Below are positions 1-64,000 of a stretch of 64,000 bases of DNA, piece by piece (the stretch's first letter is position 1; each line of letters starts with the position of its first letter). The notes below the pieces were generated by a model. That model saw only the letters and a program-made list of their open reading frames with translations, had not been told where the DNA came from and made no database searches. Where the stretch lies: NCBI RefSeq assembly GCF_963921235.1, contig NC_086124.1, forward strand, positions 11,222,001 through 11,286,000, written 5' to 3'. The translations under genes were made by a program, and so were the position numbers. This DNA is from Mobula hypostoma (taxonomy: Eukaryota).

Positions 1-140
1 ACATTGCTACCATCAGGAAGGAGGTACTGAAGGCACACACTCAACAATTCAGTAACAGTTTCTTCCCTTGTCAATCCAATTTCTGAATGGACACTGAACC
101 CATGAACACAACCTCACGACTTTTCATTATATTTCTATTT
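1..140 (+). mobile_element. Rex1/Babar-type LINE 3' fragment
   Basis: Contains ctaccatcaggaaggaggtac...ttcagtaacagtttcttccc (LPSGRRY...FRNSFFP-type C-terminus), a motif repeated at about 7140, 11850, 15160, 20810 and 63540. Confidence 0.65.
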
Positions 141-143
141 TTG

Positions 144-145
<2 letters not shown>

Positions 146-190
<45 letters not shown>
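146..190. repeat. (CA)n microsatellite
   Basis: About 22 consecutive CA units read directly. Confidence 0.95.
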
Positions 191-192
<2 letters not shown>

Positions 193-1228
193 GCCTATAC
201 AAAGTATTCACTGCCCTTGGAACTTTTCATTTTTTGTTTTAAAACAACAAATCGCAGTGGATTTAATGTGGCTTTGATATGGATCAACAGAAAAAGACTC
301 TTTCATGGCAAGTGAAAACAGATCTCTATAAGGTGATCTAAATTAATTACAAATATTAAACACAAAATAATTGACTGCTCACTCCCTTCAGGTCATTATT
401 CAGTAGATGCACCTTTAGCAGCAATTACAACCTTGGGTCTGTGTGGATAGGTTTATATCAGCTTTGCACATCTGGACACTGCAATTTTTCCCATCCTTCT
501 TTACAAAACTGCTCAAGTTCTGTCAGATTGCATGAGGACCGTGAATGAACAGCCCTTTTCAAGTCCAGCCACAAATCCTCAATTAGATAGAGGTCTGGAC
601 TCTAACTTGGCCACTCCAGTAATATTAACTTTGTTGTTTGTAAGCCATTCCTGTGTAGAGTGGCTTTATGCTTGGCGTCACTGTTGTGCTGGAAAACAAA
701 TCTTTTCCCAAGTCGCAGTTTTCTTGCGGAATGCATCAGGTTTCCCTCCAGGATTTCCCTGTATTTTTCTGCACTCGTTTTAAGCCTTTCAGATTTGCAT
801 CATATTATTTCCATTTCTTGATGATCGACTTAACTGTACTCCATGGCATATTCAGTGACTTGGAGATTTTCTTGTATCCATCTCCTGACTTGTGCTTTTC
901 AATATCCTTTTCATGGAGTTGCTTGGAGTGTTCTTTTGTCTTCATAGTGTAGGTTTTGCCAGAATACTAACTCACCAACAGTTGGACCTTCCAGATACTG
1001 GTGTATTTTTATTACAATCAATTGAAATAACTTGACTGCACATAGGTCTCCAAAAACAGATCTCCATTTAACTAATTATGTGACTTATAAAACCAATTGG
1101 CTGCACCAATGATGATTTAGCTTGTCATTTTAAAGGGGGGGGGAGGTTGAATATTTATGCATTTTTTTTAGTGTTTTATATATGTAATTCATTTAGATCC
1201 CTTTGTAGAGATCTGTTTTCACTTTGAC
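189..1228 (-). mobile_element. Tc1/mariner DNA transposon, internally deleted, right end truncated
   Basis: Starts CAGTGCCTAT..GTATTCA and is colinear with the 17261-18924 copy. Minus strand carries the WPSxSxDLxxIE-type transposase C-terminus. Confidence 0.8.
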
Positions 1229-1374
1229 ACACACAAAAACATAGTTATAATTCACAATTGTTTCTATTACAATGTACTGCTACCACAAAGACAGCAAATT
1301 TCACAACATGAGCCAGTGACATTAAACCAGATTCTGACCTTTGCAGACAATACAAAGCTAAGTGGAGGGGCAAG

Positions 1375-2062
1375 CATTGGAAAGGGTCCAGACGAGGTTT
1401 ACAAGAATGATCCTGGAAATGAAAGGGTTAATGTATGATTGATGATTCTGGTCTGTACTCACTGGAGTTCAAAATAGTAAGGGAGGATCTTACTGAAATC
1501 TACCTGCTGTGAATTTAATATGAGTAATACTTGAGTAATATTGTAAATATGTTAAGCATTCTTAAATAATTCATTACAGGTTATACATAAAAATACTTAA
1601 ATTGCGTACATCATCACGCCACATGACACATATTTGCCTCTATTTAAGTAAATAGAAAGTTAAACTCTTATTATAGACTCCTTTGTTTTCCTTTGAATGA
1701 AAACATATAAAACATAACTGCCAAAGATTGAAAGGCTTGGATAAGTGGACATGAGAGGATGTTCTCAATCGTGGGAGAGTCCAGGGCACAGCGTCAGAAT
1801 ATGATTTCCCTTTAGAATAGAGCTGAGGAGGAACTTCTTTAGCCAAAGGGTGGTGTGGATTTCATTGCTACAGATGGCTGTGGTGGCCCAGTCATTACGT
1901 ATACTTAGTGATAGTTGATAAATTCTTGTGTAGTAAGGACATCCAAAGGTTACGGGGAGCAAGCATGAAAATGGGGTTGAGAAGGACAATAAAGCAGCTC
2001 TGATCAAATGGCTGAGAAGACTCAATGAGCCAAATGCCCTAATACTGTCCTTGTGTCTATGG
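1375..2062 (+). mobile_element. CR1 LINE 3' fragment interrupted by an insertion at about 1505-1718
   Basis: gtccagacgaggtttacaagaatgatcc (VQxRFTRMIP) and aggaacttctttagccaaagggtggtg (RNFFSQRVV) CR1 motifs. Confidence 0.7.
1505..1718. mobile_element. Candidate solo LTR nested in CR1
   Basis: Imperfect inverted ends tgctgtg...cataac. Flanks ctacc/ctgcc resemble a short TSD. Interrupts colinear CR1 sequence. Confidence 0.35.
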
Positions 2063-3698
2063 TCAATATATTTCAATCCCATGGCATACTCACCTGAAAT
2101 CATTGCAACTAATAAATCTAACATACTTCAGTGTGGTATTTTGAAGCGTGATAATGCCAATACTCCAGAGTTCAATTGTACACATTCTAGTTTTAGCAAA
2201 TTCACAATAACCTGGGTTTTTGGAACAACACCTTCAGATGGGAGTTAAAACTTGGAATCAAACTCCAGTCACAATTAGTAATTACATTTAAAAATTGTTT
2301 ATGCCAACCAATTTACTGAGTGTTAAGCAGACTTATTGCTTTGACTAATTTGCAGTACAAGCCAGAGTAGTTTTTAAACCCAAGTTGTCTGCAGACATTT
2401 CTCATAAAACACTGAACAATTCAAAGTCACTTATCTCCAAATTAGTGAGACTCTTGCACAAGAATAGAAATCAGAGAAATTGTGAAGGACAGACTTAATT
2501 TCAGCAAGTCCTCCTTGGTGACCTCACATTTATATCTGGCCCTGCAGCAAATACTATGGGGAAATTAATCCTATTTCTTTGCTTCTGCAAAGGACTTCTG
2601 CCCTCCCCATCCCAAAATATTAAATCTAAAATCATCAACTCTAAAGCCTCAATCTACCTTGACAGCAAACTTCTCTTTCAGCAACAACTGCCGGAGGAGA
2701 GGAATTGTTGACATTTCAGATCGAAATCCTACATCAGGACAACCTCTTCCAGAACTCTATCACTACTGCCTTTTAAGCAACATAGATTTCACCTGAGTGA
2801 TGGTAAACAGAACCTTCAGCAACTTCAAACTCTTTCTTTGAAACTAAGTCTCTTCACCTTTAAAGCATCAGATTTTTTTTCACTCAACCTCCAATGTCTC
2901 TCTATCCAAGGCTATAAGCATTTCATCATTTTTGTCATACCAGAGGCACGGTTCTAGCAGACCTGGAATTCCTGCAAAAGCTTGATGAATAATAGCATCC
3001 TTCAATTAACTAAAGCAATATAAAAAACACAAAACTGGTTTTGGAACAACAGATACCTCCAGTATGGTGAATGGATCAGTCAGAATTTCATTACCAGGCT
3101 GGCATGACTTTTTAAAAATTGCAATGATCCACATAACAGGCTTCTAAAGAATAAATTATTGGGGAATTCAAGATAGCATCAGGGATACAGATATGAAATT
3201 GACAAATGCTTAAAGACATTAATGAAGCAGAAGAGGGAAGGAAGCGCAGAGTGCAGATCACCATGATGGTGGGATTTCCACTGTTAACAATTAATATTAC
3301 TAATTCTGTAAATCTCGAAGTATCTAAAAGCAATTTCCAAATATATCTCAGTGAGGATAGGGCAGTGGATCTATAAAATGACTTTGATACAACATTTAAA
3401 AAACAGAGGCTTGACTGTGAAATTCCTTCTTCACAAAGGAAGCTAACATGACTAGCAGCAAAATAGCAAAGGATGAGCACAATATGTCCAGCTTCTTCAA
3501 ACCAAAAGTCAATGGATATAATTGTGAATAATCTATCTAGTTAAAACAGAAACTCTACTTCAATAGCTCAGGTTAAATAAATCAAGTCCATATTTGAGTC
3601 CAGGTCCTGTCATCAAGATAGTAAACAGGATTTCAATTCCAGAAGTACTGAAAATAGCTGGAATGAATGAACTTCAGTGCCAGGTTCAAAAGTTCAAT

Positions 3699-3830
3699 GT
3701 TCAAAGTAAATTTATTGCCAAAATACATTTATGTCAAAGTTCAAAGCTTATTTATTGTCAAAATACAATTTATGTCAAAGTTCAAAGTCAATTTATTATC
3801 AAAATACATATGTGTCAAAGTTTAAAGTAC
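3699..3830. repeat. About 40-bp tandem repeat (about 3.3 copies) at the tail of a non-autonomous retroelement
   Basis: Unit gttcaaagtaaatttattgccaaaatacatttatgtcaaa at 3699, 3739 and 3780, with a few substitutions. Confidence 0.8.
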
Positions 3831-4189
3831 ACACATGTCACCATATAGAATCCTGTGATTCATTTTCTTGCAGGCATAGTCAATCCATAGAACAACCATA
3901 ACAGAATCAATGAAAGACTGCACCAATTTGGGCGCTCAACCTGTCTGTAAAAGACAACACACTGTGCAAATATAAAAAGAAATAATAAACAACAAATAGA
4001 GGACATGTGGTGAAGAGTCCTTGAAAGCGAGTCCATAGGTTGTGGGAACATTTCAATGATGGAGCGAGTAAAGTTGTGTGAATTTATTTATCCCCTTTTG
4101 TTCAAGAACCCGATAGTAGAGGGGTAGTAACTGTTCTTGAACCTGGTGCTGTGAGACCATATACAATCCCAAGATTCATTTTCTTATGG

Positions 4190-6030
4190 GCATACAGTAC
4201 AGTGCAATACATAATACAAACTATAAAGTATAATAAATTAGTGCAGAAAGGAGAAAAAATAGTGAGGTAGAGTACACGGGTTCATTGTTAATCAGAAATC
4301 TGATGGCAGAGGGGAAGAAGCTGTTCCTGAAAGTTGAGTGTGTGTCTTCAGGCTCCTGTACCTTTTCCTTAATAGTGGCAATGAGAAGAAATCCTGTCAT
4401 TTTGAGGCATTGCCTTTTGAAGGAGTCCTGTCTATGCTGTGAATCCTCCATACCAGACATCGATGCAACCAGTTAGAACGTTCTACACAGTACATCTCAG
4501 AAATTTGCGAGCATCTCTGGTGACATACCAAATCCCCTCAAAATCAAATAAAGTATAGTGGCAGTCGTGCGAAATTGGATCATCATGTTGAGCCCAGGAT
4601 AGATCAGAGATGCTGATATCCAGGAAGCTGAAATTGCTCATCCTTTCCACTGCTGATCTTTCAATGTGTGTTCCCTAAACCTCCCCTTCCTGAAGTCCTC
4701 AATCAATTATTTGGTCTTACTGATGTTGAGTTCAAGTTTACTGTTGCGACACCATTTAACCAGCTGATCTATCTTGCTCCTGTAGGCCTTCTTGTCACCA
4801 TCTGATATTCTGCCAACAATAGATGTGTTATTGGCAAATTTATAGATGTCATTTGAGCTGTGTCCAGCCACACAACCCTGGGTGTAGAGAAGCGAGCAGG
4901 GGGCCAAGCACGCATCTTTGAGGTGCGCTAGGGTTGATTGTCAGCGAGGAGGAGATATTATTTCCAATCCGCACTGACTGGATTCTCAGTGAGAAAGTCA
5001 AGTATCCAGCTGCAGATACAGGTAGCTTGTTGATTAGAACTACAGGTACAATTGTGTTGAAATCTGAGCTGTAGTCAATAAACAGCTTTAAGTATTACTA
5101 TGTCCAGTGATCCAAGACTGAGTGGAACACCAGTGAGATTGCATCCATTGTAGACCTAATGTGACAATGGACAAGTTGCAGCAGATCCAAATCCTTGCTT
5201 AGGCAAGAGTTGATTCTAGCTGTGACCAAGCTCTCACAGCATTTCACAGTAGGTGTGAGTGCCACTGGGTGATAGTCTCACCCAGCTCACGCTCTTCTTC
5301 TTGGGCACTGGTACAATTGAAGGAGGTGGGAACCTCTGACTGCAGCAGTGAAAGCTTGAAGAGATCTTAGAAGACTCCCTCCAATTGGTTAGCACAGGTT
5401 TCAAAGTCTTACCAGTCACAACATCAGGGCCCGATGCCTTGCGAGGGTCTACCCCTTTTAAAAGATAATCTGACGGTAGCCTCCGAGACAGAGATAGATC
5501 ACAGGGTTTCCAAATGCTGCAGAGATTCACACAGGTTGAGTTTATTCTCCCTTACATGCATGCATAAAAGTTCATCTGAGAGTGAAACATCACAGACATT
5601 CATGATATTAGGTTTTGCTTTGTAGGAAGTAATAGTGGCCTGCAATCCCTGCCAGAGCTGACATGCATCCAATTCCGTTTCTAACCTCAATCAGAATTGT
5701 TTTTTCGCTCTGAAAGTAGCTTTCCGTAAGTCATAGCTGGACTTCTTGTATAGTTCTGGATCACAGATCTTGAATGCCACAGATTGAGCCCTCAGCAAAC
5801 TGAATCACCTGGTTTATCCATGGCTTTTGGTTTGGGAACATCCGGTAAGTTCTCAAAAGCACACACAGGTTTTGATGAAGTCGGTGACATCTGTGGCGTA
5901 TTCATTCAGAATTGAAGATGAATCCCTGAATATTGCCCAATCTACTGACTCAAAGCAGTCCTGTAAGTACTTCCGTTTTCTTAAAGGGAACTGCACTCAC
6001 AAATTGAGTCTGCTGTCCAAGGTTCGCTGA
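4190..6030 (-). mobile_element. Rex1/Babar LINE, degenerate RT region
   Basis: ORF pieces RKASGPDVV, SLLYTQGCVAGHSSNDIYKFANNT (decayed KFADDT), ELNISKTK and FRNSFFPSAIR, with many frameshifts. Confidence 0.8.
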
Positions 6031-9000
6031 TCTTCAGTATCAATAGATTTTTTTTTTAAAACATCTTAAAACGATGCTGCTTACTGAAGTAACCATGGCT
6101 GTGACTGAGGATTTCAACTGTAATCCTAAACAGAAATATCTGATGATTCCCATTGGAGCTGCACATAATGAGTCACCACTTAATGGAGGTATCTTACCAG
6201 ACAATGAGGAGAAACAGAGCATGCTTATTCTTTATAGCCTTGAAAAGATGTGATAAGCAGCAAAGACGTTCAAAATTAACACGATTGAAAAAAGGAATAT
6301 TTGGAGCAATGTTCCAACAAAAAGCCTAACTATTTTATTAAGGCAGTGGATAAAATGAGTTTTAAAAAAAGCTGCTGCCGACCAGTCTTTATTTAAAGTG
6401 GACTTCTGTGCAAAGACATAGAAACACATTATGTAATCCTTTGTTAGAAGAATTTTAAAAAACACGTATTGTCCTAGATGACTGATGAGTTCATATGCCT
6501 TTCTCCTCTGCCAGGAAACAAGTACAACATTGACTAACAGATCAAAATACGCTATGGATCAATATTCGTTATGGTGTCCACATGTAAAATCTACATTTTC
6601 AATTCAATTGCAGAGAATGACCACATGGAAAAAAGACTGGTTGGTTGTGAGAGTGAGTTGGTTCCTAGCGCATCAATCTAAAGAACAGAGGAGTAAATGT
6701 ACAGTGTTAATTAATATCCTTGCAATAGATGGCTAAGTCCAACTTTTTGACAATTTCGCATCAAATGAAGGAAGTGGATCCTAACACCTACCTGAAACCC
6801 TCAATAGTTTCACCTGCATTGCTTTAATCTACTAACGTATTTCACAGGGATATTACCAAACAAAATTTGACATTCAAATGAAATTATTAAGGAAATAAGC
6901 AGATGGGTCTGGGAAAGGAAGTCCACAGGACCTTGACAGCTTATGCAGTGGCTACAAATGGTGGAGAACTTAAAAGAGGGGAGAAAAAAAAAATCAGGAA
7001 GATGATAAATGTCCAGAGTTAGAGAAGCATAATACCACGGAGCTAGAGATTGTAAAGGGCATTTGAAAATAAGGTTAACTTAAAACGATTGTTTAACCAG
7101 GAGCTAAAGGAAGTTTAGGGGTAACAAGTGACCATCACCTAGGACGTGCCTTGTTCTCATTGCTACCATCAGGGAGGAGGCACACAAGTCTGAAGAAACA
7201 AACTCAATGATTCAGGAACAACTCCTTCCCCTCTGCCATCTGATTTCTGAATGGACATTGAACCCAGGAACACCAGCTCACTACCTTATTTCCATTTTTG
7301 CACTACTTATTTTATATATATATATATATTAAACCCGCGAGTTACAGTAGATATACTGTTTTCTCTATTATATATTGCAATGTACTGCTGACACAAAGAC
7401 AACAAATTTCACAACAAATGCCTGTGATGTTAAGCCCGATTCTGATTAGTTCTTTCAAACAAAAGCACCCGCAGTTTGGCTGATCCACTTCAGAGGCAGG
7501 ATGAATTTGGCCAGGTAAGAATGTACTAGACCTGTGAAGGCTGGGTGTACAATGTTAAAAGAGGATTTCACATCCAATAATGCTCACTAAAGACAGGCAA
7601 TACTAGAGGGATAGAAATTGACTGTTTGTGTACTAGCAAGGCAGTGCAGTCTGCAGTTCAATGCAAGGTCAAACTCGACACCACCATGCAAACTATTTGG
7701 TCTCAAACTGTTGTCAGCAAGTCAGTAGCTTGGATACATTTTTGGAGGGAAGATAGATACTACTTGTTGGAAAAATAATCCGGCAATTCAGTATGTAAGA
7801 TAGCAGAGAGGTGGGTGCCATTAGTGTGCTTACAGAAGATGTTACCCTTTTGGACACTGGAGCTGAAGATATGCCACAAGGCTGAACGTTGGAAAAAAAA
7901 AAGTTGTGTCACAAAGAACCCATTCACTATTTCAATGTCTGTACCTGACATCCCACAACTAATCATTTTCACATAACCACACCAATTACATTCTGGCAAT
8001 TAATGATAAACACCATGTCTTCCCACGAGAGACCCCATACACACGTTCAGTGAACTCTTACCCGAAGAGTAGTACAGTAAAAATTATCTTCCATTTGGTA
8101 AGCTATTTTTTTTAAAACCAAGATAGTCCAATGAGTACTACTTCAAGCTGCAATCGCAACTGCAAAATGTAATTTGTGCTTTTATACGTAATGTTTTTTG
8201 TGTTATTAGAAAAGGCTTTAATGCCAATCTTCCTTCATCTGTCCTGAACAGTTACCCTGACTATATTTCCTTTTCTAGCATGTACATCACATTCTGTTCC
8301 AAACAAAGCATAGATTTCCAATTTCTATCAATGCTTTAAAATTTCAAAGCAAAAGAAATAACCCAATGCCTTTACTGGCATTTTGATATGAAATAGGTTA
8401 AGTCTGCACCAGGTTGAGGGTTGGCATCACTCCCATGGCATTGCAGTAGCAAAATTCATTTGTGTGCTGCCTCGAACACAGAATAATGATACCATCTAAC
8501 AACAGACACCTGGACACAATAAAATGAATTCAACGATCTGAAACATTCAGTCAATGGGGAAAAGCTTTGAACGGAATCATAAAAGAATAGAATAGAGAGG
8601 GATTTTGTAGCAGGTAATTCCCAATCCTGCGACCAAGGAAGCGGAATGCACTGTAGCCACGTGTGAAGCAAATAAAACCAAGGAAGCAGAACAGGTCATA
8701 AGAGAATTTAATTCTTGTGTGATTATAGTAACAACACACACACAGACAAAATGCTGGAGGAACTCAGCAAGTCAGAAATGAATAAACAGTTGATGTTTTG
8801 GGCCGAGACCCTTCTTCAGGAAATATTATGAAGTATGGAAATAAGGTATGGGGTGGGAGATGGGGAAAGACCAACAAGGCAAGCAATGAAATAGTGGAGT
8901 CCAACCATAACAAACATCCAGGGTGAGAGCTGCAGAGAATATTATAAGGAGGCAGTTTTGGTGGCAGATTTTGATAAAGTTCACTTCGCAGTTGTGAACA

Positions 9001-9751
9001 GTATTGGCTAGTCTGAGTTGGTAGAATGGACCACAATGAGAACAAAGTTCAGACTATTTTGGAAACTGAAGAGAATGGCTTCGATCTTCCAAACACGACA
9101 GTCACACTGGGTGGAAAACCAAGAGCAAGTAAAGGTGGCAGTAAGGTTTGACATGAAGTGCATCAGATATTGATATCTAGATATTGTCTGTGAAATACAA
9201 TAACAATCCAAGGTGCTCAGTGAATCTGGTGTGTTTGTTTTTCAACCAAGCATGACAAACCAATGACCAAACAAATCTGCACTGTTTGAACATCTAATAC
9301 TCAACACCTTTCTGCCCGACTCCCTCTCCAATTCACCAGGAACCATGACAACCAATGTGACATCAGACAACAATTTGTCACACATTTCCAAGCAACCTCA
9401 AAGGAAACACCAGCATAAATTATGCAGGCAACTGCACTATCCCTCACGAACAACCTTTGGAAAAATAGATATTGGAATATGGGAAATCATTCTGAAATAA
9501 ACCATGCTTTGTGATGAAATCAATTATTCAACCAAAACTTTTATCTGATTGGGACTACAGCATTCAAATACCAATGTTTAATTTCAAAGAGCATGGAGAG
9601 CAAGTTTATTAGTGCTGTATTACAGTTAATTATTGTTGCCTGATCTCATTTCTCATAGCACAACAACCGGGTTTGTCCCACCTTAAAGATACTGCACCAA
9701 ATTACTCAAAAACTTTGGGTTGAAATTATTCTACAAAACAAAAGGTTCAAA

Positions 9752-10252
9752 TACACACAAAAAGTCTGGAGGAACTCAGCAGGCCAGGCAGCATCTATGG
9801 AAAACAGTCGATGTTTCAATCTGAGGCTCTTCATCAAGACAGGAAAAGAGAGACGAGAAGTCAGAGTAAGAAGTTTGGGGGGGGGGGAGAGAGAGGGTAG
9901 TAGAGGAAGAAGTACAAGGTAGTAGGTGACAGGTGAAACCGGGAGAAGGAAAGGGATGAAGTAAAGAGCTCAGAAGGCGGATGGTGAAAGAGATAAAGGG
10001 CCGGAGAAGGGGAAATATGATAGGAGAGGACAGAAGGCCATGGAAAAAGAGAAGGGGAAGGAACACCAGAGGGAGGTGATAGGCAGGTAAGGAGGTAAGG
10101 TGAAGAGGGAAATGGGAAAGGGGAATGGCGGAGGAGATGGTGGGTGTGGGGTGGGCAATTACCCAAGTTTGAGAAATCAATATTCATGCCATCAGGTTGG
10201 AGGCTACCCAGACAGGATATAAGCTGCTGCTCTTCCACCCTGAGGGTGAAGC
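9752..10252 (-). mobile_element. Penelope-like element 3' end (GIY-YIG C-terminus, pyrimidine-rich UTR, degenerate hammerhead)
   Basis: EEQQLISCLGSLQPDGMNIDF peptide. Shared terminal segment gatgctgcctggcctgctgagttcctccag. Confidence 0.75.
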
Positions 10253-10435
10253 ATCCCTTTCATTGCTTGCAAACAGCTGCAACCTTATCATGTATTTATT
10301 TGTAATAAAATTCAATATACAACCTGAAACTATAAAAAATTGTGAAATTTCTTTGAGAAAGGTAACATTACAGAATAGGAAACAATAATGGATAAAATAT
10401 GTGTTAAATACAGTTGAAGCATTAACTAAATGTGA

Positions 10436-11162
10436 AACATAGAAAATAGGTGCAGGAGTAGGCCATTCGGCCCTTCGAGCCTGCACCGCCATTCAGTATG
10501 ATCATGGCTGATCATTCAACTCAGAACCCTGTACCAGCCTTCCCCCCATACCCCCTGATCCCTTTAGCCACAAGGGCCATATCTAACTCCCTCTTAAATA
10601 TAGCCAATGAACTGTTTCCTGTGGCAGAGAATTCCACAGGTTCACCACTCTCTGCGTGAAGAAGTTTTTCCTCATCTCAGTCCTAAAAGGCTACCCCTTT
10701 ATCCTCAAACTGTGACCCCTCATTCTGGACTTCCCCAACATCGGGAACAATCTTCCTGCATCTAGCCTGTCCAATCTCTTTTGAATTTTATACGTTTCAA
10801 TAAGATCCCCCCTCAATCTTCTAAATTCCAACGAGTATAAGCCTAGCCGATCCAGTCTTTCATCATATGAAAGTCCTGCCATCCCAGGAATCAATCTGGT
10901 GAACCTTCTTTGTACTCCCTCTATGGCAAGAATGTCTTTCCTCAGATTAGGGGACCAAAACTGCACACAATACTCCAGGTGTGGTCTCACCAAGGCCTTG
11001 TACAACTGCAGTAGTACCTCCCTGCTCCTGTACTCCAATCCTCTTGCTATGAATACCAGCATACCATTCGCCTTTTTCACCGCCTGCTGTACCTGCATGC
11101 CCACTTTCAATGACTGATGTATGACACCCAGGTCTCGTTGCACCTCCCCTTTTCCTAATCGG
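10436..11162 (-). mobile_element. CR1 LINE 3' part, young
   Basis: 150-aa ORF with VRPHLEYCVQFWSP...VQRRFTRLIPG, plus the CR1 3' tail cctactcctgcacctattttctatg. Confidence 0.9.
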
Positions 11163-11489
11163 TGAACTAAATTAATTCATTACAACATGATCAAGTACTG
11201 TTGAATGCCACAAAATAATGACTAATCTACAACATTCTGTATATTTTTTTTAAATCACAGACCAAATAAAATCCTAAGTGAAGCTCCCCTGAGATCTCAC
11301 TGAACCCATATCCCAGAGCAGAGGGCCCAAAGACTCCATGGAATTTTTAAAACAAAATGGATTACATAAGTTAAGCTATTTGGAGTTGAATAGTATTTGC
11401 AAGGTTTTTAAAATATGCAAAATAAGACATCCATAATGTCACATTATGCACTATATGACATTCCAAAAGCTGAACTATATAGAGGGACC

Positions 11490-12143
11490 AGAAGTGGTGA
11501 GTGAGTAATTTCAAGTTCCAGGGTCTCTAAGGATCTAACCTGGACCCAACATATCATTGCAGCTACAAAGGCAGCACAACAGTGACTATATTTCATGAGG
11601 AGTTTGAGAAGATTGGGTATGTCTCCAAAAACATTTGAAGTTTTCTACAAATGTACCATAGAGAGCATTCTAACTGGCTGCACCACTATCCGGTATGGGG
11701 TGGGGGGGCTACTGCACAGGATCGAAATAAGCTGCAGAAAGTTGTAAAGTTGTCAGCTCCATCTTGGGTACTAGCCTCCATAGTACCCAGGACATCTTCA
11801 AGGAGCAATGCCTCAAAAGGCAGTGTCTTTCATTACCTACCCTCATCACCCAAGTCATGCCCTGTTCTCATTGTCACCACCAGGAAGGAGGTACACACTC
11901 AACGATTCAGGATCAGATTCCGCCCCCCTGCCATCTGATTTCCGAATGGACACTGAACCCATGAATGAACACTACCTCACGTTTTTTTAATTTCTATTTT
12001 TGCACTATTTATTTAATTTAAATATTTAATATATACTGACTGTAATTCAGTTTTTTCTCTATTATCATATATTGCATTGTGCCACTATCGCAAAGTCAAC
12101 AAATTTCACGACACATGCCGGTGATATTAAACCTGATTCTGAT
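11490..12143 (+). mobile_element. Rex1/Babar LINE 3' part
   Basis: FYKCTIESILTGC-type region, QDRNKLQKVV, and tail taaacctgattctgatt. Confidence 0.75.
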
Positions 12144-13089
12144 TAAAGTATCACTACCCTAATATTCAATCATTGCATAAACAGCTACTGCACTGGTGGA
12201 ATGCTTTATCCTTGCTAAAGAAGCAGTACTACTAATCACCTTCGCATTTCTACCAAAGAACAATTAAGATCAATGAGGAAGGATGTGGCTTCTACCAAGC
12301 TGAATTCAATATCAGATCTATACTTAATATTCAAACTTAAGCACACTTAAACTTCCATTAGCAGGAAACATGACAATCCATTGAAATTATAAAGCAAAGA
12401 AAAATTGTACTGAAAATGCAAATCATCAGATAAGTATTTTTAACTATATTTTTAAAAAATTACAAGAGGTATAAAATGTCACAATTGTATTTTCTTTTAA
12501 TAAGAAATCTTAAGCTTATTTTGAGAGGTTTCACAAGGTCTTACAACACTTCCAAATTAAACAAGCAACATACAAAATCGCACAACCATTATCCCCACAG
12601 AATATCAACAAACTACTGCAGCTTTGAATTTTCAAGAAAGCTTTATATATATTAAAAAAACACTTAAAAATACTTAATTCACCAAAAGTTCAATTATACA
12701 GAAGCAAAACAAAATCCACTGAAATTAAAACAGATATTTGCAGACGCCTAAAACACTATCAATTGCCGACCTAAACAGATAGCAGTCTGAGAAAAGGGAT
12801 CAGTCGCTGCAGCAAAACTACCAAGTATTTTCACAATTCCTGCAATATTAAAATATTACACTTGGAATACTACACAAGGAAAACATTCTATATAATCGAG
12901 TGTTTCATTCTAGTGGTGAAAGAGGACCAATGTAAAAATCTAGCTGCTTGTTTTTCACCCTGTTATCCTCTGATTGCTTAGGCTATTGTTCAGTACGGAG
13001 GCAACACTGGGCAAGGAGGAGGAGGAGGGGGGTGGTGGAATAAAACACGTTTAACTATTTAGTACTCGAGAGCTAAGCACAGCAAACAA

Positions 13090-13730
13090 GCGCTGACTTA
13101 ACGGTTAACTTTTGCAGCGCGATGTTTTCGTGCAGATTATAGTTTGCAAAAAGCAGGATCGGAAATGGCGAGGGACGGGAACGAGGGAGGGCTGTTGCTG
13201 CGGACTGGCGGCTGAGGATCGGAAGGCCGAGGGCCGGGATACGGACAGTAAGGAGGCAGCGAGGACAGGAGGCCCCCCTCCACCACACCACATCCCCTCC
13301 TCCTCGGAGCCGAGCCTCTGTGCAAACCCCCTCCGACCACCCTCTCCCCCTTCCCCACCCACGCCCACCCTGCGAGCCGCCGCTCACCTCGCAGAAGCGC
13401 TGGCAGTAGTGCGCAGAGGACTCCTGGGACACGCCGCGCCTCCGCAGCTCGCCGTGGAGGAGCCGCAGCCGCTCGGTTAAGGGCTCGGGGGCCTGCTCGC
13501 TCTCTCCGTCCGCCATCTTCGCTCTCCACTGTTGCGCGTAGACACTGCTCACGTGACCAGCCCGCCTCACCTCTCCTCTCTCTCCACCCCCCCCCACCCG
13601 CCGAACGGAAGGATGCGTCCCCGTGACGTCACCGATCCCGTTCGGCTCCGCCCCCGCGCCCCCTATGACGTCACAATGCCCCTCAGCGAACCTGGGTGAC
13701 TCCCCTCAGGGTCAGACCCGGTGCACGTTT
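13090..13730 (-). promoter_or_regulatory. CpG island / RLF promoter
   Basis: High GC and CpG. E-box CACGTG 13550-13555, two perfect CRE palindromes TGACGTCA (13624-13631, 13666-13673), GC box at about 13645-13654, YY1-type AAGATGGCG at the ATG. Confidence 0.85.
13388..13516 (-). CDS. RLF: RLF zinc finger protein (ZNF292/RLF family), coding exon 1: MADGESEQAPEPLTERLRLLHGELRRRGVSQESSAHYCQRFCE
   Basis: ATG in aagATGGCG context inside a CpG island. Phase-0 GTGAGC donor after YCQRFCE resembles the human RLF exon-1 end (ELREQEVSEVSSLNYCRSFCQ). Linkage with ZNF593 and SELENON (human 1p) favours RLF over ZNF292. Exon 2 was not found in the window. Confidence 0.75.
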
Positions 13731-13949
13731 GTCAAGGGCAGAATTCCACTTCAAATGCCGCCAATTCTCTGCAGGAGGACTTGCCTTTACATACCACCCA
13801 CAACCTGAGGCTACATCGATTGGAATTAGAACTTAAAAACCCGCAATTTCTTTTTTTTGCAAAATCCATGGACAAGGACTTGAATTTGCATAGCACCCTC
13901 AACCTTAGGCTGCATCAATTTATATCAGAATTTCTTTTTGCAAAATCTG

Positions 13950-14372
13950 GGGAAGAGTCTTCGTTTCGGGCTGAGACCCTTCATCAGGACTGGAAATTAA
14001 GTGGGAAGACGCCAGAATAAAAAGGTGGCGGAAGGGGAAGGAGGTCAAGTTAGAAAGTGGTAGGTGAAGGGTGCGGAAGGTCAAGGGCTGGAGAAGAAGA
14101 GATCTGACAGGAGAACAGAGTGGACAATAGGAGGGGGGGACTCGGGGAGGTGAAGGGCAGGTGAGAGGACGTAAAAGGTCAGAGTGGGGAATAGAAGAGG
14201 GATGGGGGACATTGTTTTACAGGAAGGAGAAATTGATATTCATGCCATCAGGTCAGAGGCTACCCAGACGGAATATAACGTGTTGCTCCGCCACTCGGAG
14301 GGTAGCCTCATCTTGGCACAAGACGAAGCCATGGACTGACACGTCGAAACGGGAACTGGAATTAAATCAGAA
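13950..14372 (-). mobile_element. Penelope-like element 3' fragment with hammerhead-like motif (13955-13993)
   Basis: Homologous to the 9752 and 19470 copies. Minus strand reads cagtcCTGATGAagggtctcagcccGAAAcgaagact (cleavage triplet altered). Confidence 0.75.
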
Positions 14373-16759
14373 TTAAGGCAGCTTTAAACTTACTGGGCAT
14401 TAATGCAATGATTGACCTCTACCTGGCTTGGCACCAAAATGCAATCACACGTCAGTATGTCTACTTTTTTAAAAGGTTTGGCATGTCTTTGAACACTAAC
14501 GAATGTCTTCAGACGTACTGTTGAACGTCTCTGCTTGGACAAATGCGTGAGAATGCAAGAAGTTGCTGAGTAGCGAACTTGGCCCTGTACATCACCTCTC
14601 CCCATCATTGGTAGTATCTTGGGGGATTTGGTAAGAAATAGATTATTAAACTGGTAAGAATGTTGCTCAGATTTACAGGGTTGCTGCCAGGACTCAAGAG
14701 CCTGAGTTATAGGGAGACATAGGGCAGGCTGGGACTGTACATGAGGCGTCCAGACATAAACAAAAAATCAGGAAGCACGCTTCTTTTTTCCTGAGGAAAT
14801 AGGAAACCAGAGGGTATAAGTCTAAGGTAAATGGTGCAAGTGCCCAGATTTCCAGCATCTGCAGATTTTCTTTTGTTTAAGAATTTAATGGGACCGGAGA
14901 GGCAACTTCTTCATACAAAGGGCTGTTGCATTTATGGAGTGAGTTGCTAAAGGAAGCGACTGAGGCAGATACGATAAATAACATTTAGATAAGTAGATTG
15001 ATAGGAGGCAGACGGAACTAGTTTAGTGGGCACTGTGGTTAGCACGGCCGAGTTGGGCCAAAGGACCTGTTTCCATCCTGTATTGCGTCCTGATGCTAAG
15101 GAGCAGTGCCTCAAAAAGGTAGCGTCCATCATTAGGGACCCCATCACCCAGGACATGCCCTCTTCTCATTGCTACCAACTGGAAGGAGATACAGAAGCCT
15201 GAAGGCACAAACTCAACGATTCAGGAACAGCTTCTTCCCCTCTGCCATCTGATTTCCGAATGGCCATTGAACCCATGAATACTACTTGACTAATTTTATT
15301 TCTATTTATCTTCTATTATAAGACAAAGGAGCAGAAGTCGGCCATTCAGCCCATCGAGTCTGCTCCGCCATTTTATCATGAGCTGATCCATTCTCCCATT
15401 TAGTCCCACTCCCCCGCCTTCTCACCATAACCTTTGATGCCCTGGCTACTCAGATACCTATCAATCTCTGCCTTAAATACACCCAATGACTTGGCCTCCA
15501 CTGCCGCCCGTGGCAGTATCGTATTGTACTGCTGCCACAAAGTTAACAAATTTCACCACATAGGCTGATGATATTAAACCTGATTCTGATATATAATCTG
15601 TTTCTTGGTGAAGTTGATTAGGTGATCGGGGATGTACAGTTAGGTTACTGCACTAGTAATCCAACTGCCAAGACCTAAGACCCAAGACCCAGAAGGACAA
15701 GTTCAAATCTCATCCATGTAAAAACCTATCCTATCAGTGACAAGGCAATGTACAGCCACTAATTACTGCAATAGTTCAATGAATATCAGAGAATGCATAC
15801 AGTATACAACCTGAAATTCTTACTCTTCACAGACATCAATGAAACACAGAAAAAAAATGACAGGAAAATATTAGAACCCGAAAGCCCTCCTCCCTTCTCC
15901 CATGCACAAGCACCAGCAAAAGCATCAACCCTCCCCTACTTACTCCAGTGAAAACATCAGCTGCCATGCAGAGAACTGCAGACCCCCCAGAGAAACCATG
16001 ATCTAGAGTCCATCAAAAGCTCCTCCTCAACCCAACACTTCGACATCCCACTGGCTCCCTCTCTGTCCTTAACGAGGGAGAGAGAGGTATCACTCCTGCC
16101 TCAACAATAAAGCCACTTGCTCCAACCAACTTGATCTTTTTGCTTTCTGAATTACTGTAACGGTTGTCTTTTCACTACAGATGAAACCAAAATATGAGGT
16201 TAAAGACAAGGAATCAATTACACCACCTTGCCTTTCCAATTATCCCTTGTCCTCACAGCCCACCTCACTCTAAAACCACAAGTCCTGATCGACAATGCCA
16301 GTGGAGATGAACTTGCTATCTCCCATAGCGTTACTTTTAGTGGGCGTTGCAGGAGATGGAATGTATCCTTCACAATGAGAAAGACCAAAAGGATGTGAAA
16401 ATTATTTTGGAAGAAATCATCTCAGACACAGCTGTTGTATGATTGGTCCCTAGGGAACTAGAACTATATGTGGCTATACCATCCACTAAATGTACTGTAG
16501 GAGCTATGCATCAATTCACCATCTGCATTGTATTATGTTGTGCGTTTATTATGTTTATTAAGGTAACTAGTCACATGAGTGGGGGCATGGTCAAAGTGAA
16601 GGGAATAAGTCACGTATTCAGGCTTTGTTTGTCACAGTTTGTCACTTGGGACTGGTGGATGTCATATCTTTTGCTGATCGCTCAATTACGCTTAGATTAC
16701 ACTTGGGTACAATTAAGCTTCATCACTTCAAGATTGTATGTTTGCTCATTGCTAATTAG

Positions 16760-16960
16760 CTGGCCGATGGTGTAGTGACATGCGCACCGGACTTCGAGGA
16801 GAGTGGACCCCAGTTCGAATCCGGCCGTCTGCTTGCACGCTTTCTATCCATGCTGGGTTGAGCGTTGAGCTAGCAACTTGGCCTCATAAAAAAAACAGGC
16901 AAATGCTGAAGAAGCGGCAAAGTTTGCTGCCCGATGCACCGCAGTGCGTGGAAATAAACA
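16760..16960 (+). mobile_element. tRNA-derived SINE (paralogous copy at about 52593-52790)
   Basis: A box tggtgtagtg and B box gttcgaatcc. Central block ctttctatccatgctgggttgagcg is shared with the 31.7 kb and 52.6 kb copies. Confidence 0.7.
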
Positions 16961-17260
16961 ATGAGTTGCTAATAAAGGATTCAACTTTTGGAGCAATCAT
17001 TGGAGCAGGGTGTGCGTCATGCAAGTATAACAGCTCCCTAGGGTAGCAGGCAGTGGCAATTGTTCTGATTTTTGTTTTGTTCTACACACACACAAAGGTA
17101 ACTGCATAGTGAAGCATTGCTTTCCTTAGGATATCAAAAGTGTCTGCGACAACTGATTCAGTTCCAGATTCATTTATTTACCCTATGTACATTCAAAAAG
17201 TGAAACCTGTTTGTGATAAATTTAACAGATATATTTAATTTAATGCAAATTATGATAATA

Positions 17261-18924
17261 TAGTGCCTATAAAAGGCTTTATAGGTCCTTTGGAAGTTTT
17301 CATGTTTTATTGTTTTACAACACTGAATCACAGTGGATTTAATTTGGCTTTTTTGATCAACAGAAAAGATTTTGTTTTCATGTCAAAGTGAAAACAAATT
17401 TCCACAAATTGGTCTAAATTTATTACAATTATAAAGCACAAAATAATTGCATAATTACTCACCCCTTTCAGGTCAGTATTTAGTAGATGTACCATTGGCA
17501 GTAATTCCTGCCTTTAGTCTGTGTGGATAATCTCTATCAGCACTGCACATCTGGACACTGTAATTATTTCCCAATCTTCTTTACAAAACTGCTCAAGCTC
17601 TGTCAGATTGCATGGGGATTGTGAGTGAACAGCCCTTTTCAAGTCCAGCCACAAATTCTCAATTGGATTGAGGTCTAGACTCTGACTTGGCCACTCCAAG
17701 ACATTGGCTTTGCCGTTTTTAAGCTATTTCTGTGGAGCTTTGGCTTTATAGAGAGAATTACAGCACAGAAACAGGCCCTTCAGCCCATCTAGTATGCTTG
17801 GGGTCATTGTCTTGCTACAAACAAATCTTTCCTAAGTCATAGTTCTCTTGCAGACTGAATCAGATTTTCCTCCAAGATTTCCCTGTATTTTGCTGCATTC
17901 ATTTTACCCTCTACCTTCACAAGCTTTCCAGGGCTGCTGCAGTGAAGCATCCTTGCAGTATGATGCAGCCACCACCATGCTTCACAGTAGGGATGGTGTG
18001 TCTTTGATGAAATGTGGTGTTTGGCTTATGCCAAACATACCATTTAGTCTGATGGCTAAAAAGCTCAATTTGGTTTCATCAGACCATAGAATCTTCTTCC
18101 TGCTGATTCCATATGCCTTCTGGAAAACTCTTGCCAAGAATTCATGTGAATGTTTTTCAACAGTGGCTTTCTTTTTGCCACTCTCCCATAAAGCTGGGAC
18201 TGGTGAAGCACCTGGGCAACAGTTATTAAATGCAGTCTCTCCCATCTCAGCCACTGAAGCTTGTAATTCCTCCAGCGTTTTCATATATCTCTTGGTGGCC
18301 TCCCTCACTAGTCCCCTTCTTGCATGCTCACTCAGTTTTTTTGAGGATAGCCTGCTCTAGGTAGATTTACAGCTGTGACATATTCTTTCCATTTCTTGAT
18401 GATTGACTTAACTGTATGCCAATGGACATTCAGAGACTTGGAAATGTTCTTGTATCTATCTCCTGACTTGTGTTTTTCAATAACCTTTTCATGGAGTTGC
18501 TTGAAGTGTTCTTTGTCTTCATGGTATAATTTTTGCTAGGATATTCACTCACCAGCAGTAGGACCTTCCAGATACAGATGTAGTATTTTACTACAGTCAG
18601 TTGAAATACCTTGACTGCACACAAGTGATCTCCATTTAACTAATAATGTGACTTTGAAAAGTAATTGGCTGCACCAGTGACAATTTGGTGTATCATGAAA
18701 GGGGGGTGAATACTTAAGCAATGAATTATTTTGTGTTTTATATTTGTAATTAATTTAGATCACTTTGTAGAGATCTGCTTTCACTTTGACATGAAAGTCT
18801 TCTTCTTCTTGATCAGTGTCAGAAAAAGCCAAATTAAATCCACTGTGATTCAATGTTGTAAAACAATAAAATATGAAAACTTCCAAGTGGCGGGGGGGGG
18901 GATGAATACTTTTTATAGGCACTG
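17261..18924 (-). mobile_element. Full-span Tc1-like transposon (long IR/DR-type TIRs), decayed transposase
   Basis: TA-flanked termini (tagtgcctataaaa...ttttataggcactg), about 200-bp inverted repeats, peptides KILWSDETK and EWPSQSLDLNPIENLW. Small CR1-tail insertion at about 17750-17792. Confidence 0.9.
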
Positions 18925-19104
18925 TATAAGATCATTAACCTCAGTGTCTGCATTGTTGGTGTAGGGTTGAGAAAGAAATGTTGAAAAAGACAAATGCAAG
19001 GCATAAACATAGGAGATTCTGCCGATGCTGGAACAACAAGGCAATTCATAAAAGTCTTTTACAGTCATCTGAAAGTATTTTTTTTAAAATAGTGTACTAG
19101 TATT

Positions 19105-19415
19105 TGGTTGGTGGTGTGGAGATACATCTCTACCAAAGGAGGTGTAAGGGGCTCATTCCCTCCGCTAGCCTGCAGGTCACTCTTGGGCAAGGCTTAGCAC
19201 CTACTTAGCACCCCCCCCAAACCCGATCAGGGTCATGCGAAGCCATGAGAGCAGGTGGTTGGTGGTTGTATGAGCAGCTGGTTCATATCACAAACCCTGT
19301 TTATGCGACCACTGACGTCAGGCTGACAATCTCTGAAGAGTATTGATAATGGCTGGGGTCACCCGCCTTGTATAGACACTGCCCAGAAGAAGACAATGGC
19401 AAAACACTTCTGTTT
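19105..19415 (+). mobile_element. Non-autonomous RTE-tailed element, family A. Other copies: about 36368-36695 +, 37185-37520 -, 39900-40272 -, 46572-46640 and 47369-47670 +, 49560-49900 +, 61120-61480 -
   Basis: About 350-bp repeat seen seven times. The 3' block gaaggcaatggcaaaccacttctgta resembles the RTE/BovB tail (ggaaatggcaacccactccagta). Confidence 0.65.
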
Positions 19416-19469
19416 TGCAAGCAGAATAATAGGTAAGTATTATTACTAACAAGATAATTTCACACCACA

Positions 19470-20260
19470 AGAACACACTCAAATACAGGAGGATCTCAAG
19501 TCAGGCGGCATCTATAGAAATGAATAAACAGTCGACATTTTGGGCAGTGACCCTTCATCAGGACTGGAAAGGAAGGAGGAAGATGCCAGAATAAAAAAAA
19601 AGGCGTGGGGGGGGGGAAATGGAGGATAAACTAGAAGGTGATAGGTAAAGCCAGGTGGGTGGGAAAGGCAAAGCGCTGGAGAAGAAGGAATCTGACAGGA
19701 GAGGAGAGTGGACCAGAGGAGAAAGGGGAAAAGGAGGAGGGGGACACCAGGGTGAGGTAACAGGCAGGTGAGGAGAAGGGTTAAGAAGCCAGCGTGGGCA
19801 ATTGAAGAAAAGGGAAGGAGGAGGGTTAAAAAAAAGAGAAAAAAATACCATAAGAAGAAATAGATACTCATGCCATCAGGTTGGAGGCTACCTAGACGGA
19901 ATATGATGTGTTGCTCCTCGACCCTGAAAGTGGCATCATCTTGGCACAAGAGGAGGCCAGAGACCGACATGTCGGAATGGGAATTGGGAATAAGAATTAA
20001 AATGGTTGACAATGAGGTAGTTGTGCTTTTGATGGATGGAGTGGAGGTGCCCGACGAAGCAGTCCCCCAATGTATGTCAGGGCTCACCAATGTAGAGGAG
20101 GCCACATTGGGAGCACTGGATAGATGACCCCACAGATGCCCTACTTGGAAAGACTGTTTGGGCCCTGAATGGAGGTGAGGGAGAAAGTGAATGGGCAGGC
20201 GTAGCATTTATCTCACTTGCAGGGATACGTACCATAAGGGAGATTAGTGGGACTGGACAC
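19470..20260 (-). mobile_element. Penelope-like element: GIY-YIG endonuclease remnant plus 3' terminal region
   Basis: Peptides GPKQSFQV, CSQCGLLYIGE (YIG motif) and SHSDMSVSGLLLCQDDATFRVEEQHIIFRLGSLQPDGM. Hammerhead remnant at 19528-19567. Confidence 0.85.
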
Positions 20261-22148
20261 CACAATCCAGTTCTTTGATTTGGTAGACATTAATTGGGTC
20301 AAGGGGATTTTTATCTGAGGCCCAAATAAATAAGGTATTTTCAGTGTCAAGGAGAAGGTAATTTATTTTTTTAAATGACACCCAAATGTTTGGATAAGAC
20401 ACACTGTCCCCAGGTCAAGACAATGTTCTGTTTCTGTAGACATCCACACATTAATTTTGTCTATAAAACAGGAAAGTCATAAAAATTACTCTATACAGTA
20501 ACCACACCTCTGCAGTATGTAATGAATATTATTGATGAGGGCCAATAAATGTGAGCATTTATTTATTGTCTTCCTCAGCCTGGTTACAATGGTACAGAAT
20601 CAGGCTGTGCCACACTCAAGGGCTGATTTTGATACCTGTGGAAGTCACACTGTTTAATAGAGTGTTGTTACACCAATATCAATAGAAGCAATTGTCAATT
20701 TCCAAAATCCATCATGGGCACTTGACTCCATAGTATCCAGGACATCTTCAAGGAGTGATGCCTCTAAGAGGTGGCATCCATCATTAAGAACCCCATCACC
20801 CAGGACACATCCTTTGCTCATTGCTACCATCAGGGAAGAGGTACAGGAGCCTGAATGCACACACTCAGTGACTCAGGAACAGCTTCTTTTCCTCTGTCAT
20901 CAGATCTCTGAATGGACACTGAACCCATGAACACTACCTCACTACTTTTTTATTTCCATTTTTGCACTACTATTTAATTCAACCATTTTATTTACACACC
21001 CATATAAAACAGAACATTATAAATATATACATATACAAATACTGTGATTCACAATTCTATTATGTATTGCACTGTACTGTTGCTGCAAAAACACATTTCA
21101 TGACATATGCCAGTGATATTAAACCTGATTCTAATTCTAAAATGACTATGTAAGTAGCCTCCTATGATGATACTGACAATCTACATTCCTAAGAGACAAT
21201 GGCGTCTGATTACTCAAAGTTGAAAGTAGAACTATTATCAAAGCACATGCACGTCACCATAAGCAACCCTGAGATCCATTTTCTTGTGGGCATACTCAAT
21301 GAATCCAGAATAGAATAATAACCGTAATAGAATCAATGAAAGCCTTCACCAACTTGGACATTCAACCGGAGTGCGGAAGACAATAAACTGTACAAATACA
21401 GAAAGAAATAAAGAAATAATCAATAAATAAACAAACAAGCAAGCAATAGGGAAGGAAATGGCAGGAAAGTTGCATGTAAATGGTTTCTTCCCCCATCAAG
21501 ACTGGTTCTTGTTTGAATTTACTAATATTTATGGGGGCTTGTTCATATGTGCACGTGTAGATGAGGTGGGTATTTGTAGCCTATGAAATGACAGGATACA
21601 CAGGCAGTGGAAACCAGGACTGCACATTGGCCTGCCTTCCCTTGGGTAAATGATCCCAAGTTATGTCATGCATAATGCTATTATAGAGTTAATTACATCT
21701 TAAGTGTGGTGGTGTTTTAATCTGCATGATTCACCCATCTCAAATATACAGTATACAAGCATATTTACCTGTACCACTCCCATTGTGTAGACAGACTAGT
21801 CAACTATCTGCTCAATTCCCAAAGATTGTTACTGAATTCATGTTGATATTTTATCACCGACCTCAGCTGATGTTGCTGTAACATCTCCTCTGGTATTATT
21901 ATAAGTGCTCATAACAATTCTCGCTTGGGTATCTACACTTAGAATATTCACAAAAGGTAACTTGATAACCTGTGTGTGGGAGGGAGAAAAAGGTGCTTGT
22001 TTTTGCTGTTGTTTGTTGCATTCTGTGTGGTTCTGCCAAGCATCGTGGGTATGCCATGTTGGCAGAGGAACGTGTGACGATGCTTGCAGGGTTCCCCCAG
22101 CAGGGTGTTGGTTGTGAATGTAAAGAGTCTGAATCCGATGTGTCCCCT

Positions 22149-24605
22149 AAGAGGACCCCAACCTCGATGTGGTTTGGAGGCTTGCATGCCTCAGTTACCC
22201 AGAGAGCTATGCTGGCTGGAGTCAGGGCTTTATGCTTTGGCTCTTGGTAGGGTCACCCATGCCAAACAGGTCAAAGGGTAGAGGACAGGTTAAGAGTGGT
22301 TTACTGACCCTCCAGTTTCAGGGGTTCAGCTCAGGGCTGACAACCCTGAATGGTAAAACAAAACTGTTACGGAAACACCAATGTAGAATCCTTCTAAACA
22401 AAAAATAAGGAAAGGGAAGATAAGAGTATGAAAGTAAATTAGCAGAAAATATAAAAACAGATAGCAAAAGTTTTTATAAATATATAAAGTGGAAAAGGGT
22501 GGCTAAAGTCAACGTAGGTCCCTTGGAAGACGATAAGGGGAAATTGACATTGGGTGATAAGGAAATGGCTGAGGCATTGAACGACTATTTTGTGTCGGTC
22601 TTCACGGTGGAGGACACATCTAATATGCCAAAGAATGATGTTATGGATGAAATGGGAGGTGAGGACCTCGATAAGATCACTGTCACTAAAGAGATAGTGA
22701 TGAGCAAACTAGAGGGCCTGAAGGTAGATATGTCCCCTGGTCCTGATGGGATGCATCCCAGGGTGCTGAAGGAATTGGTGCAGGTTATAGTAGATGCATC
22801 GGTAATCATTTATCGAAACTCTCTAGACTCTGGGCAGGTCCCAGCAGATTGGAAGACAGCAAATGTCACTCCGCTTTTTGAAAAAGGATGTAGGCAGAAG
22901 ACGAGCAACTATAGGCCAGTTAGCTTAACATCTGTAGTCGGGAAAATACTTGAAGCTGTCATTAAGGAAGAAATAGCGAAACATTTAGAAAGGAGTAGTT
23001 CCATTAGACAAACACAGCATGCATTCAGAAAGGGCAAGTCCTGTTTGACAAACTTACTGGAGTTCTTTGAGGACATAATGAATGCAGTGGATAGAGGGGA
23101 ACAGGTGGATGTCGTATACTTGGATTTCCAGAAGGCGTTCGATAAGGTGCCGCACAAGAGACTTATAAATAAGATACGGATGCATGGAGTCGGAGGAAGT
23201 GGATTGGTTAACCGATAGAAGGCAGAGAGTTGGTATAAATGGGTGTTTCTCCAGTTGGCAGTCTGTGGTGAGTGGGGTGCCGCAGGGGTCAGTGCTGGGC
23301 CTGCAGTTGTTTACATTTACATTGATGATTTGGAAAAGGGGACTGAGTGTAGCGTAGCAAAATTTGCTGATGACTCTAAACTGAGTGGAAAAGCAAATTG
23401 TACAGAAGATGTGGGGAGTCTGTAGAGGGATATAGATAGGTTAAGTGAGTGGGCCGAGGTCTGCCAGATGGAATACAACGTTGGTAAATGTGAGATTATC
23501 CACTTTGGAAGGAATAATAAAAGAGCAGATTATTAGTTAAATGGTGAAAGATTTCAGCATGCTGTTGTGGGAGTTGGGACTGCTTGTGCATGAATCACAA
23601 AAAGTTGGCTGGCAGGAACAACAAGTTATTAAGAAGGCAGACGGAATGTTGGCCTTCATTGCTAGAGGGATTGAATTCAAGAGCAGGGAGGTCATGCTGC
23701 AACTATACAGGGTACTGGTGAGGCCGCACCTGGAGTACTGTGTGCAGTTCTGGTCTCCATACTTCAGGAAGGATATACTGGCTTTGGAGGCAGTGCAGAG
23801 GAGGTTCACCAGGTTGATTCCAGGGATGAAGGGCTTAACCTGTGAGGAGAGATTGAGTCGCCTGGGACTATACTTTAAATACCATAATTTAATTTATAAT
23901 TTAAATTTTTAATATTTACTACTGATTTGTAGTCCAGGGAGTGCAAAGCTTAGAATCAAATTATCTCTGTGATGATTGTACGCTCTAGTATCTATTGTTT
24001 GGCGACAATAAAGTGTTCTCTGGAGTTCAGAAGAATGAGAGGGGATCTTATAGAAATGTACAAAATAGATAGATAGAGATAGATAAGATAGAAGTAGGAA
24101 AGTTGTTTCCATTGGTAGGTGAGACTAGAACTAGAGGACATTGCTTCAAGATTCAGGGGAGAAGATTTAGGACAGAGATGAGGAGAAACTGTTTTTCCCA
24201 GAGAGTGGTGAATCTGTGGAATTCTCTGCCCAGGGAAGCAGTTGAGGCTTCTTCACTAAATATATTTAAGAAACAGTTAGATAGGTTTTTACATAGTAAG
24301 GTAATTAAGGGTTATGGGGAAAGGCAGGGAGATGGAGCTGAGTTTACGGACAGATCAGCCATGATCTTATTGAACGGTGGGGCAGGCTTGATGGGCCGGA
24401 TGGCCTACACCTGCTCCTATTTCTTAGGTTCTACATCTGAGTGCGACGGGTATTCCTGAGTCTCCACCTGGGACTTGAATGACTGGTAGTAGTGAAAACC
24501 GAGAGAAAGCTATTGACAGGTTGAAGGAAGCCCTGAACACCGCCAGAGATGGAGGACCTTCATTGCTGCCCTATCTGGCAGTGGTGTAACTTGTGGTAAG
24601 TAAAT
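22149..24605 (+). mobile_element. Non-autonomous internally deleted RTE (Rex3/Expander-like 5' UTR), family B, split by a CR1
   Basis: 5' part 22149-22396 and 3' part 24429-24605 join to match the intact copy at 60388-60785. Confidence 0.75.
22397..24433 (+). mobile_element. CR1 LINE, 5'-truncated ORF2 (RT) with frameshifts
   Basis: SPGPDGMHPRVLKE, NYRPVSLTS, YLDFQKAFDKVPH, KFADD. A Rex-type tail is inserted at about 23872-24015. ttcta is duplicated at both ends. Confidence 0.92.
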
Positions 24606-24787
24606 AAGCGAATCCAATGTGTGCTTTATAATTGGTTTGCTACCCCTTCTAGTTAATTAAAGAGCAACATTTGGAAAAAATGCAGACAATTTAAATTTTT
24701 TCACTATAATTCATCATTTATAATCACTCTATTACAGGATTTAACATCACTGGGGAAGCAGGCACTAACATTTTTAAATATAACCTT

Positions 24788-25015
24788 CTTAAGCCTCTCA
24801 CCCCTACTGGGGCATAGACCTCTGACAGTAGCTCACCAGAGTCCTCAACCTGGGCCATTCTTTCATGTTGTTTCCAGGTTTATCCCATCTTCTTGAAATA
24901 TCCTTCCTCTCCCTGGAAGCTTCAATTGGTGTTTCTGTAGTGCTTGTTTTTGACAGAATAGGGGTTAGTAGCCCAACCCTCCTCCTTTCACAGCCGGCCT
25001 CAGGTCTGTCCATGC
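24788..25015 (-). mobile_element. Short RTE-derived non-autonomous element
   Basis: gggttgggctactaacccc 5'-UTR-like motif joined to a 3' end ggtctatgccccagtaggggtgagaggcttaag. Confidence 0.4.
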
Positions 25016-25289
25016 CGGAGTTAAATATAACTTTAAGGAATCAAAGATGCACAGTCGGCACGTCAAATGAAATGGAAGTCCTGAATTCCTTTTTATCTTC
25101 TCAGGATGATGAGAATGTGAACAAAAAGTGGGAGGGAAAAGTGATATTCATGCTCGTGGATGTGTACAATTGCAAGCCATGGTGAGAGAGGAGACATGAG
25201 AGACTCAGGAGATATTTCCTAGAGCAAGCATCAGCACAATGTGCTGAATCGTCTCCTTCCATACTGTGTAATTCTATTAATTCTTTAAC

Positions 25290-25590
25290 AATACTTGCTG
25301 CCCGTTACTCCACTGGCGTTTCAGGCAGCAATGAAGACTTTCCTCATTGCTGTTTTTTTAACGATATTTTGATTTTGACCAGTCAGGGTTGATAGCCCTG
25401 AACTGAACCCCCGAACCTAGAGGACCAGAGGACAACTCTTAGTCTGGCCTCTACCCTTTGACCTGTTCGGCATGGGTGACCCCTACCAAGAGCCAAAGCA
25501 TAAAGCCCTGACTCCAGCCAGTGTAACTCTCTGGGTCACTGAGGCACACAAACTTCCAAACCCAACAACAAGGTTGTAGTCCTCTTGGAG
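25290..25590 (-). mobile_element. Family B RTE-derived element
   Basis: Reverse complement of the 22149 and 60388 copies. Confidence 0.75.
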
Positions 25591-25834
25591 ATTTTCTGTA
25601 ACAGCAAAAAGACAAAATAGGAAATGTAATTAACAAAACGATAACAAAATAATGATAAATTTCAAGAAGACCATAATAAGATGGGATCTGAGATTTAATA
25701 GACTTTAATAAATTTAATTAAATTTATTCCTAATAGATGTGTGGTGAAACATTGCAGTCAGAGAAAACTGAAAAAATTAGCATTAACGAACTGCAATTGG
25801 CATCTTAGTGTGGTGTTTAATTAATTAATTCTGG

Positions 25835-26058
25835 CCATTTAAACCACACTGCCCAGCAATCCCCCAATTTAATCCTAGTTGAAGCATGGGACAATTTACA
25901 ATGACTAATTAACCTACCAACTGCTACATCTTTGGACTGTGGGAGGAAACCAACATGGTCACAGAAGAACGTACAAGCTCCTACAGGCAGAGGCGGGAAT
26001 TGAATCCTGGTTGCCTGTACTGTAAATCATTGTGCTAACCACTCTGCTACTGTGTCAC
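25835..26058 (-). mobile_element. V-SINE (HE1-like)
   Basis: Reverse complement of the 36870 copy (ggtttcctcccacagtccaaag V-domain). Confidence 0.7.
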
Positions 26059-27628
26059 CATTTCTTTTTGTTTATATATCACTACTCTAATGTTCTGCGA
26101 CAGTTGCTACTTATACTATCATTGAGGGGGTGAATGATCTTTTCATTTAATTCTGCCTTTGCCCAACAACCACTCCCAAACACTACTTTATAATTAAAGA
26201 TAAAAAGCAGTCACCTTTTGTTATTTCTCTCCTTTATCCACGGGTAGTGGGGCCAATTATAACGCTAAATTACACTCTCAGAACAACTGCCTCAGCACAG
26301 GCCAAGAACTGAACCTGGGAACTTTCCTTATCTACATGTTCAGTAGCATATCTGCAGTATTTTACAAACTATCTCAACAAACTGGTATTTGCTTACACTA
26401 TTGATTCTTTTATTTTTGTAAACAGCATTTTCTCCATCAGAATTTCTCCCAAGTCTCCACACAGCCTCGGAGAATTTCAGTAATTGACACTACTCCCCGA
26501 AGAGCAGAAACTGCAGATTGCATTTATTGTGTGAACAGTGGTACTATTTTACCTCCAGTATAGAATCAAATTTTCAGCTTGAACTAACGAATGAACATTT
26601 TTTATGCCCAATGGAATAATTTAAGCAGTGATTTGTTGGATAACATTAAATGCTTCCTGGTTTAATTTAATCATTGGAGAATATCTTCTACCTCTATCTT
26701 TCAAAATACACTCTCAGAAAAATTACCACTCTATTTACACCAGCTTAAAGACTGTAGTGCTATATGCATTGTGTTAATCCAACTATTTTAATTTTAATTC
26801 CATTATAATTTACTCCACTTTAAATCATTCCTGAATTTGTGAATTTATTTTTCACAAAGTATGTGGGGGAGCTAAAGATGGCACCAAAGGGCAACTTCTC
26901 TCAGCTCATCAGTGAAACAATTAAATTCTTCTTTTTCTAATGTCTCTATTTTCCTTTACAAGGCGGCTAGGGTCTTGTCAGAGTCTGTGATCTACAGTAA
27001 ACGTCAAACTGTAGTTCTGCATGGCAGCGTGTTCCTGTTCTTGGAGCTCGCCGATCGGCTGCATTTTTGATATGTCCAGGTGCAGCCTGGGGTCAGGCAC
27101 CTTCAGGCTGGGGGATTGTACAGCCCTGTGGACACGAATTCCTGCAGATGTTACAAACTGAAGTGTAGCAGAAATCGCAACATCGAGACAGCCAGAGTGG
27201 TATTGGAGGCCTCTGCGCTCTATATCTCTATTCTTGAGTTGGAAAACTTGAAATAAAATGCGATGCTTCAGACTGTGACTGTAACATCAAAACAGCAGCT
27301 GTTTGTCTTCCCTCTCACTGTGGAAGGAGTGATATCTGTTTCCCCCTTGATAGGAAGAAAGAGAGCCTGAGAGATGTCAAATTGTTGGAAGGAACAGTTA
27401 GTTTTTGATGTACTATAAACCATGTACTGTAGTCTCTCTTCAGGGGCTTTGCTGTTACTTGCATGGGAGGTGGTGGGAATACTGATGATTTCTGCCAGAA
27501 TAAGAAGGGGGAGGGTTGATGCTTTGCTGCTGCTTGTGCATGGGAGGAGGAAGGGGCTTTGAAGTTCTTACGTTTTTTTTTCCTGTCATTCATTCTTTGG
27601 GGTTTTTCTTCTGCCAGTGAATTTCAGG

Positions 27629-27867
27629 GGAGCGGGGAGGGGGAGGGAACGTCGACTCAGACCATGAGAGGCCTGTGTTGGGCATTTTCATGCCTTACAA
27701 GGCGCAGATTGGACGTCTGTGTGGGGCGCCACTCCTCGCACAGACTAGAGCAATGTGTGATTAAGTACCTTGCTCAAGGGCACAAACCCGCTGCCACAGC
27801 TAAGGCTCAAACTGGCAACCTTGAGGTAACTAGACGAACGCCTTAACCACTTGGCCACGTGCCCAAT
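27629..27867 (-). mobile_element. tRNA-head CORE-type SINE with TSD atttcagg
   Basis: Head gggcacgtggccaagtggttaaggcg, CORE-like gtgcccttgagcaaggtacttaa, TSD at 27621-27628 and 27868-27875. Confidence 0.75.
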
Positions 27868-28232
27868 ATTTCAGGTTGTATACCATATACATTCTCTAAT
27901 ATTAAATGGAACCATTGAACACATGTTAACTCTAATTCAGTTAATGGCATTTATTTCTACTCAGTATGGTTGCCAATTCAAATCCAATCTTGAGCATAAA
28001 ACCTTAGAGCAGTATCAGAGGTAGGTGAAATCATACATTGGAACATTGGAACATGACCCTGCCCTCACAGTTGGACCTAAAAGATCTATGACATTACTTT
28101 GGAGAACAGAAAAGTTATTCTGGGACTTTGGACACCTTCAATCCCTCTGTCACTAAACTAGATCATCTGTTGATTACCATATGGTAGTTTGTGGGACCTT
28201 GGTTAATGAAAATTGCCTGGTGCACGTTCAGA

Positions 28233-28646
28233 TGTATTCTGGAGTTAGGGTATATAACAAATATTAAGTTCAACAGCAGCCATTGATCAAACATGAACAT
28301 GGATTGTAGATTAAATTTAGAATGCAGCCCTGAACATGCTTTCTTGAAGCTGTGGACACCAGTTGATTGGAAACCAGACAATGCTGATTAGCATTCATTT
28401 TAGGTGACTGGAGTGTGGGTGTGAAGAAGGTGGTGTGTGAAAACTATATGTAATTCAAAGGAAGCATTGTAGATACATTGTAACGATAGAATTGACCTGC
28501 TGTTCCCTTTGATCTTCAGCATATAAAAGGTTGTGTAAAATTGGGTCAGTCAGGCCTTTTTCTCCAAGAGTGTCTCATTTTGTTGAATAAAACACTTCTG
28601 TATCCACTAACTTCAGTGTCTCTTCGATGACTTTGTCCACGTTACT
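28233..28646 (+). mobile_element. Candidate solo LTR inserted in an old DeuSINE-like remnant (about 27960-28230 and 28650-28760)
   Basis: Starts TGT and contains TATAAAA and AATAAA. The downstream flank acttctaaaatactttgttggctg...gtgaaaga resembles the DeuSINE/AmnSINE tail. Confidence 0.35.
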
Positions 28647-28844
28647 CCAGCGCAGAATATACAATTCAACAGTGACAACACTTCTAAAATACTTTGTTGG
28701 CTGAAGGGTTCTTTGAGATATTCTGAATGGGATGTGAAAGACTAAATATTTTCTTTCTTATGAATTGGCTCCATATAACCTTATCATTTGTTTTAATTTT
28801 GCTTCTGAAGCAGTACAGCAACAGTGAAAACACCATTAGAGTCA

Positions 28845-29440
28845 TAGTCATAGAAAAGTACAGCACAGAAACAGGCCCTTTGGCCCATCTAGTCCGCACC
28901 AAACCACTTAAGCTGCCCATTCCCATCGACCTGCACCAGGTCCATAGCCCTCCATACCCCTACCATTCATGTACCTATCTAAACTTCTCTTAAATGTTGA
29001 AATTGAGTTTGCATGCACCACTTGCACTGGCAGCTCATTCCACACTCAGAGTGAAAATGTTTTCCCTCATTTTCCCCTTAAACTTTTCACCTTTCACCCT
29101 TAGCCCACGATCTCTAGCACTAGTCCCACCCAACCACAGTGGAAAAAGCCTGCTTGCATTTACCCTATCTATACCCTCATAATTCTGTATACCGCTTTCA
29201 AATCTCCCCTCAATCTTCTATGTTCCAAGGAATAAACTCCTAACCTATTCAATCTTTTCTTATAACTCAGATCCTCCAGACCCGGCAACATCCTTTGTAA
29301 ATTTTCTCTGTACTCTTTCAACCTTATTTACATCTTTCCTGTAGGTAGGTGACCAAAACTGTACACAATACCCCTAATTAGGCCTCACCAGTGTCTTAGA
29401 CAACTTCAACATAACATCCCATTTACTGTACTCAAAAGTT
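28845..29440 (-). mobile_element. CR1 LINE 3' fragment
   Basis: Reverse complement of the 29895-30480-type CR1 end. Confidence 0.8.
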
Positions 29441-29894
29441 TGATTTTTGTAGGTTCATTCTGATTTATTATTGAGATTCATTCTGAACCTCTGGGTGTAA
29501 CTGGAACACTGTGATGCTTATTTTTACTGGTTATGTAGATTTGCAACTTAATTAAAAAACACAGAATGTCCACAAGGCCATTTTAGCAACACACAGATCT
29601 TTTCACCCTATATTTGAAATTTTCTTCCACGGTAAGTTTGAAAATTAGGAAGGGAAATAAGATGGGATGAGCACTGGTAAAATAGGAAATAGTAAGGATT
29701 TAAAAAAAAAGTTTCAGAATATTTCCTGAAGGAGGATGGTGGGTCTATATATGAATGTTTTTATTTCTCCCATGATTTGGCTCCAGATCACTTTACCAAT
29801 TTTTATACTTTGCGAAGGATGTGATACAGCAACAGTGAATAATATCATTTTATACCCGACAACAGAAAGAAAGAAATCCATGTATTGAACACAG

Positions 29895-30480
29895 GAGATG
29901 CAATGTTATTTAAAGTTGTATAAGACTTTGGTGAGGCCTAATTTGGAGTATTGTATGCAGTCTTGGTCACCTACCTACAGGAAAGATGTAAATAAGTTTG
30001 AAAAAGTATAAAGAAAATTTACAAGGATGTTGCTGGGACTGGAGGAGCTGAGTAAGAGGAGAGATTGAACAGGTTAGAACTTTATACCTCGGAACTTGGA
30101 AGTTGGAAGTGAGGGGAGACTTCATAGAGGTATACAAAATTATGAGGGGTATAGATGGGGTGAATGCAAGCAGACTTTTTCTGGAGGTTGGGTGGGACTA
30201 CAACTAGAGGTCATGGGTTAAGGGTGAAAGGTGAAAAGTTTAAAGGAAACATCTTCACTCATAGGGTGGTGAAATGTGGTACGAGCTGCCAGCACGAGTA
30301 GTGCATGCAAGCTCAATTTCAACGTTTAAGAGAAGCTTGGATCGGTACGTGGATGGTAGGAGTATGGAGGGCTACGGATCTGGTGCATGTCAATGGGATC
30401 AGGCAGTTTAAATGGTTTGGCACAGACTAGATTGGCCAAAGGGCCTGTTCCTGTGCTGTACTCTAAGATTCTAAGATTAA
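29895..30480 (+). mobile_element. CR1 LINE 3' fragment
   Basis: LYKTLVRPNLEYCMQ-type sequence and (ttctaaga)n tail. Confidence 0.8.
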
Positions 30481-30589
30481 AGATGGTGCATCAGGGCAGG
30501 AAGGTTGGGGAGAAGTTATCCTGGACACAGTTTCAGGAAGTAATTATATCCCTTAGATTAAGTACTGCTAACACCTACACTGGATCCCC

Positions 30590-31694
30590 TACAATTCACC
30601 TATTGACAGAGCCAGTCTAACAATGATGACATAGCTACAGCACCGTTCTCACTCACCTGGAGAAGAGGGATGCATATGTTAGAATGCTGTTCCTGTACTA
30701 CAGTTCAGCATTCAACACCAGAATTCCCTTCCAGACTTGACAGGAAGCTCAGTGACCTCGGCCTGCAGCTGCATCCTAGATGTCCTAATGGATCACCGAC
30801 AGGTGATAAGGATGGGCTTCCTCAACTCTGCCCCTCAACACGGATGCCCCCCAGGGTTCTATTCTGAGCCCCCTCCCCTTCTCCCTTTATATTCATGACT
30901 ATGCTGTCACACTCAGCTCCAATCTGCTGATCAAATTCGCAGATGACACAACTTTTATCGGCCTTATTTCTAACTGTAATGAAACAGCCTACCGAGGAGA
31001 GGTTGCCATCCTGACACAGTGATGCCAGGATAACAACCTCTCCCTCAATGTCCAAAAAACAAAAGAGTTGATTGTGGATTACAGGAGGAACAGAGACAGG
31101 CTCGGCCCGATCAGCATCAATGGGTTTGCGACTGAGAGGGTGAGTAATTTCAAATTCCTCAGTATGCACATCACTGATGATCTCACCTGGACTGTACACA
31201 CTGGCTTTGTGGCAAAAAAATTTTAGCAGCATCTCTTCTACCTCAGGTGACTGAAGAAATTCAGCATGAGCCCCCAAATCCTCAAGACCATCTAAAGGGG
31301 CACCATGGAGAGCATCCGGACTGGCTGTATCACCTCCTGATATGGGAACTACACCGACCTTGATCACTGGGCACCGCAGAAAGTGGTATGGACAGCCCAG
31401 CACATCCATGGAGGTGAACATACCTCTATTGGGGACATTTACAGCAGCAGATGCAGAAAGAAGGCCTGGAAGATCATCGGGTACACCAATCACCCCAACC
31501 ATAAACTGTTTCAATTGCTTCCGTCTGGCAAACATTACCACAGCATTAAAACCAGGATCAACAAGCTATGGGCCAGCTTCTTTCTACAAGCCATCAGTCT
31601 TATACATTCACATGTCTATACATTGCAACAAAGTCATAACACAACGATTTTTACTCACTTACGTTGTGGGATGGATGTAAGAGTTAAATGAATT
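30590..31694 (+). mobile_element. Rex1/Babar LINE RT region and 3' end
   Basis: YSSAFNT, PQGSILSPL, IKFADDT, LNVQKTKELIVD and FQLLPSGKHY motifs on the plus strand. Confidence 0.85.
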
Positions 31695-31965
31695 TTTTTT
31701 TTGGCGTGTGCCTGCGTGCGTCCATGATGATGTCTTTTTCATGGCTTTTACAAGGCGCGGAGTGAGAGAGAGACTGTGTGGCATGCCACTCCTCACATGG
31801 ACATTTTCACAGTATCTTCCCTTTATTTTACGGGTCAAGTTGCGATCTCGACACTCAACCCGGCACGGATGGAAAGTGTACTCGGGAGCGGACCCGACTA
31901 GTTTCGAACCCGGGAATCTCCGCTCCCAGGTCCGGCGCTGATGTCGTTGCGCCACCAGCCGGCCC
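31695..31965 (-). mobile_element. Young tRNA-derived SINE with poly(A), nested in the Rex1 tail
   Basis: Head ggctggtggcgcaacg...gggttcgaaact, CpG-rich, A-tail. 14-bp TSD gagttaaat(g/a)aatt at 31681-31694 and 31966-31979. Confidence 0.8.
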
Positions 31966-32509
31966 GAGTTAAATAAATTCTAATTCTAAGTTCTAAATCA
32001 TGCAGAATTTGTCAGTCAAAGGGAGAGGGGAAGGAAACTATAAGTGAAGCTAATAGGAATCCAGAAGGCGTCACTAGAGGAAAATCAGTCTTTTTAGTTG
32101 GCCAATAGATTTGGAATTCTAGTCTATGTAATCAAGAGCAGAGAAATACGTGCAATCCAATCACCAAACCATGAAAGATTCATTCAAGACAAGAGAATGT
32201 AAAGGACAGCAATGATATGGGATTGTTGATTGAGAGATAGCTACCATTCTAAGCAGCTATGAGTCCTGAGCCAAGGTTAAGGGCATCTCTGTGGGACTAG
32301 AGAGGAACTTTAAGGGGAAGGGAAAACATCCTGTTGATGTGGTCATGTGGAAACCAACACCAAAGGCAAAAAAAATGAGGAAGTCTACTCAAGTATAAAA
32401 GGCTGGAGCCCTTATTAAAAAGAGATTAACACAATGTGTTCTGCCTTACAATGTGAATCATGCATAAATCAGAGTTGGATGCATGATTCAAAGATTGGTG
32501 TGGGAGATT

Positions 32510-35500
32510 TACTGCCACTAATGCCATTGGCACTTAAGGCAGTAATGAAAGTCCTTCATCTGTCTGTTGGTAGGTTGTGACAACGCATTTCTGCAGTTAG
32601 TTCTGCTAGCTTGCCGGTGTTGTACAGTTTGTACATCCCAAAGAAAAAACACTTGACAGTGTTCAGGGCTTCCTTCATCGTGCCAGTAGCTTTCTCTTGG
32701 TTTTCACTATTGTCAGTCATGCAAGTCCCAGGTAGAGTCTCCAGATTACAGATTATTGTTATGGGGGACTTCAACATGCAGGTAGACTGGAGGAATCAGG
32801 TTGGTACTGGACCCCAAGAAAGGGAGTTTGTGGAGTCCCTCCGAGATGGATTCTTAGAACAGCTTATACTGGAGCCTACCAGAGAGAACGCAATTCTAGA
32901 TTTTGTGTTGTGCTATGAACCGGATTTGATCAGGGACCTCGAGGTAAAGGAGCCATTAGGAGGTAGTGACCATAATATGATAAGTTTTAATCTACAATTT
33001 GAGAGGGAGAAGGGAAACTCGGAAGTGTCAGTATTACAGTTGAACAAAGGGAACTGTGGTGCTATGAGGGAAGGGCTGGCCAAAGTTCGATGGAACAATA
33101 CCCTAGCAGGGATGACAGTGGAACAGCAATGGCAAATGTTTCTGGGAATAATGCGGAAGGTGCAGGATCAGTTCGTTCCAAAGAGGAAGAAAGATTCTAA
33201 GGGGAGTAAGGGGAGGCCGTGGCTGACAACGGAAGTAGTGGACAATATAAAAATGAAAGAGAAGAAGTATAACATAGCAAAGACGAGTGGGAAGCCGGAG
33301 GATTGGCAAACTTTTAAAGAGCAACAGAAGGTAACTAAAAAGGCAATACGCGGAGAAAAAATGAGGTATGAAGGTAAACTAGCCAAGAATATAAAGGAGG
33401 ATAGTAAAAACTTCTTTAGGTATGTGAAAAGGAAAAAAATAGTTAAGACCAAAATTGGGCCCCTGAAGACAGAGGCGGGTGAATTTATTATGGGGAACAA
33501 GGAAATGGCAGATGAGTTGAACAGGTACTTTGGATCTGTCTTCACTAGGGAAAACACAAACAATCTCCCAGATGTAATAGCGGCCAAAGGACCTAGGGTA
33601 ATGGATGAATTGAAGGAAATTTATATTAGGCAGGAAATGGTGTTGGATAGGCTGTTGGGTCTGAAGGCTGATAAGTCCCCGGGACCTGATGGTCTGCATC
33701 CCAGGGTACTTAAGGAGGTGGCTTTAGAAATCGTGGATGCATTGGTAATCATTTTCCAATGTTCTAGATTCAGGATCAGTTTCTGTGGATTGGAGGGTGG
33801 CTAATGTTGTCCCTCTCCTCAAGAAGGGAGGAAGAGAGGAAACAGGGAATTATAGACCGGTTAGCCTGACGTCGGTGGTGGGAAAGATGCTGGAGTCAAT
33901 TATAAAAGATGAAATTATGACACATCTGGATAGTAGTAACAGGATTGGTCCGAGTCAGCATGGATTTACGAAGGGGAAATTGTGCTTGACTAATCTTCTG
34001 GAATTTTTTGAGGATGTAACTATGAAAATGGACAAGAGAGAGCCAGTGGATGTGGTGTACTTGGACTTTCAGAAAGCCTTTGATAAAGTCCCACATAGGA
34101 GATTAGTGGGCAAAATTATGGCACATGGTATTGGGGGCAGAGTACTGACATGGATTGAAAATTGGCTGGCTGACAGAAAACAAAGAGTAGCGATTAACGG
34201 GTCCCTTTCGGAATGGCAGGCGGTGACCAGTGGGGTACTGCAGGGTTCAGTAGTGGGACCGCAGCTGTTTACAATATATATTAACGATTTAGATGAGGGA
34301 ATTAAAAGGAACATTAGCAAATTTGCCGATGACACAAAGCTGGGTGGCAGTGAGAAATGTGAGGAGGATGTTATGAGAATGCAGGGTGACTTGGACAGGC
34401 TGGGTGAGTGGGCAGATGCATGGCAGAAGCAGTTTAATGTGGATAAATGTGACGTTATCCACTTTGGTGGTAAGAACAGGAAGGCAGATTATTATCTAAA
34501 TGGAGTCAAGTTAGGAAAAGGGGAAGCACAACAAGATCTAGGTGTTCTTGTACATCAGTCACTGAAAACAAGCATGCAAGTACAGCAGGCAGTGAAGAAA
34601 GCTAATGGCATGCTGGTCTTCATAACAAGGGGAATTGAGTATAAGAGCAAAGAGGTCCTTCTGCAGCTGTACAGGGCCCTGGTGAGACCACACCTGGAGT
34701 ACTCTGTGCAGTTTTGGTCTCCAAATTTGAGGAAGGACATTCTTCCTATTGAGGGAGTGCAGCGTAGGTTCACAAGATTAATTCCCGGGATGGCGGGACT
34801 GTCATATGTCGAAAGATTGGAGCGACTGGGCTTGTACACGCTGGAATTTAGAAGGCTGAGAGGGGATCTTATTGAAACATATAAGATTATTAAGGGATTG
34901 GACATGCTGCAGGCAGGAAGCATGTTCCCGCTGATGGGTGAGTCCAGAACCAGAGGCCACAGTTTAAGAATTAGGGGTAGGCCATTTAGAACGGAGTTGA
35001 GGAAAAACTTTTTCACCCAGAGAGTGGTGGATATATGGAATCCTTTGCCCCAGAAGGCTGTGGAGGCCAAGTCTCTGGATGCTTTCAAAAAAGAGATGGA
35101 TAGAGCTCTTAAAGATAGTGGAATCAAAAGTTATGGGGATAGGGCAGGAACTGGATACTGATTGTGGATGATCAGCCATGATCACAGTGAATGGCGGTGC
35201 TGGCTCGAAGGGCCGAATGGCCTACTCCTGCACCTATTGTCTATTGTCTACAGTCGCACTCAGAGGTAGAAGGATTCCTCACTGTAGTTTCCGTAACAAT
35301 TTTTTTTGACCTGTCAGAGTTGTTAGCCCTGAGATGAACCCCTGAACCTGTTGGACCAGCGGACCACTCCTAGTCTGGCCTCTACCCTTTGACCTGTTTA
35401 GCATGGGTGACCCTACCAAGAGCCAAAGCACAAGACCCTGACTCCAGCCAGCATAGCTCTCCGGGTCACTGAAGCACGCAAGTTTCCAAACCCTATGGCA

Positions 35501-35518
35501 AGGTTGAGGTCCTCTTGG
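32510..35518 (-). mobile_element. Family B RTE-derived element split by a CR1; retains the RTE ORF N-terminus fused to its C-terminus
   Basis: Minus-strand peptide MTDNSENQEKATGTMKEALN...LYNTGKLAELTAEMRCHNL resembles the RTE APE start, followed directly by the terminal xRTFITAL-type segment. Confidence 0.75.
32752..35253 (+). mobile_element. Young CR1 LINE: ORF2 from the APE GDFN motif to the stop, one frameshift at about 33770
   Basis: ORFs 32611-33804 and 33785-35161 (GDFN, SDHN, RT KFADD). Intact 3' tail (ctattgt)n. tacag duplicated at 32747-32751 and 35249-35253. Confidence 0.95.
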
Positions 35519-36869
35519 ATGTGGTGTAAGAGAAATGGGTCTCAAATCATCTGCCTATTATTAGGACAAGGGAGGGCTTCGTAGATCAATAAAAGGCCAT
35601 GGATAAAGATTCAAAGAATCAAAGTACAGTTATTATCAAAGTATGTATAAGTTATACAACCTTGAGATTTGTCTGCTTACAACTAGCCACAAAGCACGAA
35701 ACTCGAAAGAAGCCAATTTAAAAAAGAAAGACCAACACCCAATGCACAGAGAAAAAAAACACAAATCACACAAACAATAGAAGCAAGCAACAGCATTCCG
35801 AAGCAAACTGAGTCCATAGACACAAGCCCCCGGAGCAGCCAGAGTAGGCCCAAAAGCCTCGGTCTCAGTCATCATATTAGTGGGTGGGTGAAGGGAGGGC
35901 TCTCGTGAGGAGGAATTTAGATTAAAGAGAGTGTACGCAATGATGGGTCATGAAATGGGTATTGAGAACGTAAAACAATCAAGATTTTACCTCCATTTAT
36001 AATCAAGAAGGATGAGAATATGGTTTAAAAAGACAAAACTGAATGCTGTACCTTTGTAACAATATAGATTAGTTAATGACACAGATTTAAACAAATTGCT
36101 TCAATAGCCTGTAGGAAAACATGAACACAAAGTGACTGAAGTTGGGAGTCGGATATTTAACGTAGCTTTGAGAAGGGATGGGATGGGTAGTAAAGGAGGA
36201 GCAGTATCACAAATAATAAATGGCAGGATGGAGGCAGAGGAAGGATTTTACCTCAGAAAATTATGGAGTCGGTTCGGGAGGAGCTGAGAAACAGCAAAGG
36301 GCAGAGCACATTTGATGGGAGTTGTCTATAGGTTGGCAAAGGGCAGCAGTGATCAGAGTATATAACAGGTGGTGGGGTACCAAAGGAGGTGTAAGGCGCT
36401 CCCTCCTCCGCTAGCCTGCAGGTCACCCTTGGGCAATCTGCTTAGCCTCCCCTCCCCTCAGTCAGAATCACATGAAGCCATGGGAGCAGGTGGTGACGGT
36501 CATAGGAGCATATCACGTCCTGGTAATATAACGGTTGATGCCAGTCAGACAATCTATGAAGAGTATTGATATTGGCTGGAGTCACCCGTCTTGTAAAGAC
36601 ACTGTCCAGGAGAAAACAATGCAGAAAAACTTGCCTAGAACAATCAAGGTCAAAGACCATGATCATCTACCTCATATGAGGCGGAACATAATGAATAAAT
36701 GAATGAATACATCAGGAAATGAAAAGGCTAATGTAACAAACATAATACAGTAATGTTGAGAAATTCAATCTGCATATAGATTGGGCAAACGTGATCACCA
36801 GTAATCATGTGGATAATGAACCCATGCAGTGTATATCAGATAGTTCTCTATTGGTATATCGCAGAACCA

Positions 36870-37145
36870 GTGGCACGGTAGCATAGTGATTAGTACAACG
36901 GTTCACCGTACAGGAGACGGGTTCAATTCCCGTCGCAGCCTGTAAGGAGTTTGTACGTTCTCCCCGTGACTGTGTGAGTTTTCTCTGAGAACTCCAGTTT
37001 CCTCTCACAGCCCAAAAACATATCGGTTAGTAGGTTAATTGGTCATTGTGAATTGTCCCGTGATTAGGCTAGGGTTAAATTGGGGTTTGCTGGGCAGCGC
37101 AGCTCGAAGGGCCGTATGCACCTACTGCACGCTGTATCTCAATAA
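36870..37145 (+). mobile_element. V-SINE (HE1-like). Related copies at about 53570-53815, 59040-59315 and 59680-59830 on minus
   Basis: tRNA head (ggcacggtagcatagtg...gggttcaattccc), V-domain gagtttgtacgttctccccgtg, CR1-like tail ctcgaagggccg. Confidence 0.8.
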
Positions 37146-37852
37146 CTAACAAATTAGATTGATAGGTAAACAAACGAACTGTACATTATGTACCACTTCG
37201 TATCAATGGGTGATCATGGTCTTTGACCATGATTATTCTTGATAAAATGTTCTTCTTCTGGGCAGAGTCTTTACAAGATGGGTGACACCAGCCATTATCA
37301 ATACTCTTCAGAGATTGTCTCCCAGGCATCAGTGGTCGCATAACCAGGACTTGTGATATGCACCAGCTGTTCATACCACCTCCTCCCATGGCTTCATGTG
37401 GCCCTGGTCAGGGGGCTAAACAGATGGTACACCTTGCCCAAGGATGACCAGTAGGCTAGCAGAGGGAAGGAGCACCTTACACCTCCTTTGGTAGAGACGT
37501 ATCTCCACCCTGACACCCAAACAAGAATAGAGATTGTTTTAACACTGCACAATGAGAAGTGGTTAATTAGGTTTTGAGTTAATGATCTTTAGAAGAGTGA
37601 TCATAATATTATAGTAATTTACATTAGAAAGTACTGAAAACTAAATGCTGGAAGAACTCAGCCAGTCAAGCAGTATCTATGGAAGAAAATGGACAGTCTC
37701 TATTTCATGCCAAGACATTTCATCTGGACTTGATCCAAAACATCAGCTGTCCATTACCCTTCACAAATGCTACCTCCAGCATTTTGGTGGTTGCTCAAGA
37801 TTCCAGCAGCTGCAGTTTCTTGTGTCTTCATTTTAAATAAAATGATTTAGCA

Positions 37853-38412
37853 CTAAGAGTCGACCTTGGCAAGCAACTAAAGTTCCCGGATTTCATCACA
37901 TCATCATCCCTGAAGCCCGAGATGGTCATCCAGTCAGAAACCTTGAAGCAGGTGGTCAGCATCAAGTTTAATATTGCCGGCATATTCCATGAAATTTGTC
38001 ATGGTAGAACTGGCAGTTCCTCGTGAGACCGCATTGAGGTGGTATTTGAGCGTGAGAAAGCTAAATACCAGGAGCTGGCAGAGCAGTACCAGAGACAGTT
38101 GTGGAGGGCATGACGTGAGGCTATAGAGGTGGGGTGTAGGCGTTTTGCTGGCTGCTCACTGAGCAGAACATACTCTCTCCCTGGCAGAAAAGAGCCATCA
38201 GAACCGTCACAGAGGCTGCTGAGCGAGCCTCCAGATGGCGATGGATCGAGAGGTGTGACCCATGGATCAATGGTGCTGGGACACAAGCCAGAGCCCGATC
38301 AACCCTGGCTGGGTCGCCTGGGTGAGAGTGTGTGATGTTGAAAGACTCCTTGCTCCAAAGACTACATTGCTGATGATATGCCCCAGTGCATCCCAGGATG
38401 TGGCTCAGCATC
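37853..38412 (+). mobile_element. Hero-type non-LTR retrotransposon 3' fragment (restriction-like endonuclease)
   Basis: Translation LRVDLGKQLKFP...LKPEMVIQSETLKQVV / MVELAVP..E / ERxKAKYQEL...IEVGCRxFAG matches the decayed PD..ELTVPWE..KY..EVGCRGF RLE of Hero elements. Confidence 0.7.
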
Positions 38413-41034
38413 AGAACAGGCTGAAAGCAGAGTTCAAGTCTAAAGAAACAATTATAAATGTGTGTGCTGTTTCTTGGCTAAGAGAGACTGGAATATCACT
38501 TTGAAACATAACAGTAAACTAGCCACGGCTAACGTTGAAGGAGTTAATACAAAGTTTACAGTAAATATATGCTTTAAGGTACGAAACAAAAAACTGCTGA
38601 TAGTATTTCACTCAAGGCATGAGAAGTTTGGTAGCTGATGTCCTCGTTGTGTTCTGTTATTTTTTTGTGTGTGGGGAAGGGGGGGTTGCAGGTCGATGTT
38701 CTTGGTGCGTTATGTGCGAGGGAGAAAGAGTTTGGGAGTTGACGTTCTTGTTGTGCTTTGTTATTTTTTTTGTGCTGGGTTCCGGGGGGGTGGGGTTGGT
38801 GGTCAATGTTCTTGTTACGTTTTGTGTGAGGTGAGGGGGGGTTTGGTGCAGGGTTGATGATCATGTTGCCTTCTTTTCTTTGTAGGGTGGGTTTGATGTT
38901 GCTCTTTGAATGACTTCCATGTTTTTTTGTTTCATGGCTATCTGGAGAACACTGCATACATACTTTAATAAATATAACGACAATAATAATAATAATAAAT
39001 TAGCCTTTGAATCTTTGACTGGGAATATTTTAGATTTCAACAATGGAGAACCAAGAAATTGAGGAGGGAAGGGAAATTTGGATGGAAGGCTCATTTAATC
39101 AATTAAGTGGGAAACAATGTAAACCCTTCTGGAAATTTATTAAAAGGGTGGTGGTGGGGCGGGGGGGAGAGAGAGATAATTGCTGACGTTAACACAGGTC
39201 TCTCACAGATTAGAAAAAGGAATATTATTTTATGGAGGAAATGGCAGAAATATTAAACAAATGTTCAAAGTTTAAAGTACATTTATTATCAAAGTATGTA
39301 TCCTTTATACAACCTTGAGATTTGTCTCCTTACAGGCAGCCACAAAACAAGGAAACCCAATAGATCCCATTTCTGTATCTTTACAAAGGAGACAGAGATA
39401 GATAACCTTCTGGAAAAATGTTCAGAGTGAATGAGGGACAATAAATTAGGAACACTACATTTTAAGAAATTAAAATCTTTGATAAGCACTGTAACTAGCA
39501 ATCACCGAGCAGAACCAACAAGAAGTCATTAGTCAAAGTTAGAGTATAAAGGATTCATCATCATTGTGTTCAAATTACAAAGTATTGTAAACTTTATTAT
39601 CAAAGTACATATATTTCACCATATACAACCCTGAGATTCATTTTTCTGCGGGCATACTCAACAAATCTATAGAATAGTAACTGTAACAGGATCAATGAAA
39701 GATCAACCAGAGTGCAGAAGACAACAAACTGTGCAAATGCAAATATAAATAAATAGCAATAAATAACAAAGAACAGGAGATAATGAGATAAAGACTCTTT
39801 AAAGGAAGGTTATTGGTTGTGGGAACATCTCAATGGATGGGCAAGCGAGTATAGTTAACCCCTTTTGTCCAAGAGCCTGATGGTTGTGGGGTAGTTACTA
39901 CATTGAATGATGTGGGCGATCATGGTCTTTGACCATGATTGTACTTGAAAATTTTTCTGCAGAAGTGGTTTGCCATTGCTGCCTTCTGGACAGCGTCTTT
40001 ACAAGACGGGTGACCACCCCCCAGCCATTATCAATACTCTTCAGAGATTGTCTGCCTGGTGTTAATGATTGCATACCCAGGACTTGTGCCATGCACCAGC
40101 TGCTCATTCGAGCATCCACCACCCGCCCCCATTGCTTCATGTAACTCTGACTGGGGGGGAAGGGGGGAGGGAAGGTGCTAAGCAGGTACCCAAGGGTGAC
40201 CTGCGGGCTAGTGGAGGGAAGGAGCACCTTATGCCTCCTTTGGTAGAGATGAATCTCCACCCTGCCACCCAATAGGATTAGGGGTAACATACTGCTCTAC
40301 ATACAGAATTTGTTAATCTATATTAAAAAAAGGAATAAACTAGCAAATAGCATTTGGTGGGAGAGATTAAGCAGACAGGATCCATCCACATTTTCATGAA
40401 TTGGAATAGAACGTCTTACCTTGCTCGACACAATAAATACCGGACGAAGTGAGGAAGATCATAATGCCTAAAGGAATCTGATATTCACAGGATTGAGACA
40501 AGAATTTCTTCACTTATGAGCTTGTGGAGGCTCAGTTGTTGGGGATAAGCAGTCTTCAGATTACATAACTCTTCCATTCCTGAGAACTATCAATGAATGT
40601 GGAACAAGCTACCAGCGCAGGTGGTGGATGCAATTTTGATTTCAATTACAAGAGAGGTTTAAATAGGTACATGGATGGGAGGGGTATGGATGGCTGTGGG
40701 AGCAGGTCGATGAGAGTAAGCAGATTAAAAGGTTCAGCATGGACTGGATGGACCAAAGGGCCTATTTCTCTGCTGTAGTTTTCTACGACTCTCAGCTAAT
40801 TTCTCCACAAGTCAGAAACACCAATTTTCCATTGCTACCTATACTGTAATGATCTCCACACAATGGCTACAATTAATTCATTGCATAATTACCAATAACT
40901 AATTTAACGAAATATAGCACCCAGACATCCAGTTAATGCTTTTTTTTTGAGAAGGAAAGATTTTGCAATAAAGTCAGATGATTTGTAACCCAGGGAGCCT
41001 CATTACATTCAAGATAGAAATGGGCAGATTTTTA

Positions 41035-41925
41035 AGACCATAACACATAGGAACAGAATTAGAGGCCATTTGGTCCATCAAGCCCACTCCGTCCATTTCA
41101 TCATGGCTAATCCATTTCCTTCTCAGCCCCAGTCTCTTGCCTTCTCCCTGTATCCCTTCATGCCCTGAGGAATCAGGAATCTATCAACCTCTGCCTTAAA
41201 TATACCCAATGACTTGGCCTCCTCACGGATTCACCACTCTCTGGCTAAAGAAATGTCCGTTCTAAATTCTGTTTCCATAACAATTTTGTTGTACCATTCA
41301 TGGTTATTAGCCTGAGCTGAACCCCTGGACCTGCAAGACGGGTGCAGGACTCTCAGACTGGTGTCTACCCTTTAACCTGTTAGGCACAGGTGGCCCTACC
41401 AAGAGCCAAACTATAAAGCCCCGACTCCAGCCAACATAGCTCTCCAGGTCATTGAGGCACGCAAACCTCCAAACCCACGACAAGGTTGGGGTCCTCTTGG
41501 AGTCTGTTCTAAATCGTCAGGACGTCCCTCTATTCTGAGGCTGTGTCCTCTGACTCTTAAGACTCTCCCATCATAGGAAACATCCTCTCCACATCCACTC
41601 TATTGTGGCCTTTCAATATTTGATAGGCTTCAATGAGATGCCCTTCCATTTTTCTGAATTTCAGTGAGTACAGTCCCAGAGACATCAAACACTCCTCACA
41701 TGATAACCCTTTCAATCCTGGAATCATTTTCGTGAACCTCTTTTGAACCCTCTCCAGTGCCTGCACATCCTTTCTAAGATGCCCAAAACTGCTCACAATA
41801 CTCCAAGTGAGGCCTCACCAGTGCCTTATAAAGTCTCAACGTTATACTCTTGCTTTTATATTCTAGCCCTCTCAGAATGATTGCTAACATTGCATTTGCC
41901 TTCCTCACCACAGACTCAACCTTTG
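41035..41925 (-). mobile_element. CR1 3' fragment interrupted by a family B RTE piece (41268-41501)
   Basis: ERVQKRFTKMIPG ORF. 13-bp TSD gtc(c/t)gttctaaat at 41255-41267 and 41502-41514. Confidence 0.8.
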
Positions 41926-42178
41926 GGTTAGGAAAATAAGGAATATGGGGAATGGCACAGACATAAAGATTCAGTCATGATTGTATCTGTTCTATTCAGT
42001 TAGAGTGATTTCGCTCTTTTTTAAGTTGAAGTGAAGGGTTTGATAAGGAGATTCAAAGGTCACAACAAGATGAGGTTGGTGGAACTAAAAGTAGAAAAGG
42101 CATTAGATCAGGATGAAAACTGACATAGAAACTTCAAAGAATCCTTAGCACACATTAAGGCATCCAACTACACTCAGA

Positions 42179-42406
42179 CAACAGGAATTCTGCAGATGCT
42201 GGAAATTCAAGCAACACACATCAAAGTTGCTGGTGAACGCAGCAGGCCAGGCAGCATCTATAGGAAGAGGCGCAGTCGACGTTTCAGGCCGAGACCCTTC
42301 GTCAGGACTAACTGACGAAGGGTCTCGGCCTGAAACGTCGACTGCGCCTCTTCCTATAGATGCTGCCTGGCCTGCTGCGTTCACCAGCAACTTTGATGTG
42401 TGTTGC
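42179..42406. mobile_element. Palindromic Penelope-derived mini-element with 14-bp TSD
   Basis: Perfect 95-bp inverted arms (42211-42305 and 42312-42406) with a 6-nt spacer. caactacactcaga at 42165-42178 and 42406-42419. Confidence 0.9.
42273..42310 (-). ncRNA. Minimal type I hammerhead ribozyme, intact core
   Basis: UAGUC-CUGACGA-AGG GUCUCGG CCU-GAAA-CG-UC/GACUG. Stems I and II pair, and stem III is reduced to palindromic ACGU as in PLE minimal hammerheads. Confidence 0.75.
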
Positions 42407-43169
42407 AACTACACTCAGAATAGTTCTGATAAAAGACAATCAATTTGAATATCAAGCCTGTTCTCTTTATCTCATCTGCAGTGAGTTTTACTGCACAAAC
42501 AAAAATATTCAGTAATAGAACAGTTCCCTGTTTGATTTCTCACACGAAAATTAGTATTTTCCAGCTGTGTTGTACTTCATCGATTTCATTCTGAAGTGCA
42601 GTGTCTCTGGAGTGAGATTTAAACTACAAAGGCAGGCTTTTTTTCAAATTTCATTACAAATTATTCCAAAAGTTTTATGTAAAAGTACACTGAATGCACC
42701 AATAGCAATGCTTGGATACTTCACAACTTTTCACTCTGAAGACACTCAACTGTGACGACAGCCATGACGGAATCAAATATCCTACTCTCCGATGAGATTT
42801 TAACCATATTAGCTAGGGCAACCGGGGAGGAGCTGAAAATATAATTCAACATCAAACCTTTTGTTTGTAAAGGTGGGGAGGGAATGTAAAACAAAGAAGA
42901 GGAGACTTTTACATTGCAGGGTCTCCAATTACACCAAAAACTTCCTTGTAACTACTTTGTAAACATTGTTTTTTTTGTTTTGGAGACACAAGAGACTTCA
43001 GAGATTGGAAACAACAGAAGGAAGACAGCGGGGCCGGTCAGCCTCTGTGGCAGCAGAAGAATGGTCCATACTGCACAACAGAAGCTAGGATTGTTGGTGG
43101 AGGGGTCAGCAGGGACAATGAGGTGTGAATGAATCCTGAAAGGGAAGGAGAGCCTGCAGATGTTGGAAA

Positions 43170-43800
43170 TCTTCCTCTTCTTCTTTGAGTTTTTACGGCA
43201 TTTAGCATCCACATTGTTGCATTGCTGCCATCTTCAGGATTTATTGTCCTTCAATGTCCTTTCAGCTTAAAGCCGTCCTTCCAGTCCCATCGCCCTTAAA
43301 TAACTAAACAACCCCTGATCACTCTCCCCACATTCCAATAAACCTTTAACACTGTTCTCTACCAGTCCTATTTTGCGTAATTGTTGTAACATTTGTTGCC
43401 TTTCCTATGCAAATTTCCGGCAGGAAATAAGGATATGCTCTACTGTTTCAGTCTCCTGACACAGATCGCAAAAACCTGTTGGATGCTTATTTATGATGGC
43501 CAGTGCCATTAAGGTTGCTGTGCCCAATTCTCAGTCTACTTATAATTACTTGCTCCTTCCGCTTTACTCCCCTACTTCTTCCCATATCTACTCTGTTCTG
43601 AATTGAATGTAAATGTCCTCCTTTTATTGCTCTATCCCAATGCTGCTGCCACTGTTGATTTATCCTTCTCCACACTATGCTCTTCCCCTCTGATTTTGAT
43701 AGTTTAATATTGACCTCTACAGATCCTTTTTTGACTGCTGCTTTTGCCAGCCTATCTGCTGTCTCATTTCCCACAACACCCGAATGTGCTGGAACCCACA
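43170..43800 (-). mobile_element. I-group (Nimb-like) LINE 3' end with RNase H and CCHC knuckle
   Basis: WVPAHSGVVGNETADRLAK (RNase H), RLRIGHS, CDLCQETETVEHILISC, tail ...aaaaactcaaagaagaag. Confidence 0.8.
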
Positions 43801-43959
43801 TGCTGGAAATCCAAGGCAAAACGGGCACAAAAATGCTGGAGGAACTCAGCAGGCCAGACAGCATCTATGGAGAAGAGTGAACAGTCGACGTTTCGGGCCG
43901 AGACCCTTCCTTCATCAGGAGAGGCCTGCTCTTGGTAGAGTTTGTAGTTTATCCTCCAT

Positions 43960-44300
43960 AAATCGTTGCGTGGCGGGAATCGGCGCGACTCCCTCACCTC
44001 GGCTCCGGAGCGGGCGCTCACTCCCGCGTGACCCGGTGAACTTGCCCTCGGAGCCGCGCGGGAGCGCGCTGACCCCGGAAGGAGACGCTTCTCCTTCCTG
44101 CCTTCCTTTCCCTCCCGCTGTCGGTGGCGGTGGCTGTGGGTTCGCTCTTGTCCGGTCTCGCCTCCCCGCCGTCTCTGTCCCCACCCCAGCCGCTCCGTCC
44201 CACGGGCGTGACTGATCGGACGGTGAGTGCGAGAGGGCAATTTAACAGATCAATTTAAAAAACCGGGGGAACTCGGCGCGTCAGGCCGCGTCCGCGGTGT
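43960..44300 (+). promoter_or_regulatory. ZNF593: CpG island with probable non-coding exon 1 of ZNF593 (donor GTGAGT at 44223)
   Basis: CpG-dense, with E2F-like TGGCGGGAA and ETS CCGGAA. Strong donor cg|gtgagt. The next exon starts with an acceptor 14 nt before the ATG, so an upstream exon is required. Confidence 0.65.
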
Positions 44301-46640
44301 GGTGGTGGTGGGGAGATGGACAGTCGACGCTTTGGGTCGAGACCCTTTATCAGGACAATCGGCCCGAACTAGCGCCTGTCCATTTCCCTCCACAGAGGCT
44401 GCCTGACTTGATTCGGTTCCTCCCGCATCTGGTGTGCGTTGCTGTAGATTCCCAGCCTCCGCAGTCTCTCTTGTGTCCGGTCAGGCAGCCTCTGTGGAAG
44501 GAAATGGGTGGTCAGAAACCCTTCATTTGGTCTGAGAGAGGGGAGGTGGTCAGTGTAGGGAGGTGAGGAGGACGGGGAGAGTTGGAATAGCCTCAGAAAC
44601 TGGGAGGGGAAGGATGGGTGGAGGCGACAGAGTGTTGCAGATGGTGGAATCTGATGAGAAAGTACGGGGGAGCGTGGCATCAATGTAGGGAGGGGGTTGG
44701 AAAACCAAGTGGGTTCCTCTGAATGGAATTTAGGCTTTGTCAGATTCCCTATTTGGCCAAGTGTAGGTGATGATGGAGTGGGTGGCTGGGAAAGGTGCAG
44801 GGTGAGGGGGGCTAGGATAGTTGTAGGAGTTGGTAGGTTAGGTGGAGAGGCAGAGGGGGAACATTTTAACGAGTGTTCATGCTGTCCAGCCTCTGTCCCC
44901 ATCTCCACTTGCTCCTTCTCCATCTGCCTATCACCCCTCATTGCCTGGATCCACTTGTCATTTCCGAACCCTTGCTCCATCCCTGCCTTCCACCTTTTAT
45001 GCCCGCCATCTCCCCTTTACCATTCAATCCTGACAAAGGGTCTCAGCCCGAAACATCGACTGTCCGTTTCTGTCAGTAGATGCTGCCTGACCCGCTCGAG
45101 TTCCTCCATGTTTTGATAGTTGCTCCAGATTCCCACATCTGCAGTTTCATGTGTCTCGAAAGGCAACTGAATAACGAGAAGCTGCACATTTCATTATGAA
45201 CTGCATCAATGCAACTGTGCATAAAATGGGAGGGAGAATCGTTCCTGCCTTAACCTGCTTAATCCTGCTAAGGCCTGCAATGGACCATTTTCTAGCAGAA
45301 GATTCACACTTTTGGGAGTTAAAGAATGTTTTTGCTGATCTTATAACTTTCATGTCTCTAGGACAGGGTCTCCACCCAAAAACATTGACCATTCCTGTCT
45401 CCTCAGATGTTGCCCGACCAGCTAAGTTCCTCCAGCAGTTTATTTTCTGCTGCATATTCGAGCAGCTGTGGTAATTTACCTCATCTGGACCACCACTTCT
45501 GCATTGTCAGTGGTTTGATCTACTTTAAAGCCATTGACCAAAGATTTAAAGATTCATGATCAAAGTATGTGTGCAGTCCTGAGATTCATCTTCCCAAGAT
45601 GGCCACAAAACAAAACCACCATGGAACGCATTTCAAACACCCAACGAGCAAAAAAAAAAGGAACAAATTGTGCAAGCGTTGAAAAAATGAGTGAAAAACA
45701 CACAGAACATAAAACATCAGACCGCAGAGTCCTTGAAACAGTCTGGGAATGTTCGGCTTACCTTAGTTCAGGTCTGTTTTTCATTGTCTGCAGGGGATAG
45801 AGCCAGTCGTCTGATCAAAATCGCATAAAATAGCAATCAAAAAGGAGTAAGCAGTAACGTGCAGCCCTGCCAAGGGGTCTCAGCCCAAAACGTCAACTGT
45901 TTTTTTTTCCCCATAGATGCTGCCTGGCCAGCTTAGTTCTTCCAGCATTTTGTGTGTGTTGCTTGGATTTCCTGCCTCTGCGGGGTTTCTCTTGTTTGTA
46001 ACATGACTTGCATTATCTGCGGAGTCTAATCCACAAACTGCGTCGATTAAACCTTGCCCGAGACTCTGGCAGCCGTGAGCGAGAGGGAGAGAGGGATTGC
46101 TCAAGCGTAGGCACCTCCTTCTGGCAGGACAGAGAGAGAGAGAGATCAGTCACACGCAGGGTGATGGCACTGAATACTTGCTGGCCTTCCGCTCTTGTCC
46201 ACATTGATTTCAGTCTTGCTCGACACTCTAATCAGCAAGTAGGAGCGAAATACTGCAGTTAATAGTAAGTCAAAATAAAAACAGGAAATGCTGGGAATAC
46301 TTTGCAGATCAGGCAGCACCTGTGGAGAGAGAGGGGAAAAAAACCCTAAAGATTATCAGCTTAATGAGTAGAAAAAGTTAAAAATAAAACATGCTTTTAC
46401 ATTTCAAAGGGAGGAGGGTAGTGAAAACAAAATATCTGATGCGAGGTTGGAAGCTGAGTGACGGGGTGGTGGTGGCTGAGAGGAAATGTTTAGTGCCTGC
46501 TGAATCACTGCTAATTGGAGGAGACAAATAGTGGGAAAGATGGAGAGATTTAAAAGATATATCTCTGTCTGTGGGTAGCAGGGTGGAGATACGTCTCTAC
46601 CAAAGGAGGTGTAAGGCATTCCTTTCCTCTGCTAGCCTGC

Positions 46641-47369
46641 TTTAGAATGCTTTAGAACAGAGGGATCTAAGAATAATGGTGTATAGTTCCCTGAAGTTGG
46701 AATCTCATGGGGATAGGGTGGTGAAGAAAGCTTTTGGTTTGCTGGCCTTTATTAATCAGAGCATTGAGTATAGGAGTTGGGATGTAATGTTGAAATTGTA
46801 TAAGGCATTGGTAAGGCCAAATCTGGAGTATTTTGTACAGTTCTGGTCACCGAATTATAGGAAGGATGTCAATAAAATTGAGAGAGTACAGAGGAGGTTT
46901 ACTGAACTGTTACCTGGGTTTCATCTCCTAAGTTACAGAGAAAGGTTGAACAAGTTAGGTCTTTATTCTTTGGAGCGTAGCAGGTTGAGGGGAGACTTCA
47001 TAGAGGTGTTTAAAATTATGAGGGGGATTGATAGAGTTGATGTGGTTAGACTTTTTCCATTGAGAGTGGGGAAGATTCAAACAAGAGGACATGGGTTGAG
47101 AATTAGAGGACAAAAGTTTAGGGGTAACATGAGGGGGAACTTCTTTACTCAGAGAGTGGTAGCTGTGTGGAACGAGCTTCCAGCAGAAGTGGTTGAGGCA
47201 GGTTCGATGTTGTCGTTTAAAGTTAAACTGGATAGATATATGGACAGGAAAGGAATGGAGGGTTATGGGCTAAGTGCAGGTCGGTGGGAATAGGATAGGG
47301 TAAGAGTTCGGCATGGACTAGAAGGGCCGAGATGGCCTGTTTCCATGCTGTAATTGTTATATGGTTATA
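46641..47369 (+). mobile_element. CR1 LINE 3' part (205-aa ORF) nested in a family A element
   Basis: VRPNLEYFVQFWSP...RGNFFTQRVV. The host element resumes at aggtcaccc after the (ggttata) tail. Confidence 0.9.
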
Positions 47370-48964
47370 GGTCACCCTTTGGCAAAGTGTGGCACCTACT
47401 TAGCCCCCACCCTGAATCAGGGTCACATGACCATGGAAGCAGGTGGTGGATGGTCGTACGAGCAGTTGGTGCATATCACGAGGCCAGGTTATGCGACCAC
47501 TGACTCCAGGCAGACAATCTCTGAAGAGTATTGATAATGGCTGGGGGTCACCCGTCTTGTAAAGACACTGACCAGAAGAAGGCAGTGGCAAAACACTTCT
47601 GTAGAAAAATTTGCCAATAACAATCATACTGAGGACCATGATTGCCTGCATTATATGATACAAGGTGTAATGATATGTAGGTTTGATCGCAAATGTGGGG
47701 AGAGGTGACTAACATATATTGATGACCCATCCACATTAGAAAGGTTGGCTGACTGTTGTCTGTTATGGTGGAGGGACCACTGAAGTAAAAGGAAGCCATT
47801 CAGAGTGGCTAATTGTGAGCTTAAGATTAATTCCTGTTGGTGTGTATATCAAACTTTGACCCTACACTAACCAATTTCAAAAAAACTAAAGAAGTTAAAT
47901 AACTGAGCAAGGACATGTTGTAGAAAACTTAGTTGAGAAATATATAATGAGAGGATTAGTTTAGAGAAGAACTGTTTAAAATGGAATGTAAGAACCGAGG
48001 TTTCAAGATTCAGGTACATAATTTTTACAAGCAATAATGTATAATTATCACTTATAATTATGATGTATTAAGAACTGAATATGCCTGGATTCTTTCGATT
48101 TTGTGTTTTTCGCTTGTTTTTTGTTTTGTTGCTGTTTGCGTAATTTGTTTTTAGCGCGTGTGGGGTTTGATGTTTTTCTTTCAGCGGGTTCCATGGTGTT
48201 TCTTTGTTTCGTAGCTGTCTGAGGAAGGTGAACCTCAGGGTTGTATACTGCACACATACTTAGATAATGTACTCCGAAACTTTGAAGAAAGGCAATCTTT
48301 GAATCAAGTTGAACACTTCGCATCTTTGACATTCTAAATAGGGAATTTTGCAAAGCCTAAATTCCATGCCAAGGAAATCTTTGGGGCTTACTGTCTACTT
48401 AATCAAGGAAAGTACCAGATATACAAGTTGGAAATAATGTGGAAAGTGAGTAGCTCAGTTGGTTGGTGGTTGGGTTGAGTTGTTCTCTGATCTTGGCAAT
48501 CCAATCTTGGAGAACTACTCAACCCAACCAGATACCTAGCTTTGACTCATCTGGTCTCTCTTGCATCAATTAATTATTTCTCTTACTTGTATGACTACAT
48601 CTTCCTATGAAAATATATCCACGGTGAATTTAAGATCTGACAGTTTAAGATAATTTTAAATATGACAAATTGAAAGGCAGAACAGATTCAAGGGGCCAGA
48701 TTATTTATTGATTTATTTTCCTTGTGTTATGAAATAATGTGATTATTTGCTATATACTACCCTGAAAGTTAAGAATTTACTTCTTAAATTGAGTTCAAAC
48801 CGATGTCAAAGCAACTGGGGATCAAGATTCCGGCACACCATTGGCAATTGAAATTCAAACCTCAAAAACAAATTTTGAGGTTCTTATCAGAAGCAGTGGT
48901 GGAAATGGAATCGAAAACAAATGTTAAAGTTAAGTTTTTTTTTGTTTCAGGATTGCTGGTGGAG

Positions 48965-49164
48965 ATGACTCGGTCAAAGAGGATTGGCAATCATAACAGC
49001 GACAAAAAGAAAAATGTGTCAAAGCTGTGGAAGACGAAAAGGCGAACAAAAGACTTAGATCAGATCCATGATGATATGAAACCTGAAAATGCCAGCAAGT
49101 TACTGCACCAGGAAGTAGATTGTGACGTCACTGGAAATGCACAGTTTTATTGCTTGCACTGTGC
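48965..49164 (+). CDS. ZNF593: Zinc finger protein 593 (Bud20 orthologue), first coding exon
   Basis: [35 protein letters not shown]...[11 protein letters not shown]. Acceptor tttcag at 48945-48950, donor gc|gtaagt. Confidence 0.95.
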
Positions 49165-50610
49165 GTAAGTAGCTGTCATTTGTGAACAATATGTTCTCTA
49201 CTTTTATGTGCACCCTACCAACGATGTACATCTGTGTCCTGCTGGAATGGTACTGTACTCATTTGCAGTGGAGGGTCTGCTGTGGACAGTTCCATTCTGC
49301 TCAGGTCTGTGCTTAGAATTTTAACTGGTTTTACAGAAGACTGAGTTGTTACTCACCCGTAACTCGGTCACATGGAGTAGGTTACATGGTTGGCACGACA
49401 TTGTGGGCCGAAGGGCCTGTAATGTGTTCTAGCTATCTGTGTTCTATGAGCCTGCTTGTAAAGACACTGATGATATGCCCTGGTAGTTTTTCTATAATTA
49501 TAAATCAAATATATCTACAACCTTTAACTTAAAAAGCCTTTTCGGACCTTAAAATAATTTGGGTGGCAAGGTGGAGATCCTTCCCTCTGCTAGCCTGCAG
49601 GTTACCTTTCGGCAAGGTGTAGCACTTATTTAGCATCCTCCCCACCCCCACTGATCAAGTTCACATGAAGCTATGGTCGTATGAGCAGCTGGTGCATGTC
49701 ACAAGTCCTGGTGATGCGACCACTAACGGCAGGCAGACAATCCCTGAAGAGTATTGATAAAATCCAGGGTTACCTGTCTTGTAAAGACACTGCCCAGAAG
49801 AAGACAATGGCAAACCACTTCTGTAGAAGGATTTGCCCAGAACAATTGCATTCATGGAAAGACCTTAATTGTCTACGTCATTCGACACAGGGCACAACAA
49901 ACAAAAAACTAATGAATGGCTTTAAAGTCAATTTCTCCATAAATTGTTTTGATCTCAAGTTCAGAAAAGAAGCTGACAAAGCAAAACAACTAAGAACAGT
50001 GAAAATGAAAAAGTTTTTTTAATATACTACTAAATCTCATATATTCTGTGCACACTTGGAAAATGGTGATAAGCTTTTACACACAAGTTTGATGTTCTCA
50101 ATCACCTGGCTAACTTTATATTGAGCTTTCCGCTTGCTGCCTCAGACAACGACTGTAGGGAGATGAGAGCAGAGGTGTGTTAGTTACAGCATAATGGCCA
50201 AAGCAGAAGTTTCTGAAGAGATAATTGGCAAAAAGTTTGATTGGTGAATGGAATAAAATAATGTTGTATCTCCCTTTATTTTCTGATCCTTACGGTTCTA
50301 CCAGGAGTCAAGAATGGCAAGGAATCCTAATTCTAAGATTTCAGTTTATTCTAGAGTACAAACAAAATACAAACACTAAGCAAACTAAATAAAGAGCTGA
50401 GAAACGATGCTAAGGGGAATTAACATTAATGGGTGTAAGACAATGTAATAAAAGATGGTGCTTCTGAAAATTCTATCACTTTTATAGATAAGATGAGGGA
50501 AATTCCTTGGATAAAGATGAATTAATTAATAGGCTACATAATTAAAACAATTACAAGATGTGGGTGATGTGCTAATACTTCCCCAATGAAAAATATGTAG
50601 GGTGATAAAC

Positions 50611-50745
50611 CCGACAAAATCTGCAGAAGCTGGAAATCCAAAGCAACCCACACAAAATGCTGGAGGATCTCAGCAGGCCAGGCAGCATCTTTGGAAAAGA
50701 GTAGACAGTCGACATTTCAGGCCGAGACCCTTCACCAGGACATAA
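50611..50745 (-). mobile_element. Single-arm Penelope-derived mini-insertion with TSD, in a ZNF593 intron
   Basis: ggtgataaac at 50601-50610 and 50746-50755. Ends just outside a hammerhead motif with core CUGGUGA. Confidence 0.8.
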
Positions 50746-50944
50746 GGTGATAAACTGTTAGTTTAGCTGCTATACTGCTTTCTGTCAGTGAGTGTGAAAA
50801 GTACTTGAGTTTGTTAAAAAGTACAAATCTCACAGGAAAGTGTAATTTAAAAATAACAGTGGTTTCCAACAATATTAAAAAAAAATTATGGACGTCCACA
50901 TGGGTTTAATCACTTCAGTAACTTTTCTTTTGTTCCATTTGCAG

Positions 50945-51007
50945 GCGATACTTTATTGATCAGAGGACTCTGAAAGAACATTTTAAGACAAAAGTTCACA
51001 AACGAAG
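50945..51007 (+). CDS. ZNF593: ZNF593 second coding exon (RYFIDQRTLKEHFKTKVHKR)
   Basis: ttgcag acceptor and ag|gtaatt donor. Phase matches and the exon completes the C2H2 finger. Confidence 0.95.
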
Positions 51008-51069
51008 GTAATTGTCTTCAAACACGGTCTTAGGCTCAGTCACGATGTAGGAAGATGAGTGGAGGAGAA

Positions 51070-52480
51070 TGAGGCATTGAATTATAGAACCATACAGCCC
51101 ACCTTGTCTATGCCATTGGTGATACCTATCTATGTTAATCCCATTTGCCTGTGAAAACTTGCCCCTTCTATATCCTTTAAATATCTCCCCTCTCACATTA
51201 AACCTGTACCCTCTAGCTCTAGGCTCCCGTGCCCTGGGAAAAAGACTGACTGTGTATCCTATTTATGACCCTCAGAATTTTATAAATCTCTATAAGGTCA
51301 TAGAGTGCTACAGCACAAAAACAGGCCATTCGGCCCATTTGGTCCGTGCTCAACTGTTATTCTGCCTAGTTCCATTGACGCACACCTGGACCATAGCCTT
51401 CCACACCCCCCTCATCCATGTACATCCAAACCAGTCAGCCCTCCATGTTCCAGTGAAAATATATTCAATTCAATCTCTCCTGGAATAGAGTCACAGAAAA
51501 GTACAGCATAGAAATGGCACCTATGGCCCGTCTAATCAGTGAACCATTTAAACTGCCGACTCCCATCGACCTGCACTGGGACCATCGCCCTCCATACCCC
51601 TACCATCCATGTACAGTAACTGGCAGTTCATTCCATACTCTCACCATACCCTCTGAGTGAAGAAGGTTCCCCTCGTGTTCCCTTTCAACTTTTCATCTTT
51701 CACCCCTAACCCAAGAGCTCTAGTTGCAGTCCCACCCAACCTCAGTGGAAAAGGTCGGCTTGCATTTATGCTATTTGTATCCCTCATAATTTCATACACC
51801 TCTATCAAATCTCCCCTCAGTCTTCTACGTTCCAAGGAATAAAGTCCTAACATATTCAATCTTTCCTTATAACTCAGGCCCTCCAGTCCCAGTAACATCC
51901 TTGTAAATCCTAATCTGTAACTCCCTTTATACCAGGCAACATTCTGGTGACTCTTTCCTGTACTATCTGTGTTGTTACCGCACCCTTCCTCTGAAGCAAA
52001 CAGAACTATACACACCCAAATGTGGTCTGACCAATGTTTTCTTCAGCAGCAACGTGATGGCCCAACTTTTACCCTCAATGCCTCGGCCTATTAATACAAG
52101 CTTAGCAAACACTGCCTTCACTACCCTATCCACCTTTGTGCATTGATGCTCCCAAGGTCCCTGTCATTCATTCTAAGCTGTATGTTTCACTTCCAGAGGC
52201 ACATTATTACTCATTTGTCTGGATTAAATTCCATCTGCCTCTGCACCATCCAACTATCCAGCCAGTCTATACCCCACACTATTCTCTGACAAACTTTTTT
52301 GATGTCTACAACTCCATTACTTTTCATGTCATCTGCAAACTTACTAATCATACCACTTACCATTCTCATCCAAGTTGTACATATACAAAAATCAAAGATC
52401 TCAGTACCAACTCTTATGATACCACACTTGTTATAGACTTCCAGTCAGAAAAACACCCACTTAACCTCTGACTCCAATCA
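51070..52480 (-). mobile_element. Cluster of nested CR1 3' fragments
   Basis: At least three CR1 tails, plus ORF LERRRLRGDLIEVYEIMR...FFTQRV. Confidence 0.75.
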
Positions 52481-54098
52481 CCCAGCCCTATTCTGAAAGT
52501 TTAAGATGTGCAGTAGTCAGGAATGCTATTGAAATTGAGTTATATTAAATCATCATTTGGTTTTGATTAATGATGAGTCTAATTGATGACTTAGCTGGCT
52601 GGTGGTTAGTGGCATCTGCACCAAGCTGAGGCGAGTGGTCCCTGTTTCGAATCCGGCTGGCTACTTGCACGCTTTCCATCTGTGCTGGGTTGAGTGTCAA
52701 GTTAGTCACTCAGCCTCGTAAAAAAAATCCTAAAGAAATGGCAAGGTTGCTGCCTGATGCGCCATAAGGCGCAGAGAGGAACAACAGCTTTTGGATGATG
52801 CAGTTCAGCAACCTTCTGCAACTTTTATGCATTTGGCCACCCTGGCAGCATATGGCTGGGGGGGTCGTAGATTACCTGAATCTTTATGCCTCTTTAGGAG
52901 CCATATATCTATTTTCTGTCTGCTTTGTATTTATGTGGCACATTTATTTTGGTTAATTTGTCATGTGGGTTGGGGGTGGTAGGAGTGAAGAGTATAGTTA
53001 TGTATTTACGTTTTGTCTTCAGTTTTTTATCTGGTTGGAGTTGGAAGCAGCTGGGAATGATATTTTTTTGAATGTTTCGCTTATCATTTAAATACATTTG
53101 AGAAAATGCTTGGCTTACGTACATTTGAATACTCTTGGGCTGCTTATTTCATTATATCATTAGTTTCATCGTTACAAGATCGTTTGTCTTTGCTGGTTAC
53201 TCAATAAGGGATAAGATGTACTTTCATTGACTTGGAACTTTGTTGTTTGTGGAGAGAGCATCATACGGTGTCAATCCTTCCCTCTTCCCCCCCCCCCATC
53301 GTGTTTAGCCTCTGAGGGGGGGTGGGTTTGCTTGAAAGTAACGATTACACTCCCTTTTGACTGAAGGTAAGGTTACAGATAAGTTTGGGGTATCTTGTAC
53401 TGTTTGTCCACTTTCTCAAACCTCCTTCAACAAGGCAACAAAAGTTAGCTCCACAACGTCTGTACAATAATTATTTAGGTGAGCTTTGACCATGAACATT
53501 TGAACTGAGGAAGGCTCCAAATTCAAATGCGATCTCACTATTTTGTGATGTTTGTTAAAGATCAGTTTTATTTGTCACATGTACATTGAAATGTGTTTGC
53601 ATCAAATCAAATCAGCGAGGATTGTGCTGGGCAGCCTGCAAGTGTCGCCACGCTTCTGGCGCCAACATAGCATGCCCACAACTCACTAACCCTACCCCAT
53701 ATGTGAAGGGAAACCGGAGCACCCGAGGAAACTCAGGGTGAGACGTGCAAACTCCTTACAGACAGTGGCAGGAATTGAACTCTGATCTTTCAGCTGGATT
53801 CCGTAAAGCGTTGCAATAATTTAATGATTGATTATTTAATTTCTAGCTTGTCTTCACTTTCCAAAGCAGGTATTGTGCTTAACAGAATAAAAACCCAACT
53901 TCACCTGCATCAGGGGATTTGTTGAATAAACTGACTGAGTTATTGGGGTAGTCTGCTTTGATTTAAAGTGTTAATTTCAGTGCCTGAGGTGCAACAAATA
54001 ACATTCACTAGTTGAATAAAACAATGAAAAAAAAATTGATGATCAAAAATCAAAGACATTGAGTCTTCATCCTGTATTTTTGTATGCTTGTTTTCTAG

Positions 54099-54228
54099 GC
54101 TAAAGCAATTGAGTGAAGAGCCATATACCCAGGATGAAGCAGAACGAGCAGCAGGAATGGGCTCCTACGTACCAGCAAAGAAAATCAAAGTCGAGACACA
54201 GGCTGTAGAGGAGGATATGAACATATAA
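54099..54228 (+). CDS. ZNF593: ZNF593 last coding exon ([43 protein letters not shown])
   Basis: ttctag acceptor and conserved [15 protein letters not shown]. Total CDS is 393 nt = 130 aa plus stop. Confidence 0.95.
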
Positions 54229-56231
54229 TAATTCACGGATTTAACCTTTCAATGAGATATGTTTTGAACTACTTCCAAAGACTAACTGTTGATTTAGCTG
54301 ACCTTTGTATTGTTAAAATTGTAATACAAGTTCAATTGTCATTCAGTCATACATGAAAACCCATGATTCCAGCCAAATGAAACAGTGTTACTCTGGGGCC
54401 CAGGTGCAAAACACAGTACCAACAGTCATACACAGCACATATGAAAGCAAGCACATATAAGAGATCAGTAAAATACAGTCACACTAAAAAATACAGTCCA
54501 AGTCCCTGTGTCCATGAATGTTGCAGCAGTCTGCAGTCGAACACAATATTGCTTGTCTTCCGCTGAGCAAACACTGGGGGGCAGCACTGACTCCAACGCC
54601 TCTCTCCTTGTGCGGCTTGAGGCTTTGTCCTCACTACAACCAAGACCACGCAGCTCCCCCACCACCAATAAATCAGCGAATCAGACTTGCAGCATTCAGC
54701 ATTAACAATATCCAACAGGGTCTTATGATCGCAAGAAAAGCGACTAAGACGATCGCTCGCTGTTAGGGTGCACACTGACTCCTCTGAACCCTCTCCGATG
54801 CAGGCAGCAGGGCGAGCCGCACTAAGACCAGCTCCTTCACTTTCTCTGCTAACAAGCAACTCGCTGATGGGGTAGTCCTGCAGTACTCTAAATTCTTAAT
54901 GTCCAGCAGGGTCTTGCAATCATAACAAATACATTTAAAAAAGACAATAGCCCCTTTGGTTGGCCCTCTAGAAGCCACTGCGACCAAATGCGACACCATC
55001 TTATTGGAAAAAATAGACCCAAAGCCAGTAGCTTGAAGTTAGGCTGTCTTGCTTCATCTGCTGGCTGTGGTATCTCTTGTGTTAACTGATTAACTCCAGT
55101 CTACATTATTTTGGTGATCAAGATCCATGCTTGATTGCATTTGCACTGCCAGATATCAACTAATAGCGGAAGATAGGAGTTCAGCTCTTGGGTCTGCACG
55201 ACAGCCAGCTAGGAAGGAGATAGAAGGAAATTACTATTTCATACCGACTCAGTTATAGTGTATCGTGATATTTGAATGATGCTAGGATAGAAGTGTAAAG
55301 GCAAGCATGAGGAATTTTAAAGGATGTATGTTTGCAGAGTAACAACTGTGGGCAGTACAGTGATGAGACAGCAGACTAGAATCTGGACAAGCAAAAAAAA
55401 AATCGGGGAATGTGTGGAATTGAGCAGCATCTGTACAGGGGGTGGGGAGGTGGGGAATTGTTTGTCCCTTGGGTCAACACCCTGCATCAGGTTCATGGAA
55501 AACATGAACAAATGAAGACTGTTTAGAGCAGGGGCTTACAATCTCGGGTCCACGGACCCCTCGGTTGATGGAGACAACAAACTGAAGATTGTAATATATA
55601 GGAGCAGGGCTAGGCCATTTGGCCCATCAAGTCTGCTCCAGCATTTCATCATGGCCGATCCTTTTCCCTCTCAGCCCCAATCTCCTGCCATCTCCCCGTA
55701 TCCGTTCTTGCCCCGACTAATCAAGGATCTTATCAACCTCAGCCTTAAATATACCCCAATGCCTTGGCCTTCACAGCCATCTGTGGTAACCAATTCCACA
55801 GATTCACCACTCTTTGGCTAAAGAAATTCCTCCTTGTCTCTGTTCTAAATGGACATCCTCTCCACATCCACTCTATCGAGGCCTTTCATGGTTGAAGACA
55901 CTTAATGGGGGTGGGGGGGGGAGGAAGAGGAGGATAAAATTCAATGAGCTGGAGATACCTGACCCAGGAGACTGAAAGCAAAGAGCTGAGAACGGAGACC
56001 CTCCGATGAAGGCCAACGAGGTTCACCGGGCCATGCCTTTATTCATTGGAACTTTGGAGAATGGGGCGGGGGGGCAGTGCAACCCTATAGAAATGTTTGA
56101 AATTATGAGTGTAGGATAGGAACAATCCTCCCTGGGGTAGAGGAGTTTAATTTGGGTTGAGAGGGGAAACTTTCTCTCAGTATGTGGAATGATCTGGGAG
56201 ATTGCTGGGCGGCGTGGTTAGAAGGGCCTGG

Positions 56232-56356
56232 GAAGGGTCTCGGCCTGAAACGTCGACTGCACCTCTTCCTACAGATGCTGCCTGGCCTGCTGCGTTCACC
56301 AGCAACTTTGATGTGTGTTGCTTGAATTTCCAGCATCTGCAGAATTCCTGTTGTTT
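56232..56356 (+). mobile_element. Penelope-derived terminal segment, near-identical to the 42.2 kb arm
   Basis: gaagggtctcggcctgaaacgtcgactgc...ttgaatttccagcatctgcagaattcctgttg, truncated inside the hammerhead. Confidence 0.85.
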
Positions 56357-58453
56357 ACTGTAGTCAGAATCAGGTTTAATATCACCAGCATATGCGTGAA
56401 ATTTGTTTACTTTCCAGAAGCAGTACAATGCAATACATAATTAAAAAACCATGAATTACAGTAAATATATGTAAATAGTTAAGTAGTGCAAAAAAAAGGA
56501 AATAAAAAAGTGAGGTAGTGTTCGTGGGTTCAGTGTCCATTCAGAGTGGAAGAAGCTGTTTCTGAATCGAGTGTGTGCTTTCATGTTCCTGTACCTCCTC
56601 CCTGATGGTAGCAGTGAGAAGAGGCTTAGACTTGGATTGTATTTGTGCTATGACCATAAATGAGTTAATTGTCGTTTTTTCAGAATTTCTTGTGCTTTGA
56701 TAATGATTCTTTTTCATGATAGCTAAGTTTCATAAGTCAGTGTGTATATTCAGCGACAGGAGGCTACAAAGCTGATGGGTGCAACATGAAGCAATATTCA
56801 GGAGGTTTCTGCATCTCTGCCGAACTCATGATTAATAGGACCAGTTACATCAAAACATTAAAAAGCTCAGGATGACAAACAGTAGGAAAAAGGCATGAAA
56901 TAACTTTCCAAGAATTACAGGAAGCCATTCAGATATCTAATTTCTGACTCCCTATTGCATATTTCAGGTTCCACAAATCAAGCTTCTGTCTTCTGCCTCT
57001 GAATTCTATTACAGAGTATCTGGATGGCTGACATAAGCTGTGGCTGCCAAATGTTTGAATTTTTTTTGTAGTATTTAAAGTCGACAATTAACTTATTTGT
57101 AAGTTGTCCTCAAGGCTCTGTAAATCACAGGATAGGAGAGTTTTAAATGGGAATAATAGGTTTGTTATTTTAAACAATCCACTTTCTGTAATTTAAATAT
57201 AGACATACTGTCAATTATTTATTCAGTTGCTAAAATAGATTCTGGCACTTCATTTCTCCATTATTTGACATACATAGAATTGTGAAACTATAAAAAAGTT
57301 ATAAGAATATTGTTAGATTTACATTATTTCTATATATTTTGCCCCTTTTGTCCTTTCCTAGTTCCATTGTCAATCCCTCCCTCTGTTCTAAGGCAGATGT
57401 TGACAACGAATTATGGAGAGAGAGGCAAAGTTAAAATATTAACGTTTCCTCTCGCCTTGACCTCCTGATTTTTTTTGTGTTACCTTATATTTCTGGCATT
57501 GCTTTTTTAAAATCAGTAATTTCAGACCAAGGTTCCTTAGATCCGACATTGAGCACAAATGGATTATTCGTGTACGCTCTGGTGTGAGCCTTCTCTTGTC
57601 ATTTGGTGTCAAGATGGCGCAGGAATTTTGTCCTGGGCTGAATTGTAAGCAAGATTTTACTCCTAAAATCTCATTTAGTGCATGCCACTCAGAGTTGGAG
57701 CCTCAACTTTATGTTAGCAAGACGCCACCATATCAGGTTACGATCAGATCAGCTCATGAACTATCCAAATTTGTGTGAATTGGGTTTGCAGAAAGATAGA
57801 GAGAGGTTGGTAGAGAAAAGGAACTATTGTACTGGTTGGTGAGAAGCAGAAAGATATTGGGCAGGCCAATCTGAATGTATTTATATTCACGTGAAGTTCC
57901 AGTCGATAACTAAAGTATGCATGCCCATTGAATTCCTTGTCTCCAGCAGGGTGCACAATCACGAGATGACGAGCTCAAATAGAGTCTGCTTATTTATACA
58001 AGACTTCATAGATTGCTTTTGGAGCTTTCTATAAATATTATTGCAGCCCATGAGTTGAAATGACAAAATTTAAAAGGGGTGAGAGCTTTAAAGTAACCGA
58101 TATTACATATACTACTCTTCTGGTAGAGGGAAAGAAAACACTGATTCAATGCATTTTCAACTTTAAAAATTTAAGCAAGTCACCAATTTTTAAAATTCTC
58201 TGCACTCTTACCAGAGATGCTGATTTTGCCTTTGCTGAACTAACAGATTCAGTCATACAGCATAGAAAAAGGCCCTTCAGCCTATCTTCTCAATGCTGAC
58301 CTGATCTGCCTAGTCTCATCCACCTGCACCAGACAATATGCCTTTAAATCTCTCCCATTCATGTACCTATTCAAACTTCTCTTAGATGTTACATCTGAAC
58401 CCACATCGACATCTTCTGCTGGCAGCTCATGCCACACTCATACCACCCTCTAG

Positions 58454-58533
58454 CAGGGCTTCCTAACCTGGGGTCCATGGACTCCTTGCTTAATGCTATT
58501 GGTTCATTGCATAAAAATGGTTGGGAACTCCTG
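58454..58533. mobile_element. hAT/Charlie-like MITE (partial paralogue at about 55529-55570)
   Basis: TIRs cagggcttcctaacc...ggttgggaactcctg, preceded by ctctag (Charlie-type target). Confidence 0.55.
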
Positions 58534-59901
58534 CAGGTTCCCCTCAAATTTACCTATGCAAGCAAAGTAACATCCATTTACTAACTTTCATCAGAAATAC
58601 TATCTGACAATTCTTAATGAACAATTGTTGTAGCTCCTTTAGGATCATCTCCTGACTTAACTGCAATTTTCCTGGGCCGTACACACTTGGATCAAGTGGT
58701 CTCCACACATCTCTGCGCGCGTGTGTGCACACACACGGGTTAATTATTTAGAACTGAGGTGTGTACAAATTTCTTCTTTCATGGGGTAGTGATTCTCTGG
58801 AATTGTCCACCCCGAGGGTACAGAAGGCCAGATCATTCAAAATATTAAATGTGCGGACAGATAAAGATTGAAGAACTGGGGTTCACAGACTTAAGAGAAA
58901 ATCTGCAGATACTGGAAGTCTGAGCAATACACACAAGATGCTGGAGGAACTCAGCAAGCCAGGCAGCATCTATGGAAAAGAATACAGTCGACGTTTCGGG
59001 CCGAGACCCTGCAGCAGAACTGGAGAAAAAAACATCTAATGAAATGCATTGTGAGTGTCAAATCAGATCAGTAAGGATTGTGCTGGGCATCCCGCAAGTG
59101 TCAACATGCTTCCAGCACCAACGTAGCAAGCCCGCACCTCACTAACCCTATAACCCTTTCGTCTTTGGAATGTGAGAGGAAACCCGAGCACCCTGTGGAA
59201 ACCCATGCAGTCACAGGGAGAACATACAAACTCCTTACAAATAGTGGTGGGAATTGAACCCTGATCTTACAGCCGCCACAGTAGAACATTGTGCCAACCG
59301 CCACACATACCATGCCTGGGGAATCGCAAGTAATCAGTGCTGCCTTTTAAAGCCCTTAAGTTTGGTCCGCTGTGTCTACTCACCTGCCTTATTGCTTTGA
59401 TTCGCCATCAGTGAATTTTCCAAAGTAGACTTTGTTTGCAGAACAAAGAGGGTGTGGTGTAATCACTCTTCCCAGCAAGATTTAATGAAACTTTGTAACT
59501 CCAATGTCACCTCCTCTATATAAGTGTATTTTTCTTTGTTTTCAATCAATGTGCATGTGTGTAAGCAATAGGGTTCAAAGGGCCACAGCACACAACATGG
59601 TTAGTTAGTCCAACTCTGCGTTCAGATGCATGCTTTATCTCGAGTTGGTGTGGTACACCCAAAGGAATCATTATTAAGGCTTATTTATTTATTGAGATAC
59701 AGTGTGGAATAGGTCTTTTCAGCCCTTCAAGCTGTGCCACCCAGCAACCCCTGATTTAACCCTAGCCTAATCACGGGACAATTTAAAATGACCAATTAAC
59801 CTACCAATCTTTGGACTGTGGGAGGAAACTTTACACAGATCCCACATCTTCTTGATCTTTCTTCCCATCTCAGTGGTTTCTCTTCCCTTAATGGTTAATA
59901 A

Positions 59902-60207
59902 TAATAAAAATAAAGGTATCTGTTAGTCTTGCGAGACCATGGACCTGCACCTGGAATGTCTTCACTCACTAGGGCGCAGGCCTGGGCAAGGTTGTATGGA
60001 GGACCGTCAATTGCCCATGCTGCATGTCTCCCTTCTCCCACGACAGGGGAGCGAAGGGCAAGGGCCGATACAGCTTGGCACCAATATCGTCGCAGAGCAC
60101 TGTATGGTTAAGTGCCTTGCTCAAGGACACAACACGCTGCCTCGGCTGGGGCTTGAACTCATGACCTTTGGGTTGCTAGTCGAATGCCTTAACCACTTGG
60201 CCACGTG
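59902..60207 (-). mobile_element. tRNA-head CORE-type SINE with TSD tggttaataa
   Basis: Same head and CORE block as the 27629-27867 copy but a different 3' tail. TSD at 59892-59901 and 60206-60215. Confidence 0.75.
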
Positions 60208-60387
60208 GTTAATAAAGTGCAGTTAACATTGAGGCAGGTTTGTCTGGAAGTCAAGTGTAGTATTTAATCAAGTTCAGAAATGACTGGAGCCTAGTGACAT
60301 CAAGTTTTCAGGTTCTGATAAAAGTTGCAGTCCAACTTTGCTCAATGATAGACCAAAATAAGTCACCTCTTTCTGCAAGGCCTGCAG

Positions 60388-60785
60388 GAGGACCACAAGT
60401 TTGACATAGGGTTTGGAGGCTTGTGTGCCTCAATGACCCTGAGACCTACGTTGGCTGGAGTCAGGGCTTTATGCTTTGGCTCTTGGTAGTTAACACAGGC
60501 CAAGCAGGTCAAAGGGTAGGGGCTAGACTAAAAATGGCCCACCAGTCCTCCAAGTTCAGAGATCCAGCTCAGGGCTAACAACCCTGACTGGTCAAACAAA
60601 ACTGTTATGGAAACAGCAATGAAGAATCCTTCTACACCCAAGTGCAATGAGTCCATGCCTGGGATTTGCATGACTGACAGTAGTGAAAACTGAGAGGAAG
60701 CTACTGACATGATGAAGGAGACCCTGAACACCACCAGAGATGGTCCTTCATTGCTGCCCCTAATGCCAGTGGTATAATGGGCAAT
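60388..60785 (+). mobile_element. Family B RTE-derived element, uninterrupted copy
   Basis: Contains both halves seen split at 22 kb and 32-35 kb. Confidence 0.75.
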
Positions 60786-61694
60786 TGCTTGCTTTCTGCA
60801 AGGGAGGCACATCATTTACATTAAAGATTGACAAAATTCTGAACACCTTCTCAGGCAGATAAAGGCGTCCTTCCTCCATGGTGGTTCCTATTAGTAAGTC
60901 ACCGCGATTCGCAGATATTACTGTGCCCTTCGCAGCAACAAAGCCATGGTTATACACCATACATCTGCTTTCAGGGTCTCAGCATCCACAGATGCTGCCT
61001 GACTCTCTTGAGGTTCTTCCTCAGTCTGCTTTGCAATTAAATGAGTACAACTTATCTTTGTTCATTGTCAAGCCATGCTTTATTTTGTTTATGCCACTAG
61101 ACACAAGTGTTCATTTGTTATATGCCATGTTGTATGATGTGGGCAATCATGCTCTTTCCATGACCATGACTGTTCTTGGCTAACTTTTCTACAGAAGTGA
61201 GTTGCCGTTATCTCCTTCTGGGCAGTGCCTTTACAATACGTGTGACCCCAGCCATTATCAATACTCATCAGAGATTGTCTGCCTGGCATCAGTGTTGCAT
61301 AACCAGGACTTGTGATCTGCACCGGCTGCTCATATGACCAGGTGCTGTTCCCCTGGCTTCATGTGACCCTGATCAGGGGGCTAAGCAGGTGCTACTCCTT
61401 GCCCAAAGGTGACCTGCAGGCTAGCGGAGGGAAGGAGCACCTTACACCTCCTTTGGTAGAGACGTACCTCCAACCCGCCACAAGGGAAAGAAGCTGTTCC
61501 TAAATCGTTGAGTGTGGATCTTTAGGCTCCTGTACCTCCTCCCTGATGGTGGTAACCAAAAGAGGGCTTGTCCCACCCCCATGGTCTTTGGTGATGGATG
61601 CTGCCTTCTTGCGGGACCATATCTTGAAGGTACCCTTAGAAGGTCATGCCCACGAAAACCTATTATTTGCAAACATAAAGCAAGTTAGAATAAT

Positions 61695-61904
61695 ACACAC
61701 AAAATGCTGGAGAAACTCAGCAGGCCAGGCAGCATCTATGGAAAAGAATGCTGTGGATGTTTCGAGCGAAGGTCGAGGATTTTGGCCAGAAATGTCGACT
61801 GTACTTTTTACCATAGATGCTGCCTGGCCTGCTGAGTTCCTCCAGCATTTTCTGTGTGTGTGCTGTATGGATTTCCAGCATCTGCAGATTTGCTCTTGTT
61901 TGCC
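61695..61904. mobile_element. Second TSD-flanked palindromic Penelope-derived mini-element (older)
   Basis: Imperfect inverted arms. 12-bp TSD agttagaataat at 61683-61694 and 61905-61916. Confidence 0.8.
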
Positions 61905-62149
61905 AGTTAGAATAATGTAAGGTTTCCTTTTCCATCAGTATTTTCTCTCTTTTTTTTAAAAGCATTAGCGATTCCTGACTCCCCTGGGACGGTGTGATGC
62001 GCTCCCTCCACACTGTCTCGCTTCAGAAATCAGAGTTCTTTCAAAAACGGGACGAACTCCAAAACTCAGCGGCTATTTTGAAAATGTAATGCGACAAAGT
62101 AATACACACAATCACATTCGCAACCCACTGAACGCAAAGTATCTCAAAG

Positions 62150-63100
62150 CAAAACTGAAAAGCGCCGACCCCCCCGCCTCCCCCGACGCCGATTTTCCGC
62201 CAGCAGGCTGGGTTTTGTTCAGAGAAACACAGGGATTGAAGCCATATGTCCCACCGGATGTTCGGCCTTTGCTTTTTACCGCAATCGGATCGGAGGCAAA
62301 AATCTGCTCCTTCCACGGAGCCGCTGCCTACGATTTCGGACTTTGCAGAACAGAGCCGCGCACAACGCTGAATTTCCAGAGCTCTGCGTTTATTTTAAGA
62401 GGGACGGGGGTGTGGATAATCGGGTAACGGAGCAGCTGTGGGAGGGATGTGGAGGATTTGGGAGAGTTTCCCGGCTGCTGATTGGTAACCGTAACGGGCC
62501 CCATTCCACTGCGATAGTTCCGCTCCTGTTGCGGGCTCTCGTCTCGCTTCGTTCCCGGCGGCACGTAACCCTCTCCCGAGCAGGGGTGATGTGAGGACGG
62601 GCGGAGAGCCGAGAAACCAGCTCGTCCGATGCGGCCGGGAAGCGGCGAGGGCTCGGGCACGGACGGACAGCGGGACAGATGGCGTCGGATGTAAGGCAGC
62701 GCAAGAGCCCGCGGAACGGGCAGCGGGACCGAGGTCCGGCCCCGTGGCGAGCGGTGGCCGGCGGAGAGCTGGCAAAGAGCGGCCGCTCGGGGCTCCTGCT
62801 GCTGCTGGGGCTGGGACTCGGGGTCGGAATCCTGGCCGCCGGAGGATGGAAATATTACACAGATTCCCAGCGAGCGAAGCAAGTGAGAGAAACCGCCGGC
62901 TTTATTTTCCCTTGTTCATTTTATTGCCGAAAGCAAACGGACAAACCTTGAAATTAAATAAAACCTGGCGGATTGAGTCGATTAAGGGAAGAATGAGGGG
63001 ATTTGGGCTGAGTTTTCTGCATTGCATTAGCCCGCCGGCTCGAAGGGCACTCGCCGTGTCTCCCGCCCGCCCCCATTCGCCGTGTTTTTGCCATTAGATC
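62150..63100 (+). promoter_or_regulatory. CpG island / SELENON promoter
   Basis: CpG-dense, with inverted CCAAT (ATTGG 62481-62485) and GC box GGGCGG (62599-62604). Confidence 0.75.
62679..62882 (+). CDS. SELENON: Selenoprotein N exon 1 (68 codons; basic N-terminus and type II TM helix)
   Basis: MASDV...LLLLLGLGLGVGILAAGGWKYYTDSQRAKQ then a phase-0 GTGAGA donor. Resembles the fish SelN N-terminus (MAADV...KYYLDIQ) and the human exon-1 boundary. SELENON lies near ZNF593 in human. Confidence 0.75.
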
Positions 63101-63230
63101 ACACGGAGTCTTTCTCTGTTAAGTCATAGTCACAAGAGTCTCACGGCACAAAAAGGCCCTTCGGCTCATCTAGATCTAACCAACACACACAAAACGCTAG
63201 CGGAACTCGGCAGGCCAGGAAATGAATAAG

Positions 63231-63268
63231 CAGTCGACGTTTCGGGTCGAGACCCTTCCTCAGAACTG
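63231..63268 (-). ncRNA. Minimal type I hammerhead ribozyme, intact core, within a PLE fragment (about 63180-63365)
   Basis: CAGUU-CUGAGGA-A-GGGU CUCG ACCC-GAAA-CG-UC/GACUG, with a 5-bp stem I and 4-bp stem II. Confidence 0.7.
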
Positions 63269-63419
63269 AGAAGGGTGGGTAGCTGTAAGGTGATAGAAGA
63301 AGGCAGGTGGGTGGGGAAAAGATCAAGGGCTGGAGGAGAAAGAATCTGACGGGAGAGGAGAGTGCACCTGGACCATGCCCCTCAAGCCCATGTACCTATC
63401 TAAATTTCTCTACAAAATG

Positions 63420-63650
63420 TAGTAGATTCAGCGCAGTACATCACCGGTAAAGCCTGCCCAACCATTGACATCTACAGGAAATGCTGTTGTAGGAAAGCAC
63501 CATCCGTAATCCGAGATCCTCACCACCCAGGCCATGCTCTCTTCTCGCTACTGCCATCAGGTAGAAGGTACAGGAGCCTCGGGATTTGCACCACCAGGTT
63601 CAAGAACAGTTACTACCCCTCAACCATCAGATTCTTGAATACAAAGGTGA
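63420..63650 (+). mobile_element. Rex1/Babar 3' fragment
   Basis: DPHHPGHALFSLLPSGRRYRSL...RFKNSYYP translation. Confidence 0.8.
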
Positions 63651-64000
63651 TAACTACACTTGCCCATCCATTGAGATGCTCCCACAACCTATGATCTCAC
63701 AAGGACTCCATCTCATTATCTCATGTTCTCATTATTTATTGCTATTTATTTATATTTGCATTTGCACGGTTTGTTGTCTTCTGCACTCTGGTTGATCTTT
63801 CATTGATCCTATCCTAGTTACTATTCTATAGATTTGCTGAGTATGCCCACAAGAAAATGAATCTCAGGGTTATATATGGTGATGTACTATACGTATATGT
63901 ACTTCGATTTACTTTGAACTTTGAAATCAAACCCACATCCACTGGGAGATCTTTCCACCCTCTGAGTGAAGTTTCCCTTCAGACATCCTTTAAGCATTTC

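What the first reader, a model, noticed from the sequence alone, without database searches (positions are those of the whole stretch)
42165..42419. Perfect 95-bp palindromic mini-element folding back exactly at the ribozyme, with a 14-bp TSD
Seen: the arms are exact reverse complements, the spacer is gactaa, and the turn lies at the 5' strand of hammerhead stem I. The TSD caactacactcaga shows a single recent insertion. An older TSD-flanked analogue sits at 61695-61904, with degenerate ones at about 37644-37830 and 44316-44478. Inference: either a discrete palindromic non-autonomous family exists, or fold-back priming recurs at the ribozyme during PLE integration. A transcript of either strand would form long dsRNA (ADAR/Dicer substrate) complementary to the whole family, and the DNA could extrude a cruciform.
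Basis: partly seen in the sequence, partly recalled or inferred. Interest (0 to 1): 0.75.

Follow-up and report, generated by a model that had tools for sequence, protein, structure and literature searches.

The report
Mini fold-back Penelope retrotransposon insertion
The perfect 95-bp palindrome is real, but it is one recent, dead insertion of the tail end of a very abundant Penelope-like retrotransposon of a ray genome, laid down head-to-head in the two-armed shape already described for this class, so it is ordinary.

Summary
Observation confirmed. The arms 42211-42305 and 42312-42406 are 100% complementary, with a 6-nt spacer and a 14-bp target duplication. Contigs from two related species join 42164 directly to 42406. 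That is a precise empty site, so this is a single lineage-specific insertion.

Each arm is the roughly 100-nt 3' module of an endonuclease-bearing Penelope-like element (PLE). It carries the class's minimal hammerhead motif. Only the left arm has the 32-nt "tail".

This matches the published PLE architecture: inverted 5'-truncated copies, a one-sided 30-40 bp tail and a TSD of variable length. It also fits in-vitro data showing that a PLE protein cuts and extends both target strands from two RT start sites.

The turn is not specific to the ribozyme. About ten short linear copies in the window have their 5' ends at the same place, the probable pLTR 5' boundary. The four fold-backs in the window have different junctions and ages, so they formed repeatedly and are not copies of one palindromic master.

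The dsRNA, ADAR and cruciform ideas remain untested. The RNA-like run shows no contig on the unique flanks.

This scan has already met and followed up the same kind of fold-back several times elsewhere in this genome.

The parts
42165..42178 (.). Left copy of the 14-bp target-site duplication
   Evidence: Perfect direct repeat. Organisms B and C hold a single copy at the empty site (X5 record 18 and X9 record 25).
42179..42210 (-). 32-nt PLE 'tail' (model 158-193), present on the left arm only. Its outer end is the distal RT start site.
   Evidence: 100% identical to 56322-56353 in the linear sibling copy. nhmmer model positions 158-193. Published as a one-sided 30-40 bp tail.
42211..42305 (-). 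Left arm: PLE 3' module (model 61-157) in antisense orientation, including the minimal hammerhead core at 42278-42305
42306..42311 (-). Spacer. On the minus strand it reads TTAGTC, the helix I 5' strand (model 55-60). It is continuous with the tail-bearing arm, which is therefore 6 nt longer.
   Evidence: Other copies have ..AGTC directly before the CUGA box.
42312..42405 (+). Right arm: the same module in sense orientation (model 61-157), without a tail. It ends at the proximal RT start site (..GTGTGTTG). Minimal hammerhead core at 42312-42339.
   Evidence: The 3' terminus is the same as in tailless linear copies 8731, 9750, 19472 and 63174.
42406..42419 (.). Right copy of the target-site duplication (first base ambiguous with the arm)
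56231..56357 (+). Closest relative in the window: a linear (not folded) tail-bearing copy of the same young subfamily
   Evidence: 88/90 identical to the arm and 32/32 identical in the tail; alignment
61683..61916 (.). Older fold-back of the same architecture (element 61695-61904), tail on the right arm only, 12-bp TSD
37643..37825 (.). Old, decayed fold-back. The tailless arm reaches model 53; the tail-bearing arm starts at about model 78.
44245..44476 (.). Old, decayed head-to-head pair (tailless arm to model 57, tail arm from model 74). Ambiguous because of an adjacent third copy at 44478-44537.
19472..20290 (-). Long copy of the same family: frameshifted GIY-YIG endonuclease remnant, about 300 nt of 3' UTR, then the hammerhead module. 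It links the module to a PLE ORF.

Best explanation
This is one retrotransposition event of an endonuclease-bearing Penelope-like element (PLE). It happened after the source species split from two related species. It deposited two head-to-head copies of only the element's last ~100-130 nt: pLTR-length cDNAs carrying the minimal hammerhead motif. Shown: the insertion, its empty site, the 13/14-bp staggered target duplication, the PLE identity of the module, the one-sided tail, and the two discrete 3' termini. Inferred: the PLE protein nicked both target strands 14 bp apart, and each 3'-OH primed its own cDNA. One cDNA started from the distal RT start site and so carries the tail (left arm). The other started from the proximal site about 32-36 nt upstream and so has no tail (right arm). 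Both cDNAs ran to, or to within 6 nt of, the 5' end of a short template, the pLTR 5' boundary just 5' of hammerhead helix I. One cDNA end was then continued on the other, by an end-to-end template jump or by repair, giving a perfect palindrome with a 6-nt spacer. The copy has no ORF and is dead. In a transcript, the 95-bp hairpin would out-compete the hammerhead fold.
For: Geometry. Empty site: X5 record 18 and X9 record 25 join 42164 to 42406 with flanks about 1.2% and about 4% diverged. In the source sample, X1 records 1 and 8 cross both junctions without a branch. PLE identity rests on three results. First, the motif CUGAnGA + extra nt + G10.1..C11.1 helix II + GAAA + palindromic 15.2-16.2 + UC, with a 4-5 bp helix I, fits the published min-HHR descriptor. 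[quoted passage not shown] Third, ray protein P0002 and its relatives carry RVT_1 followed by a C-terminal GIY-YIG domain above Pfam cut-offs. Architecture: an inverted 5'-truncated copy, a one-sided 30-40 bp tail and a variable TSD are published PLE features. The Anolis PLE protein cleaves and extends both strands and starts RT at two sites whose interval equals the tail. For dual priming: tailless arms of FB1 and FB2 end at model ~152-157, the same terminus as tailless linear copies 8731, 9750, 19472 and 63174. In 37643-37825 the longer, loop-continuous arm is the tailless one. The hot spot is not fold-back specific: about ten short linear copies have 5' ends at model 48-67. One example is 50607-50751, which has a 10-bp TSD.
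Against: No read or contig bridges the turn, so the exact spacer rests on the assembly alone. The discrimination between dual priming and snap-back rests on n=4 fold-backs, two of them badly decayed and one ambiguous. The published in-vitro work saw no strand difference in RT start site, so the strict one-tail-per-fold-back pattern is not explained. No full-length PLE ORF of this family lies in the window. Pfam does not recognise the decayed EN pieces in the window itself.
Confidence: 0.75

Rival explanations
1. Same PLE insertion, but made from a single cDNA. Synthesis started at the distal site (tail), reached the template 5' end, snapped back on itself with a 6-nt loop and copied itself for 95 nt. 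The end was then joined to the other side of the target. This is the self-priming proposed for PLEs in 2013.
For: The arms are 100% identical and the spacer is tiny and continuous with the tail-bearing arm. PMC3846280 interprets palindromes at inverted pLTR junctions as self-priming.
Against: The loop gactaa offers no terminal base pair to prime from. The second arm stops exactly at the discrete proximal 3' terminus used by independent linear copies, which self-copying does not predict. In 37643-37825 the arm continuous with the loop lacks the tail while the shorter arm has it, which is impossible for self-copying. Both target strands are extended by a PLE protein in vitro.
Confidence: 0.17
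2. A discrete palindromic non-autonomous element (~227 nt) that is itself transcribed and retrotransposed as a unit. All such palindromes would then be copies of one master.
For: Earlier scan notes list several 238-241-letter palindromes in this genome. A hairpin RNA ending in the tail could in principle be a template.
Against: The four fold-backs in the window differ in junction, spacer (6, 11, ~18, ~25 nt) and subfamily. The nearest relative of this copy is a linear one (56231-56357). Notes also list 104-bp-arm, 550-bp and 1-kb versions. The recurrent size follows from a shared 5' boundary and fixed RT start sites.
Confidence: 0.05
3. Assembly artefact: the palindrome was created by a chimeric or fold-back read and does not exist in the animal.
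For: No contig spans the turn. PLE tandem and inverted structures are known to trouble assemblies.
Against: Short-read contigs from the source sample cross both junctions, each showing an outward-pointing element 3' end next to the TSD. A precise 241-nt difference from the empty sites of two species fits an insertion. Three further examples of the same architecture lie in the same window.
Confidence: 0.02
4. A MITE or other DNA transposon with 95-bp terminal inverted repeats, moved by a transposase.
For: It is small, has terminal inverted repeats and is flanked by a direct repeat.
Against: The arms are the 3' end of a retroelement. The termini are asymmetric (32-nt tail on one side only). TSD length varies between copies (14, 12, 10 bp), unlike a transposase footprint. 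Linear one-armed copies with the same ends are commoner.
Confidence: 0.01

Closest known systems
[quoted passage not shown]
   Same: Head-to-head inverted arms inside one TSD. A 30-40 bp tail on one arm only. TSD of variable length. A min-HHR in the repeated terminal module. Family members carry RT plus a C-terminal GIY-YIG EN.
   Different: Here nothing lies between the arms: no ORF and no direct pLTR pair. The whole insert is therefore a 227-nt near-perfect palindrome. The family is from a ray and is extremely abundant.
PAc (Poseidon of Anolis carolinensis) in-vitro reaction (PMC11167929)
   Same: Two RT start sites whose interval equals the tail. Both target strands are cut and extended. 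A short RNA running from the hammerhead region to the start sites is a sufficient template. The start sites lie about 70-105 nt (here) or about 85-92 nt (PAc) downstream of the hammerhead cut site.
   Different: PAc showed no strand bias in start-site use, whereas here every fold-back has exactly one tail. PAc's preferred ATT target is not evident at this site. Nothing was tested biochemically here.
Minimal hammerhead of metazoan PLEs (Cervera and de la Pena 2014, PMC4209133)
   Same: No helix III. Palindromic 15.2-16.2. [quoted passage not shown] Short helix I. Located in the pLTR.
   Different: This young subfamily has U at 11.1 (a G-U wobble instead of the conserved G10.1-C11.1 pair). No Rfam model detects the motif. 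Cleavage is untested, and in a fold-back transcript the motif would be locked in a 95-bp duplex.
L1 twin priming (5' inversion)
   Same: The second target strand's 3'-OH is used as a second primer, giving an inverted segment inside one TSD.
   Different: In L1 the two segments are different, adjacent parts of one RNA, so no palindrome results. Here both arms copy the same stretch from two defined start sites.
Non-LTR retrozymes (tandem hammerhead repeats derived from pLTRs; bioRxiv 10.64898/2026.07.22.740005)
   Same: Non-coding, pLTR-derived, hammerhead-bearing, dependent on PLE machinery.
   Different: Retrozymes are head-to-tail tandems thought to move via circular RNA. This insert is a head-to-head pair with a TSD and no tandem.

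Membership tests
EN+ Penelope-like element (insertion product) | Family encodes an RT followed by a C-terminal GIY-YIG endonuclease | tested here: met
   P0002 (ray protein) matches by tblastn at 20260-19863, 14366-14187 and 10247-10083, each about 300 nt upstream of a hammerhead module. Its relatives P0067 and P0140 score RVT_1 then GIY-YIG above Pfam cut-offs. The palindromic copy itself has no ORF.
EN+ Penelope-like element (insertion product) | [quoted passage not shown] | tested here: met
   P0002 has VVY-CxxCxxC-G-LLYIGE. The window piece 20080-20289(-) keeps CSQCGLLYIGE. Definition taken from PMC8557442.
EN+ Penelope-like element (insertion product) | Inverted 5'-truncated copy or inverted pLTR adjacent head-to-head within one TSD | tested here: met
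   literature
EN+ Penelope-like element (insertion product) | Optional 30-40 bp tail at one end only, equal to the interval between two RT start sites | tested here: met
   A 32-nt tail on the left arm only. There are two 3'-terminus classes in the window, at model ~157 and ~188-193. Literature.
EN+ Penelope-like element (insertion product) | Target-site duplication of variable length | tested here: met
   14, 12 and 10 bp in three copies; empty site
Minimal hammerhead (min-HHR) of metazoan PLEs | Core CUGAnGA ... GAAA ... UH with no helix III and palindromic 15.2-16.2 | tested here: met
   42312-42339(+) and 42278-42305(-) match the core pattern; ACGU is palindromic (descriptor)
Minimal hammerhead (min-HHR) of metazoan PLEs | Conserved G10.1-C11.1 pair and an unpaired nucleotide 5' of helix II | tested here: inconclusive
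   The extra A is present. The family consensus has G-C, but this copy and its subfamily have G-U.
Minimal hammerhead (min-HHR) of metazoan PLEs | Self-cleavage (as a dimer) | not testable with these tools
   No assay was possible. Published PLE min-HHRs cleave poorly in vitro, and cleavage is dispensable for PAc insertion.
Rfam hammerhead families | Score at or above the family gathering threshold | tested here: not met
   There was no hammerhead hit at gathering score in the window, nor at E<=10 in 42100-42500. This is expected, because the models require helix III.
MITE / DNA transposon | Symmetric termini and a TSD of fixed length | tested here: not met
   The tail is one-sided. TSDs are 14, 12 and 10 bp.
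Non-LTR retrozyme | Head-to-tail tandem units, each with a hammerhead | tested here: not met
   The arms are head-to-head and there is no tandem at the locus.

The most novel reading that the evidence does not exclude
The ~140-nt unit from the base of hammerhead helix I to the RT start sites may be a discrete, separately transcribed minimal PLE template. In that reading it is a solo pLTR with its own initiator at the TTCAGTCC just 5' of helix I. A dimeric PLE particle would then use the distal start site on one nicked strand and the proximal one on the other. Mini-palindromes with exactly one tail would be a default product rather than an accident. The thousands of dated products with empty sites in ray genomes could then resolve the still-undefined PLE integration pathway.
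Probability: 0.2. Interest if true: 0.45.

Novelty: new member of a known kind. Interest (0 to 1): 0.2.

Why it matters
On its own it matters little. It is one more dead copy of a known retrotransposon class in its known two-armed shape, and the scan has met it repeatedly in this genome.

Three modest points of value remain:
- It shows recent PLE activity in this ray lineage: filled in the source species, and precisely empty in two relatives whose flanks are about 1% and 4% diverged.
- Young, perfect, TSD-flanked mini fold-backs are clean natural end-products of a transposition pathway whose late steps are still called undefined in the literature. A genome-wide tally of junctions and tail sidedness could separate dual-strand priming from self-priming.
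- Perfect 95-bp inverted repeats are potential hairpin-RNA sources and fragile DNA. None of that is shown here.

Tried and rejected
- **Rfam.** At gathering score on the whole window there was nothing. At E<=10 on 42100-42500 only sub-threshold miRNA-precursor look-alikes appeared, caused by the perfect hairpin, and no hammerhead. I read this as a limit of the models, not as absence of the min-HHR.
- **Direct naming of the endonuclease remnant in the window.** Pfam was blank or showed only weak zinc-finger noise. The ESM Atlas was blank and so was the word search on the 231-aa ORF. The exhaustive phmmer search returned mostly host gene models ending in the PLE peptide. Only P0002 was informative. 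Pfam on P0002 was blank and PDB was blank.
- **TSD search.** Nothing of 8 nt or more was found for 37643-37825 and 44245-44476.
- **Hammerhead self-cleavage as the cause of the turn: rejected.** The cut site (after GUC) lies 28 nt 3' of the start of the CUGA box, 34 nt from the longer arm's 5' end, and both arms contain the whole core.
- **Ribozyme-specific fold-back: rejected.** Linear copies end at the same place.
- **Other readings rejected.** The MITE, retrozyme and assembly-artefact readings are dealt with under the rival explanations.
- **Transcription and copy number.** The RNA-like run X11 showed family contigs but none on the unique flanks, so there is no evidence that this locus is transcribed. 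Summed contig depth is not a copy number and was not used as one.

Full report
**Observation.** The sequence at 42165-42419 is as described. The arms 42211-42305 and 42312-42406 are 95 nt and 100% complementary, with 6 nt between them. A perfect 14-nt direct repeat flanks the unit at 42165-42178 and 42406-42419. It is the strongest inverted repeat in the whole window. The unit is not fully symmetric. The 32 nt at 42179-42210 lie inside the duplication but outside the palindrome.

**What the arms are.** BLAST and an nhmmer model built from the window's own copies find about 25 pieces of one repeat family in the 64 kb. In model coordinates the landmarks are as follows:
- The CUGA box starts at position 61.
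- The hammerhead cut site follows position 88.
- One class of copies ends at about 157 (..GTGTGTTG).
- A second class ends at about 188-193.
- The extra 32-36 nt between these two ends is the piece found at 42179-42210. It is identical to 56322-56353 in the closest linear copy.

The spacer read on the minus strand is TTAGTC. Other copies have ..AGTC directly before the CUGA box, and it pairs with GACU after the cut site. The spacer is therefore element sequence, and the tail-bearing left arm is simply 6 nt longer than the right arm.

**Hammerhead.** The core has these features: CUGAnGA, one extra nucleotide, a helix II closed by G10.1-C11.1, GAAA, a palindromic 15.2-16.2 (ACGU), then UC and the cut site, with a 4-5 bp helix I and no helix III. 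This is the minimal hammerhead described for metazoan PLE pLTRs (PMC4209133).
- Both arms keep the core pattern. In the whole window only two other copies do.
- This young subfamily has U at 11.1, a G-U wobble.
- Rfam finds no hammerhead. That is expected for a motif without helix III.
- Cleavage is untested. Published PLE min-HHRs cleave poorly, and cleavage is dispensable for insertion in vitro.

**Link to a Penelope-like element.** Long copies continue upstream of the module through about 300 nt of CT-rich sequence into a frameshifted coding remnant. It reads ..YPCK....CSQCGLLYIGE....HFNS.. and ..EEQHIIFRLGSLQPDGM... Pfam, the Atlas and the word search did not name these pieces. An exhaustive phmmer search did find P0002, a 416-aa ray protein.
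- P0002 carries a YIDD box and VVY-CxxCxxC-G-LLYIGE. That is a GIY-YIG nuclease with two cysteines between GIY and YIG, the mark of PLE endonucleases (PMC8557442).
- By tblastn, P0002 hits the window three times, each about 300 nt upstream of a hammerhead module.
- Its relatives carry RVT_1 followed by a C-terminal GIY-YIG above Pfam cut-offs.

The module is therefore the 3' end of an EN+ PLE.

**A real, recent, single insertion.** Contigs of four public runs were laid on 41700-42900.
- In organism B, a 1134-nt contig (X5 record 18) joins 42164 directly to 42406.
- In organism C, a 435-nt contig (X9 record 25) makes the same join.
- Each is a precise empty site with one copy of the 14-bp target. 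Flank divergence is about 1.2% in B (9 of 765) and about 4% in C.
- In the source sample, one contig runs from unique left flank into the antisense tail (41909-42198). Another runs from the sense arm end into unique right flank (42382-42900).
- Neither contig branches at the junction, so there is no sign of an empty allele in that sample.
- Both junctions show an element 3' end pointing outward, which forces a head-to-head interior.
- The turn itself is not bridged by any contig. K-mer contigs cannot cross a perfect palindrome, so the exact spacer rests on the assembly.

**Comparison with the literature.** PLE insertions are described as highly 5'-truncated. They often have an inverted 5'-truncated copy or inverted pLTR adjacent head-to-head. 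They carry a 30-40 bp tail at one end only and a TSD of variable length (PMC8557442; PMC3846280). The 2013 paper already inferred self-priming from palindromes at inverted junctions. The 2024 in-vitro study of the Anolis PLE reports four relevant results (PMC11167929):
- The protein cleaves and extends both target strands.
- RT starts at two adjacent internal sites.
- The tail is the interval between those two sites.
- An RNA reaching only from the hammerhead region to the start sites is a sufficient template.

The unit at 42165-42419 is this architecture reduced to its minimum: two pLTR-length arms, one tail and one TSD.

**Is the turn special to the ribozyme?** No. Among the copies in the window, six extend upstream beyond the model. 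About ten short linear copies have their 5' ends at model 48-67, just 5' of helix I. One of them, 50607-50751, has a 10-bp TSD that fixes its 5' end at TTATGTC before the CUGA box. The turn therefore coincides with the common 5' boundary of the short unit, most simply the pLTR 5' boundary. The hammerhead cut site lies 28 nt 3' of the start of the CUGA box, and both arms contain the whole core, so self-cleavage did not define the end. I could not decide whether the boundary is a transcription start, an RT stop or a processing site. The consensus there, TTCAGTCC, fits an initiator.

**Mobilised family or repeated formation?** The window holds four head-to-head units.

| Unit | Coordinates | Arm 5' ends (model) | Arm identity | TSD |
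|---|---|---|---|---|
| FB1 | this one | 55 (tail arm) / 61 | 100% | 14 bp |
| FB2 | 61695-61904 | ~64-67 (tail arm) / 73 | 83% | 12 bp |
| FB3 | 44245-44476 | 57 (tailless arm) / 74 | ~72% | none found |
| FB4 | 37643-37825 | 53 (tailless arm) / ~78 | ~72% | none found |

The units belong to different subfamilies, and the nearest relative of FB1 is a linear copy. FB3 is ambiguous, because its tail arm matches an adjacent third copy better than it matches its own partner.

**Mechanism.** Two observations favour two independently target-primed cDNAs over a single cDNA snapping back.
- First, the tailless arms of FB1 and FB2 end at model ~152-157. Tailless linear copies (8731, 9750, 19472, 63174) use the same discrete terminus. 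A self-copied second arm has no reason to stop there.
- Second, in FB4 the arm continuous with the spacer lacks the tail while the shorter arm has it. A self-copy cannot produce that.

The joining step is inferred: one cDNA continued on the 3' end of the other, or repair. The sample is small, and I put dual priming at roughly 0.6 and snap-back at 0.2-0.3 of the mechanism question. What remains unexplained is that every fold-back carries exactly one tail, although the in-vitro work saw no strand bias.

As RNA, the 227-nt unit folds into a 95-bp perfect duplex (-212 kcal/mol). As single-stranded DNA it folds at -139 kcal/mol. A hairpin RNA or a cruciform is therefore physically plausible, and the hairpin would lock away both hammerheads. 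The RNA-like run of the source species has family contigs but none on the unique flanks. Transcription of this locus, editing and small RNAs are all untested.

**Earlier notes of this scan**. These report the same kind of fold-back at several other places in this genome, with 238-269, 550 and about 1000 letters. Follow-ups reached the same verdict. I reached mine from the tests above. Their size spread agrees with variable junctions. Their recurrent ~240-letter size agrees with a shared 5' boundary plus fixed start sites.

**Verdict.** The unit is a new member of a known kind, of low interest in itself. It has some value as a clean, dated product for working out PLE integration.

Noticed in passing
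window 8731-8856, 9750-9887, 19472-19618, 63174-63320 versus 43784-43923, 45348-45473, 45857-45998, 50607-50751, 56231-56357, 58891-59026: Four of five long copies (with 3' UTR or EN upstream) end at the proximal RT start site without a tail. All six short linear copies carry the tail. The numbers are small and it may be a subfamily or age effect.
   Followed up: partly
window 42306-42311 and model positions 49-60 in long copies (e.g. 19562-19600, minus strand): Just 5' of hammerhead helix I the family consensus reads as a polypyrimidine tract, then CAG, then TCCTGA. It also fits an initiator (TTCAGTCC). In Drosophila Penelope an intron ends at the 5' end of helix I (PMC4209133). Whether this marks a transcription start or a splice site here is open.
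   Followed up: no
window 41700-41945: Another extremely abundant repeat lies about 220 nt left of the insertion. Summed contig depth is 10^5-10^6 in three species. It was not identified.
   Followed up: no
window 32611-35161 (+) and 22499-23218 (+): An unrelated LINE has an AP-type endonuclease (Exo_endo_phos_2) and RVT_1. A second RVT_1 fragment lies at the other position.
   Followed up: partly
proteins P0013, P0014, P0004, P0039, P0041 (public gene models of rays and other animals): Host gene models (RecQ5-like, a GPCR, a divergent protein kinase, a chitinase-domain protein) contain or end in the PLE endonuclease C-terminal peptide. PLE fragments appear to be annotated as exons.
   Followed up: partly
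window 44478-44537 (-) next to 44359-44476 (+): A third, minus-oriented copy is cut off at model position 124 and abuts the tail end of a plus arm. It is 96% complementary to that arm over 28 nt. This could be a nested or tail-to-tail arrangement and was not resolved.
   Followed up: partly
window 56200-56235: The linear sibling copy starts with a stutter (GAAGGGCCTGG, then GAAGGGTCTCGGCCTG..) at its 5' junction. This may be template slippage or microhomology at the joining step.
   Followed up: no
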